DNA of 64,000 nt from the NCBI GenBank assembly GCA_965235115.1, contig OZ249448.1, positions 20,522,001 through 20,586,000 on the forward strand, read 5' to 3'. This document shows, piece after piece, positions 1 to 64,000 of the stretch. A program made the translations under genes and the position numbers. Each line of letters begins with the position of its first letter. Positions within the stretch are counted from its first letter, which is position 1. Under the pieces are notes generated by a model. The model was given only the letters and a program-made list of their open reading frames with translations, did no database searches and was not told where the DNA came from. This stretch comes from Laetmonice hystrix. Taxonomy: Eukaryota.

Positions 1-3000
1 ATAGACCACGTCATATGTGGCACTGCACCAACTGGGACAAAGGTGGGGGCGTTGTACACCCTCACGGTGCCGGCAGGGCAGTTGGCCACGGTGGAGTGCA
101 TCCTGTCAGAGAAGTGGTGCAGTAGTAAGATTAAAAACATCCTGGCTTTTGGACAAGCTTTTGATGATGTCATAAAACAACGCAGAGAAGAGGCAGATGA
201 ATTCTACAAAAAGGTCAGTTAGTCAAGTGATCCTGACATATAGTCTTTAAACAAAATTCGTTAGAAAGAAAGGGTATAATTTTTTAAATTTGTGTAAATC
301 ATTGACAACGTCGGGACCCGTAGTTATAATGATGCTGTATTGTACAGATTCTGCCAGCCCAGCTGACCGATGATGAGAGACTGGTGGCACGCCAGGCCTA
401 TGCTGGGCTCCTCTGGAGCAAACAGTTCTACTTCTATGGTGTCGAGGATTGGTCAAAAGGTAGTAACTAGGCCCCAGAAACATTTCTCCCCATTTGGCTT
501 TGTGAGAAATTGTGACTTGTGACTTTGTTAATTTGGCTCAACAGTATGAAGTGCATATATAGGAAATCTATCTTGATATGGGTTGCTGATTTTGACTCTC
601 ATAATTCTCAGCTCAATGGTTTGAAAAGTCCATGAATTCTAAGCTCCAGAGAGGAAATCAGAGACAAAGCTAAACATGCAGTGGCGCCACCTGGTGAACA
701 AAGACATCATCTCCATGCCCGATAAATGGGAATTTCCCTGGGTACTGTATCCTCTTATTTTCTTGTCTGAAAAGTATAGACATGGAGGATCATTTAGATT
801 TCGAATTTTTAAAAAGAGAATAGAGAATAGTAGTGATGAATTTGAAGAAATCTTCATGATTTGAATATGCTGTTAATGTGGACTGATTGTCAAAGGTATG
901 TACCAGTTCATGTAATATGAGAACTGTTGTGAAGGGAGAACAAAGACATACCACTAGTTAGCTATTGGTGGTGTACAGTCTGAGCCCTGTCCCCTCCTTC
1001 CCCTCTCACAGCATGCTCAGTCTCTCAGTTTGGTAATGTTGGTGGCAGTACGCAACCTGGGACCTCGCCTTCCACATGGTGCCATTTGCTGCCATTGACC
1101 TGGAGTTCACCAAGAACCAGCTCCTGCTGCTGCTGTCCGACAGGTACATGCACCCAAACGGACAGGTAGGGCATGCGGTCAAGCAGACAAATGATTGATT
1201 TATGTTCCAATGTCAGACTGAAAACTCGTGCCAAATGTTTGTCTGGACTATGAGCTATAGTACAGTGATGTTGTAGAGTTTTAGAGGGTAGATTACTCAG
1301 CAATCTAAGGAAGTAAGCTGGGTAGTTGGGGACTGAACTATGAATCGGGACCTTTCTGGTTACTTTTTCTATTGTTTCCATGTCACAGGCATGATGTAGC
1401 GATGCAGCTGTAAACGTTTATCAGCACAGGGCCCGGTTTCTCGAAAATACTTAAGTCTGAGTTTCACTCAACTTTACTCAACTCAGGAAATGGAGGATTT
1501 ACATTGGCTAAAAACGTTCTTTTGAGTAGATTTGAGTGAAACTTAGACTTAAGTATACTTAAGTATGTTCGAGAAATCGGGCCCAGAAGGTACGATTTGA
1601 ATACTTTCACTTTAACCCAGGTATGACATTTCTATTCAACAGCTTCCAGCATACGAGTTCAACTTCAGTGATGTAAACCCACCAGTCCATGCTTGGGCCT
1701 GCCTGCATGTGTACCGTGTGGGCAAGACACAAGGAATTGATGACACAACCTTTCTGAAAAAAGTCTTTCATCGGCTCCTACTCAACTTCAACTGGTAAGT
1801 CAGAAATTGCAACAATTGCTCAGATGCCATTGAAGAGTTGCATCCATATTAAGTTAATGGTTTAACAGTATTACGTCAAAGAGTGAAAAAAACGATTTTA
1901 AAGGGGATCTAATATTGCTTATAAATAAGGACTCATATTCTTAATTTTGGTATTTTTGGTTGTCTGATCTCTGAGGTGGATCAATCAGAAGAGTGTGGAG
2001 GGCAGTCACCTGTACTCTGGCGGATTTCTCGGGATGGATAACATTTCTGCTGTGGAGCGGTCACATCCCCCTGACGGCACAATTATCAAACAGGTAACTA
2101 AAGCAGACAATTCAAAAACTCTATTTTAAATTTGCATTCATCAGAGCTCCATATGAACAGGTGAATATCCTTAGAATATATCATCATAAAAGTCTATTTA
2201 CTTCATTTAAATTTTAAAGTGAATTTACTATATTTTACCCATATATTTCTATATAATTTACAGGTTGATGGGACTGGGTGGATGGCATTCTATAGCAGCT
2301 GTATGCTGCAGATGGCAGTGCATCTGGCAAGGCTGGATGAGGTCTATTCAGACCTGGCCATGCGATTCCTAGACCACTATTTAAGTATCATTAAGGATAT
2401 GAACGGCTTGAATGGTAAAATCTATGAATACGGGTAATCGTAACTAAGTCAACAAAATTTCTTTGTGATAACATTGATCAATGTTCCATCGGATGTAAAA
2501 AAGGTCATTTAGGCTTCTGTTTTTCTCCTATAGACCTAAATCTTTTTTTGATACACAGAAGAGTTTTCATATAATAAGTTGCTCAACCCAGACTCCTATA
2601 TAAATGTTCAAAGGTAAAGGAGAAAAACCTTTGCAAGAAGAGAAAGAGGATCACAAAGAGATTTCACTCCTCAATTGTAGGACTTTGGGACGTGACCGAT
2701 GCCTTTTACTATGACCAGATCATTGTGGAGGGAAGACCTCAGGTTGTGAGGGTGCGCTCTTTGGTAGGACTTCTGCCATTGGTCGCCGCAACCATCCTGG
2801 ACAATGACCAGATTTCTGAACTACCTGACATCAAGGGAAAGCTGGCCCAGGTGGTTGGCAGAGGAACTCAGAACGGGGTGAGTGAAACCTGCTATTTGTA
2901 TAGTCATGCAGTTTACTGTCAGTTGTTCTTTGGGAATCCCGTTCCAAAGATACACTGCTAAGGTACATATATCAGGCTCAGGGCCCGGATTTTTGTTTAC

Positions 3001-6000
3001 TTTTCAACCATGAGCAAGGGTGAGCTGAGCTGAGCAAGGGTGAGCATGAGCTCATGCTGATCATTTTCGTGTTTTGGGGGGTTTTTCCCCTGTGAGGCGT
3101 GCTCATGGTGAGCAAGCTTACGGGGGAAAAAAAAAACAAAAACGAAAATGGTGAGCAAAACGGTGAGCATGAGCTCATGCTGACCCTTTCTCAGCTCTGC
3201 TCACCCTTGCTCAGGGTGGAAAGTTAAAAAAAACTGGGCCCAGAAGTTACTCTTACAAATCTGATTTCTTGTAACGAATATCGCCATCATACGAAACTAT
3301 AAACCATGAGTGTGACAAAGATCTGATGTTGGTGTAGGTTACGAGAGCTACTAATGGTGACGCATGGCTGCTGAGTGTGGTCGACTCAGACAGACTGCGA
3401 GCCATCCTACATCGCCTCCTGGCAGAGTCGGAGTTTCTCTCCCCCTTTGGCATCCGGTCTCTGTCTAAGGTATGCATTGCTCATTACAGATGTCACGTAC
3501 CCACAGAGGGATATAAGTTTCTTTCTCCCTGGAGGAAGTAGCTGCTGGTAACAGACACAGTGACTGTCTTCCCAGGAGGTAAGATACTGTGACTGTCTCT
3601 CCAGGAGGTAAGAGAGATTTGTCATTTTGTTTTCTCCTGCAGGTCCACACTGAGCCATACAGCATCAAGATAAATGGCAAGAACCACTCCATCCACTACT
3701 GCCCAGGCGAGTCAGAGAGTGACATGTTTGGAGGCAACAGCAACTGGAGAGGACCTGTCTGGATTTGTAGTGAGTACTAACCATGAAATATTGTGGAGAT
3801 CTTGTAGAAATCACTGGTTGCGTGTACCTGAATACTAAGTCAGTGATGTGCATAAACTCCAGTTTTCATGGCTGTCCCCCCCCCCAGTGAACCTGGATGT
3901 GTAGAATATAAACATCTGTTTTCATGGCTGGCCCCCAAGTGAACCTAGATGTGTGGAATATAAACCTTCGTTTTTATGGCTGGCCCCCCAGTGAACCTAG
4001 ATGTGTAGAATACAAACCTCCGTTTTCATGGCTGGCCCCCCGGCGAACCTAGATGTGTAGACCTCCGTTTTCATGGCTGGCCCCCCGGCGAACCTAGATG
4101 TGTAGAATATAAACCTCCGTTTTCATGGCTGGTCCCCCCAGTGAACCTAGATGTGTAGAATATAAACCTCCGTTTTCATGGCTGGCCCCCCAGTGAACCT
4201 AGATGTGTAGAATATAAACCTTTGTTTTCATGGCAGGCCCCCCAGTGAACCTATAGATGTGTAGACCTCCGTTTTCATGGCTGGCCCCCCAGCGAACCTA
4301 GATGTGTAGAATATAAACCTCCATTTTCATGGCTGGTCCCCCAGTGAACCTAGATGTGTAGAATATAAACCTCCGTTTTCATGGCTGGCCCCCTAGTGAA
4401 CCTAGATGTGTAGAATATAAACCTTTGTTTTCATGGCAGGCCCCCCAGTGAACCTATAGATGTGTAGACCTCCGTTTTCATGGCTGGCCCCCCAGTGAAC
4501 TTAGATGTGTAGAATATGTACCTGTTTTCGTGGTTGCCCCTCCAGTGAACTTAGATGTGTATAACATAAACCTGCATCTTCACGGCTGTCCTTTCAGTGA
4601 ACTACCTCCTACTCGAGGCTTTGAGGACGTACAACCACTTTCTGGGGTCAGCGTTTAGGGTCAAGTTCCCAACGGATGGTGGGCAGGACTTGACCCTGGG
4701 GGAGGTGGCTGAACACATCACAAGACGCATTACAAACATCTTTCTGCTGGATTCAGCAGGCAACCGACCATGTCATGGTGAGAATTTATGCATTGTGATT
4801 GGGTTATTTTCCCACAGAACCATTCCTATGAAATCTTGGGTAGGGGATAGGGTAAGAGGCAGGGCTAGGTATGGGGAGATAGGGTAAGAGGCAGGGCTAG
4901 GTATGGGGAGATAGGGTAAGAGGCAGGGCTAGGTATGGGGAGATAGGGTAAGAGGCAGGGCTAGGTATGGGGAGATAGGGTAAGAGGCAGGGCTAGGTAT
5001 GGGGAGATAGGGTAAGAGGCAGGGCTAGGTATGGGGAGATAGGGTAAGAGGCAGGGCTAGGTATGGGGAGATAGGGTAAGAGGCAGGGCTAGGTATGGGG
5101 AGATAGGGTAAGAGGCAGGACTAGGTATGGGGAGATAGGGTAAGAGGCAGGGCTAGCTAGGTATGGGGAAATAGGGTAAGAGGCAGGGCTAGGTATGGGG
5201 AGATAGGGTAAGAGGCAGGGCTAGGTATGGGGAGACAGGGTAAGAGGCAGGGCTAGGTATGGGGAGACAGGGTAAGAGGCAGGGCTAGGTATGGGGAGAT
5301 AGGGTAAGAAGCAGGGCTAGGTATGGGGATATAGGGTAAGAAGCAGGGCTAGGTATGGGGAGATTTTTCATTTTCATCCCCATATATTGTGGAGATGTTA
5401 CGATACATCTGCTCCAGACACTATGTCGTTGTCTAATTGCAAACATGTTTTTTTTTTTTTTTCTTTACTTATCAAATAACGATATATCTTGATATTTAAA
5501 GCAGACAAGTTTAAGTTATTTCTCAAAATTGGTTGATCTATAACTGCAAGATGGGGATGACCAGAGCATTTATGGATCTGCTAACTAAACCACCTTGGAG
5601 AAAAGGCAGTCTGTAAGTTGACACTTTATATCCAAGCGTCAATTGCTACCTACAGGAGGCGAGGCGAGGTATGCCCAAGACGGCCACTGGAAGGATTTAG
5701 TCCTGTTCAGCGAGTATTTCCATGGTGATACTGGCAGAGGATGCGGTGCAAGGTAAGTTAAGATCAGTTAAAGGATTCTACAACCTTTTGCTTACTCTTC
5801 ACCAACAAAAACAAAGAGCTGCAAGTACATTTCACTGACCTGTGTAAACACAAAACAAAGACAAAAGATCCTCTGTTTCATAGATTTATTAGAAATTTAT
5901 GCTTCACATGTGTTTTTCATTGTAGCCACCAGACTGGCTGGACAGCTCTTGTGACATGCCTACTGCAGCAGCTAGAAGACCCGTCCACCGCTGTTAAACA

Positions 6001-6010
6001 GCTGTTGTGA
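1..6010 (+). CDS. Glycoside hydrolase family 63-like protein (YMR196W / mannosylglycerate-hydrolase-like subfamily), multi-exon, 5' part outside window
   Basis: Spliced exons encode family motifs: [14 protein letters not shown] (~370-430), [20 protein letters not shown] (680-741), AWDLAFH...RYMHPNGQ (1055-1163), [19 protein letters not shown] (~1640-1700), RSLVGLLPL (2755-2781), [13 protein letters not shown] (3430-3468), [13 protein letters not shown] (3724-3762), [13 protein letters not shown] (5703-5741), [10 protein letters not shown] followed by TGA at 6008-6010. GT-AG junctions keep the frame where checked. Confidence 0.9.
1430..1583. mobile_element. MITE, PIF/Harbinger-like (GGCCCGGTTT termini, 3-bp CAG target duplication)
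   Basis: Left end GGCCCGGTTTCTCGAA, right end TTCGAGAAATCGGGCC; CAG at 1427-1429 and 1584-1586; internal arms are also inverted (ACTTAAGTCT..AGTTTCACTCAA / TTGAGTGAAACTTAGACTTAAGT). Confidence 0.85.
2982..3240. mobile_element. MITE, PIF/Harbinger-like (same termini and CAG TSD, different body)
   Basis: Ends GGCCCGGATTTTT ... AAAAAACTGGGCC; CAG at 2979-2981 and 3241-3243; internal inverted TGAGCAAGGGTGAGC / GCTCACCCTTGCTCA. Confidence 0.85.
3862..4597 (+). repeat. ~52-bp minisatellite (about 14 units) filling a GH63 intron
   Basis: Unit GTTTTCATGGCTGGCCCCCCAGTGAACCTAGATGTGTAGAATATAAACCTCC; a shorter variant lacking the AATATAAA segment recurs every fourth unit. Confidence 0.95.
4843..5363 (+). 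repeat. 32-bp G-rich minisatellite (about 16 units) in a GH63 intron
   Basis: Unit AGGGCTAGGTATGGGGAGATAGGGTAAGAGGC repeated near-perfectly. Confidence 0.95.
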
Positions 6011-6630
6011 TGTGACTAATAGTAATACGTGATCTAGCAGATGGCCACAGTAAACCCGCTGTTGTTAATACAGCAGCAGCAGGCGGCAGTTTTTAATGGC
6101 TCCATAGAGTACCAATACAGCGATTGTAAAAATCATAATTGTTTTGTACAACGTCTGTACACAGTAAGTTTGGCTACTTGGATTGGTTTTAACAGGCATT
6201 ATATTCTCATCCTTTTCCTCTCTCCTCTGAATGTCCATTCATGATGTAGATTTAAAAGTTTTATGTACTCTGCCACAGATGGTAGGACCCAGGGGTCGTG
6301 GTCATGTACTCCTCTTACTATGATGTACATAATAAACCAGCTTAACAAAACAGAATGAATGATGAATGACTTCAGTATATTTTCAAGATTCTGTCCAAAA
6401 GCCTTGCATGTAAGCCAACGTCATGTACTAATAGTAATACAACTCTTTTCCTATCCGCCCTTCACAGTTACTTTTATTAACTAATATTCTCCACACATGG
6501 AAAAGCGCTTGATGACGGAATTCTAACAAAATCATCCCTTTCATTGAATCAGAAGATCGTGGCAGCACGTCAGTTCTGGCTAATGATAGCTCACTGTGCA
6601 ACCCAGTGTCCGTAGACTGCATCTGACGAC

Positions 6631-8095
6631 TCATTTTGAGGCAAATGTTTTACTATTCCAACCAACATCTTGACGGGCCATATCAATAAAGTTGATGTAG
6701 ATTCTACAAATGAAATGCAAAGAAATAGTTTAGGTTACATCAAAGTAAGATCTGGGATAACTGGCAGACACCAATCGCCATGCAAGAGAATTTTAAATAT
6801 ATGTAATAATTTATATTTGATTTATGTTTCTGGGATAACTGGCAGACACCAATCGCCATCCAAGAGAATTTTGAATATATATATAATAATTTCTATTTGA
6901 AATATGTTACAGTAATTTATACAGCACAAGCAAATATCAGTGCTGACTAGTTAGTCATTTATCATTAGCACAGGTTCAGTCTTTGATAACTCGGAGGTTG
7001 CAAGATGTTTAACAGTTCGAGAACTTACCCGGGGACTTGTCACACTTCAAATTGACAATTCCTTATCTATTCTGGGTCAAAGCAGATTGAAACGGCTCTA
7101 AAGGCTTGCCCTTGTCTATATACTAGTCCGTATGCTATTCACACTGACCTGACCTGACATGCAGGCAAGTGGATCTCACAACCCCTTGTAACTATTATCT
7201 CTTTCGAGCTATATATAGGCCTATACTTAAAGCACTATATAACGAGGCATTGACATACCTGTCTGGGGGGATGCCCAAGTCTTTGTTCATCTTCTCCATT
7301 AACACCTGTGTGTATTTCTGGTTTTCCTCAAGCCCAAGTTTTCCAATACATCTGACGGAACATAATGCGGCTGGTTCACTTGTCCCACCAAACATCAGCA
7401 TCTGGTCGGGGTTCACATGCACTGCTACAAACTGCACAAAAACACAATTCATATTTAAAATTTCTGTTAATTTACTCTACAGTTCAAACTTCCTGACTGC
7501 AAGTAGATGCCTACCTAACTGGTCAGCTGTCATAATTATCTTAATTGAATCAAACTGATTGAATTAAGACATTTGTATCAGAATTTAAAAATTAAATGGA
7601 ACAAAATAAATTGTATGCTAGATCTGTACATTGAGGATATATAGGGGAATATTATAGAGGAATCCCAGCAATTATAACTTATTTTTTACCAAATTATACT
7701 AAAGACTATAGTTGGTACATTTTCCATGAACTTTTATGTTTGATAAAAATTAAACCAAAATGGTTATATTTATAATTAGACCTACCGTACACATGCGTTT
7801 TATTTATTTTATTCAAATTGTTTATCTTTATAGCTGCCTTAGTATTTCTGTAGCCTACTTGTAGTCAACGTTAGGGTTAAATCCGTATGGCTATATGGCT
7901 CCCATAAGTAAACCTGGTTCCCCTGCCCGCCGCCCCGCTCCTTCCAACCAAGGCGGGTAACCTTTTACCTGTACTAACAACACCTACTGTTTCCGGCTTT
8001 CCTAACTGCTCCGACAACAGCTTCGTGGCTTCTTGTAGAAATTCCGCGGGCACGGCCGTTTTGGGAATATTCGTATCAATCACAAAGGCTGGCAT
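6631..8095 (-). CDS. MIF: Macrophage migration inhibitory factor, 117 aa, 3 exons (8095-7988, 7431-7259, 6703-6631)
   Basis: Spliced product MPAFVIDTNIPK...[38 protein letters not shown]...IPPDRIYINFIDMARQDVGWNSKTFASK*. It retains catalytic Pro1, Lys32, Ile64, Tyr95 and Asn97; the 108- and 173-nt first two coding exons match the vertebrate MIF layout. Confidence 0.97.
6751..6880 (+). repeat. Two-copy ~78-bp tandem duplication in MIF intron 2
   Basis: TCTGGGATAACTGGCAGACACCAATCGCCAT(G/C)CAAGAGAATTTT at 6751 and 6829. Confidence 0.9.
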
Positions 8096-8171
8096 CTTGT
8101 TCTGATCTTCTTGTCTCGGCCCAAGTCTAGACCACCAAAAGTATCGTGCTCTTTAATTAACCTCGACTGAA

Positions 8172-8476
8172 GCCCCACCTGGTGGTTTCCCATGTCTCGC
8201 AGGTATCGTCCACCAGGTGGCATACCGATTCCTCGAATTGTTATCGCGATACCTAAATCATATTGGCGGCAGGGCACAGCTGCAAATTTCCTTCAGCGCC
8301 TAAATGACATTCACAGGTTTGCTATTTTTAAAGATTGACAGTTTTTTTCTCAAGTAAACTGCAGAAGTTTATACGGGGTCTGTGTGATGTAGATTGCTTT
8401 TTAAGATGATTGTTGGCGCGATTTCAGAACAGCTTGATGTTGATGCCTCACGATAGATAACACAACAGGTGGCGCC
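8172..8476. promoter_or_regulatory. CTCF-like motifs in the MIF/MMS22L divergent promoter region
   Basis: CCACCAGGTGGCAT at 8210-8223 (+; 13/14 to CCASYAGRKGGCRS), an opposite-strand CCACCAGGTGGGGC at 8172-8185, and CAACAGGTGGCGCC at 8463-8476. Confidence 0.5.
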
Positions 8477-8744
8477 ACTAAATCCTGCATTCCAGTTTAG
8501 AAAATAATGTAATATAAATATGACACTTACAAGTTCAGATATCCATTATATTTCCTCCGTTATAATTAATTCATCAGTTCTGATATTTGCAACATGAGAT
8601 CTTTACACTATTCCTGGGATCTGTAAGAAATATGAACAATGTAGGTCAAAGATAAACTTATAAAACAGTTATACAGAACATATAAAACAAAGATAAACTT
8701 ATATTATTGTTATAAAACAGTCTAGCCAAATGACAAATGTATAG

Positions 8745-8959
8745 TCTGTTCGCTCTAAGAATAGAGCTCGGCCTCGGCCTCATTAAAGCTGTGTTATAAT
8801 TCATTTGGGGTAATACAGAACCACGTGAAATTTGGTCACATTATTAGTGACAGGCGGTCATGACTTGTACGTGATACGCAAGCTGTGCGTAGGCTAGAGG
8901 AGGGGGACAGGTCAGAGCTTTAATGAGGCCTAAGTCGAGCTTTTCTTAGAGCGAACAGA
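8745..8959. mobile_element. MITE with ~45-bp imperfect terminal inverted repeats
   Basis: TCTGTTCGCTCTAAGAATAGAGCTCGGCCTCGGCCTCATTAAAGCT ... AGCTTTAATGAGGCCTAAGTCGAGCTTTTCTTAGAGCGAACAGA; no TSD resolved. Confidence 0.8.
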
Positions 8960-9097
8960 GCTGAGGGGAAAAGAGGCCAACTTATTTCTCTTCTAAATTC
9001 TGCCTTAATTTTATGCTTTAGGTTTGTGTTGATGAATGGTGTAACGTTTTAGCATCACTACAAATGGTAAGCGGTGGATTGCTAATTGACCACCAAG

Positions 9098-12000
9098 ATG
9101 GATGATGCTCATGACAGTTGCTCCATGACGCCCCCATTGTCTCCAGTGATGGGAGAGGTCCTCCAGGATGACAACCCAAATCTCATGGAATCACCACCCA
9201 AAAGAATATGTCAAGAGGGTACAGTATAAATTGCCATGACTTTGTTAAATCCCTGCAAAAACGCCAAAGGCTAAGTTAAAATTGTATCTTGTCAAAAGTT
9301 GCAAAGTATCGGTTGTTTTTAATTCGGTCTTGGTTAAGCTTCATTCCCATCAAACTACATGTATATGATTTAATGGCTTAATTACTGCCCTTTAAAAAAA
9401 CTTTTTTGCAATTTTGTTAAAATATTTTATTTATTTTTTCAACAGAGTTCGATCCTGACAACCCAATATGCTTTGCCTGTCTTGGAGAAGTGGACCCTGG
9501 AAAAAATGTTCAGACACACGCACAAAGTTTATTACAAACAGGATACCTCGATAGGTAATACAAGTAACAAGTCCCAAGTGCTACAGATGGTGATGGACCA
9601 GATTGGGCAATACTTTGCAACCTTTGATTCATACAGCCCTCAGAAATCCCTTTCACTCAAATTTCAGAGACTTTGACAGGTTTTTTAAATGTTAAAATTC
9701 TTGCTGTGACTGTGTGTAGATCAAACAAGTGTCTCTCATTCATGTTGACTTGATTTTCCTCTGGCAGGTTATTCTCTGGCAAGTCAAACTCCAGGATGAC
9801 AGAGTGTCTGACTGTGGGCCTGTTTGGCCATCAGTTTGTCTGCCAGCTGGCTCTTGATGAAAACATGGACACACTCTTCTACCTGGCTGAGCAGCACATT
9901 GACCGGGTTGTCAGTGCAGCCACTGGATTGGGAGCTAATGCCAATGAAGCCCTTCATTATAGACAGGAAATGCAGCAGTTTTTCGGCTACATCCGATCCT
10001 ATATTCTTTGGTAAGGTGGCTTCTCCAGGGATGTAGTCTTTTAATATTATTTTCATTATCAATAAACATCCAACTCTTTATTTTTAGTAAACTGCTACTT
10101 TGAGGCAGAGGGAATGGCCCATCAGAATATCTTAAGGTTGATTCTCATAGGTACAGCAGCTCACGGGAGAGAAGTGATCGGTTCCTTGGCCGACTTCTGA
10201 CTCGTGTGAAAAGTTTACTGCTCCACGTCGGCTCCCTTCATCAACTCCCCACACATATCATCGGGACCTGTGCTTCTCGGCTTGGCAACCAGGTGAGACA
10301 CGGATTTCTTATGGAATGTAAAATTGCACATTTAAATAGCCCACAAGGGAGAAAGTGCTTTGTGGCCATAATCCCATTTGTTTTTGTAATGTTCAGAAAG
10401 AGAAAAATTTACCCTTTAATTTTTTCAGAGTCTGTTGGCGAGTTATCACACCTTTCACTTGCACCTTGAGGTCCAGTCATCATTTATAGAAATTCTTCAT
10501 ATTATATCAACCAAATTCCCAGGTAATATATAATCAAATATTATTTATAGGATCATATTTTATGAGTTAAGAAGTTGCCACTGCAGGGTTATAAAGAGGG
10601 AAAACCAAGTCAGGGTATTGCTTTCTACAATACATTGCCAGATTTCAAGAGCTCTTTAGTGATTGGGGAAATAACTTTGACCAGTTTGTAAATGAGAGCA
10701 GTGAGTTTGACCTGTTTGGATACTAGACCAGTGACCTTGACCTGCTTGTAGATTGGAACAGTAACCTTGACCTGTTTGAGACGGGTAGTGAGCACCTAAA
10801 CCAGGGGGATATGTTCAACCAGTGTCTCCGACTGCTGCTCTGGGATATCATCCTACTGGCCATGGCAACCCATGCAAAGGTTATCTGATTGGCATTTCTT
10901 CCTGTTTAAATTGATATCGTCTCTTTTGTGTTTTTCTTTCTTTCTGAAACTAAATTCCATGATGTAGCAAACAACAGAACTCATGGACACGATATGTTTT
11001 TGTTAACAGATGTCGGTGAATGACTACCCCCATCGCAGTCCTTTCTCATGTGCCTGTGTCAAGGAGCTTTGCGTGATGCTGGTTCACCTTCTTAACCATC
11101 GCCAGCAGAAGATGGCCAGACAGGTACTGCCACCTGGTGTTAAAAACACAACATACCCCCCCGCCCATCTTACCTCAAACTTAGTATGATTGGAATCCGT
11201 GGTAACACTAATCCTGACACAAGGTTTGCGTAGAAATGATAATTTCGTGTCAGATTGTGTAATCAGTCAGTGTTTTACTTGCAGTCATTCTGGGTGAGCC
11301 TGTACCCTGTTCTACAGACCGTCCTGATGAGCACTGAGCTGGATCACCATCAGCAAGCCACTGACAGTCAAGATCTTGGTAAGTTTGATGACAACCCTGT
11401 TTTATACAATAGTCCTTCAAGTTGCCATGGTCGCAGTGTCAGTTAACATTGTGGACAGCTCCAGGCAACAGGCTGTCAGTGGCTAGAGAAGTTGAATTCA
11501 AACTCAGAATGAAACATTTGTCATTGTGTATGATTTCACAGGCTGTGTATAGTATTGTGTTCAATATGTATTTGATAAAGTTCTGACTGATTGTTATTTT
11601 CAGATTGTGACAAGTTTGCCATGCCGCCCCCATTCCAGTGTGCCGACCCAATAGGTTTTTGCTGGTGGCTCCTCCTACACATTGCTCCATTATATCAATA
11701 TGATTTGTACGGCATTCCAAAGACAGCCAAACTTACAGTGAGATTACTTTGTAGAGCAGAACTACTCCAAACTTTTCTCTTAGTCATTTGCAAAGGCTTT
11801 TTTGCCATTCTTTTTGCAATTTATTGACGCATATCTCTTTACTCTATACGTTTATTGGTCTGTTATCATTTTCAAATGCTTTAATTCAGGAAGCTGGACA
11901 GAGTAATTATAATGCAGTGCTGGATCTTTTGAAGACTATGCTAGGAAATGTAAGTACCTCTCAGGAATTCTTTATCCCCCCCCCAATAAAGCAGACTACA

Positions 12001-15000
12001 TTATTTAGGACTTGAAGAAGATTCAAACACATCCAGATGTATTGGACTACACTATGATAGAAGAACTTGGCAAGTTATTGTAATGTTTGTGTTCTATGTA
12101 GAAACATGCCCTCACTGAGTCTCAGCTGCGGTGTCGTCTACAATGCTGTTTACGACTATCCTCTCTGTGGGGACCAAATACAGATGTTGTTGCCACCTTG
12201 TGGGAATATTTCTATCGACGTCTGGTAAGTACAATTTAATTGTAATAACATAATTTATGTGTTCAAGTTACCTGGGTACAAATGCTGTAATCATGCACGT
12301 GTGTTGGGAAGTTTTGTTTGATCTGTTACATCAATTTCATATGATAATTGATACTTTACTGATTCCAGAATAGCCATTTCCGTCAGCCAGGTGCAGGCTT
12401 AGAAGGATATGCCTCGATCAGGTAAGACACCATGGGGAAAAACTAGAATAACCATGAAATCAGATGCATTTAAGGAAAATACGAGTTAAACATCAAATGA
12501 CAGATCGTTATACAGAGAGGTGCCCAGAAAAAATTGAGTGCCGGGTGGTTGTTTTGCGCTAGCACCAGAATATGTTTTCAACTTGGGAGGGAACCAAATT
12601 ATTTTTCTCGAAGAAATTGGAGCCTTAGGAATGATTGAACAAGAGATGGCATGAGAGGTTATTGTGCACACACATTTATGATTTTATCAGATGATAGGCC
12701 TAATAAAAATTCCTGCAGGGAGGCACTTGAACCTTTTTAGTTTTGTGCCGGGTGGCTAAAATCCGTGCAAGGCAGGCCCGCCTGGCACCACCTGGCATAG
12801 ACACATCCTTGGTTATATACTGCTTTGGCTTTGATGTTCAATCAATATAGGGCCAATCATCAATGTCTACCTAGAAATACGGCTGGTACAAATGCTGATT
12901 TTTGTGTTTTTATTTGCCCCTGTTTCTCCTTTAGTAAGTCAGCAGCGGGCTGGTTGGATCAGTGTAAGGAACGATGTCAGTCAGATTCACACAGGTGAGT
13001 TATACAGATGATATCAGACACTGGGTTCCAGAGTATGACGGACTGTAAAGGATTAGAAAAACATTTGTAAACTAAAACATGGTTTTGTTTAGGAAGTCAT
13101 CTAAATAAAATATGTTTAGTTGGGGTGTAGACTTATTCCTGTTTGTTTGAATTGCAGATTAGATAATGACAGTAGCTACCAGCTGTTTCTGCGTATCCTA
13201 GCAACCCACCTGACGGCAGAGGGCAGCACTGGTCGTGCCAATACGACATGGAAGCAGTTAAAGGGCAGGTGGGTCAGAGTAATTGTCCATGACTTTCACC
13301 CCCTCAATGGTTGGATTATTATATCTGGTATATGTATTATAATATCTTATTATAAACTAAGGCTGTAATGTTTTCCCCATGGTTGTAGGTTTTACACCAA
13401 GTTCCACACCCGCCGTATGCAAGAGCTGACCGACATTGGACTGTATAATTTTACCAGCTTGTTTCTAGTCCTTGCTATGATTGCTGACAGCGAGGACGTG
13501 GTGAGTGCTCGTCCTCTGGTCAAGAGCTCCATGAGTTCCAGAATATGGAAATAAATCAAACAATTGATGAATCAAGAAATTTATTCTTAGTTCCATTCTT
13601 GACAAATACAGGTAATATAATTGACCAAAAGGTAGCAGTCATCAATTTAGAAACCAGTGTGAAAGAAGTCCCATGAAATTTGGTTAAAGTATTAAAGATA
13701 TTTATAATTTCTGAGAGAATAAGGTTTCTTGGTATTTTTGTCGTGAAGTACATTTGTGTACACGTTTGTATTGTTATTTGTAGGGGGGAAAGTTGTGTGA
13801 GTTGTTCAAAGCGCTGGGGTCACTTGACTCAGCACGACGGGAAACGGTTTGGAAGGGGCTCTTTGCCCTTGCCCTTTACCAGGTAGAGCAGTGTAAAGAC
13901 GTCGCCCACCCTGCTGACCACCTAGTGGAGGGATTCAACAACATCTGTGGGTGAGTGGTTCGACTGTCACGTGGGAAATGTGTATAATACAGGAGTTTCA
14001 CAAAACTAGTTCACTCAAATTCCACTATGCGCCACCACCGCTGAAAGCCCAGTTCCGCCGACACTGGGACTTCTGGTGTCAACATCCAGTACGACACACT
14101 GCCGCTCTCCGATATGTACATGATCGTCGGGCTCAATTGGGCTATAGACATGCTACCTCCGTTGCCACTGAAACAAGTTTCCCTTGTTTGGTCTTCTTGT
14201 TGCATGGCAAACCTCTTTCTGCCAAATACTTTCGTAATTCCTTCACTGTCCGGCCGCAAAGCCATGACTTCGGAAGAAGCAGTGACTGCAGACGACTCAG
14301 CGCACATGCGCAGTGACTGGTGCCGCCTAGCGGGATTTACGTGAACTAGTTTATGGAAACCCCTGTATTGTAGGAATTCTTTTTGATTTTACACCCTTTG
14401 CTCCCAGGGAAAAGATCTAGGACTATGTAGATCAGTCATATGATAAGAATTGGTTGGATGTTAATTTTGATGACCTAAGCTAGGGCCCTCTGCTCACAGA
14501 GAGCTGAGTTCTCCGGGGCTGGATCCATCACGGTACGCTGAACTCTCCCCGCTGGTCAACCTCTACCTGGACAGTACCCAAGAGGTCATCGAAACGAGCA
14601 CATCGCTGGCTCTCAGCGAGTATAGACTCATTGGTGAGTAGATATTACTCTGCATCGTACCTTCAGAAATAAATTGTTTACAACTGTGTCAAAAAGTCAG
14701 AGCATAGTCCATGTATTGGAGTGAAAGGCCCTTCATTTTGTGTGTATCCACCAGGGGGTGGCATTAAGGAGCTGTTGAAGACATGCCGGGACAATGAGAT
14801 GCGTGGTTTGCTTGGTTTTACTCAAGCCATCCTTGCCAAACACAGACTGGTCACGCGGCGACTTCTACAGGATGGGCTCTCCAGTACAGCCACATTACAG
14901 CACAGACGTAAGACAATTTATTTTTAAAACCTGGTAATAAAAGAGGACAAGTTGTCAAACTGTCAGTCAAACTACTTGTTTATCATTTGTCATTCACATA

Positions 15001-18000
15001 AAATTCTACTCTCTGGGAACCCATGAAAGTGTGCTATCTGATTGGTCCAGATTTGTCTGATGCGTTATGGCGCTTCGTGTACGAGTTTGTGAAACAACAT
15101 GCGTGTACGCAGACCCCTTGTCACCAGGTGGCTGATGTGGCAGCAGGCTTCACTCTGCTCGTCATGGACAGGTGAGTCGGGTGATGAAGGACAACTGATT
15201 GTTCTCTCTTAAGTTAGGTTACAGAAAGTCTGAATTCATGATCTTATGACTATTACATAAAGTTCAGATGAGAGAAAACTGGGCAAAAACAGGGCTCTGC
15301 TCTAGGGCATACAAATTTTGAAGATGCATCCAGCATGTTGGACTTGATTTTCATTGAGGAACAATGGACCCTCAATAATAGGTATTGTTCTCTGGTTCTT
15401 AGCCCGCCTAGTATCCAGACAGGGATGAAGGAAGACTTTCAGCATTGTTTCCAATACTTTGGATGGGCTGAACATGTCAACGCACGGTAAGTCCAGTGAA
15501 AGTATTTTATATTAAATACACATTTGGAATGTAGAAATAACATGAGAACTGATTTTAAGTGCCTGCATCATATTTTGTTCTTTACATTTTGAAGAAAAAA
15601 TGTTTTGATTTTATCTTCATGACAGTGTATCTTGTCGGTTCCTGTGTCACCTGCTGACTAACCAATCAGCCATTGAGAGACTGAGTGTAGATGTGACCAA
15701 TCATGAGGCAGTTCTCATAGCAGCCTGGTTCCGCTGTGCCTGGACAGTTGCACTTGATGACCCCCAGATGATCCAGTTGACAAGGTAGGAACCTACAGCA
15801 CCACAACTCCAATCTAAAATCTCACCACATGAGGTCTGGCAATCTATGCAAACATGTAGGGTTCACATAGCGCCAACAGGCCTTGCAACTTCTGTGAAAC
15901 ATTAGTTTAGAAGTCGTTGAAATGTCTTTGTACAGAAGTCAGAAGCAAGAGTTCTATTCATTCAGATCTGATCCATTGATATCATTACTGTTTCTGAGAG
16001 TAAAACAAAAGACTCAAGTTGTGGCATGTTTTATATCTAGACTGATGATAAAGCTGGAGGAGATGAAGTCTATCTTTGTTGAGTCAGACATCCAGCCCGG
16101 AGACAGCCCGGGATCAGTCCTGTCTACATTTATACAGTCACTGGGACACAAATATGGCCACCTCCAGGTAATGTCGATATATGTCCTTCCAACAGAACAT
16201 CTTTTTCACAGTTCTTGAAAATTTAAGATTGTGCATTCTGATTGGCTGGTTAAAGAAGGCAACGGCAAACCAACCTATTAGGAGTTAAAACTTAAGCTTG
16301 GTTGTTTGTTTTTCTTCCATGTCAGTGTTGTTGTTTGTTCAGGACCTGAGGGAGAAGGTTGCCTTCCAGCAACACGTGCAGGTGTTGCTTGGCGACGTTT
16401 CCAAACAAGTGACGTCATCCAAGCTGGCTTCCTCCCAACCTGAGATACTGCAGGCCATGTACAATGTGGGTGGTCTGCTGGTGAAACACTGTGGCAATTT
16501 CCTCTACATCAAGGTCAGTGCTGTCCCTGGGGTCGGAGGTCATAGGTCAGACAGCTATTCTTTGATATAACAATAGTTGTGAGACTGAGAGAGAATCGTT
16601 GTAATGCTGAGGTAGATATGGAGATGCTGGTACTCAGAGGTTGTATATTTCACACTAATCCTTCCTCTACAGACATAAGTCTACCGTCATTGTACATTAG
16701 CATTGACTGAATAACTTGAAATGAACCTCACTTGAACAATTTACCACAATTATTTTGTTATATTTTAGTCTCGCCCTGACTGTGTTTTACCAATGCTGAT
16801 AGAACGTCTCATCCTGCCCCGAATGTTGCTGACTCCCAATAAACCTGTGCCAGGTCCGATTCTCACAGCCATCAGGGAACATCTTTATCTGGTCAGTGGT
16901 TCCCTTCACATTGAATCTCTATTGGACATCATACAAGTGTATTTATTATAAAGGCATGAGTGTGTACAACATGTCTATGAGACTAGGAATATTGCAATGT
17001 AGTTCTGTCATTTTCTTATTTAAAGTACTGGTAAGTGCCCTTTTGGTGACATTATGCTTTGGTTTCAGTTTGTCCAAGGTCTGGGTTGTCTGGACTACCG
17101 TCGTGACCCATACATCCAACGCAAACTGAGGGACGTTGTTATTCAATATCTGCCGCGGTTCTCAGAGGTAATCCCAGTGTTAACTTTTTGACTGAATTCT
17201 ACTTGCAGCAAACCTCAAATGGTTTCTTATTGAATGAATTTTACTCTGTGCAGCCCCAACCAGATGTTCACTAATTGACTGAATTCTGCTCTTTGTCTTT
17301 ACAGCGGACCTTTAGTACAAGCAATGTGACATCTGTCCATCCCCTGCTTGTAAGTAATAATATAAGTATAAATTATAGGCAGCAAAGCATCATGTTATCA
17401 TAAGTAAGACAGGAGAGAGGGGCAGAAAGTTGAACACAAACATAAGTTAGGATCTGTACTAATCTCGGATTCATCAACTACATGTAGAGATTAGTTATGA
17501 AAGGCTCCACCAGGGTGGCAGCACTGAGCCTTAGGAAATTTTTTGATCATATCAAGTCCAAGAAAAAAAATCTATAGATAAAGTTTGATTTGTTACATCT
17601 TATAATATCATTGATCTGTGCATGTACTGTTTGTGTTGTGGAGACTGCCATGTCAGAAACGTGTGGGAGGCAGGTCAGCGAGGAGTCCGTCCAGTTCCGC
17701 CACCATGTACTGCAGGTTGTACAGACCGAGTTTCTGACACTGCGTGGTGTAACAGTCCACGGCCATGCCAGTCTGGTCAGTTCTTCATCTCTAGCCTTGC
17801 AAGCTAAACCTCCTAGAACTTTATTTTACCATCAGGTTTCTTCCATAAAATCCTTGAAAATATTCCTGTTGTTTTTATAAATATATGCAGCGAAATTATT
17901 TTCTTCTTGTGCCAGGCTTTGGGATTTCTCATGGACCTCTCAAGGAAAACGCTGAACTCTGACATCATTGCCAGGTAAGGAAACCGAATTCATCTTCCCT

Positions 18001-19083
18001 TATGAATTCATTTTGGGGGATTTTGCGGATTGCAGAGTCAGCAAGGATACTGTCCCCTGTTGATTGCCAGGACAGTGAGGTAGTGGCCCGTATTGCTTGC
18101 AGGGACAGTGGGGATATTGTCCCCTGTTGGTTACCGGGACATTGAGGTATGTGTCCCGTATTTCTTGCAGGGAGAGTGAGGATGCTGACCCATTGATTGC
18201 AGGGACAGTGAGATAAATGTCCCATGTTGATTGCAGGGGCAGTGAGGTAGTTCTGGAATGCCTGCTAACCCTCCTACTGCTGTGTGAGAACCCATCCATC
18301 AAGGTCTTGGCCACTAACAACGTCCAGACGATACTCGAGGCGTGTGCCCGACTACCTGCAGACAGCGCAGTCATGTAAGGAATCAGCTTTTTATGGTCTG
18401 GGAAGCTAAATGAATTTGTCATTGTGTTTCCATCCATAATGTGTCACGTTTGGGCAGTTGGCAGAAAGATGGCATTATAATGTATGACGTGTCGATACCC
18501 TTTATTTTATATCGATGCACAGAGATAGAGTGGCACATGGCCTCGAGCAGTTCCTCACTCGCCACCTGGGGGCGCACCAAGCGCGCGTCCTGCGAGTGTT
18601 GGAGACAGCGTCTGTCCTGTGTCCCACACCCCTCATCCAACTGATTCCAGTACTCACTGCCGCTGTCCGCAGCACTGAGGCTAAGAGAGGCACTGGTGTC
18701 GACAAACAACTCAGGTAATCATCAATAAGTACCCACAGTTTGTCTTTACGGATCCTTAACATCTTAACAGTCAAACTTCTTAAAGGTTCTTAGAATTTCA
18801 TTTGTGTTAAAGTAAATGTTGCAAAAACATATTTTCATCTGATAGCTTACAAGGATACCCTCCCCCCGCCCACTTCAATGGAATCGTCTTTGAGCCCGTC
18901 CTGTCCTATTGTTGATAGAACAGGGGGTACAGCGTGCGGATTGACAACGTAACCCACGTGACATATCGGTGACTTGATGTGTTCTGATCTTGCGGCAGGG
19001 TGGCCTACTTCAGCGTGTTGGACAATCTGGGGGACAAGGGCAGAGCGGAAAAGTCCTCCCTCCTGGTCTCCAACACCGGCTAA
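9098..19083 (+). CDS. MMS22L: MMS22-like replication-fork repair protein (TONSL partner), multi-exon
   Basis: Start MDDAHDSCSMTPPLSP. Exons match remembered human MMS22L segments in order: FSCACVKELCVMLVHLLNHR (CPCLCIKELWVLLIHLLDHR), DPIGFCWWLLLHIAPLYQYD (DPLGFSWWIITHVASFYKFD), WKQLKGR/FYTKFHTRRMQELTDIGLYNFTSLFLVLA (WKQVKGRIYSKFHQKRMEELTEVGLQNFFSLFLLLA), IKVLATNNVQ (VKRLATENLQ). Last exon VAYFSVLDNLGDKG...TAA 19081-19083. Confidence 0.95.
13990..14365. mobile_element. Tc1/mariner-type MITE (TA TSD) in an MMS22L intron
   Basis: TA|CAGGAGTTTCACAAAACTAGTTCAC ... GTGAACTAGTTTATGGAAACCCCTG|TA; CpG-rich relative to the flanking intron. Confidence 0.85.
18043..18250 (+). repeat. Degenerate ~34-bp tandem repeat (about 6 units) ending at an MMS22L 3' splice site
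   Basis: Units resemble CCC(C/G)TGTTGATTGCAG-GGACAGTGAGGTA; the last unit contains the real acceptor (exon starts 18237). Confidence 0.8.
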
Positions 19084-20405
19084 CCCCCCCCCCCCCGCCC
19101 ACGGACAAGCCCTGGATACAAGCGGCCCACCAGCGGTACCATGACAACCAGCATCACGTCACCGCCCGCTCGCTGGCTCCCCCTGGCGGCGGCAGGCGCA
19201 GTCTGTTTCGTCACGGTTATATCATAACCGGTAAGCATGTTATGTAAGTTCCCGGATGAGAACAATGGCCTCCATCTGGCCTCGGCGGCGGCGGGACAAA
19301 AATAGAAGCCAGAGTGACTGTAGCTGTGCTGGTCGAGTTCACGTCTACCAGTATCGATGTCGGCCCCTATGTTGAAAGGTTGGACTGGAAATTTATAGGC
19401 TGTGGCAAGCTGGTGGTAAAGTGACAATGCATGTATTATAAGAAGTAAGCGGGAAAGTGAGTCTGTGTTGTCAATGTATTATAAATCAACTTGTTACGAT
19501 TATAATAGGGATGGATGGAGAGGCATTTATCATCTAACAGGAGAATAGAGTGTCAACACGTATGAGACAATAAACTTGAAAATATCGATGATTTTTATTT
19601 TTATTATTTTGAATATGCAGTAAAGGTTTACAGTAAAGTTACTACAGCCTGTATAATTATCGTGCTTCTAGAAGATCCAAGTCTTATTCCATATAAAATA
19701 TACACCAGTCAAGTACATGTTCCGTACTTTGTAAAACCACAATGGAAGTACAATGGGTTCACCCTCAGAAACCCCCACAAACGCACAAAATAACATTCTG
19801 AATTCATTTTCTGACTGCAAGCCTTAAAAATTATTGTGCTCCACATATATTCCAACACACAGTCTATATTTTTCACTTTCATGTTTCACGTTATTATCGC
19901 ATGTATACTTTCCTCAGATAATACTAGCTAATTATTATCATTGCTTCAATATCGGAGCGAGTATTTCATCTTCATCGTCCCAGCAGTCGGCGCGTTAACC
20001 ACACAACTTACTAAGTACATGTGTATTCTCAATCATTAATTTTGCACACATAATGTCTCGTGGGTACAACATCACAGAGTTTTTCCCCTAACAATAAAGT
20101 AACATATCTTTTCGATAGATTGTTCTAATTAGACATCACCCAATATTAGGCCTATTACAGATGAGTACAGGGAAACGGAGGCAGGTTGGTCGCTTGCGAA
20201 ATAGTATCAAATGTGTTTGGACTGTTTGAGTAGGTGCTGTTGGCAAGTGCCATCTGACATTGAAACGAACGTTTAGACTAATTAACATTCAAGTCCCATG
20301 AATAAACCGTTTTAACAGACTTTTTCTACTAGCAAGGCACCGGTGTTTGTAACCCCTGAGTCGGTCTCCGTTACCATGGAATCAGCAGTCGGACGTTGAG
20401 AATGT

Positions 20406-22044
20406 TCAGGGTTTCTCGCCTCTGGCCAGGCGTTCATTAATTTTGGCCACCACCTCAGGCAGCTCGGCGATGCTGTCTATGACGTAATGCGCACCCGACC
20501 TGCGCAATGTCTGTCGCGAGCGTTCGGCGCGGGCCTCCATGTCGTCTGTTGATATCTCCGACTCCTGCTCCAGACTGTCCACATCCATGTAGTTAGAGTA
20601 GCGGGCGACGCCGACACCCCAGCACCCGGCCTCCAGGGCTTCCCCAACCCCGGATACTGTATCGTCTACCTTGACCACGGCCTGGACGGGGTGGACGTCG
20701 AGCAGGTCCATGTTCCGATACACCATGAATGGTTTGGGCCGCGCGCCATGCACGACCTCATCTCCGGCAACTGACGCGTCTGGCACGTAACCTTGCTTCT
20801 TGGCCTCCTCTAGCAGCACGTCCACCATCGACTTGAGGAAACCAGTCGTGCTGCCGATCTTCAAGCCGAAGTCGGAGCGGAGGGTGTTGATGGCAGTGGT
20901 CGTGCCCGGGATGAGGTCTGTGTAGCGGCGGAGACAGGCCAGCTGCATGGGCACGAAGTCCTTAAACATGTTGTCCACGTCGGCCTGGCTGGGCTGGCGG
21001 CCATACTGTTCAAACCATCGCTTCCTCACTCCTTCATTTTCCGTGATCGCCTGCCAGGAACATCAGATCGTTAATCAGGGCTCCCTTGGGGGGTTAGCTA
21101 CACATTGCCAAATCAAATTTCATACCATATTTCCAATTTTTTCTTGATCTTACAATTTTCCAAAATATATAATATTCCGCTATTCCCCAGACAAATCCAT
21201 GGCTATAGATCTACGCCCCTGCCTTTGTCCCATTTTCATCTCATATCTTCCTTCTGATATATATAGGCGTAGGCCTATAGCCTATACTATAGTAGGACTA
21301 TATATAGTAGTAGATCTACCATACAACATGATATACAACATGAGCCCCCGCCGCCCACACCACTACAATCCCTTCTCAAACTATGGCATAAATATAGGCC
21401 TACTCTTTCCGGGCTATCACAAGTCATTATTTTGACATTAATTAAATCGTGCATGGCCAGTCTATAAGCCTATAACATTCATCATTAAATTTGCTGCACT
21501 CCGGCGCACCTGTTGCCTGACAATGCTGCAGGCTCTAATATAATATTTTGGCGAGATAATCAATCTATTAGTGCCGGACAGGTGTATTTTTCACACAGGT
21601 GTGCTGTCGACAATGACAATTTGTGTTGAGGTAAAACCGCGATCGTGCCATTGTCATTTATAGGCCTATCCTTCAGAATGTATCGTTTTGGGAGGAATGC
21701 CAGAAAGAGAAAGAAAGCTTGAAATAGAATGGAAATAGAATTTACCCGTACATTGAAGAAACTAAACCACTATGAAAATAAACACAAATATATGACATTG
21801 AATTTTAGGTTTATAGGCTTATTTGCAACTGAAGACCACTGACCTTAATGTGGAGGTCTTTCCTGAGTCCCATGGGTTCGCGGGCCTCGGCCATGGTGAT
21901 GGGGACCTTGTGTTTACTGAACACATCGACGAACACTACGGCTGGTGCGAGAACATATTTATCGGCTGTGGTCCCACTCCAGTCCATGATGGCCGCCCGG
22001 AGGGGTCCCGTGTACGTCCGGGCGAATTGGTAGTATTTGCTCAT
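20406..22044 (-). CDS. phnX: Phosphonoacetaldehyde hydrolase (phosphonatase, HAD superfamily), 281 aa, 2 coding exons (22044-21844, 21050-20406)
   Basis: Motif I DWSGT (nucleophile Asp), cap PMGLRKDLH (Schiff-base Lys plus His), motif II GSTTGF, ARPKPFM, motif IV KVDDTVSG, C-terminal GAHYVIDSIAEL. Phase-0 GT-AG intron (AAG|gtcagt ... ttcctggcag|GCG). A further acceptor lies just 5' of the ATG (5'-UTR intron). Confidence 0.95.
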
Positions 22045-25000
22045 CGTGTCTGGAGAAAAAGGATGAAGGTGGTTGGAATTATACAACTACACTGTGGCCT
22101 TCATTATTTCTTTCACTTAATCTATACCTGCGCAGCGGATCGCCGGCAGCGCCTGTTCTTCCCCCGTTGCCAGCTTATAAACCAGGCCTTAGATCTATAA
22201 TTATGGTTAAGGGCAGGGGGCCACACTCTCCCGAATGGCAGACTCAAACACAATCGTATTTATTTCAACATTGAGTGACTGTTTTTCCTTATCTCATACT
22301 TCTGTCAGGATACAGGCCTAGGCCTATCTATATCCCTATCCACTGTTTAGATCTATTAGGCAGTCAACTCTTAATTGGAGAGGGCGGCTCGGGGGAAATC
22401 GTCCAAGGTCAAATATAAACCACCATCCATGGTTTTCGTATCGAGGAAGGGCAGCCACAGTGACCATTGATGGATACGGTTCATGGCATCCCATCATGTT
22501 TATTCCATACCACGTGACTGAGTGCAATCAAGCGTGCAATCCATGCCCACCTGCTCCCAGGGCTGTTGAGGGCGGCAGCTGCATATAGGGCGAGTGGTGA
22601 TTTTACGTCTGCAGAGGCCTTTTATAGCAGGGCCTCCTTTCACGTAGGCCTACAAAGTGTCGCCCATGCAGCCGTTAGGCCTAAAATATGTCGCCCATGG
22701 ATGCAGGTTGACAAAATTGAATGACTAAAGGCGACAAGTATAGTGCCTTATAACATCGAACTGTGCCACGGTTCGGCCTCGACATTATCTATACCGGACA
22801 CGATATGGAAGTCAGTCGACCTCTAGCCTATTCTCGGGTAGACCTACATCAAAGATTTGATAACATATCGGGGATACACGCGTAGATTCTAAATTTTGGG
22901 AGTCTTCTATTATTGTCACATAGGCTAGTGAAAATTCCTTAACGGAGGCATGCACTGCCTTCTGTAGAAATCAACTGCTTTGTCTGCCGTTGCATGGTGA
23001 CTCCGGTGCAGCATCTCTGGCAGCAGTCCACGTTCACAAAAAGACCGAGTGCAGACGAGACTGGATCGAGTGCAGACACCCGCATCGATGATCCAAACCA
23101 TACAAACTGTATAAGATCGAGGTCGAGAAAGAAAGTATAGGCCTATATGTTGAAATCTTCTCCTTGTAATTTAAGCCTATACCGGAAATCTGCGGAGACC
23201 ATTTCGCTGCGCATAGATCTATCCATAGCTAGGGGCCTATTAGTCCTGTTTGTGGTTTATTGTAGGCTATGGGAAAGGAGACTAGGCCTATAGGCCTATA
23301 TATAGGCCCTAGGTGAAGAGACGGGTTTTTTCAATGGGAGGTAGCCTGACATGTATTTTCAGACCAAACTGTAGACTATACGCTGGCACAACATATAGGC
23401 CTATACGCGCGCACAGTGGCGGATTTAGGGGGGCACAGCCCCCTCCCCCCCCCCAATTTTTTTTTTTTTTTCAAAAGTAGGGTTCTGGTCCTCACATACT
23501 GAGTGACCCTTGCCCATGTCAGGCTATATCCATTCATTCACCCATACACCTGCCCCCTCCCCCCGCCGAAAAAAAATCCTGGATTGCTGGAATATCTCTG
23601 CCCAGCGCGCCCCAGGGCAGTGACGCAGCCCCAGCTTCTGACGGCTCCAATCACACTTAACTAGATCTGTCCATGCATCCTTCTGCCTCCTGCGCGTAGT
23701 GTAACGCAGTAACGCAGTGCAGTGGTCAAATATTGGCTACAATCACACCATTGTGACAACCTCCACCACCTCGCCCCAACCACAGGAGTCTGACACATTC
23801 ATTAATTGGCTGTGTTTTATTTATTATAGTACTATAGCTACCGCCCGCCCAATGTGTCAGACTCCTGTGCCCCAACACTATATACCGGGCTTCATTCATC
23901 CACACGTACGGTAGGGGCCTATAGCAGGCCTACCCATCTACTGAATGAGATACAGATATCCTACATCACACCACATAATGATCAGTCTGAACCAGAGTCA
24001 ACGCAATCTCGACCTCTACTTACACTCGTTTGTTCCAGTTACGGTGACTTAAACCGGAGTGCTTGTTGTGCTTTTTGGTCCTTGGTGTGATTGTCCGAGC
24101 TCTGGAGGATGGCGCTGTGACAATGCTGACTGCCCGAGGGGAGGTTGAGACCCTCTATATATAGCCCTATATCAGAGTGTTGTGAGAGGGAGAGGCGGGG
24201 CGCCCAGTCAGCGTTCACACTGGCGATGGTCGTGGCGCCACCTACTAGTAATCGGCCACACTACCGTGAACTGATACCAAGCATGGTCCACCATTCGTGC
24301 TGATACCACATGGACAGTTACGGTAGGCCCTGGCAGCAGGGGGTTGGTCTATAAAGTTGTCTTGTTACCAAACTGGGGAACCCAAGAAATCCTGATCCAT
24401 TCACGAACGACATGTGACCCATTCGCGCGCGACTACACCCTCATATATAGTTCCAAGGCCTAAATCTACAGCTTTTTAAAGGCTAATTGATTAAAACAGA
24501 TCTAGATCTAGTAGGCCTTTACTTTCCTTTAAGTTTTTTAGTTGCAAAAAGAAAGAAAAACATGTAACAAGCTTTTTGTATGGGGTTATTGAACGTTACC
24601 GTGTTACTTAAATTCTTAGAGGTTTGAAATTCACGGACCTCGAGAAAAGGTGAGCTGAAAATACGGAGGTTTCCGTACAAAATACGGATGGTTGGCAACA
24701 CTACATAAAATGTAAATAGGCTACACATGCAAAGGTACAGGCCTATACTGATAAGTAGGCCCCCTAAGTTAAATTATCTATTGAATTAAATAATCACATA
24801 TTAGGACTCTGTTCACAATTAGTGTGGTCTATCTAGACACCTTCTCGATAGTGATTGGACTAGGCTATACTATTCCGGTTCTGCCAAGCCTTAATTCAGT
24901 GTCAGCCATGTAGACAAACTGGACAGATTGGTGGCCGGTCGGCTGGAGTTATACGGCCTAGACCTAGATCTATACCGAGACAAGCCGGGGCAGCAGGTAG

Positions 25001-28000
25001 GTAGGCCTACCAGGTGGGCTTCGAGAATCTATATTTCCCCCGATAGCTGACGGCTCTGCCCGTACTAGGCTATTGTACTTAACGATAAGCTAAATTAACA
25101 TCCCTTATCACGTTGTTCGGCGTTAAGACCCTGTTTAAATATCATTGTTGTCAACGCTATAGATAGGCCTACTGGGTATAGACCTACAGCCCTGGGCTCA
25201 TACCCGACCTTTGGGCGTAGTCCTCTCGTACAAGGGTTAGACCTATATAAATGGCTCTGTTGTTGGGCTTCGCATCTATACATAGGCCTAGGCCTACATA
25301 CATTGTCTCCAAAAAAAGTCCAGGCCAAACCAGGCAACCTCAGAATCTACATGTTCTGCCCACCCTTTTTTGGTGCAGTAAGGTCAGGCCTCACCTAGCA
25401 GTGACCGACTATGTAACTTTTTTCTCTTTTTTTCATTGCATTTTCTTTCTTTTCTTTTTCTTTATTCTTTCTTTATCCTTTCTCTTTGCTCAAGTTCCTA
25501 CCCGAAATAAAAAAAAATGGATTATCTATCGTGTCGAAACAGATTGGTGTGCCCGATGGCCTATATTACACATGTTCGGTGTAATAATGGACCTGCGTGT
25601 TGTGTAATATGGACCTGGGGGGGGGGGGGGCTAATTTTTAGCCTCGCTACGCTCGGCATGATTTGCCTAGATATAACATGGGGACCATGCTGCTGTATCC
25701 CCAATACACACACAACTGCGCCCAACAGATGGCGTGTGGGTGCACAGCCGTAACGCAAATATCGTTATTTCCTACACTTTGAATTGTGGAGTATCGACCG
25801 ATCAGCAGAGACCCCTATGTGTGAAATTTGGAGTTAGACTGGGCTTACGGATGTCTTATGCACCAGACCCATAACATGACGTGCACGTCCAGTTTGTTTT
25901 TTCGTCCTCCCTGTCTTCTGCTATATTACCTTTTAGATTTTTCGGTACATGTATATCTTTCACCAACATGTAGCCCTGTAGATGGAGTAGCATTAACATC
26001 AAAACAGAGCCATCTTTCTTATGTTCATAAATGTCAACCTTTTATTCTACACATTGTACTGAACCCTTCAAAATAGGGCTGCAAATTTACAATGTTCCTG
26101 CCTTTTTTTTATTATTGTTTTACCGGACCGACTGACGCATACTATCCAAGCTCAATGTACACAGGAGGAAGGACGGGTGCCTCTGTGGATAATGATATGA
26201 CATCATCAGGCACCTGCTTCTTTCAGGAGGGGTGCTGTCAAACGTTTCACATAGATCTCATCGTTGGACAGCCACCTAACTAAATATTACACACAGCATT
26301 TAGGAGGTACCCTAGCATCAACTAGGAAGAATGGATAAAACTGGCTATATTGTAATGGCAAACTGACTACATGGGGGTTCGTAGCAGAGCTCACACTGCT
26401 CCCATGCACATGGCTGATGTGAAAGTAAGTCGCCAGGGATTGGATTTGAAATTGAAAGATACCGCGCGATATACACAGGGGGTTTTAACTTGTAATGTTA
26501 AATACACCAGCCTCAAATCTAGACCACACGTGACTAGTTGCCAATGCACGCTGCGACACATAAATACACTTCAGATTTGTATCACTTGTATCATTTGAAG
26601 CTGTAGCCATCTGGATCGAAGTTACCCTCGTGAGTCGACGTTTAACATGTACCCTACCAGTAATTGACCTTTGTCACTTTGACTGTGACTGCCTTGGACT
26701 TACAATATTGACAATTTTCAGGATACTGTATGCTGCCATCTGTGTTTAACATGCGATCTGGACGTTAAGAACTCGAAACACTGTTAAATGAAGCAAGCAT
26801 ATAGTGCCCGTCTCCACCCACTACCAAGTGGCCAGGAGCGATACAGAAGGTTTCAGTACCTCCACAGTTTTCTTTGTACTGCATGCTCTCCTATCTGCCC
26901 ACTCCGTTTCACCAACATTCCCGAGCTCAGACTTCGGAGCAAATGGACTCTGTGCGAAGCGACAATACTATGAGTTAAACACAATAAAAACCACCAAATG
27001 TGGCCTTCATTATAAACCACCAGGCCTTATTGTTATTAAAGGGCAGAGGGCCACACTGTCTCGAGTGGCAGACTCGGCGAATTGTTTCTTTAAAAATCCC
27101 GATCTGAAACCTTTGTTTGCAACAGAGAGCCGTCCAGTCCGACTGATACAGCACTAATACACAAGCCACCAGTAAAAGAGATTACAATCTGTGGGGCAAC
27201 ACTTTTATATTTTACACAACACTTTTATATTTTACGATATCAGTTGTAACTGACAATCATAAATAAGACTCTTCAACTCCTTAATGACAGAGCTCTTCAA
27301 GTGAAGTTAACCTTTTGCCGTGTGAGAATTATCCTCTTGCTAAATAACAAACTCAAGAACTTTTTTTTACTGTCTTCTGCTGGGCTACAGTGGAAGTCTT
27401 CGAGAGCACAGACAGGCATTTTCTCATTAAAACCGTATGCAATACAAATAAAGCCTACATGTAAAGGATGTTGCACTGGGAGCAAAAAACGATGAAGGAA
27501 TCACGAAATCCAATACGGAACCCAAGGGCAATGATGCTTAACTCTCTTAGACTTAAGCAAAAAGAGCCAATCGTGCTGGGCATAAAAAGAAGCCATTTTC
27601 TTGTGTAATTGTATCATTTTTATTAAATACAGTGGATCTAAACAATCCTTCAGCTGATATCAAATGCCAAATAGGACACCAACATTATAACTAAGCTTTC
27701 TTAACACTGGGTTATTTTTCTATCCGTATACCAGTTCGTACCCAGCCCTGCACTTAAATCAAAAATATTCACAAGATGCAATAAACCATGTTTATTCCAC
27801 AATTGATAGTGGCTTGCCATTTTTTTATGATACCTTTTAATTCTTGAGCAGCATATGCTACAGCTGCACATATGTACATCAGTGCCATGGACTCTTCTGG
27901 TGGCCAAACTGAGAAGCCACGATTCAGGCTGGGAGGCAGCCAGTCCAGGTTTAGTATGTCGTTCATGCAGACAGGTCACGATTACTATACTTTAAAAAAA

Positions 28001-28551
28001 ATAAACAAAATAAACATTATGGGTCCAATTAGAGAACGTATGATAGCCCATGGTTGTACATTGTGTGTCAACTTAGCCTGGGGCAACTTGAGGGCTTCTT
28101 GTTGCTTTGGCCTGAAAAGCTTGTGACTGCTCGAACCCCGTCTGCCTTGACTTCAGCTCCGGGTGTCCCCCTCAACTGGGCCTGGTGAAAGAGTAATTTT
28201 AACCATTCAATGACATTATGTTCTTCCTCATGTGACTATGCATGCCAACCCAAAGTCATAAAAACCTGAATTCTGTGCCTAGCACATGGGTAAATCCCAA
28301 CAGGATCAAGTATTGGCATGGCTGGTGAAAGGTGAGGACTCCCTTCATATTGTCAGAAATGATCGCCTGTCTTTCCAGCGAATGTCAAGAGCTGATATTT
28401 TGGAACAGGGAGGATTGACATGCCTAAAAAACAACAGGATTCTGAGTTTTTGTGAACCCCTTCTGTATCATTTACAGGACTTTTACAAGACTGTAGATGT
28501 CTATCTTTGTGCAGGTTTCTAGCTATCAAAAATAGTAACTCCAAAACATAC

Positions 28552-31500
28552 TTATCTACTGCTGCCTGGACCACTGTCCGGTTTTTCCTCACGCGGACGC
28601 CCTGTACCAAATATGCTGGTGTTTCGCGATGCTTGGGCTGGTGGAGTGGCTTGAGCTTGGCTTGACCTAGGCAACAACTTTAGCTTTGGCCGTGCTGCCG
28701 CAGATTCTGAAAAAATTCAATCCCCATCAAACCCAGTTCAAACTCAGGAAATGACTAGGAGCAGTGCTTTAAGTACAACACTGGCTTTTCTACATCTAGT
28801 GCAGATGACAATTTAGCTCACATTTATCCTGCAAATAATTTCTAAAGACTACATCCTAGCTCGCATACTGCAAACATTTATATTTTTGGGACATACTTAT
28901 GATACTATGATTTGCAATGGTTCATAATTGATATTCCTATGCAAGGAAAACACTCAATGTTTACTAATGATTGCTTTCAGTCCCAATGCCTCAAATACCA
29001 ATGTATATTTATCTTGAAGTCCCTTGTCCCATCCCTTTCTTATGGAAAGAAAAATATCTTATGTATCTTAATATGGCAACAAATGCCTAATTCTGTATTC
29101 ACTGTACAGGATCCAGTGGAAAATAAAAGAAAAATAACCTTATAATTAACCAAAAATGCTTATTTTTACCCCTTTATTATCACCATGATTTATCTCCATG
29201 CAATGCAAATCCTTCTACCAAAAGATGAAGTTAGCAGTGAAATCATCCTTCTTGAATCACCATGGCCTGCACCTCTGGTACTTCAAATAACCTTAAATAG
29301 TTTGTTACCTCAGAAAACTAAAAGTTTCCTTTGCTTTCAATCCGACTACCATAATCTTAAGTGTACAAGCCGTGGCCCTGTAAGTCACAGGCCGTTTTTG
29401 GAGCAAAAGTCATAGAAAAAGAAACTTAATGTTTTTGTTATTGTTATTGCCATTGTTAATCGGGCTGTTGCTTTCTCTGGGCATTGAAAACAATAGGACA
29501 CACCTTTATTTTTGGAATCCATCACATATTGACACATAAAACAACATGGGTGTTAAAGTGTACACCACAACTGTGGTATGTATACATGTATATAGCAGGC
29601 CAGTTCCCACTGTTGACCTAGGGTCCTAGATAATATCAGTAACTAACTTATAGGCTATCCTCAAACACATGTGGCCATCTAGTATAAGCTGCACCCCCAA
29701 CTTATGAATAATTTGAGGAAAAAAGTGTGGCTTGTACACAGAAGATTGCGGTAACAGGGGAGTAAAACCAACCCTGCCATTTCAAGAAAATTACAAATAA
29801 GAAGAAGGTAGTACCTTATCCTTTAGTCAGTGAAGCCCACTACAATATGCTTATTTGGTATCTTGACCTCAGCTTTTTAAAAAAATGAATATTACCTAGA
29901 TATTCAGATATGTATCATAAATAGCATAACTGCAAATCTACATGCGTACATGTATGATTGATGCAATGTCCTAAAGTTACTGATTGAATAGGATATACCA
30001 GTAATTTCTTTATTCAAATTTCTCACACAACTTGCTAAGTCAAATTTTTTTCACAATGTCTACCTTTCTGAAGCAGTTAAAATCTTTAATCTACTTATTT
30101 GGGTTTCAGGTAAGGTTACTTTAACACCTCTTGATAAAAACTCAAGAATCATCTACAAGCTAAGTGGGTCAACATACCTTTTGTCATATTGCAGCAGCCT
30201 TCATAATCACCTTAAAGCTAGAAATATCAAATTGGATACGCTTACCTGCATCAGGCTCCGGAAACTCACCTGGGGACGGTTCCCGAAATTCACCACTATC
30301 CGTCCGAGGCCTTCCACCTCTGAATCCACCGCTGCCGCCATCGCGGTCGTAGCCACCTCGCCGAGCCCCGCCACGCCCTTCTGATTTGTCATCAAATCCA
30401 CCTTCGAACCGGTCCCGGCCGCCTCCAAAGCCTCCACCTCGGTTGTCACGGTCGCCAAAGTCACGTCGACCACCTCCAAAACCTCCACCGAAGTCATCGC
30501 GTCCACCACGGCCTCCTCCTTTATACATACATGGACATCTACATTAGGTACTGTCTAATATCTATCTTCTCCAGCTCAGCCAAAGAAACTGATTCCTACA
30601 TGAACTTATTATGTGACTATTTCTGAGAGCTATGAACTGTCTTGGCACTGAAACAGCAATAAACATTTCAAAACACAACCACTAACTGAGGTTGAGGTTT
30701 ACTTGTTCCAAAACAGGTACTGGATAAAATGTTCAGACATGTGCAGAAAAAAAGGTTGATATTTAAGCAACCTACCAAAGTTATCTCGTCCACCTCCACC
30801 TCCACGTCCTCCTCGGAACCCTCCGCGATCGTTCTTACGACCTTCTGCTATATCAACTCGCAACTTCCTATCTTCAAAAAGCTGTAACCAAACACCGAAA
30901 CTTCGTCACAAAATCTTTGTTATCATGGAAAAACTCTGTCACCTCAAGAGAAAACACTTGCATTTAATGATATGACACCAGACCTTAGGTTTTGACGGGC
31001 GCCATCGCTCTTGCGCGCCATCATGCCCCTAAACAGCTTAGCAGAGGAGCAAAAATATGCGCCCATACTTGCTATTGAATAGCGCACCTCGGCAAACATG
31101 CTGGAGGGTTTCTAGATCACCGGTGGTTCGGCCCCAACATGATAATGTGGACATCGATCAATCCAGCGTGTACTTTCGTCTGCCATGTAGAGTTTAGACA
31201 AGGCAGTCAGTATACACTGAGGAGCTAGAAGGCACAGGTGCACCCCTCTCTTTACCGGTTCACTGATTCCAGTGTATTGATTCAGTGTAGTCATGAGTTG
31301 CCAGACGGTCTGGAGTATAGGACAGGAATTATCTACTCTTTACAATGATACAATCACACCAGGGCCTGGTTCTTTGGTTGAGCTTGAGTCTTGAGATGAG
31401 AATCTCGTCTAAAGCTCACCTCTGTGAGACTGAGATCGTCTCAGGCTCACCGTTGGGTTTTTTAGTTCCGTCTCATCTCACGCTCTGGCTCAGATTTCGT

Positions 31501-34500
31501 CTCACCGGTGAGACAGCATCGACCCTGTCTCACACCTTGTCTCAACCTCATTAAAACCAAGCTAAACATTACTGACAATCCTACACTTCTATAGGCTTGC
31601 ATATTTAGGCCTATGTTGTTGCCTGCTCGATTTTAGGCCTATTCAAAGGAAAGATAGTTTACTTTGATAGCCCTACATTTTCATGTTGGACTACGGCTGC
31701 ATGCAGAATGATAAAGTAGGCCAGTGGATGAGTTTGCCAAGCGGCACCTTTGTTACGTCACAATGGACTGGTGATTGTTGCACCTATTGTGTCATCACGA
31801 TTATTCCATTTTCGGCCAGTGAGACGACTGAGACGATGTCTCAACTGAGCCAAAGCTCAATCTCAACTAAAAAACCCGATTTGAGCTCTGTCTCCACTGA
31901 GATCATCTCAGGCTCACCATGAGATGAGATGAGCTTGAGCCTGAGACGACGACCAAAAAACCGGGCCCAGACTCACAGGTTCCAGTGTGTTGATTTAGTA
32001 CATTCTCACGAGTATTTTTTGAATGAAAAATTTTATGAATATTTTAAATGTTTACCACTTTAGTTGGACCTGGGGAAGCGTGTTGTCATAAAACCCAGTA
32101 TTACCCAGAAAACCCAGTAAAACCCGGGTAAACCCAGTAAAACCCACTGGGCTGGGCAATAAGCTTAAAACCCGGGTTTTTGCCAACCCTGATTTTCGAT
32201 CGCCACCATGTTGTACTTTTATCCTGAATACAATAGTACAACGTATTTGATTGGCTTCCCACTTTGAGAACAGTGTTACCATTGGTCCTATCAATCTGCT
32301 TCATCGTACCCAGTCACGCGATACACTATCAACAGCGTGCTATTCAAAACACGTGTTGAGACCATAGACATCGTAATATCGGTTGAGGGGAGCTTCCAGA
32401 TCACTCTCCTAGAGCAGCTGAGGGGAGCTATTAATCACTTGCCTGCATTTTTTCAAAACCCAAGGTCTGTGGCACCAACTTACCAGAGTCGAACCTGGAT
32501 AATCCGACCATGTTAGTGTCAGATCTTCAATATGTCAGACTGTTGAATCTTGGCCAGATGCGGTGGGGTAGGTGTGGGGGGGGGGAGCTGTTAGTTCAAG
32601 TGATTTAAGTGGTATTGATAATCAAATAAAATTGTATTCTACATGTATAAATAAATATATAGAATAAAGGTTAGAAGTACATGTATGTAGTATTTGTACA
32701 TATATTTTTCAAAACTATATTATATACATGTAGTTATGGTTCAGACATCTAAGTCATTCGATGACTTTGTTCTGTTATTGGGATTTGGCTGATGTATTAC
32801 ATATCGTATCGTGAAACAAGACGTGTATCGTTTCAGCCCTAGTTAAGGTTTGACTGTAACTTCAGACCCCGAACAGACAAGGCAACTTTAGGCAGACTTA
32901 CTGCTCCATCAAATAACAGGGCTTCTTTAAGGGATGTCGTGTTCTGGAACTCCACATATGCAAACCCTTTGAATCTGTCTGTGTCTCTGTCTCGCACAAG
33001 ACGAATACTCTGAATCTGAAATAAAAAACATCAAACGTTTGCCAGGTTATTTTTAAACCGGGGTCTCCCTATTGATGGGAAAAGGTCTCAAAATTCATCT
33101 TTGATCTAACATTTTGCAAACAATTAGTACATGGAGGTTCTCAAGAAGAATTCAGCTGTCAGCCTACCTTTTTGTATGGATCAGAAGAACATTTAAAGAA
33201 AACTATTATTTTCATCAAAGATGATATTGATAGTTTCTTCTGAGGTTCATGCTGCTCACCAAGACAAGAACTGCTTCAACTTTGTACGACTTTGATACAT
33301 TTCCATGGTTTCACCTCATTTATTTCCAGCTGTGGAAAAGGGTTTAGGTGGCATTCTGTGCATTTGTTTATTTTTTTTCAATCCTCAAGCTATAAACTGA
33401 GCAGGATCTAATTAGATAGAGGCAATAATTAAACTATTAATGCACTTACATCAAGCTCTTTGAATATCTCTTCAACGTCTCCCTGGACGATGCCGTTTGG
33501 CAAGCCACCTACAAATGCTGTGTATGGTGGCTCAGTTGGAAACGGTTTCTGCTCTCTATCACGTCCACCTCCACCGTATCTTCCGCCACTGCCGCCGCCG
33601 CCACCTCTTCTATCATAGCCCCTATCACTGAAATGAATTTAACCAAAAAACCAACCAATAACTTACTAAATTACATTTATGGGTTACACACATTTTCAAT
33701 TTTCAGAGGCCTGAAGAGAGCATGTGGATGTCAGAGCCAGGCAAGTGGACTTTTGTAGTCCACTTGTCCTGTGGCAAGTGATTAATTTGAAAAATTGGCC
33801 ACCCCTGAATCCAATTGTTTAAAAGTTTAAAAGATCCTAGATCCGCCTAGGCCCATCCTGCTCTCTACCGGCCAAGGTCCCCTACAACAAGCCCCGGCCG
33901 AACGGGAGGCCCCCTACAAGTCCCGGCCGAATGGACTGGCCGAGACCCCCTACAAGCCCCAGCAGCGAGCGAGCGGCCGGCGGTCCCGCAGCAGTTTGAG
34001 CGAGTAAGCGAGTGGGCTCATGTGACGTGATACCCTTTTAGCCAGATTTTCGCCACCTGTGCCATTAATTCGCCAAATCCACTCACTCTGAGCCAATAAT
34101 ATCAATTTATACAGTGCAGGTGGGGAGGGAGTGGGCAGAGCTAGGCTCGTTTCTTGGCTTGCATAGCAGGTTGTCAATCACTCTGAGTGGCAGTTCGGCA
34201 GTAGGCATAGTCTTAGACCGTCACAATCTTGGCCAAGTTTCTTTAGCCCTCGTCAGCCGATGGCCAAGTAGAGGTGCCGGGTCAACTCGTACCCTGACCA
34301 ACTCGTACCCTAACGTACTCATACCCCAACCAAGTCGTACCCTGAAGTAGTTCATCGGTGACTAGACAACTAAATTAATGTCCAAGTATATCTAATAGGC
34401 CTATAGCCATAATATAGCCTAACTAACTCCTAAGTATCCTAACTCTAATAATTAGCCCTACACTAACGTCAGGGTACGACTTGGTATGGGTAGGCCTACG

Positions 34501-36116
34501 ACTTGGTCAAGGTACGAGTTGGTCAGGGTACGCTTTGGTCAGGGTAGGAGTTTGTACGGACCTAGGCCTACGACTTGACCCGGGACCCAAATAGAGTAGG
34601 GCTGGTTGTGCCTTGTGGCCCAGCCGGACAACTTTCTTGGGTACTAGGCATACCCTAGTTCGCGAAACGTTTCGCCAAAGGCAAAGCAAGTGAAGTGTTG
34701 GATTTGCCAGACTGGGTCATCAGTCGCCATTGGCGAGTGGGTATCGCGAACCTAGTTTAGTTTTTAAACGGTGTCTTCCAGAACACCGTTTAGTTGTCAA
34801 GTGACGCTGGCCTAGCGACTCTTGGACGCTCTGCGAAGAGGTCCGTTATCGCAACTTTGCGGCCTTCGTTTTGGTACTAAGGAGCATGAAATCGATTTTC
34901 ATAGAGAGCCACGGTATTGAAGTTTCTATTTCGACCGTGATTATAATTATTGGACAAATATAACGTCCACATGGTCCGGTTGTTTACGAGCAAGTCGGGT
35001 CCGGAGCTCCGTCAGCCATCTGCGGTGCACTGAGTGACCGGGAACTGATAAAAGTTAGATCGCTACTGGTACCCGAAACGGATAGCTTCACTCTGTGCCG
35101 TCAGCGTCTGCTTGATCAGTTAGTGCGACCTACTTATGCGGTCCGTTCCGGATCAACTGTAGAAGTGGAAAATACGCACACCCGATAAACTGGGTCACCG
35201 CTGGTCACCCACGCTGCGCTGTATTTGACCAAACAAACTGAGAATTTCACCTACTAAGATAACATCCAACAAAATACATTTACGTATCTGTTGAAGTAAC
35301 CTCTTTTGTGTACTCTCAGCAAGTTTCAGTGCCAAAAGTGGTCCGAAACATGACTTTGAGGTGATGATGCGCGATAGGACCGAGATAGAACCCCGGCAGC
35401 ATAGCAGTCGCTGGGGCATTTGTACTCGACGGTCAGAGTCCGTATGGACGTAAGGACTAGGACTCTGACTTGTTGGAGTATCGCGAACCCTGCTTTAATT
35501 ATTTGGTCTAGATACTGTAAGTAGCAAGATAAACTGATTTATTTCATTAGACTAGTCACTAGACCTACACCTACAGCCTGGCTAGGCTGGAATCTCAGAA
35601 TCTGCACGGGTCAAAATTGACAAAAACTTGAAAAAGACAAAATAGAATTAGATCTAACGTTAGACTAAAGTAAAGTTAGATGTAGATCTAGAACTAGAAG
35701 GCATTGATCTATTTCTTGTCCTCCCTAGTAGTACCCTTTCACTTTTTTAAAATTAAGGGATCATCGTGCAAACAGTCTTTGTTCAACTAAGTACTTGGCT
35801 ATTTTTGTCTAGGGCGACTACTCATGCAAAAAACACGCTTCCGAAAATCATATAAATTCAATTTTTCCTGGTCTGTCCCCGAATTCTGTCGTGAACGAAA
35901 TCGCAGACACGCGACCTGCGATTTTCGAACACTAAGGAAACCGGCACATTATGGATGCCCACACTCCGTCAACGCGAATCATTCAACACTGAAAATCGAT
36001 AGTCTCGAGGAGGGTTAACAGCCCTTAAAACTGAACACAAAACAGCTGCCTAACGATACATACTTGCCAAAACTAGAGCCGAATCCGGAATTGTAATCGG
36101 AAGAATAGTCCGCCAT
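28552..36116 (-). CDS. EIF4H: Eukaryotic translation initiation factor 4H, 6 coding exons (36116-36064, 33627-33450, 33015-32902, 30881-30776, 30518-30270/30246, 28706-28552)
   Basis: MADYSSD start; RRM with [14 protein letters not shown] (RNP2), [20 protein letters not shown] (RNP1) and [10 protein letters not shown]; RGG-rich segment; [14 protein letters not shown] and [12 protein letters not shown]-terminal motifs. All junctions are in frame. Confidence 0.95.
31363..31967. mobile_element. MITE, PIF/Harbinger-like (third GGCC-ended family, CAG TSD)
   Basis: Ends GGCCTGGTTCTTTGG ... CCAAAAAACCGGGCC; CAG at 31360-31362 and 31968-31970; subterminal GAGAC/GTCTC/TGAGC repeats. Confidence 0.8.
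32091..32191 (-). mobile_element. Solo terminal fragment of an hAT-like element
   Basis: Minus strand reads CAGGGTTGGCAAAAACCCGGGTTTT followed by CTGGGTTT(T/A) subterminal repeats; no partner end was seen. Confidence 0.5.
33808..34040 (+). repeat. Dispersed GC-rich element, copy A (eIF4H intron 1)
   Basis: Begins AATCCAATTGTTTAAAAGTTTAAAAGATCCTAGAT and ends GTGATACCCTTTTA; homologous to the reverse complement of 37166-37744. Confidence 0.85.
34277..34583. mobile_element. MITE with tandem subterminal inverted repeats
   Basis: CCGGGTCAACTCGTACCCTGACCAACTCGTACCC ... GGTACGAGTTGGTCAGGGTACG ... CGACTTGACCCGG; AT-rich CTAAC-containing core; no TSD resolved. Confidence 0.75.
34655..34755. mobile_element. 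~100-bp mini inverted-repeat element
   Basis: CTAGTTCGCGAAAC..TCGCCAAAGGC versus the right-end reverse complement CTAGGTTCGCGATAC..TCGCCAATGGC. Confidence 0.5.
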
Positions 36117-36200
36117 ATTGCGAATAGGCCATAAGGACCTGAAGTGCGCATGCGCTAAGTACCCACGTGACCTCGAATCGTAAACCACGTGCTCGAGAAA
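36117..36200. promoter_or_regulatory. Compact bidirectional promoter between the eIF4H and MYBBP1A start codons
   Basis: 84 bp between divergent ATGs; contains TGCGCATGCGC (NRF-1 consensus, 36145-36155) and CACGTG E-boxes at 36164-36169 and 36186-36191. Confidence 0.8.
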
Positions 36201-39200
36201 ATGGCCTCGGAAGGTGAAATGGAGAAATCTAAAGAAATGAAGGGGCGCACACAGCCCAAGGGGGAATTTCTGGCTTTCTTCTGGACACTTTCTGAAGAAC
36301 AGGATGGCCGCCGCCTGAGCGCAACGAAAGAAATGGTTGAATATTTATCTGATAAACAGAGAAATGTAAGTAATGTGGCAAGTACGCCTCCGGAATACCG
36401 CGGACCCCACGTGGAGATTTAGCGCTTGCCCTCCGCTCCTCAAGCCAACGTCAACAAGCCCCCAAAATATGTACTTCATACTATAATCGTTGTCAAACCA
36501 TGATTTATGAGAATCTACTGTAGAATATATAATATGAGGAGAACACTACTGGACCAACGATTCCTGAGCCTAACGATTTCGGGCCATGTGGGCTGTGACT
36601 GGTGTGGGCGATAATATGGGAAGTTCAGCTTTGTTATTGTAACCAAATTTATTTAACCGACCAGTTGAAGTACACACTCTTTGTCTACGTATAATACTGG
36701 GACAAAAGTTCCTCTAATATGTAATTTTAGACAAGTGTCTGTAAAGGGTGTGCGTCCATTTCGGCCGCCTGCTGGTTCGGCCGCCCGTATGGTTAACATT
36801 AGGGTGTAGGGGCCTATATCGAAATCGGCCGCCGCTCGAAGTCGGCCGCGCGTAAATTACGGGTGGCCGTACCCGACCAGAAGAGTTAAGGATAAGGTTA
36901 GGCCTAGGGTTAGTGATAGTTTAGTCCCGCGGGCGACTCCGACGGCAGAGCCGGGGGGTGCCGCGTGCAAAGCCCGACGGCCGATTTCGAGCGGCGGCCG
37001 ATTGAGTGACCCGTAGCACCGCGGCAGCGACCCGCGGTGAAGCTGGTCACTACAATATACGGGCGGCCGAACTGGCAGGCGGCCGAAACGACTGGCGACC
37101 CTGTAAAGTCCTATCCCAGCAAGCCCGAAAAATTTAAAAATACTTGAAAAAAATGTGTTTCACTTTGAAAGGGTATCATGTCACTTGAGCCGCAGCGAAA
37201 TGAGCCCGTAATATGAGCCCCTCGGCTCGGGGGGAGGGGGGGGCGAGCCTGCCTGGGGTGAGCGAGGGAGCGGTGACTGGTCAGTTGCCCGCTCAAACTG
37301 GCACGGGACCGCCGGCTGTTCGCTAGCTGGCGGGCTTCTATCTAGGGGGCCTCGGCCGATGTGGCCTACTGTAGCTTCTGCCGTACTGTACATTCCGCTC
37401 AGGCACCTTCCCGGCTGGGAGCTGTCACTGACTGGGACTTGCACGCGCCGGTAGCCGCGACAGTGTAGTTGGGTAGTGCACGGCTTTATCGCGGCAGGAC
37501 ACCGACAGGTCAGCTGCTTGCTGACAGGACTTGGTGCGTCCAAGTGACGGTGCCAAGCCGGGTAGATGCCCGAGCGGAATGTACAGTACGGCAGAAGCTA
37601 CAGCACGCCACTTCGGGACTTGTGGGGGGCCTCGCCCTCGGCCGATCAGTTTGGCCGGGGCTTGTTGTTGGGGGCCTCGGCCGGTAGAGAGCGGGATAGG
37701 GCTAGGCGCATCTAGGATCTTTTAAACTTTTAAACAATTGGATTATAATTGGCTGACCTACACCAACTGGCACCAACTAGGGCGCTGCTACTGCTTTGAC
37801 GGGACCCTCGCTGAGTTTAACCCGGCAGGCTCAAGTGATGGGCTCACATCGCGTCGCGCCGTGTATTCTTTGAAAGTCCTGATTGTAAGATTGCAGGGTA
37901 GCCATCTCTGATTTTGACTGTTTGTGTTTGTGACAGGGAGAAGTTCTTTGTAAGGACCTGGATTATGCACTGAAACGACTTCTCAAAGGTTTGGCATCAG
38001 ACAGGAAGTGGTCAAGGTTGGGATTTTCCACTGCACTGACACAGGTATTCCATCAGATTGTTGGTTTATGCCCTGTTAACCTATTTTATACAGAAATAAG
38101 TTCAGTCATAATTGATGAATGGCTCATTGAAATAACAAATATTTAAGCTGAATTATCTATTCTTTGGGATCATTCAGTAATGAATGAGTGTTTTTGTCTT
38201 TTCTGCCAGGTTTTGAGAAAATTTCCAATTGTGACAGCTGCGATCATGTTAGATATGTTGGAGAAAGCCAACGATGAACTTAGTGCTGGGGGATACGAAG
38301 ATAAAAGTGTAAGTCTGTACAGTCACTCAACTGGAACCAGGGTGGAGACATGTTAACACAGTCAAAGCAGGAGTTTCAGCTGGACTGAAACAAGTGGAAA
38401 CTGGAAATAGCACAGGTGTCGTGGAGGAATGATGTTCTTGAAATTTTAGTTATGAATGCGCATTAATGAAAGACAAAGGACAAGAATAGTTGGAGGTTAC
38501 CTATTCAAACCTGTGTCATAGCATCTGCTGTTTGCAGGATAAAAAGAATGCTGATGTTGGACGAGTTATGGCTTATCTTGCCCTCATGCAGTCAGGAGCA
38601 ATACATGAGGTAAGTTTTCTAACACTGTAAAGTTCTACTCGCCTGTACGCTAACACAGTGTGGATCAAATGTTTTCTTCAGTCAGGCGTAGACCTGACTG
38701 GTGATGTTTGCAACTGATGCGAATATCCAGTCAGATAGGCACAGCCAACGTTCAACTGAATCCTATCTAGGTATCCATCATGGTTGGAAGAACATTAAAT
38801 ATTGCTTTATTTGAAGGCTGATGGCAAAGATGTAGAACGTGTCGTGAAAGGTCTTGTGAAGATACGACGGAAGAGGAAAGACCTTCAGCAACTTGCGACA
38901 GAGGCTTTGTGTCAACTCATCGTTAAGGTAATGAAGGTTGTCGCCTCCACCATCAATCACCTGCACCTAGTTCCACCTTCGGAGAATTATTAACATTATT
39001 ATTGGCCAAGTTGAGTTCTGAGTAAAAGCCTTCTAGGTTTAGTTGGTCATGTGTTCAAAAGGCCTTCCCATCAGTAATGTTGTGTTTTCTGACTTTGCAG
39101 TATTAGTGGACGTTTTGTTGCATGCTGATGTCTCATTACAATTGAGACTAATTTTCTATAATGTTTGAAGGATTTCTAAATGATATTTGAATGCCCCTAG

Positions 39201-42200
39201 CTAGACAGCGGAAGGAATGTTCAGAGACCATGTGTGGCACTACCTGGAGGAAGAGTTGAGTACTGGATGGAAGGACTGTACTCCAGACACACTGCAGGTG
39301 TTATTAGTAGTCAACGACCATCACAAGGTTTGCAGGAGATTTCTACTCAATTCATTATTAATATCACTATCAAAAAGGAAATAATATTATGTACTTTTGA
39401 ATTGAAAAAAACTATTATTTACAGGTGGAAGATTTTCATATCTGTGTGATCTTCATCTGATTTCAGAGCTGTGTTAGCAAGAACTTTTTGTCTGAGCACT
39501 GGAATACAAAGAACATATTAAATACCAAGAATCATACCTTCCTGAAGGCCATCATGTCGGTGAGCATTTTCTCCCTCTCCCTTTTTAACAAATAAATTCT
39601 GCTAGAAAGATAGTAAAGAAATAATGATAACATATGATAACTTCTTTGTTAAAACTGTCTATATGTTCTCTATATTTCAAATTTAAGAAAACGTTAAATA
39701 TACTTTGAAATGGAAATGAGGAATATGTATAGCAAAGCTTTTGAGCATTGCAATCAGTTTTCATCTTGGAAGCTTTCATCCTCAGGAATCGGTGGGAAGC
39801 CTCCCTGTAGTTCACAGGGTGTGTCCTATGTTGGTGAGAAAAGCCATGAAGAAGGAGGAAGTCTTCACACATTTCTGGAGTGAAATCATTAATGGTATGT
39901 CTGTACATCCAGTGATATAGTGGCCATAGCAAACAATTGATTTTATGGGCTCTCCGAGGTCAAATATTGATGAATGATTCAAGGCTAGTCCAGATTTTAG
40001 TGTCTCTAACAAAAGTGTACTCTAGGACATTTAGCCCTTGTGTTTGTATGGCATGACACATTCTGAATATTGAAGCTATATTTGGAAATGGTTAAAAAAT
40101 GATCATTTGTTTTATAAATTCTTTTATATGTGCTGAAATATATATTTTTTTCAGATGGCTTTGCATCACAGAGTCTGAAGCATCGATCCCTTGCATTCCG
40201 CTTAGTGTCATTGTCATTGCCCTTAGCTACTACTGCAAAACAAGTAATTACCTCTGCTTCCTTAAAATTGTATGAATTAGCTTAAATTTTAGGGTGCAAA
40301 TAATGCTCATATTGAAAGACGACCCCAAGTGCTAAAACTTGCTTTGACAGGCATTGAAATTCATCATAAGCAGAAGAGATCAATTTTGATAAAGGGTTAA
40401 TTATTATGCAGTATGGGGAAGGTGAATAACAACCATTACAAAATTTAATCGCTTCCAATTTTAACTTACTAAATGTGCACACTGTCGGGTTTTTGGCCTT
40501 GAGATTAAGTGATGCTTTCTTCTAGGTGACGACCATCCTATCAGACAATGTGGTAAAGGCTATAGTGAACAGCAGGACTGCACACTTCAACCACAAACCT
40601 CTCCACAATGCAGCAGGATTCTTGGTCAGTATGGTAGACATTGACCATAGGGGGTACTAAGTTTTTGTGAATTATTAAAATTTATTTTAGGTCTCATTCT
40701 TTCATAATTTGTCAACATCAGTTTTATTATAGGTTTTATCAGATTTTCTATCAGTTAGTTTGTCGCTTTGACAAATTTTGAGTAGATATTAGTCTTTTAT
40801 TTTATGTTTCTTCATTGCAGATAGCTGATATCGTGAAATTTGCAGGAAACTGCCCAGACGGTGATGTCCAACTAGCAGTAATCCTAAGCCTACTGAATTC
40901 TAAAGAATCGTGTATGTTTGATCCAAGGACACGAACAAAGGCCATCAGTGAAATCGAAGAAAAGGTGTGCCCTTTCAGTTCATGTATGAACACCAGGAAA
41001 TGTTATATAAATATTAATAACACATGACCGAAAATGTACAGAACTTGATGCTGGTTTCTAATTGGAATTTTTTGAAATCTGATTTATTCCATGTGTCATT
41101 CAAAGCTGTTTCACTTTGCAGTTGAAACCAGATGCAATGGAGAAATGGACAGAGCTATTGATGGAAATGATCCTCGGTAGAGAAGAACTACCAACCAAGT
41201 AAGATGCTTTCTTCAGAGAATTGCATTGAAGCATTGGTGACAGTAGTTACCCTCTCTCTCCTACTGATTATATGTTATACTGATTATATCTTCATATTGA
41301 CTTCCATCAGAGAGGACAACGACATCGACATCGATACCCGAAAGTCATGGGCAGTGTTTGAGCTGAGTCGCTTACTCAGTAAGGCCAATGACAGGGAATG
41401 GCAGTTGAAAATCCTCAAGTTCCTCTTCCTTCATGGCTTTTTCAAGTTGGAAACACCTGCAGGCTTCGTACATGTACGTGCAGATAGTATTGCGAGGGTC
41501 TTAAAACCATCAAGAATATACCTAGAGTTTGATTTTTTTATGCCACATCTAGGACTACTTGTCGTTATGGTGTATGTTCTCTATTGAAAACAGGCTGTTT
41601 CACCAGGACTTTCTCTGTTTCCACAGGGCAGTAAACTTCTAGATAAGGCCCTGAGTCCCCAGACCTGCACAGATTTGCATACAGCCTTCTTCAAATCTTT
41701 GGACCGACTCGATGCCCAGCCCCACAAGGCTGATGGGTCCTCCAGACGAGACAAAAGACCCTACATTAGTATGGTCCATGAGGTGGTCCAGTATGCCCAG
41801 GTACTATTAGACACAAATAGGTTTCTTTTTATCAGGATCTCCAATATTTATGTTCACTGATATACTTTCTCCAGTATACTAACACATTCTGTAGTTGTAA
41901 CCTGACGATTATTTTTTTACTAATTGCTGCATTACAGACCCTTATGTCTACTGAAGGACTAGAGATGAGGCAAGAATTTTCTGTAGAAGTTAAACAGCAC
42001 TGGGAAAAGATGTTTGAAACAGTGGAGAAAATCGCGGAAAAGGTACGTGGTGTCATGTGTAATAGTTAAACAAAGAGAGATACCTGGGCAATTAAATAGT
42101 ATTGTTTTTGATTTTTTTACTTGGGGAGTTGATTGGCTGGTAGATAATAGATATAAGGTCTTTGGAGGTGTAAACAGACCATTATTATGCAATTCCTTTC

Positions 42201-45200
42201 AGCATGAGAAGGATGCCAAGATTGGCGAGGGACATGCATTTGAGTTGTTGTTCCTCTGTCTGGGCCTTCAACTATTTTCGGAGCCCCAAGCAGCAATGGA
42301 TATTCTTGAGGTAAGTCAATTAGAAGGGCAGATCGTTTAGCTGATTTTGTAAATTTTTGTTTCAGACACATCTGACGCTATGAGTTGTGTGTGAATCTTT
42401 GATAAATACTAAATAGATAAGTTGCTGTCTTTGTTTTCCTTTAGGATGGTTTTCAAGATCACCAGTTGCAAAAAAAAACTTAGAATTTGATGCCTGATTT
42501 TTATTGTAAGAGAAACTGTTCTCAGAGCATGGTTTGTCATGAAGTGACCTTTGTCCTACAGGATCTTTACATTTGTTACAACAAAGCCTTCAAACAGAAG
42601 AGACGGGTGTCTATGAAACAATCAACAGCAGGTGGTAGATTTCCATATTATAAAAGTTTTGAATTCATCTCTTTGGAAATGATGTGGAATCTGTAGATAA
42701 ATTGGATTATTCTGCCTATTTAGTAAAGATATTTGGGAGCCAGTTCTTAAAACTTTCATTCCTGGAATGCTGAGAAAACTGTGAACAAAGTGGCAACATT
42801 TTTTCGATACCCTTCATTAACCTTTTTGGGTTTGTTTGAGCTCAGGACCAGATTGGATGGAGGTTGTCACAGATGCCTCGCTCAGTCTGCTGTCACAGGG
42901 AAGCCACCTGGTGAGAAAGGTGGTTGTCTCAGTCTTCGCGATGCTCGCCCCCCATACAACAAAGGCATCACTGAACCTCATTCTCAATGTAAGTACATGT
43001 AGCTCCTGTTGCGTACCAACGTGTGTTATTACAAACAAGCAGGAAATTCCCATCATGTTTTTATTTTTAAATAATTGGATTATTACAAAAGATAGCATAA
43101 GGATGTTTGTGGATGTTTGTCTAATGCTTGTTGGTTGATGTTTAAGGTGTTTAAACCCAAGACAGAAGAAGAAGAAGACCTTCTAGAGTTTGAAGACGAC
43201 GGTGTGTACTCATTGTTAATCTATCAACTCTCAGAGCTGAAGTTGTTTGCCTGTGCTAATGTTTGCATTATTTTGAATCTTTACTTTCATCATGATCCAC
43301 ACACACTCGGGGCATATCAGTGCCTTACCTAGATCTGGGTAAGACTTGAGGCTATCTGTTGTAGATGAGGAAGATGCCGCTGAAGAAGATAAGGAAGGGC
43401 AAGCTGAGAAACAAGAAGAGGAGGAAAGTAGTGAGGAGGATGAAGAGGAGGATGAGGATGAAGAGGAGGCGGAAGAAGTAGACGAGAGTCTGCGTCTGTC
43501 CTTGAAACAAGCTCTTGGCAAGGCAGCCATTGGCAGTGATGAAGAGGTTACGAAGTCTTCCGTTATTTTCCAGTCTCCAGTCTTGTACAATTCAGAATAT
43601 TGAGATAACCGCGTCCTTGAGACCACCTTGCCAATACCGGTACCTTCACATTAAATCCTCTCAGTGGTAAGGTTAGAAAGACTGCAAGGTTTATTGCCGA
43701 CCCCGGTATAGTGTCAATACAATTCAAATATTCATTTGATTCTCTGTTGACCAATGGTGTTTTGACATAATTAATCTGTTTGACCCTTTGGTGAGCAGGA
43801 TGATGAGGAGTCTTCTGGGTCAGATTTTGATGATGAAACCATGTTCAAGTTGGATAATGCGATATCTGCTGCCTTCAAAAGTATGACAAAAAACAAGAAG
43901 AACTCGAAATACGTCAGGGAACAGAAACAACAACTGAAGGCGTACAGAATGAAGTAAGGACATGAAGTTAAATCCAAAACTTAAGGTCTGAAGGGGTAAA
44001 TGCTGAACGATATGAAGACGGAGGCTAATATAACTTACCAAAACGCAAGAATTATCACTTGTTTTCTTTGTTGCATCAGAATGATGAGTATGTTCCTAAG
44101 TAGCATTATGTTTTTCTCTTTGACCAGGTGTTTGGATCTGATTAAAGCGATCGTTGACAGTGAACCCAGTCCAAGTCTGGCCTTGGTAAGTCACTGTGTG
44201 CCCCATCATGGGGCCCCATAGTATGTGAACCGTCCGGGCACATTCTGTGAGCTGAGCGGTATTCAGAAACGGAAGAGAAATTAATTGTTTCAGTATTAGA
44301 CCCTGTCTACTGTACTTGTCTGTTTGATTGGAATGGATGGATAACAACAAGAATTCTACATGTAAAAGAAAGAAAATAAATGTGAAATTTGGCTAAAGGT
44401 GAAATTTGGCAGACATTGTGAAGAACCTTTAGGTACATGTACGTCAAAGATATGTGTACACATGTATAAAATATGTCATCGCGTGACATTTGTAGTGATG
44501 TGAGGATGACGGTGGCAGCATGTATGTTTACAGGAGCTGGTTATGCCACTCTTAGATTTGATGGATCATGGTGTCAGAGACAAAACATATCGGGACGAGG
44601 GAAACCGGGCCACAAAAATCTTCAGAGCTTTGGTAGCCAACAGAAAGGTATGTTCCCCCACCACTACAGCAGCACCAAAAAGCTGCTGAGAAGGGGAGGG
44701 GAGAGGGACGTCACCATTTTCATAATTACCTGTCATAAAAACGCTGATTAGATTGTATGTTCTTGCAGAGGAACTTGAAGGTGGCATGAAGTTTTATTTG
44801 AATGCCATCAGTAGCTGAAAGATTGGAAATGTTAAAATGTTAACTCTTTTTGGCAGGTCCTGCCCGATCCGACCCTAGATAGGGATGCTTTGCCAGAAGA
44901 GTTCCAAGAACTTGTAAAGCGATCCACAACAGGTAAGAAAAATAAATCATGTAACAAAAAAACCTTTTTTACATAACATATATTTGTATAGATTGGTAAG
45001 TGGCTCTGTGAGGTAAGAATGGACTAAGTTTATCTTCTTGCTTTCAGTTGCCGGTCCACAGATGGTGAAGGATGTAGCGCTCGCATGTCTCTTCTTGGTG
45101 AGCATTGAAGAGATAATCTTGATCGCATAATACTAATAGGAGAATTCAACAGTCTGAGTTCTTTACTGACTCCGAGTTGATGATTTATCATAAGTATTAT

Positions 45201-48200
45201 AACAAGGATATTTTTAATGGGTTTTTAACTTCACAGAGATTTTTGGCATGGTGCTGTAGACAGTTGTCTCAGTGTTGCTTGCACTTTGGCAAGAATCTGA
45301 ATCATCCATAAATGTAAAAATGTCAATTCAGAATTGCTGACGTGTGAGAACTTGACAGAGTTCATGGAGTTTATGTACCGGTACTGATGATTAATTGGTT
45401 TCTACGTCTACAGATCCGCCTACAGCTTGGCCTTGACATGGCCAGTGGGCCATCTCCATTGAGGACTCGTGCTGGGTCAGTCCTCAGGGCCAAGGTCAAA
45501 AAGGACAAGGTAAGCGCATACAGCCAGCAGATTTAGTAACACAAAAACTGTTACTACAATGCACAGCAAACTTTACAAACTTAACTTTCCTGCATGAGAT
45601 TAAGGTAGAAATCAAATCTAAGAGTGGCATAATCAGCATTATGTCAGATTTAGTGTTTTAATTGCGATGAACGTCGCCAGGTGGAGCTTGCGTTGATGCA
45701 ATAATTCCTCACTAGATGGCAGCCAGTTGTATAGCCAGGGAGTTGTGAGGGTTTCCACCAGAGGGCACCTGTGAAACTGTAGGGTAATGTTATGAGATCT
45801 GAAGTTGATGAATGTGCTGGTTGTATTGACAGGTGCTGGGAAACCAGCAGAAGGTTCTGGACATCATCAAGGCGAGTCTGGCTGATTATTGCAACAAGAG
45901 GTATGATAAATATTCAACAAGAGCCACATGTCAACTACTGTCCTATTACTTCTACCATTATGTCTGGGGCCTTATTAAAATCAGCGGTTTCCAGTAATAG
46001 GCTGAATAAAAAACAAACAAAAAATAGAAATGGGCTATTTCTATTGTAACATAAAAAGTGCCGTTATATGTTTGAGAAAAGAATGCATGAAAGGCACCAA
46101 CAATTACTGCACCTTGTTTTTTCTGTATTACAGAGAATCACACTTCAACCATATCTTTTTCTACACATTACTGTCAAGGCAGTCAGTAAGCATAGGCCAT
46201 TTTTTATTTTACTGTTTGAAATCGTTGATCGGATTTTTGTTATAGGGAATGTGTTAATTTTTATCAAAAGGATTTTCATCCAATACCTGGCAAATGTACA
46301 TACAGATGGGATAATTTAAAAAATATTAAATATACTGATTTTCTAAGTGACTAGTATAGGGACGCTTTGAATCTGCCTTGTCATCATTTGTTCATTGATG
46401 AATGATTTCAGTGTAGAATTAATATGATAAGACTTTTTGTTACTGTCCTTGATGTTGTTGTGAGTTGAGGCATGACTGTTGTGCGTTTCCTTTGCTCCCA
46501 GAGCATGCTGTGGGCCCTGACTGACCAACTCCTCGACCTGGCCACCAATATTGACGTGCGAGTCTTCTGTAGGGTGAGATTCCTTGGACTTTCTGAACAC
46601 AGCAATTCCCTTTCTGTAGTCTCCAGATCTCTGTTTTCATTATCTCTATTCATTAAAAACTTCAATCTTTGGTTTCAGACTCAAGTTTGGGCCATGCTGG
46701 CTGCAATGATCACAAGATCAACGGTAAGTGTTTGACTAAAGTGGATGGTTGATTTTCCTGTTGTAATTAATCTAGGTATATTTTAATTTCTGGCTAAGAT
46801 TGCATTAGTCACTGAGGAAGACGTAAATGAGAGATTTTTTAGACTTGATATGTGCTGTGTACCAGTATTTGTAAGTCCTTGCTCCAGTTTTTCAAAACAG
46901 TAATTTCTACCTTAATCTCATGCAGGAAAGTTAAGTTTGGAAAGTGTTTGCTGTGCATTGTAGTAACAGTTTTTGTGTTCGTTGACAGGCAGCTGACGTG
47001 GACTCGGAGAGTTGGTCTTCTTTCATGGACAGACTCGTTGCTGAGATACAGATGGTAATTAAAATTCTGTCCATTTGATCATGCGAAGGGCACAACCTAA
47101 AATGCCGTCTCTTTAACCATATAGGTTGTCGTCTTTTTCAGTGCACATTAAGGGAGAAAGATTGCTGACCAATTCACCAAGGCTGTATACAACAAAACCT
47201 TGCCAGAACCAGTAAACTCAAAATTCTGTCTACAGGGGTCACGTTCGTCCGCTATTTAGCGGATTTCCGCCATTTTTTTTCTAGAAATCGTCATTTCTGA
47301 GATCGATGCAGATCCGTTGAGCGCCGGGTGCAGATACACTTTCAGCTATTTTTTTTTGGTTCATGGCTCGGTGCCCTGTGTGTATGATATGATTGATAAG
47401 ATAAGGTTCTAGGGAAGATATTATCATCTAGGGAGGAATATGAGTTTCATTGTATGCGACATTTTGCAGGCCTTTGAGAGTATAGATATGGATGACTTAA
47501 AGCCGAAGATTGTCCAGGAACTACTGGCTGTTTCTGTGAGAGTCTGGACGACCTGCCCACACCTCCAGGTAAGTGTGAGACCTTCCAATTACACATTGAA
47601 GTGAATCGCTTTATCCTCTACACAATTACAATGTCAGTTTTTAGAATATTGGTATGCCTGATTTGAGTTCACAGGGTATGTAACCAGGACATTAATTTTT
47701 TTACAGTATTTGTGTTTTGGTGATTTCAGCAAAAGATGTTCTCTGATAATGTGATAGCCCAAATCAGAAAGGTGAAGGAACGGCAACTCACCAAGACTGA
47801 CCTGAAGCGTGCCTGCAGAAAAGTGCTTGTTTTAGTTGGGTGAGTGAAATTTTGCCTATACAAATGTAACTGCATCCGACAGTCTGTAAGTGTACAAGGC
47901 CATTTTCTCTACAAATTATACACTTGCCAGGAACATAAGAACTGAATGAAAAAGGCTTGGTTCACTACGTGTAGATGGAGTTTTTCTAATTCATTGTAAC
48001 TTTGTCAATTCTAGGAAAGTGTCTGAAAAGAATAGGCAGGCCAATCCAGCCGGAGATTCTGTTGCCAAGAAACGTAAACAAGACGCAGGGCCCACTGAGC
48101 TCAATGGCCATGGCAAGACGCCCACGTCAAGGAAGAAGAAGAAATCTGAGATCAAGGATGAAGATAAAGAAGCAAGTGTCCATGGAATGTCCCCATCCAA

Positions 48201-49428
48201 GGTAAAACCAAAGAACCTGGACGATTCCTTGGATGAGTTAAGCACCCCAAAGCGCAACCTATATGCAGAGATCAAGGGAGCGTCATGGAACAAAACAAAT
48301 AGGAAAAGGTCGACATCTGAAACCGCGGCCAACGGGACGTTTGTAGAGTCAAGTCAGGAAATGGATCAGGGGGAGGCACAGCTACCAACAACGCCATCAT
48401 CCAAGAAGAAGAAGAATAAGAAGAAGAAGAAGGAAAACGAGTCCCTGAGAGAAGTGTCCACACCAAAGGCCAGCCTGTGTGCAGAGATAGAGGCAGTATG
48501 CACGGAGGGCGAGAAGCGGTCGTCGCCACTTTCTACAGGCAATGGTGTGGAGAAGGATCACACTGAGGAGAAACTGCCCACGACGCCACCCTCCAGAAAG
48601 AAGAACAAGAAGAAGAAGAACCAAACCGAGTGTCTGAGAGAAGTGTCCACACCAAAGGCCAGCCGGTGTGCAGAGATAGAGGCAGTATGCACGGAGGGCG
48701 AGAAGCGGTCGTCGCCACTTTCTACAGGCAATGGTGTGGAGAAGGATCACACTGAGGAGAAACTGCCCACGACGCCACCCTCCAGAAAGAAGAACAAGAA
48801 GAAGAAGAACCAAACCGAGTGTCTGAGAGAAGTGTCCACACCAAAGGCCAGCCGGTGTGCAGAGATAGAGGCAGTATGCGCGGAGGGCGAGAAGCAGTTG
48901 TCGCCACTTTCTACAGGCAATGGTGTGGAGAAAGACTCAGAGGAGGATCACACTGAGGAGACGACGCCACACTCCAAAAAGAAGAACAAGAAGAACCAGA
49001 ACAATTCACTCAGAGAATTGTCTACCCCAAAAATTGAAGCAGTTTCAACGGACAAAAAAGGCGACAGCAGTTCGAAAGTGGAACCCTCTGCTAACGAATC
49101 CTGGACGCTGTTAAAAACACCAACATCAAAGAAAAAAGAAAGCGGAGTTGAAGAAGTTAGTGGAAAAGATGTAACAGAAGTTAGGTCTGTCAGGAAAAGT
49201 GCCAGGAAATCTCGCCAGTCTACGGTCGGTACAGGGACGCCAGTGTTGAGGTCAGCGGTCACGGTGTCCGATCCAGATGGAGTGGGAGAAGGATTGGAGG
49301 GAACGTTTACCCCAGTCAAAATGAACGACAGACGCCGGTCAGTGAGAATCTCAATGAGATTGGACGTTTCTTCTCCAGCAAGGTTAACACCAAAACGCAG
49401 GAAGTCTGTAGCAAAATCAGAATTGTAA
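36201..49428 (+). CDS. MYBBP1A: Myb-binding protein 1A / Pol5-family nucleolar protein, multi-exon, with a long Lys-rich last exon
   Basis: EFLAFFWTLSEEQDGRRLSATKEMVEYL (human EFLDFFWDIAKPEQETRLAATEKLLEYL), DLDYALKRLLKGLASDR (EMKYALKRLITGL), acidic tract followed by SLRLSLKQALGKAA, DDETMFKLDNAISAAF, VLDLIKAIV/ELVMPLL; basic C-terminal exon ending TAA at 49426-49428. Confidence 0.93.
36747..37100. mobile_element. MITE with an 8-bp target-site duplication (hAT/MULE/P-type TSD length)
   Basis: CTGTAAAG at 36739-36746 and 37101-37108 flanks long inverted arms TTTCGGCCGCCTGCTGGTTCGGCCGCCCGTAT / ATACGGGCGGCCGAACTGGCAGGCGGCCGAAA. Confidence 0.85.
37166..37744 (-). repeat. Dispersed GC-rich element, copy B (MYBBP1A intron 1), internally expanded
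   Basis: Its reverse complement matches 33808-34040 at both ends (35-bp exact match at the outer end), with roughly 300-350 extra internal bases. Confidence 0.85.
45660..45806 (+). ncRNA. Candidate intronic box C/D RNA, SNORD97-like, with a predicted guide for tRNA-Met(elongator) C34
   Basis: Box C-like GCGATGA 45664-45670; box D CTGA 45799-45802; guide GTTATGAGAT 45789-45798 complementary to the elongator tRNA-Met anticodon arm GUCUCAUAAU; central foldback; sense-oriented within intron 45510-45832 of MYBBP1A. Confidence 0.6.
48439..49040 (+). repeat. Coding tandem repeat, 189-nt (63-aa) unit, about 3 copies plus degenerate flanking copies, in the MYBBP1A last exon
   Basis: GAG(T)..CTGAGAGAAGTGTCCACACCAAAGGCC recurs at 48439, 48628 and 48817; peptide LREVSTPKAS.CAEIEAVC.EGEK..SPLSTGNGVEKDHTEEKLPTTPPSRKKNKKKKNQ. 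Confidence 0.95.
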
Positions 49429-51246
49429 TCAGTTTATAATGTGAACAGCAATGTTCAAGAATAATCTAATTTTAGCGGTGTAAACTTCCATGGCGGGAAT
49501 GTCGTGTCAATGTTGGATTCAGGCCAAGGTATGTTAATACGTTTGTGTATCTGAGTGTATACCAAGTAGGTAAAGAATCGATAACAGGCGTGGGTGAAAT
49601 ATAGCTGAAAGTCAATAAATAATAGTAGACGAAGGAAGGATTTGGATTTGTTTTGTTTCCATGCTAGATGAAAATCGTTGAATATGATTGAACTTTGAAA
49701 AGGACAGGTCTTTCTATGGGTCGGGGAAAGTCGAGGGGTTTTGTCTTCCTGGATGAAGTTGGAATTTTGATCCTTCAAACGTGAGGTCCATTTTTATATC
49801 CATATAATATCGTGACAGATTATTGTTTATTATTTATATAATTTATATTTTTTTTTAGAAAATGTTGGCGACCGATACAGCATTAGGCAATTGGTAGACT
49901 GCCAGTACTAAAATTCGATGAGGGGTTCTGCTGAGAGTGATGGCATTGTCTATCGGGATAATGTGACTACATGTATTTGAATTATAAAAAGCTATCACGG
50001 CTGCAGTGCCAGACCGTGGGAGACGAAGTCGTATATTGGAATGAATGGTGCACTAATCTAATGGTTCTTGGCCCACTTAACGACCGCATAGCGTCTAGGC
50101 GCTATATATGGCAAAGGTCGTCGGTTATTGTGGCAGAACAATGTCTCTAAAAGAGACCAGCCTTGTCAGACGTCGCTATTCGTTACTTGATATAGTTTTT
50201 TCGCACATTTGCCTCCCCGCCAGTTGCAGTCGGCACATGGGAACGATGTGGAGGCGGGGAACTTGAGACGTTTTTTAACCCCTTATTAGAGGAGGGACTG
50301 TCCTAAAACATTAGAACTGGCATTTTTATTACGTCACGTACATAGAAATACACGTTGGCTTGATTTCATTGCCATCAGTTTTGATATGTCATCCCTTTAA
50401 CCTGAAATAGTCGGTACAAAGCTACATCAGCTACAGAGAAGCAGACGGGTTCTCGGGGTTCTGGTATAATTACCAGTTTTACAACGGGTGTTGGCATTAT
50501 TTCACCTTTACTGATAAAGTTGCATACACAATTAAAGTACTTTTAAAAGTAGGCCTAAGCCTGATTGTCGCCAAAGTCCGATAAAAGTTAACCATGTTTT
50601 TTTTTCTGGACACATGTATGGACGTGTAGGCCTGGTAGTAAGTGGAGACCTGAGAACAGTACCTCGCCGTATAGTTAGGGCTGAAGTCTCGGGTGTAGCA
50701 TGTATACCCTAGTATGGCCTCGTTTCAGTCAGAATCTGGCCTCGTTTTAGTCAGTCTCATATACCGCTTTCAGACTACAGCCGAGAATGCGCATTGATGC
50801 GCAGCTTTGCGTTGCATATAAAGTATAGCAAAGGGCGAATGACAAGAACGGATCTGGCGGACGAGGAGAGGGTCAACTGCCCTCTCATGGGTCATTCTTG
50901 GGGTTGGTAACTCGAACAAATCGCAGTGGATTTCAATGAAACTTTCCACATGGGTTCATAATCATAATGGCCAATATCTCGGGCAAGTTCGATTTTCCCA
51001 TAACATCTTAGGAAATGTTGAACCATGCTAGCAATGTCGAGGATAAGCCAGTTTAGCGTCAGTCCCGTGGCGGGCTTGTCTTTAAGGCACCGTATCCTGG
51101 GAAGGGGGGGGGGGCCTCTAAAATAAATTATAGACTTTTTTGGAAATATCTAACCTTTATTGGAGCCACACAAAGGGTGCTGATGCGATCGCAGACTTTG
51201 TAACCCCCCCCCCCTCAGGTCACTTGGGAGGATACGGCCCTGACGT

Positions 51247-51318
51247 GTGGTTACAGAATACACACCTGCTGTGGTTACAGAATACACACCTGCTGTGGTT
51301 ACAGAATACACACCTGCC
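51247..51318 (+). repeat. 24-bp tandem repeat, 3 copies
   Basis: GTGGTTACAGAATACACACCTGC(T/C) x3. Confidence 0.9.
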
Positions 51319-51744
51319 TACCGTTCTGATTTAATTGGAATCGTCCCGATCCTTACGTTTCCAGACCGCAAAAAACTAGGTAGGCTAGGCCTACGTTGCG
51401 ATTTTAGCGAAAAGAAGAAAGAAAGAAATTTATTAATTTCACGATCGACATTGCTCAAAACAGCGATTCCTATACATTTAAAATGCTCAAAGGGGACAAT
51501 ACTCGCATACTGGACCCCGCGGGGGGCTTCGACCTCCGGCCATGTAGAGTGTTCCTAGTTCTGAATTTCCAGTGTTGGCAGGTGTGAGAATATTATGGTC
51601 TATACCACAAAGGAGCAGGTGCATTTAACCGTTATTCCCCCATGGTAACTTGCCCACAAAATTTTGGGCAGGGGTTCGAGTTAAGGCCAGGGATAGGGGT
51701 AGGATGGGGACATGTTTTTGGGAGGTGTTTAGGGATAAGGTCAG

Positions 51745-52081
51745 CACTGGGGGATCCAAGGGGCCCGGCCCCCCACCCCCCTTAAATTTTCCTTTTCCCC
51801 GATTTTTTTTAAGAAGATGCATTATTCGGACCCTGAAACCAGTATTCCAACAAAATTCTTTTAAAAAAGCCTGCTATATTAAACGTGATAGTAACATCGG
51901 GCCCAAAGGGGCCTCCTCAGTCATCCAGGAGCAACATAACTCTGGGCCATTGCGCATTGAAATAGATCAAAGGGGGCCAAAATGGCTATAAGTGCAATAA
52001 AAAATGCCGAGCGTAGCGAGGCTAAAAAATTGTTCAGGTGGGCCCCCCCCCCCCCTTATCAAAATCCTGGATCCCCCACTG
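51745..52081. mobile_element. CAGTGGGGGATCC-ended non-autonomous element
   Basis: Left CACTGGGGGATCCAAG, right-end reverse complement CAGTGGGGGATCCAGG; direct repeat GGTCAG at 51739-51744 and 52082-52087. Related poly-C/AAAATCCTGGAT ends occur near 23415-23590 and 53930-54135. Confidence 0.65.
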
Positions 52082-52751
52082 GGTCAGGGCTCTGGAGGGT
52101 GTTTCAATAAGCGCGTCGGAGAGTCCGACTGGCAACGGACAATCCGTCGCTTGGTTGTAGGGCCTGCAATTTTTGATCTGTCGCCGATAGGACGGTCCGA
52201 CGCGCCTATTGAAAGACCCGTGTGGATCTTTACTTTCGACCAAATTTCGTGGAGTTTTAAGTTTTTACGGGTGGTGTACCCATTTAACACATAGTGGAAA
52301 ATGGAAGAAATAAATAAAACGTACCCAATTAATATTTACCGTTTAGAAAAAAATACCATCAACTATAACCCGAAGATATCCAACGGAATCGTAGGAATTA
52401 AATGAGTATATATCTGAAACGGAATGTTGACGATTTTGATGGGTGCTTGTTGACTGTTTACAAAGAACCAGATCTGTTAGCATTTGTAGGTGACCGCGAT
52501 ATCCATGTAACGAGTTGTAATGGGTATAGCCCCCATGGACCCTCCCATTGTCGTCTGAGGTGTGAACCCAACCATTAATCAGTTATCCCACCCTCCCTCC
52601 AGTCATGAACCGGTGAGGAGTGCAGGTCTGGCGTGAACGCTGCATGCTTGGTTCCCTCGACGGCATGCATGCCCGAACGGCTCCCTGAGGTCTGTTTTCC
52701 ATGTAGATCTACGCGGGGAAACGCGCGCGGAAATATCGATTCTTGTATTAA

Positions 52752-53482
52752 AGGTACATCGTACGTAACTTCGAAAATAAAACGCTTACCTGTCACCCAT
52801 ATATCAACCTATTGATATGTGAAGACACACTGTTGCTGCACTACTGCAGTATGATGATCTTTGTTAATTAACTAAGATTCGGGCCGAAGCTATAACATGA
52901 TAATAGCAAAAGTTTGAATTTGGCTCCGCTCTCCGAAAGGGGCGCTGCAAATGACGTCCAACAACATCCCATAATACATTGTATAGTCTCTGTGGCCCCC
53001 AGGTCCTGGGGAACCTCATGCTAATTTCTGGTATCGCTCCACCATATTTGATCATCATCATACGCTCGCTTTGTAAATATGCCTCCGAGGAAACGGACTT
53101 TAAAACAGAATCAGCTAAAAAAGCTGAGAAAGAAGGAGTTGGACAGAAGCCGTGACAGTGCTCGTGTCGGCACTGAAATGGATCAGTGTATGGCCCTGAA
53201 AACCCACGCTCCGATCAGCGTCACCTTAGAGGCGCTGAAAATCAGCGTGGGAAAAACGAGTCTGGGTGCTCGACAGGCGCGCATCAGGGAATTCCTCTGT
53301 TACACAGTTATCCAAAATGGCCAAGCGGTTCGAAGATATAGAGCGTTATAGATTGCAACGGAGTCAGCTGAACGTTCTCACATAATTTATTTGAGTTTTA
53401 CATATGACACTAAGCTGATTTATATGGCAGGGGGTCGACATTACAGGTTTTAAAAAACGTTGTAGCTTTACCTCTTGTACCT
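52752..53482 (+). mobile_element. Possible Kolobok-like non-autonomous element carrying a decayed ORF
   Basis: TTAA|AGGTACA at 52748-52758 and TGTACCT|TTT at 53476-53485; internal ORF MPPRKR...KKELDRSRDSARVG resembles basic N-termini I associate with such elements (weak, from memory). Confidence 0.35.
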
Positions 53483-54529
53483 TTTCCATGTAAGCAGAAA
53501 TGTAGGAATGTATAGAAATGTATAGGAATGTATAGAAATGTATAGGAATGTTTGGGGGGATTGACCGACGATCCGCAGTCGGCCGATGGGTTAGGCGCGA
53601 TATAGGTTAGGTGTCGGCGCTATTGATCTGACACATCGGTGGATACTTTTTGCGACAAGGAGAGAGAGTTGTTAGCCTTAAGAAATAGGTGACCTTGCCT
53701 ATTTTTAAGAAAGCATATTCCAAAAACCCAATAATCAACCATTAACCGCAATAATATTGTATAGGGTATACAAATTTAGTCTAGTCTCCAGTGAAAGGAA
53801 CCTACTGACATCTGAGCAGGTATAATGGACTTGCTCGTCGCCTTGTTGAGAGCATAGACCATGTTATTATAGGTTGGCATAAGTCTCTACAAACTTAAGG
53901 GTTTAAACTTTCTTTGTCAACGCCTGGGTGGAGGCGTAGCGTACTTCGGCCTCAGCTTTGGGGGTTTACCCCCCCCCCCCCCCTCCAGCTCACTCCATGG
54001 ATATCATTTTGCAATGTGTCTATACGGCGCACCTAAGAGGTTTTATGCATACATCAACCCCCCCCCCCTCCTGTTGCAAAATCCTGGATGTATTCCCCCC
54101 CCCCCCAGTTGCAAAATCCTGGATGCACCCCTGCACCTTATGTATAGCCAGTCTCCGGTACCGTGGTTGACTCGATCACTCCCTGAGTTTTAAAAGATGC
54201 CTTGTTCAAAACTCCGACTGCGCGAATTCATGAACACTATATGCAATCCCCTGAATGGAAGCTGCACGAATCCTGCACCAAAATAACTTAATAATTATGG
54301 AGAATCCCCTGGTACAACGGGCCAATAGAAGCAGGGAGAATTATTAAGGGGTGGGGAGAAATAAAAACATGAAAACATACGCTAAACCCTATTTTTAGCA
54401 TAATCGGAAGCAGTCGGTCTATCTGATAGGGCCTACTTTCTGATATACTTTCCAAGTTTTTCTTTAATATTTTTGCTCTGCTTTCCATGCCTCAAACCCA
54501 TCTGCTCATGTGACAGGACCTGGCGCATC

Positions 54530-55230
54530 AGGCATTGACCAACGGGTTGCCCATCGGCTGATGGGCAACCACTCGGCGCTACCTCGACAGATGGCAGATC
54601 ATGTCTCGGCCGTAATGGTCAGGTCGCCATTTTTGAAAGTAGTCACCCAACAAAACAAACCCATGCGCTTTCCACAGCTGCCATCTTGGCCTTTGTCGCT
54701 ATAAAAAAAATTCTAGTGGGTGTGAACTCACGGAAGGGACGGTGATCAGAGTTATGTGAAATAACGTCCTCCTTAATTTGTATCTCGCCTATAGACTGCC
54801 TCACCAGTTTCCGAGCGCTTCCCGGCCCGTGTCGCCGCTGTCGGTAGCTGTGACTGAGTCTGAGTCAGCGAGTGTTGGTGGCCGACGATGGGACGAATGG
54901 AGGCATAAGCCATTTCTGAGTTGAGCATGTTTCTCTCTGTTTTGGTTTAACTGCCGCGACTTTCCTTTGGTTATCGGACAGTTTTCAAGTGCATAATGCA
55001 AACACTCATCAACCGCTGCCACTACGCTGTAGGGATTACTTGGTCAGCGCGCATTGTGCCCCCTGCCTGCTTACTCAGTATTCATTCGCGCCGCATCACA
55101 AAGTCACACATATCTGTCCATTACACCCGAGGTGAAAATCCGACCCTATATACCGGAAGATGGCGGACTTTCCCGAGGGTTCCCGAATGATGGGCATGCA
55201 ACCCGTTGGTCGATCGACCGATGGGTCATG
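54530..55230. repeat. Degenerate inverted-repeat element with a perfect 11-bp hairpin
   Basis: GGTTGCCCATC-GGCT-GATGGGCAACC at 54545-54570; GACCAACGGGTTGC (54537-54550) recurs inverted near 55198-55211. Confidence 0.45.
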
Positions 55231-58200
55231 GCGCGTAACGTATAGTTCTATCAGTTAGGCCTATAAGGCCTACCGATAATAAGGCTTGCTGCATGTTGGT
55301 GTAGGCCTGTACAGCTTAGGTTTAGAGATCTGGGAATCGCTGCTACATGTGTGTATCCGAGTATCCATTCATGAAAATCTGCGTCTAAATATAACCCCAG
55401 TACCTATTTTGGCCTAGGTAGGCCTACTTGAGTTATTATGTGTCCTCGTAAACCATTTTTGATTTGCTTGTTATTGTTTGTTTTCCCCTTAGAAAATGAC
55501 TAGAATGTCATATTTCGCGAGAATCATTCAGGTGGATCCAGAATGCAGTGTTGCGCCTATTTTTGCAACCCCCAGTCAGCGTGTTCACATACGTTATATC
55601 TGATTATAGGCTGTACGAATGATGGAATACATTTTTACTCAGGCCTAACTCAAGCGTGACCGCATGTTGTTGGTTTATGTAAGCATATTTACATAAACTT
55701 ATTTACTTATTTATGTAAGCATGTTTACACAAACCAACAGCATGTCAGGCAGTCGGTGATGTAGCCATGCATGCAGAAACCATGCAGCAACAAAGAAACT
55801 CCTATTATGTCACGATCCACGATTGGCCTTACTTTATCATTCCCTCAAAAATTCTGTAGGAGTCGGTGTCTCTATGCCTCAAAATGATTTCCTACAGCCC
55901 AAATCGACCTTTTATATGCAGTGTCACCACGCTTTTCCGTTCAGACCCGGTTCATTGGCTGAATTCCACGGAAATCAAAGTCCGGTTCCGCGCCATTCCT
56001 GCAGACAAACAAAATGCGCATGCATGACTGGCTGTTTGCCGTGTGTCGGTGAACAATATTACTCCGCGGCCTTGGATATCATTATGGATCTTTCATCTTC
56101 TCGGTCACGTGGCAGTTTGCTCTACAGGGATCTATCAAGAAAAGGTCACAGACGTCAATATCGAGTGTTTGGTGCTCGGCTCGTCCTTGCCGGCCAAATG
56201 AAGTTCGCAAGGCGCCGCCATGGTTGCTATGGTGGTGCGCTGTCTTGGCAGCGGCTTAGGCGCGCGTCGCACTCGTGATCCTTGGGGTGCCGACAGAAGT
56301 ATGCAGTGTTTCGTTGTTGTTTTTTTCGGTTTGCTTTGTTTGTTTTTTTTGGGCGAGGGAGTGCATGATGCATGGTTACATTTGTTTTCCTGTAACATTA
56401 GGGATTCCGGGTGAATCTTCAATAGGCCGACTAAAGCCAAGTTGCCTCAGAAGTGGGCAATCACTCAACAGGATCTTTTTGGGGAAAATGAGAATAGAGT
56501 CTACATTTTGTAGGGCCTACATGGGTGGGGAACAGGAGCCAAGCTCGGGAACTGTTGACTAGCCTTAACTTGAGGGGGAAAAAATGCATGTCCGACTCGT
56601 GGAATGTGTCCATCACCCGTGTTCTGAATCATACATGACACAGGCCTAGATAACACATGCCAGTGGGTTTGCATGAAATGCTTATCAAGACTTTTGTAAG
56701 CCAGGATATCAACATCACTTTTCTGGTCTGACATATAAGGCATTCTGAATCATGGTTATGTGGCATGAATGCCTGGATTCTGACCTCAACCTGACGCTGC
56801 ATGTCAAACCACAGCATCGGTAGATCCGTACACTTAAGTTTCCTGTGGCTCTCTAGGGGTGTGGGCAGAACTCAGATGGCGGGGGGGGGGGGGGGGGGGG
56901 TGTTCTCAACCGTAATATTAGAAATTCATTTAGATCTATTTAGTTATTTAATTAGTTATTAATTATCTTTTTGGGGGACGGGGGTGGGGGGTTTCCGGGC
57001 AACTCGGAAACCCCCTGGCTACACCCTTGCTCTCCGTCCAAATAACGCTTTTGTGTTGGGCCTAGCTGAGTTCACAATAAGGCACCGAAAAGCGTTTTAT
57101 AAAAATCCATTATGTTTAGTTAGAGAGGGGTAGCCTATAATGACCTGCGGTGGGGGTTAAGGGTCTATACATTGTAGAAGATTGGGGCATACGGCCATGG
57201 TCAGGGATAAGCAGGCCTAAAGTAAAAACCAGCTTAGAAGAGGTTGGGGATAAGCAGGCCTAAAGTAAAAATCAGCTAAGAAGTTGGGATTAGTGATGTT
57301 CTATTGTTTCATTAAAGAATTGGAGTTGCTATGTCAACAAAAAAGTAGTAAATCCGATACCCCCTCTGGACTTCAACTGATTGTATAGCGAGCCGACCTA
57401 ATCTAAGGGACATGACTAATACTCGTTACGGGCTGGAGGTGGTTATGGAGGAGGGTTCACATCGACATCACGTGACTGAGCACTGCCAATCGTATGATTC
57501 TCTTCAAACAGAACCCAGCTTCCTCTCCCATATTTCCTTCATTAAAAGAGGAACTGAGTGTGGTGTATTATATTAAATACTTGGAGTCTCATTCATCATT
57601 GTCCTTCAGAAAATAACCGCTGTATCTGTGTCTGACCTCTCTGTTCACTATGTAGGCCCCCTAGTGTTATCAGTTAGAGCAGTTGGCATTATCTATGGAG
57701 GTTACGTCAATGTTATTCTATTTCCTTCCAGTACCCACGATCCTGTATCTTTAAAAAAAGAAATAACAGATTCTGAAAGCCTGTGCACTACCTAATATAC
57801 AATCTGTGTATAGGCAGTCTATAGGCCTATACGACTTCTTGAGATTCTCTGCTTACACGTAAGCCTAGTGTAAAACCTGAAACCGCCAACGTAGCTTTTT
57901 CCATTCGATATCCGATCCCGATATAATGACTAATGATTAATATAACAATAGCAAAAATGAATAGGCCTAATCAGTTACATTTATAAATATTTATTATGCT
58001 ATATTCATATAGGGGCCTAGATAAACAAGAGAGAAAACGCACAGGAAGCTGCTTATCTGGCCTCCGAATCGGATTCTAGCACACAGACCTAAATCTTCTA
58101 ATCTGTCGTCATGAATATGTGATCACAACGTTGTTTTAAAAGCTGTCGAAAGAGAACATTTCCTGGAAGTGCTACATCATCGGATTTATCGGATACTAAG

Positions 58201-58665
58201 CCGGTAAAAAATTAAACCGCGATCCTGTGTGTTGTAGGCTATAAGCTACTTAATGTGTGAACGCTTACGTCAAGGGATCTAGTCATGAAGTGACCTCAGA
58301 ACAAGAGGCTTGTCTGTAAACCGTTGATACATAGGGCCTATATAGGCCTAACAGATCTACGGTTGACGTGCAGTCGGTGCGTGTGGACGGTCCTAACGTC
58401 AGCTGAACCAAGCGTCGCGCGTGATTAAAACGTCCGACCAATCACAGATAACATCGGACGCCGTCACCAAACCCGTGCTGAAAACCTTCTGGTGGAAAAA
58501 CAGACTGCCCAGGCACTTCTCTCTTAGAACAATCCATCAGCGCTGACTTCCAGATACGTTCTCTTGGAGAAAACTTTGCAAAGACGTAACTCAGCACCAG
58601 GCTTGAATCGGATTCGTTTATTTTTGCTTTAAAAAACACCGTCGACACCGCTGAATCGGTACCCG

Positions 58666-61600
58666 ATGAAAATGAAAGCCATTTATATTTTGCTAACATG
58701 TTTTTTGGAAACGACATTCGCCGCTTCAGGTTCAGGTAAGTGTAGGCCTACGCCTACTTTACGCTTTTCGTTTGCCTACGTTTTCGCTTGAAAATGTGTC
58801 CGAGAAAAAGAGTCAGAATTTATAGAGACACTATACTTTCATAGACCTATGCTAAAACACCTGTGTTTGTTATGCGCCGTGCTTTTGTTTTGCTTCCAAA
58901 GTTGAGAAAAGTTCATTGTGTTGTTATTAGGCCCAAGATAAAGCAAGGATCGAGTGCGTCATTATTTTTTCAACAAGCAAACAACTTTGAAGTTCATTCA
59001 TAAAGCAAGTTAGGCGATCGGCTGTTGTGGCATAGGCCTATTGCATTTTAATTGGCGAAAATTTGAATGTGAACGTTCCCCCTATTTCCACTAGAAGTAG
59101 GGGGCCTGGACACTTTATTTAAAGGGAACCGAACTACTTCCAGTCACATGATTCGATGGAGTCATGTGGCCGATTTAGTTAAAATGGCGGAGGCATAACA
59201 CCAGCACCTGTTTTGTTTCTGGACAGCGCCAAACTCCGTCGTGACTGTATAGGCCTATTTTGTTGCTTGAAATTGTTGAAACTTGGTAGGATAATAATAG
59301 CCTAAATGTTTGAACTAAAATAGGCCTAGTCTGTAAATGTCGCAACATACAGGCCTAGGCCTATAATGGTTTAAAAGCCCGAGCCTGCAGCAAGACTGGT
59401 GGAGGGTACTCCACTATTCTTGCCTGCAGCTCAGTAGGCCTATGGACAAATTGCTGAGGGCAACGATGAACATCTTCCGGGGATTCGCGGATTTCAACTT
59501 TTTTGAGATTGAAATTTGTGTTGAAATCTCTCTCTCCCTATCGATAGGCTACTAAGTCGAGAGTTCACACATGCCATCAACCAGATAGCTAATAGTCAGT
59601 ACAAAATTCCCCGATTCTAAAAAATGGCGATGATTTCTTCAGACCGTTTCAGTAACGCCGTCACCGCCACCGTCATAAACGTGAAATTCCTCGCTGGCAT
59701 CTGAACAATGCTAGTATGGTGGACAACTTCCGGCCCTTGCAGACTCTCAACGGCCGGAATGGTGGACGGAGCTTAAACAAACTCCGAGGGACAAAACCCT
59801 GAAATTGTACACCCGTGAAATTTAATAATATTACAGCTTTGTTAGGATATTCCTTGCACTGAACGAGCTTGATTAATCATTTCAAGAATCGTGTAGGCCT
59901 ACAAGAGTGAAAGTTCTGTAAGTAGGATTTTGACCACATTTGGCGACGGTGGGAAGTCCCATCTACAACAAAAAATAAGCACTGGTGTACCTCAGGGCTC
60001 GATATTCGGTAGGCTATAGGCCTAACTTTTATGGGTTCCGCTATGCAAGTGTAGGGTAAGGTCGGGTAATATGGGCATAGCGGGTAATGTGAGCACCCCG
60101 CATATTTCATAATCTATATGCAGAATTGGTGCTGCCACCTTGCGTTACACTGTAGTTCGGTTTATGACGTTGATGACGCGCGTCTTTGATTTTCAAGGTT
60201 GTTAAGATCATTAAGGTGTCATGAGTTGCTTTGCCTCTTTTTTGTTCGTTTCCTTAAGATTCTTCTATGAACATGATGCCTTCTAGAATCTGAAGAAATT
60301 GGAGTAGCCTATGGTGCTCATTTGAGTTTTGAGAGGTTGTAAACCTTCCGAAGAAAGAGCAGCGATGACGATAATAGGGGAATAGGCCTACAGATGGCGT
60401 ATAATTTGATGCCGGCGAAGAATTTGGCGCGCTATCCCGCTGGGTAATATGGGTCCCCACCAAGAAATCCAATATGAGCACGGTGCCCATATTACCCTAA
60501 GTAACAATACAGGGTGCCCATATTATCCGCGCTGAATTTATGGCACTTAGGGCCTATAGTAGCCTAATGATGCAGTACGTGTCATTCCATGATCTAATTA
60601 AATGTCCAAGGACAATGTCTCAACCCAAAGCAATGACCAAAAAGCGAAAGATCGGTCATGCTACCACCTTCATAAACAGGAAGTCGAGGCAATGAAAAAA
60701 AGATCAAGTTCCAAAGCAAACTCTGGGACGGTTTGTAGGAAAAAGAGGCCCATAGGCCTATCTACCGATGGAATTAAGTAGGATGCATCCAACAAAAACA
60801 AGAAAAACCAAACCAAGTGGGGAAGAGCCCAAAGCTACTGACAAGAAAGGGGGGAAATAACGAAGACTGGGAAGAGAAAAAAATACAAAGATTGAAGAAT
60901 ATGATGATAAAGAAGGTCCGTATTGCGGAAATACCTTCTGAATATGATGATAAAGAAGGTCCGTATTGCGGAAATACCTTCTCTACAACGAAGACAGAGT
61001 TTTGGACAGTTTTGGATAGGCCGAGATTTACAGTGTCAATATTGCAAAGCATTCATGCACGGTGAATGTTCCGGAGTCGGAAAAGATCAATTTTCCTTTC
61101 AATGTGACTTGTGTTTTAAAAAAGTTTTGATCATAACCGTTGCAGATGTGTCCGCGGGAGAACATGTACAAGTTTTTTCCGCCGCACAGTCTTGTACTAA
61201 TCCGCTAACAGGATTGTGGACCCATTTCTCTTTCCTTAAGGTCCACAATCCGTCTACAACCGTCTATACAATAGACGGTCCGTCCTGGGGAGTAGGAACA
61301 TTGGTAGCATTTAGTCGTGAGAACTTTCGTTGTTGCGATAAAAGTAAGACAGATTATAAAATTTAGTAGGCCTACAGTTGTGGTTGCGTCAACATACCAT
61401 CCCCGTTTACATTTACCTGTCAGTCCGGACCTAAAGTGGACCGGTCCGATACCCCCAGAAGGAGGTGATCTCGGTGCGGACCGAGGACGGTACCCCGCCC
61501 ATAAGTGGCAGTGTAAACGTGTCACACAGGGTACCGGGCCCAGTCCACTTGTCTGAGACGGTACTGCACATGCGCGCAATTCGGTCCAGTCCGAGCACGG

Positions 61601-63695
61601 TCCACTTGAAGTGTGGACCGTAATGTAAACGCGGCTATAAGATGCTCATGTTACCCTCCATTTGTCTTCCAAACATCTACATTATAAACGCTTAATATAT
61701 GCTCGATTATCAATATTAATCAGAAATATTCGAATGTGGTTACTATAATGTAGGTCTGCTGAAATTCTAGATTTGGATCATGTTGTGGTCTGTTAAATTT
61801 GGGATATAGCGGTTTTAGGTATTTAACTGGATTTCAACAGTACTCCTTCCTATAACAAATCAATATAGGTAATATGGGCATCCCGTTGAGAGGGTATACT
61901 ATGAGCACGGGTACCCATATTTTCCACGCTCTCGGGTAATATGGGCATGTTTGTGAAATTTTATATCTCCGATTTTGAAAAATAGCGAACAGTAAAAGAG
62001 TTGATGAACAGCTTATGTTATTGAGAAATCAAAACTGTTTCTTATAAACTTTAGAAGGATGTACTATCATACGTTTCTTTCATTCCACAACCAAATGTAA
62101 AAGGGGTGCCCATATTACCCGACCTTAGAAGCACGATATCTTCACATGGGGCTCGTTTCTCCCGAACAGTTCTTGCCGCCTGACAGAACCATGTTGACGT
62201 ACGCCTATAGTGGCTGATATAGGCCTACTATACACTGACTAAGGGACGGACCATTAGATATGTACGTGGGGAGGGGGGGGGATATGGTTTGTTTTTCTCT
62301 CTCAAAATAATCTGTTAACCAAACACAGGGGGGAATAGTTTAGCCATCATACATACAAAATAGTTTGCTCCATTATGCAAAAAATATTTAGTAGTGAAGT
62401 CGAAGTAGGAAATACTAGTTTGATTCGGTATCAAATGGTCCGCAAAACTCAGGAAAACCGTGTGTATAGCCCTATGTGGTCGATTTCACGCAGTAGGCAG
62501 ACATATATGTCTAATGTTGGCCTACTATTGTTGCTGTGAGGCCTAGAATGGATGCTAAACTGTAAAACCGGAATAAATCAACATATAAGACTGGTTTGGA
62601 TCGATTCCGCAGTGAAATGGGTCAACGGCGCATCTATAGAAGTTTGGGCCTACAAAGTGTAAGATAGATCCATGCAGCACGGCGCATCTATAGAGGTCTG
62701 GGGTGTGTTTTTCATCATGTTGTTAGCTTGTCGTATCGTTAACTCCAATGTGGATACCGACAGATGAGAAACGCACCCCTGGGCCTACAAAGTGTAAAAG
62801 ACAGATCCATGCAGCATGCAGCGAGGGGGCAAATGTTACGACGAGGTTTATTTTGAGGAAACCACATGCGTGCTAAAGTATACTGTCATACGATCCACAC
62901 ACTCTCTGCTTTCACTCTCTGTCCACCCACAGAGTGCATCATTCAGACAGTAGACAGTGCGTGCGAATGACGTCCTAGACTTGATCTGAGGAGTTAGTAT
63001 GGGTGGGTGGGGTTATTACGTTCTGCACTCAGTGAAACCTTCAACTTTGAAAAACTCCATCTGAGTATGAGTATGAATTATGCTGTAGGAGAATTTTATG
63101 TAAGTAAATTATGAAGATGAAGGTTTTAACAAGTTTCGATCAAATCAAAGGAAGAGAGAAGTTCTATGTACAGTGGGACGGGACCCGTCACCGTTAGGCC
63201 TACCACTCCTTTTTAAAGGAGAATCCTGGTTCTGTGTATCAGTCAGATCCATCATGCAGATCGCGGAGACGCTGCGTGCATTGATCAGTGCATACTAATA
63301 ACTTGTGGCTTGAACTGAACATTAGATCTACACTTTACAACTCGGCCGTTTCTGTTGTTTGTTTGTTTGTTGTTGGGTTTTTTTTTCTTTTTTTTTTTTT
63401 GGGGGGGGGGGGGGCTGCTGCTGCTGCTGTCGTTGCCAATTTACAATTGACCAAATGAAACTATCCTGACTATAAATTCTTATCGAATGTTGAAGGCAGG
63501 ATATCGATTAAGGTCAGGATATGACTTTCTGGTTTCATGTTCAGTTCAGTCAGTTCAGTATGTTTTTATGACCCTAAAGTATATATTACGGGCGTAGCCA
63601 CAGACGTACACTAACAAACTGACAGCTAATGTCATTTTACTTTTTCATTTCCCCCGGCATTTGCACAGGATGGGACTACAGCAGTGGGTCAAAAG
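58666..63695 (+). CDS. 5' part of a secreted/membrane protein, probably an alpha-carbonic anhydrase (or CA-domain protein); exons 58666-58735 and 63669-63695; continues beyond window
   Basis: Exon 1 MKMKAIYILLTCFLETTFAASGS G|gtaag is a signal peptide with a phase-1 donor. A 27-nt phase 1-1 exon (ttgcacag|GATGGGACTACAGCAGTGGGTCAAAAG|gtaag) encodes GWDYSSGSKG, matching the W-x-Y start of alpha-CA domains. A CCAAT box lies at 58438-58442. Confidence 0.5.
60057..62127 (+). mobile_element. Internally deleted pogo-like (Tc1/mariner) DNA transposon with a PHD-finger remnant
   Basis: Perfect 21-bp TIR TAAGGTCGGGTAATATGGGCA (60057-60077) / TGCCCATATTACCCGACCTTA (62107-62127); several subterminal GGTAATATGGG repeats; frameshifted YCGNTF ... 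CQYCKAFMHGEC ... FQCDLC at ~60960-61115. Confidence 0.7.
61401..61635. mobile_element. Nested MITE (Harbinger-like CCGTTTACAT termini)
   Basis: CCCCGTTTACATTTAC ... GTAATGTAAACGCGG with GTGGACCG/CGGTCCAC subterminal repeats; no clean TSD. Confidence 0.5.
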
Positions 63696-64000
63696 GTAAG
63701 AACTTGGTTGCTGACAGAAATGTTCCATCTATAGTAAGAGTTTTTGCCATCAATTACAAGATGTCCTGCCCCAGTGCTGAAGTTTTATCACAATCAACAT
63801 TACAGACGTCTTCTCAAATAGGAATTCACAACAAGAGAGTAAAGCTAGCCTCCCTTTAGCAGCTTATTTGATAGTTCTCTCGTATTTTAATCTTTAATGG
63901 AATTTGACTTTTTTTTCCTCTTCTTTAATCACTTTATAAATCTACATTGCGACGCATAATAATTATAAAGGCGCGAAATGGGGCTTATATCGTTCCAAAA

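Follow-up and report, generated by a model that had tools for sequence, protein, structure and literature searches.

A spliced, transcript-supported gene for a predicted phosphonoacetaldehyde hydrolase (PhnX) in the nuclear genome of Laetmonice hystrix

A large proportion of the organic phosphorus in the sea is in the form of phosphonates, whose degradation is generally attributed to bacteria. PhnX breaks the C–P bond in the degradation of 2-aminoethylphosphonate (AEP), a common natural phosphonate. In bacteria, the pair formed by PhnX and the AEP transaminase PhnW is catabolic (reviewed in PMC3266647, PMC10574752), and phosphonates have been called 'even more cryptic in eukaryotes' in a 2023 expert review (PMC10574752). 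Coral PhnX and PhnW have been published as genes acquired by horizontal gene transfer (HGT) (eLife 2016, PMC4878875; bioRxiv 10.64898/2026.05.06.723128); like the gene described here, coral PhnX is host-encoded and expressed, and it has been read as part of an AEP-degrading system. PhnX protein has also been detected in Biomphalaria hemocytes (PMC6281880), and many lophotrochozoan and Priapulus orthologues carry the annotation 'phosphonoacetaldehyde hydrolase-like'. Literature searches found no enzyme assay of any animal PhnX.

We analyzed a 64,000-nt stretch of the L. hystrix genome (contig OZ249448.1, positions 20,522,001–20,586,000; hereafter, the window, to whose first letter all unprefixed coordinates refer), in which a host-encoded animal PhnX had been predicted. 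Since annotated orthologues are available from many molluscs, annelids and brachiopods and from Priapulus, and the coral HGT genes have been published, the observation is sound but not new. What the locus does provide is a clean gene model for an animal PhnX, supported by a transcript.

The PhnX gene lies on the minus strand. Its coding sequence (22044..21844 joined to 21050..20406, with the ATG at 22044 and the stop codon at 20406) translates without interruption into 281 residues and contains the DWSGT, MGLRKDLH, KIGSTTG, GARPKP and KVDDT motifs, in agreement with the original prediction of a full-length enzyme. Exon 1 (24024..24131, at least 108 nt) consists solely of 5'-UTR and contains no ATG. 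It is separated by intron 1 (22050..24023, 1974 nt, GTAAGT..CAG, with the GTAAGT donor at 24023) from exon 2 (21844..22049), which comprises 5 nt of UTR and codons 1–67, including DWSGT (D21) and MGLRKDLH (K62 and H65). Intron 2 (21051..21843, 793 nt, GC content 0.39) is in phase 0 and has GTCAGT..CAG boundaries. The coding part of exon 3 (20406..21050) encompasses codons 68–281 and the stop codon, with KIGSTTG (T136), GARPKP (R171), KVDDT (D196 and D197) and the tail RLARGEKP, and is followed by a 3'-UTR of at least 760 nt (19646..20405). A TATA-like box, TATATATAG, whose function we infer, is located at 24155..24163 on the same strand, about 24–32 nt upstream of the point where the transcript contig ends.

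None of the sequencing runs of this specimen is labelled RNA. Run X4, which carries no such label either, was taken as a transcriptome because its coverage at the PhnX locus is confined to exons and because it contains a splice joint. In a 392-nt contig of this run, the coding exons are joined at 21049|21843, with 793 nt skipped, exactly as predicted for the single coding intron. The 5'-UTR intron is spliced out of the same contig: X4 record 28 extends 108 nt past 22049, and the first 30 letters of this extension match 24024–24053 with one mismatch (chance expectation 0). Thus, the existence of the predicted 5'-UTR intron and its acceptor at 22050 were borne out. The donor proposed near 22120–22150 is unused in the transcript contig, and the exon at 24024–24131 is used instead. 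Another X4 contig (record 26, 1052 nt) runs unbroken over 19646–20687 and covers the 3'-UTR. The spliced, transcript-like contig of record 28 indicates that the gene is transcribed. PhnX is probably cytosolic, since its mRNA lacks an upstream ATG and the protein shows no N-terminal extension. The coding sequence varies within the sample at three synonymous sites and at one replacement site, S260T. Separately, a repeated 31-mer at 22145–22175 within intron 1 has about 5-fold contig depth.

The genome (627 Mb in 35 contigs) contains one PhnX locus, which lies deep within a chromosome-scale contig, at 20.5 Mb. It is flanked by MMS22L-like and MYBBP1A-like genes, recognized by profile matches to an MMS22L_C exon (16298–16567) and to collinear DNA_pol_phi exons (41204–43600). 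A Pfam scan of the ten longest open reading frames of the window returned weak matches only, and it was the smaller exons that revealed these two genes. In three DNA-like runs, contigs cross from PhnX into its flanks at a depth equal to that of the flanks. The two introns, the spliced transcript contig, the host neighbours and the even DNA depth place the gene within the host genome, as the original prediction had argued from its animal surroundings.

The base composition of the gene could be taken to indicate bacterial contamination, misassembly or a very recent insertion specific to this species, because the GC and CpG content of the coding sequence lies well above that of its surroundings. 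The PhnX coding sequence has a GC content of 0.591, a GC3 of 0.745 and a CpG observed/expected ratio (CpG o/e) of 0.92. For most neighbouring exons, the corresponding ranges are 0.40–0.50, 0.38–0.61 and 0.30–0.68, and the whole window has a GC content of 0.433 and a CpG o/e of 0.63; the disparity noted in the original prediction is thus real, with one exception among the neighbours, an RGG-rich exon (30187–30528; GC 0.567, CpG o/e 1.17). The reading as contamination, misassembly or recent insertion is nonetheless refuted by the two spliceosomal introns, with both the coding and the 5'-UTR splices confirmed by the transcript contig, by DNA contigs that extend across the gene into its flanks without a change in depth, by the position of the locus 20.5 Mb inside a chromosome-scale contig, and by the presence of orthologues across protostomes. 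The two orthologues checked, from a chiton and L055, have CpG o/e values of 1.02 and 1.18, respectively, and the chiton coding sequence is likewise far richer in GC than its own flanks. Given that both orthologues have a CpG o/e of about 1 and that the tree points to a likely acquisition before the protostome radiation, the high GC and CpG content of PhnX is no sign of a recent foreign origin.

The equivalog model TIGR01422 (cut-off 220 bits) matches the encoded protein over profile positions 2–251 of 251 with a score of 290.6 bits, and the protein aligns over its full length with PhnX proteins of solved structure (3iru, 7e-56; Bacillus cereus 2iof/1fez, about 1e-52). It has the same length as the bacterial enzymes (TIGR01422; B. 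cereus 1fez, 2iof and 1rql), with which it shares the nucleophilic Asp, the Schiff-base Lys, the cap His and Met, the motif II Thr and the Mg-binding Asp, as well as an Arg where a motif III Lys is usual. D21-W-S23-G-T25 aligns with D12-W-A14-G-T16 of the B. cereus enzyme (HAD motif I, in which the residue at Asp+2 is non-acidic), and K62, H65 and M58 of the cap align with K53, H56 and M49. The motif II Thr is T136, the motif III Arg is R171 (R160 in B. cereus) and the motif IV Mg-binding Asp is D197. The D, S and T of DWSGT are invariant in 94 animal sequences, and D21, T25, M58, G59, K62, H65, T136, R171 and D197 are invariant in the 94 animal-clade sequences and also in their bacterial relatives.

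Several features set the subfamily apart from the B. cereus enzyme. A second acidic ligand, D196 of the DD motif, replaces B. cereus D190, the equivalent of which is Gly here, so that motif IV reads DD..G rather than GD..D; Ala14, Cys22 and Tyr128 of B. cereus are replaced by Ser, Val and Phe, respectively; and there is a one-residue insertion ahead of the Arg. The DD..G arrangement and the three replacements are also found in the bacterial relatives. The best solved-structure match, 3iru, has VDDT..G and the tail RLARGEKP in common with the window protein but contains DWAGT in place of DWSGT and Tyr in place of F138. Unlike its bacterial counterparts, the window gene sits in a nuclear genome, unlinked to phnW; it is interrupted by two introns and has a long 3'-UTR and a TATA-like promoter.

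By homology to the B. cereus enzyme, Lys62 of the cap would form a Schiff base with phosphonoacetaldehyde and so make the carbon a good leaving group. The next step would be attack on the phosphorus by Asp21, with Mg2+ held by D196 and D197, and the resulting phospho-aspartate and enamine would be hydrolysed to phosphate and acetaldehyde. HAD enzymes switch substrate readily, and one might suppose that this protein hydrolyses another compound, either a phosphate ester or a different phosphono-aldehyde; the differences from B. cereus at several second-shell residues, and the deposition of 3iru merely as 'phosphonoacetaldehyde hydrolase like', would fit such a new function. We consider it very improbable, given the score well over the equivalog cut-off, the invariance of the Schiff-base Lys and of the cap His and Met, which ordinary phosphatases do without, and the presence of PhnW in the same genome. 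The window gene is a full-length, host-encoded, spliced PhnX of the HAD superfamily, with predicted EC 3.11.1.1 activity.

No phnW is present in the window, as originally stated; the gene is encoded by seven exons on another chromosome (C3:10867044-10871764) and is thus unlinked to PhnX. The best matches of all seven exons are AEP transaminase models, with exon scores, as rough sums, of 396 bits for NF010006 (cut-off 296), 376 for TIGR03301 (360.8) and 378 for TIGR02326 (400.8), and the PLP-lysine motif SSANKCIQGVPGF is present. A genome search for further phosphonate genes, suggested along with that for the transaminase, identified PEP mutase (PepM) on contig C6 and phosphonopyruvate decarboxylase (Ppd) on contig C11; PhnW and both of these genes contain introns. 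A PhnZ-like gene is found elsewhere in the same genome, and phosphonoacetate hydrolase (PhnA) was not detected in it. Since PepM, Ppd and PhnW are all encoded, a route to the PhnX substrate exists, and the animal should be able to make AEP and to channel either AEP itself or the pathway intermediate towards PhnX. Genes for making AEP and for breaking it down are therefore found in one genome, and together with the gene model this makes C–P bond cleavage by an animal directly testable by expression and assay.

The most likely role of PhnX would be to recover phosphate, with acetaldehyde and alanine as further products, from AEP that is set free when the animal's own or dietary phosphonolipids and phosphonoglycans are turned over. 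Because the animal itself makes phosphonoacetaldehyde, the enzyme might just as well serve to control a biosynthetic intermediate, and next to the biosynthetic route it would create a futile cycle unless the two are regulated or compartmentalised; for this reason, we treat the recycling of phosphonate phosphorus without microbes as a presumed role. The opposite emphasis, in which PhnX would chiefly act as a regulator of, or safety valve for, the animal's own AEP synthesis and clear excess reactive phosphonoacetaldehyde rather than recover nutrient phosphorus, draws on the capacity of PepM and Ppd to produce that compound and on the full conservation of the catalytic residues. We view it as unlikely, though worth serious consideration: the PhnW–PhnX pair is catabolic in bacteria (PMC3266647, PMC10574752), and the two roles, which sequence cannot tell apart, are compatible with each other.

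Orthologues 66–79% identical to the window protein are found in bivalves, gastropods, a chiton, Lingula, annelids and Priapulus. Named sequences account for the range of 66–77%, with the best matches in bivalves (up to 77%) and Lingula (71%), and unnamed transcripts reach 79%. The mollusc, annelid, Lingula and Priapulus proteins form one clade with the window protein and have identical catalytic residues, whereas the number and positions of their introns differ. There are four introns in Mactra, five in Lingula and none in the three intronless lineages, represented by the chiton Liolophura, the scallop Pecten and a mussel-like contig; most intron positions are not shared between lineages. Intron 2 of the window gene corresponds in both position and phase to the first intron of Lingula PhnX (Lingula K66|A67 aligns with K67|A68), a match that could reflect shared ancestry or else independent insertion at an AAG|G proto-splice site.

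The bacterial PhnX relatives that we found are 54–68% identical to the window protein. The nearest tree neighbours of the animal clade are PhnX proteins of marine proteobacteria (58–68% identity, about 279–283 residues) from Rhodospirillales, Kiloniellales, Rhodobacterales, Pelagibacteraceae and gammaproteobacterial MAGs, which share all of the subfamily traits (DWSGT, F138, VDDT..G) and are encoded by intronless genes. In two quick trees, animal PhnX forms a single clade (SH-aLRT 99 and 94) within a set (support 99) that otherwise consists of proteobacterial and two myxobacterial PhnX and unnamed sequences; the next neighbours of this set are PhnX of Actinomycetota, Acidobacteriota and Rhodoferax. 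A library of representatives at 50% identity collapsed the animal clade with its nearest bacteria and was useful for distant rooting only. The phylogeny, which had been proposed as a means to distinguish vertical from horizontal origin, places the animal clade among bacterial PhnX in the two quick trees, but in a careful, unrooted tree of 63 rows the forks of the animal clade have support below 80. As these forks are weak and the root of that tree was not inferred, the direction and timing of the transfer are likely but not proven. The scenario that we favour is that PhnX passed once, long ago, from a bacterium to an animal, ahead of the protostome radiation, and that individual lineages later gained spliceosomal introns.

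Alternatively, PhnX could be old in eukaryotes or animals and have been inherited vertically, or from the mitochondrial ancestor, with many losses and no separate transfer from a bacterium to protostomes. The abundance of Alphaproteobacteria among the nearest bacteria, the intron position common to this genome and Lingula, and a careful tree without an inferred root, in which the animals form a comb beside the bacteria, are compatible with this history, and so is the outcome of an AU test against joining the protostome and hemichordate groups, which was borderline (p = 0.047) and used groups picked after the tree had been seen. We nevertheless regard it as quite unlikely, since the animal and bacterial proteins are 54–68% identical, a level of similarity comparable to that between bacterial phyla, are of the same length and have subfamily-specific traits in common, and since intron positions are mostly unshared, with three intronless lineages. 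Moreover, PhnX of the hemichordate Glandiceps (50% identical, 308 residues) is placed in another set with strong support. A preprint places the coral PhnX clade with Symbiodiniaceae, separate from other Metazoa (bioRxiv 10.64898/2026.05.06.723128), which would imply an acquisition different from that in protostomes.

Overall, we assign a probability of roughly 0.8 to the combined explanation that the locus is a working single-copy PhnX gene of the animal's nuclear genome, whose product would recover phosphate from AEP and which probably descends from one old bacterial transfer predating the protostome radiation. More tentatively, and at somewhat less than even odds, microbes may have passed PhnX to marine animals on at least three separate occasions, to the protostome ancestor, to hemichordates and to corals, and the protostome gene would complete a phosphonate cycle encoded entirely by the host. 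In such a cycle, which we would hold with the same reserve, PepM, Ppd and PhnW would carry out synthesis, and PhnW, PhnX and possibly the PhnZ-like oxygenase would carry out breakdown. If this is true, animals, and not just their microbes, mineralise C–P phosphorus in the sea.

Metagenome matches of about 71% identity were first thought to be bacterial. They were treated as animal DNA because their contigs are poor in open reading frames and they are placed inside the pteriomorph bivalve clade.

The window contains a real, expressed host PhnX (phosphonoacetaldehyde hydrolase, or phosphonatase) gene whose predicted catalytic residues are intact. Its coding parts are two open segments on the minus strand of 20406–22044, which, when joined at GTCAGT..CAG across a phase 0 intron of 793 nt (21843..21051), yield an 846-nt CDS encoding 281 amino acids with no stops. 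All motifs named in the original prediction (DWSGT, MGLRKDLH, KIGSTTG, GARPKP, and KVDDT) were found in this translation. The locus is held in four public sequencing runs, all from one specimen. Three are genome-sized contig sets in which contigs cross PhnX into its flanks at a depth similar to that of the flanks, whereas coverage in the fourth, X4 (58 M letters), is confined to the PhnX exons. A 392-nt X4 contig connects 21049 with 21843, leaving out precisely 793 nt that read CT..AC on the plus strand. Run X4 carries no RNA label; we infer that it represents RNA from its splice joint and its restriction to exons, neither of which the three DNA-like runs show. Among the specimen's contigs, the CDS variants comprise three synonymous changes and S260T.

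The fit of the 392-nt contig to the locus ends at 22049, and the remaining 108 nt map to 24024–24131, immediately before a GTAAGT donor at 24023 on the minus strand. Thus, a 5′-UTR intron exists, 1974 nt long and with the acceptor originally proposed, but the donor suggested near 22150 is unused; with the 5′ exon corrected to 24024–24131, the observation of PhnX as a whole is confirmed. A TATATATAG box is located at 24155–24163, ~24–32 nt upstream of the contig end. No ATG occurs in the UTR exon or in the 5 nt ahead of the start codon; the protein thus lacks a presequence and is probably cytosolic. A second X4 contig, unbroken over 19646–20687, defines a 3′-UTR of at least 760 nt on the minus strand.

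Both introns contain variable or repeated sequence. A 31-nt word at 22145–22175, in intron 1, has ~5 times the contig depth of the flanks in all three DNA-like runs, and many short contigs terminate there; a dispersed repeat probably has its edge at this word. The window contains 43 copies of TAGGCCTA vs ~0.9 expected, and two copies in the coding intron vary between contigs of the one specimen: in run X2, TAGGCC is inserted behind 21472, creating a new copy, and in X2 and X3 six letters are missing at 21661 (21661–21668), with the loss of one copy.

The protein scores 290.6 bits against the complete phosphonatase equivalog profile TIGR01422 (cut-off 220) and matches, over its full length, the structures of 3iru, described as 'phosphonoacetaldehyde hydrolase like' (7e-56), and of the B. 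cereus enzyme (~1e-52). The catalytic residues of the latter were mapped through the structure-match alignment. Eight are kept (D12 as D21, T16 as T25, M49 as M58, K53 as K62, H56 as H65, T126 as T136, R160 as R171, and D186 as D197), whereas five positions are changed (A14 to S23, C22 to V31, Y128 to F138, G185 to D196, and D190 to G201). None of the mapped positions, changed ones included, varies among 94 animal-clade sequences or the bacterial relatives; the differences from the B. cereus enzyme are therefore subfamily traits rather than signs of decay.

The placement of PhnX among animal genes, as originally described, was borne out: an exon at 16298–16567 (plus strand) on one side matches MMS22L_C (28.3 bits), and four exons at 41204–43600 (plus strand) on the other match DNA_pol_phi/MYBBP1A with ascending profile positions (373 to 704). 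Contamination or misassembly as the source of PhnX is excluded. The window is C18:20522001–20586000 of a 627-Mb genome in 35 contigs. The whole genome has one PhnX locus. Downstream of the DNA_pol_phi exons, a Lys/Ser/Glu-rich open exon of 469 aa (48019–49428, plus strand) contains three near-identical ~70-aa repeats (…LREVSTPKAS.CAEIEAVCTEGEK…KKNKKKKNQ…); it probably encodes the C-terminal tail of the MYBBP1A-like product.

As predicted, the PhnX exons are richer in GC and CpG than their neighbors (CDS: GC 0.591, GC3 0.745, CpG o/e 0.92; neighboring exons: GC 0.40–0.50, GC3 0.38–0.61, CpG o/e 0.30–0.68), except for an RGG-rich exon at 30187–30528 (GC 0.567, CpG o/e 1.17). For the coding intron the values are GC 0.39 and CpG o/e 0.61, and for the entire window 0.433 and 0.63. 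This composition was rejected as a mark of recent foreign origin: values are also high in the chiton orthologue (GC3 0.656, CpG o/e 1.02, with flanks of GC 0.39), in PhnX of L055, a bivalve-like 110-kb ENA contig (CpG o/e 1.18), and in the PhnW, PepM, and Ppd exons of the same genome as the window (CpG o/e 0.65–1.06). Where invertebrate genes are methylated in their bodies, a high CpG o/e generally points to sparse methylation, often in inducible or tissue-restricted genes.

The proteins closest to the window PhnX are transcript contigs (≤79% identity), followed by annotated bivalve, gastropod, chiton, Lingula, annelid, and Priapulus proteins (66–77%). Among bacteria, the closest genomes are MAGs of marine origin, for the most part Alphaproteobacteria (54–68%), whose proteins are of equal length and share the subfamily traits. 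In a 155-row tree, a single clade (SH-aLRT 99, stem 0.36) unites all animal sequences with the window protein and 72 unnamed ones, with Priapulus sister to the lophotrochozoans and bacteria outside. When 110 distant representatives were added (174 rows), the animal clade (SH-aLRT 94) fell within a 60-row set (99) otherwise made up of proteobacterial PhnX, two myxobacterial ones, and unnamed sequences, with Actinomycetota, Acidobacteriota, and Rhodoferax PhnX as next neighbors. A careful 63-row tree retained the wider set (96/98), but the animal clade collapsed without resolution. PhnX of the hemichordate Glandiceps talaboti (XP_078000349.1; 308 aa, 50% identical to the window protein) belongs to a separate, strongly supported set with one marine eukaryote transcript; forcing it together with the protostomes costs 44 log-likelihood units, with a borderline AU p of 0.047 for groups picked post hoc.

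Coding-intron positions are mostly unshared across lineages. Liolophura, Pecten, and L055 have no coding introns, Sinanodonta has one in codon 41, Owenia one at 46|47, Mactra four (codons 47, 90, 129, and 163), Priapulus two (codon 204 and 254|255), and Lingula five. Intron 1 of Lingula is identical in codon boundary and phase to the window coding intron; because the common junction, AAG|G, is a proto-splice site, the two may have arisen by parallel gain. Taken together, the trees, the bacterial relatives, and the intron positions most likely reflect a single ancient acquisition from bacteria that predates the protostome radiation, with introns gained afterwards. The main rival is vertical inheritance with many losses.

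Two further sets of loci accompany these comparisons. In Priapulus caudatus (KQ716104.1, 366–583 of the extracted locus), the annotated gene is preceded, 2.4 kb upstream, by an incomplete and diverged duplicate of the first ~74 PhnX codons (47–60% identical). L055 and three other ORF-poor contigs from marine metagenomes (L056–L058) encode intronless 281-aa PhnX proteins; these nest in the pteriomorph bivalve clade and are therefore probably bivalve host DNA or cDNA.

The window gene is one more member of a known animal family, already widely annotated. Phosphonoacetaldehyde hydrolase is among anthozoan HGT candidates (eLife 2016, PMC4878875), and a 2026 preprint, which reports both PhnX and PhnW as present and expressed in almost every coral, separates the coral clade from other Metazoa (bioRxiv 10.64898/2026.05.06.723128). 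The Biomphalaria hemocyte proteome includes a phosphonoacetaldehyde hydrolase-like protein, XP_013069854.1 (PMC6281880). The literature searched yielded no biochemical study of any animal PhnX; a 2023 review of phosphonate degradation deals with microbes alone and describes phosphonates in eukaryotes as cryptic (PMC10574752).

A genome-wide search for the route to the substrate recovered all three enzymes sought, each encoded by an intron-bearing gene. The 2-aminoethylphosphonate (AEP) transaminase gene has seven exons (C3:10867044–10871764), for each of which PhnW/AepZ models are best; rough exon sums are 396 bits for NF010006 (cut-off 296), 376 for TIGR03301 (cut-off 360.8), and 378 for TIGR02326, under its cut-off of 400.8, and the PLP-lysine motif SSANKCIQGVPGF is present. 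PEP mutase and phosphonopyruvate decarboxylase are each encoded by five exons, on C6 and C11, respectively. PhnA was not found in the genome. From the predicted activities of these genes, the animal should therefore be able to make phosphonoacetaldehyde and AEP and to cleave the C–P bond. The proposal that the animal may recycle phosphonate phosphorus without microbes, which is plausible and, as a concept, not new, is strengthened by these pathway genes. A PhnZ-like gene of three exons (C3:39353947–39358325, minus strand) may encode a second, oxidative C–P cleavage enzyme: it covers the full length of TIGR03276 ('phosphonate degradation HD-domain oxygenase', positions 3–176) with ~174 bits summed, below the cut-off of 214.6, and its next-best models are TmpB and PhnZ1.

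What the first reader, a model, noticed from the sequence alone, without database searches (positions are those of the whole stretch)
45660..45806. Candidate invertebrate SNORD97-like guide RNA for wobble 2'-O-methylation of elongator tRNA-Met, hosted in a MYBBP1A intron
Seen: box C-like GCGATGA, box D CTGA, a weak terminal stem (AATT/AGTT), a central foldback (GGTGGA/TCCACC, TCCTCAC/GTGAGGG, TGGC/GCCA) and guide GTTATGAGAT directly before box D. Pairing with the metazoan elongator tRNA-Met arm G30-U39 (GUCUCAUAAU) gives 8 Watson-Crick and 2 G-U pairs, and the D+5 base (G45794) faces C34; initiator tRNA (C33) would mismatch. Established: vertebrate SNORD97/SCARNA97 and an archaeal C/D RNA guide Cm34 of this tRNA. 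From memory, human SNORD97 also has CGATGA, CCTGTGA and TTATGAGAT(A)TGA in the same order, and CCTGTGA is at 45768-45774 here. Inference: RNA-guided tRNA wobble methylation extends to this invertebrate lineage, in a different host gene. Caveat: box D is only 30 nt from the acceptor and could double as the branch point.
Basis: partly seen in the sequence, partly recalled or inferred. Interest (0 to 1): 0.8.

Follow-up and report, generated by a model that had tools for sequence, protein, structure and literature searches.

The report
Probable chance look-alike of SNORD97
The motifs are really there in a MYBBP1A intron, but this animal's genuine tRNA-Met guide RNAs (three clear SNORD97 genes) lie in another gene on another chromosome, so the stretch flagged here is most likely a chance look-alike.

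Summary
The stretch lies in a transcript-proven 323-nt sense intron (45510-45832) of a DNA_pol_phi/MYBBP1A gene. The genome's elongator tRNA-Met genes carry the predicted target, with C34 opposite the fifth base before CTGA.

The element is not a SNORD97 family member. Rfam SNORD97 (RF01291) gives no hit here, even at E<=10. The same model finds three tandem copies (55.9, 45.9 and 38.9 bits; cut-off 45) in separate introns of a CHD1 orthologue on contig C1. Those copies keep the UGCCC/GGGCA stem, the AAAGACGCGUUAU element and an 11-12 bp guide. The window element shares only the 9-nt guide core, CGATGA and one 7-mer, and similarity upstream of the guide is at shuffle level.

The guide plus D-box 13-mer occurs at 26 unique genomic places against 18 for a reversed control. 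A heterozygous A45792C change destroys the pairing on one haplotype. The D box sits 30 nt from the acceptor, on the likely branch site. The terminal stem is only A-U and G-U pairs.

RNA evidence and close relatives were not available.

Odds: chance look-alike about 0.68; real extra, redundant guide about 0.2; decayed relic about 0.08.

SNORD97 candidates in invertebrates were already published in 2019.

The parts
36201..49425 (+). Host gene, MYBBP1A / DNA polymerase phi family (approximate span of coding exons)
   Evidence: Collinear Pfam PF04931 hits on exon pieces (profile positions 1-28, 368-424, 576-622, 703-755). The nearest proteins are named Myb-binding protein 1A-like in Owenia, Lingula and Lamellibrachia.
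45414..45509 (+). Upstream coding exon
   Evidence: Spliced transcript contig in run X4.
45510..45832 (+). 323-nt GT..AG intron that contains the candidate
   Evidence: Joint 45509/45833 in the RNA contig of X4.
45658..45663 (+). 5' half of the putative terminal stem (TTAATT)
   Evidence: Pairs with 45803-45808: 4 A-U and 2 G-U pairs.
45664..45670 (+). Box C-like GCGATGA (C instead of U at position 2)
   Evidence: In the minimum-free-energy fold it is sequestered in a small hairpin with 45673-45677.
45768..45774 (+). CCTGTGA, a possible C'-like motif
   Evidence: Identical 7-mer in bona fide copy A only. Not significant: p about 0.19 against shuffles, and 5 of 25 chance guide sites score as high.
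45789..45798 (+). Putative guide GTTATGAGAT (complementary to tRNA-Met G30-U39; G45794 faces C34)
   Evidence: A45792 is heterozygous A/C in the sequenced sample, and the C allele abolishes anticodon pairing.
45799..45802 (+). Box D-like CTGA, overlapping or adjacent to the probable branch-site region
   Evidence: It ends 30 nt before the acceptor. TTGAT (A45808, 24 nt from the acceptor) fits the yUnAy branch consensus (read from the sequence).
45803..45808 (+). 3' half of the putative terminal stem (AGTTGA)
45833..45900 (+). Downstream coding exon
   Evidence: Spliced transcript contig in run X4.

Best explanation
The stretch 45658-45808 is ordinary intron sequence of MYBBP1A. By chance it combines a 9-10 nt complement of the tRNA-Met anticodon loop, a CTGA, a near-consensus box C 126 nt upstream, and A/T-rich flanks that can pair. 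The CTGA/AGTTGAT region most likely serves as the branch-site region of the intron. The animal's real machinery for guide-RNA-directed Cm34 of elongator tRNA-Met is a set of three SNORD97 genes, one per intron, in the 3' part of its CHD1 orthologue (G000 C1:11865183-11867968, minus strand). That the window element makes no stable RNA is inferred, not shown.
For: - The Rfam SNORD97 model gives no hit on the intron at E<=10, nor on the whole gene at E<=1. It finds three full-length copies elsewhere at 55.9, 45.9 and 38.9 bits.
- Those copies keep elements conserved from vertebrates that the window element lacks: the UGCCC/GGGCA stem, AAAGACGCGUUAU, and GAUUAUGAGAU plus AUGA.
- Similarity to the family upstream of the guide is at shuffle level: p=0.70 over the whole upstream part and p=0.19 over the last 40 nt.
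- The guide plus CTGA 13-mer is at chance frequency genome-wide, 26 unique places against 18 for the control. The variant with ATGA has 62 places against 30.
- A much better 13-nt guide plus CTGA exists at C11:4223095 without a canonical box C, so such matches occur outside snoRNAs.
- A45792C is heterozygous in the sequenced sample and removes the anticodon pairing.
- SNP density in the element is 3 in 147 nt, no lower than in the surrounding 1.5 kb at 24 in 1501 nt.
- The D box is 30 nt from the acceptor. Bona fide copies A and B lie 107 and 203 nt from their inferred acceptors.
- The stem has no G-C pair, and I saw no D' box.
- The MYBBP1A loci of Ptychodera, Lamellibrachia and Capitella carry no such guide.
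Against: - The complete arrangement is rare. Only this one of 26 guide sites has a box C-like motif with a contiguous flank stem. It is the only one of 649 CTGA sites in the window with a stem of 5 or more pairs.
- My estimate is 0.01-0.3 chance sites per genome, and fewer still in a sense intron of a nucleolar ribosome-biogenesis gene, which is the typical kind of snoRNA host.
- Box C with C at position 2 is also the SNORD97 family's own variant.
- This genome places many snoRNAs per intron (earlier notes s1-337669 and s1-330518, untested here), so position in the intron may matter less than in mammals.
- Expression could not be tested. The only RNA run lacks the bona fide SNORD97 copy too.
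- No close relative was available to test conservation.
Confidence: 0.68

Rival explanations
1. It is a real, expressed box C/D RNA, either a very diverged SNORD97 paralogue or an independently evolved guide. It is processed from the MYBBP1A intron and directs, redundantly with the CHD1-hosted SNORD97 copies, 2'-O-methylation of C34 of elongator tRNA-Met through a 10-bp duplex.
For: - It has a K-turn-competent box C (GCGAUGA) and box D (CUGA), a 6-bp flank stem, a sense-intronic position in a nucleolar-protein gene, and D+5 exactly on C34.
- The arrangement is rare among guide sites and among CTGA sites.
- The family is clearly prone to duplication: three copies here and two in vertebrates (PMC6601510).
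Against: - There is no SNORD97-model hit, and none of the family's deeply conserved non-guide elements is present.
- The guide has only 8 Watson-Crick and 2 terminal G-U pairs, at -12.6 against -18 to -21.5 kcal/mol.
- One haplotype carries a guide-breaking allele, and diversity is not reduced.
- It sits 30 nt from the 3' splice site, overlapping the likely branch site.
- I saw no D' box.
- The guide is absent from the MYBBP1A loci of three other invertebrates.
Confidence: 0.2
2. It is a decayed relic of a former SNORD97-type gene copy. It is homologous but no longer functional, and keeps only fragments: CGATGA, CCTGTGA and the guide core plus D box.
For: - The motifs follow the same order as in the family, and the box C variant CGAUGA is shared.
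- Polymorphism is at neutral levels, including a guide-breaking SNP.
- A weak, apparently degenerate fourth match to the SNORD97 model exists on C20 at 30.3 bits, so decayed copies may occur.
Against: - Alignment to the family beyond the guide is no better than for shuffled sequence or for other chance guide sites.
- The D box here is CTGA, not the family's ATGA.
- I saw no flanking marks of retroposition or duplication, and the element is single copy.
Confidence: 0.08

Closest known systems
SNORD97 / SCARNA97 (SNORD133), Rfam RF01291; Vitali & Kiss 2019, PMC6601510
   Same: The 9-nt guide core UUAUGAGAU lies directly before a D box, with the fifth base facing C34 of elongator tRNA-Met. Box C has C at position 2 (CGAUGA). 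The element is intronic and in sense orientation. Its length (~147 nt) is near that of human SNORD97 (142 nt model).
   Different: - It scores below detection with the family model.
- It lacks the UGCCC/GGGCA stem and the conserved AAAGACGCGUUAU element.
- Its guide is shorter by 2-3 pairs.
- Its D box is CUGA, not AUGA.
- Its host is MYBBP1A, not EIF4G2 or LARP4 as in human, nor CHD1 as for this genome's true copies.
- It is polymorphic in the guide.
This genome's own SNORD97 copies (G000 C1:11867746-11867968, 11866576-11866814, 11865183-11865419, minus strand, in CHD1 introns)
   Same: They share the predicted target and the guide core, and they are also intronic.
   Different: They are 223-239 nt long, match the Rfam model (two above the cut-off), have G-C-rich stems and 11-12 bp guides, and lie 107 and 203 nt (copies A and B) from their inferred acceptors.
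Archaeal box C/D sRNA guiding Cm34 of elongator tRNA-Met (Haloferax volcanii; Joardar et al. 2011, cited in PMC6601510)
   Same: It shows the same target nucleotide reached by a non-homologous C/D guide. This is the precedent for an independent origin under the rival reading.
   Different: It is an archaeal sRNA, is not intronic in a protein gene, and has no sequence relation to this element. It was not examined here.

Membership tests
SNORD97 (Rfam RF01291) | Covariance-model score at or above the gathering cut-off (45 bits) | tested here: not met
   No match at E<=10 on 45500-45900, none at E<=1 on 34000-50000, and none at gathering on the whole window. The same model scores 55.9, 45.9 and 38.9 bits on the C1 copies.
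SNORD97 (Rfam RF01291) | Conserved terminal stem UGCCC/GGGCA and 5' element AAAGACGCGUUAU after box C | tested here: not met
   Both are absent from the window element. The alignment with the three C1 copies and the Rfam consensus shows no correspondence.
SNORD97 (Rfam RF01291) | Invariant D-box-dependent antisense element placing C34 of tRNA-Met(CAT) at D+5 | tested here: inconclusive
   The core UUAUGAGAU and the D+5 rule are met. The family's GA(U) extension is replaced (G-U pair at U39, mismatch at C40). One haplotype carries A45792C, which breaks the pairing.
SNORD97 (Rfam RF01291) | Conservation of the gene in related species | not testable with these tools
   No close relative was retrievable. 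The nearest MYBBP1A proteins are only 30-43% identical in this region. The distant loci L066, L067 and L068 lack the guide.
Box C/D snoRNA (generic) | Box C RUGAUGA near the 5' end and box D CUGA near the 3' end, able to form a K-turn | tested here: inconclusive
   GCGAUGA has one departure, at the looped-out position 2, and CUGA is exact. The sequence is compatible with a K-turn, but such pairs occur by chance.
Box C/D snoRNA (generic) | Terminal stem bringing boxes C and D together | tested here: met
   There are 6 contiguous pairs directly flanking the boxes, but all are A-U or G-U.
Box C/D snoRNA (generic) | Internal D' and C' boxes | tested here: not met
   There is no CUGA-like D' box between 45671 and 45767. 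Only weak C'-like strings are present: TGATGC at 45693 and CCTGTGA at 45768 (read).
Box C/D snoRNA (generic) | Accumulates as a stable RNA bound by fibrillarin, NOP56, NOP58 and SNU13 | not testable with these tools
   The only RNA data set (X4, contigs) holds spliced mRNA only. It lacks the bona fide SNORD97 copy as well, so it says nothing.

The most novel reading that the evidence does not exclude
The MYBBP1A intron encodes a second, structurally unrelated box C/D guide for Cm34 of elongator tRNA-Met. It would coexist with three canonical SNORD97 genes. That would be either an extreme divergence or an independent origin of a tRNA-targeting snoRNA within one animal genome.
Probability: 0.15. 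Interest if true: 0.5.

Novelty: not a real feature. Interest (0 to 1): 0.2.

Why it matters
If the window element were real, it would show two unrelated scaffolds aiming at the same tRNA wobble base in one animal. That would be a modest addition to a published theme.

As it stands, the useful results are these:
- The flagged element is probably not a gene.
- This lophotrochozoan has three unmistakable SNORD97 genes, in a host gene (CHD1) different from the vertebrate hosts.
- Their ends are conserved almost base for base with the vertebrate consensus.

This supports the published view (PMC6601510) that RNA-guided Cm34 of tRNA-Met is ancient in animals. It also gives a clean positive control for any RNA experiment on this species.

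Tried and rejected
- **Rfam scans of the window.** Gathering on the whole window, E<=10 on the intron and E<=1 on the gene all found nothing.
- **Expression.** Two run searches found one sample only. Its RNA-like run X4 (contigs) shows the spliced mRNA but holds neither the candidate nor a bona fide SNORD97 copy, so it is uninformative.
- **Conservation.**
  - The representative search with the best exon found nothing closer than about 62% identity.
  - Lingula P0010 has no contig on record.
  - The Owenia gene range is too long to fetch.
  - The search with the 62-aa ORF over the upstream exon found nothing.
  - The Ptychodera, Lamellibrachia and Capitella MYBBP1A loci lack the guide. At least the two annelid loci appear to have no intron at this position. 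All three are too distant to count as a real test.
- **Supplemental Fig. S3 of PMC6601510** (the invertebrate candidates) is an image and is not held as text.
- **Homology through CCTGTGA and CGATGA.** I first thought these shared motifs argued for homology. Shuffles and the other 25 guide sites show the similarity is at chance level.
- **L050 (C11:4223095).** It has a perfect 13-nt guide plus CTGA, and I considered it as an alternative gene. It has no proper box C or stem and no Rfam hit.
- **C/D-like pair at 35361/35465-35534.** It is a weak 4-bp case and was not pursued.

Full report
**Observation**

- GCGATGA at 45664-45670
- CCTGTGA at 45768-45774
- GTTATGAGAT at 45789-45798
- CTGA at 45799-45802

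TTAATT (45658-45663) pairs with AGTTGA (45803-45808), giving six contiguous pairs, all A-U or G-U. The predicted fold of the stretch is, if anything, less stable than shuffles (z = +1.74). It also sequesters box C in a small hairpin.

**Context**

Exon pieces along the + strand from about 36.2 to 49.4 kb hit Pfam DNA_pol_phi collinearly. The nearest database proteins are named Myb-binding protein 1A-like in Owenia, Lingula, Lamellibrachia and Capitella. The host is therefore MYBBP1A in a lophotrochozoan, probably an annelid or a near relative.

One public run of the same sample (X4) behaves as RNA. A 1777-nt contig joins 44932/45048, 45097/45414, 45509/45833 and 45900/46134, all with GT..AG. 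The candidate therefore sits in a proven 323-nt sense intron. Its D box ends 30 nt before the acceptor. TTGAT (A45808) is the best yUnAy branch-site match and lies inside the 3' half of the putative stem.

**Target**

The genome holds about 100 tRNA-Met(CAT) genes with GTCTCATAATC in the anticodon arm. There are two variants (…GTAAGTC…CTTAA and …GTCAGTC…CTGAA). The 10-bp pairing (8 Watson-Crick, 2 terminal G-U) with G45794 opposite C34 is correct.

**Family test**

Rfam has a SNORD97 model (RF01291, 142 positions, cut-off 45 bits). It gives nothing on the intron at E<=10, or on the whole gene at E<=1.

Run over the whole assembly, it finds three full-length matches in tandem on contig C1, minus strand:
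- 11867746-11867968, 55.9 bits
- 11866576-11866814, 45.9 bits
- 11865183-11865419, 38.9 bits

The printed alignments show near-identity to the vertebrate consensus at both ends:
- the UGCCC/GGGCA stem
- CGAUGAUUA
- AAAGACGCGUUAU
- GUCC..UGAGC
- GAUUAUGAGAU followed by AUGA

These are the animal's SNORD97 orthologues. Exons around them hit Chromo, SNF2-rel_dom, Helicase_C, HTH_CHD1_Hrp3 and CHD1-like_C, so the host is a CHD1 orthologue. There is one copy per intron. Copies A and B lie 107 and 203 nt upstream of their inferred acceptors. Those exon borders are inferred from reading frames, not from transcripts.

**Comparison with the true copies**

In a joint alignment the window element matches the family only at TTATGAGAT.TGA. 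CGATGA and, with copy A, CCTGTGA are shared as short strings.

Local alignment of the sequence upstream of the guide against the three copies is no better than for dinucleotide shuffles (p=0.70). Restricted to the last 40 nt it gives p=0.19, and 5 of 25 other genomic guide sites score as high or higher.

Guide duplex energies are -12.6 kcal/mol for the window element. They are -18 to -21.5 kcal/mol for the true copies.

**Chance**

TTATGAGAY+CTGA occurs at 26 unique places plus two satellite arrays, against 18 for the reversed control. With ATGA as the D box there are 62 places against 30. One place (C11:4223095) has a perfect 13-nt guide plus CTGA but no canonical box C or stem and no Rfam hit. 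Guide-like strings are therefore common.

The whole arrangement is rarer. Three of the 26 sites have N[TC]GATGA within 260 nt, which is about what chance predicts. Only the window site also has a flank stem. Of 649 CTGA sites in the window, three have such a box plus 4 or more flank pairs, and only the candidate has 5 or more.

From these rates I estimate 0.01-0.3 chance sites per genome, depending on how loosely the stem, the box and the D-box variants are defined. About a sixth of those would fall in sense introns (my assumption). This is why I do not put the rival reading below about 0.2.

**Polymorphism**

The DNA runs of the same sample show 24 single-base differences in 1501 nt. Three lie inside the element: 45733, 45746 and 45792.
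- A45792C is heterozygous in run X1 (depth 9 for the C allele against 12.2 for the A-allele contig).
- It changes the guide base that pairs with U36, two positions from the target pair.
- With C, the best duplex with the tRNA is no longer at the anticodon.
- T45746C breaks the TCCTCAC/GTGAGGG foldback.

There is no sign of constraint.

**What could not be tested**

- Expression. X4 lacks the candidate, but it also lacks bona fide copy A, so it does not capture snoRNAs.
- Conservation. No close relative could be fetched. The MYBBP1A loci of Ptychodera, Lamellibrachia and Capitella have no guide plus D box. The two annelid loci seem to lack this intron as well. At 30-43% protein identity this is weak evidence.

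**Literature**

Vitali & Kiss 2019 (PMC6601510) showed that SNORD97 and SCARNA97 guide Cm34 of human tRNA-Met(CAT). They already reported single SNORD97/SCARNA97 candidates in insects, Ciona and plants, with invariant D-box guides.

**Verdict**

The best reading (0.68) is a chance look-alike in an ordinary intron whose CTGA/TTGAT region serves splicing. The rivals are a real, redundant extra guide (0.2) and a decayed relic (0.08).

The interesting objects are the three CHD1-hosted SNORD97 genes. They are new members of a known kind.

Noticed in passing
G000 C1:11865183-11867968 minus strand (L069 1501-1723 and 331-569; L071 1501-1737): There are three bona fide SNORD97 genes (223-239 nt; 55.9, 45.9 and 38.9 bits), one per intron, in the 3' part of a CHD1 orthologue. 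This host differs from the human hosts EIF4G2 and LARP4. Both ends are nearly identical to the vertebrate Rfam consensus.
   Followed up: partly
L069 about 1685-1700 minus strand (5' element of the SNORD97 copies) against tRNA-Met in L005 and L007: By direct reading, the family's conserved GACGCGUU after box C is complementary to tRNA-Met AGCGCGUC. That tRNA stretch is immediately 5' of the G30-U41 stretch paired by the D guide. The complement is 8 pairs with the minor tRNA variant and 7 with the major one. It may be an accessory pairing element. I did not check whether this is already described.
   Followed up: no
G000 C11:4223084-4223107 (L050 390-413): CAGATTATGAGAC plus CTGA is a perfect 13-nt complement of the tRNA-Met anticodon arm at the D+5 register, and it is single copy. 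About 0.07 such 17-mers are expected per genome. It has only a poor box C (GGTGATGTGA 132 nt upstream), no stem and no Rfam hit. A 60-nt tandem repeat lies just downstream. It may be an antisense tRNA-Met-derived fragment.
   Followed up: partly
G000 C20:8694060-8694201 plus strand (L072 1501-1642): This is a weak full-length match to the SNORD97 model (30.3 bits, below the cut-off) with a degenerate guide. It is either a decayed copy or noise.
   Followed up: no
G000 C8:16467280-16511083: A large tandem array of about 90 elongator tRNA-Met genes has a spacing of about 415-530 bp. Smaller clusters lie on C4 and C19.
   Followed up: no
window 45528-45652: The DNA runs of the same sample show a structural difference between haplotypes (123 nt skipped or replaced, with loose ends at 45538, 45612 and 45637). 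It ends 6 nt before the putative 5' stem (45658) of the candidate.
   Followed up: no
G000 C2:944355-948267 and C29:18852164-18852819: Satellite arrays of 66-bp and about 51-bp units each carry TTATGAGATCTGA, which inflates raw counts of the guide motif.
   Followed up: no
window 35361-35538: GGTGATGA at 35361 has CTGA at 35465 and at 35534, and 4 flank pairs in each case. This is a weak C/D-like arrangement upstream of the MYBBP1A start. It has no Rfam hit.
   Followed up: no
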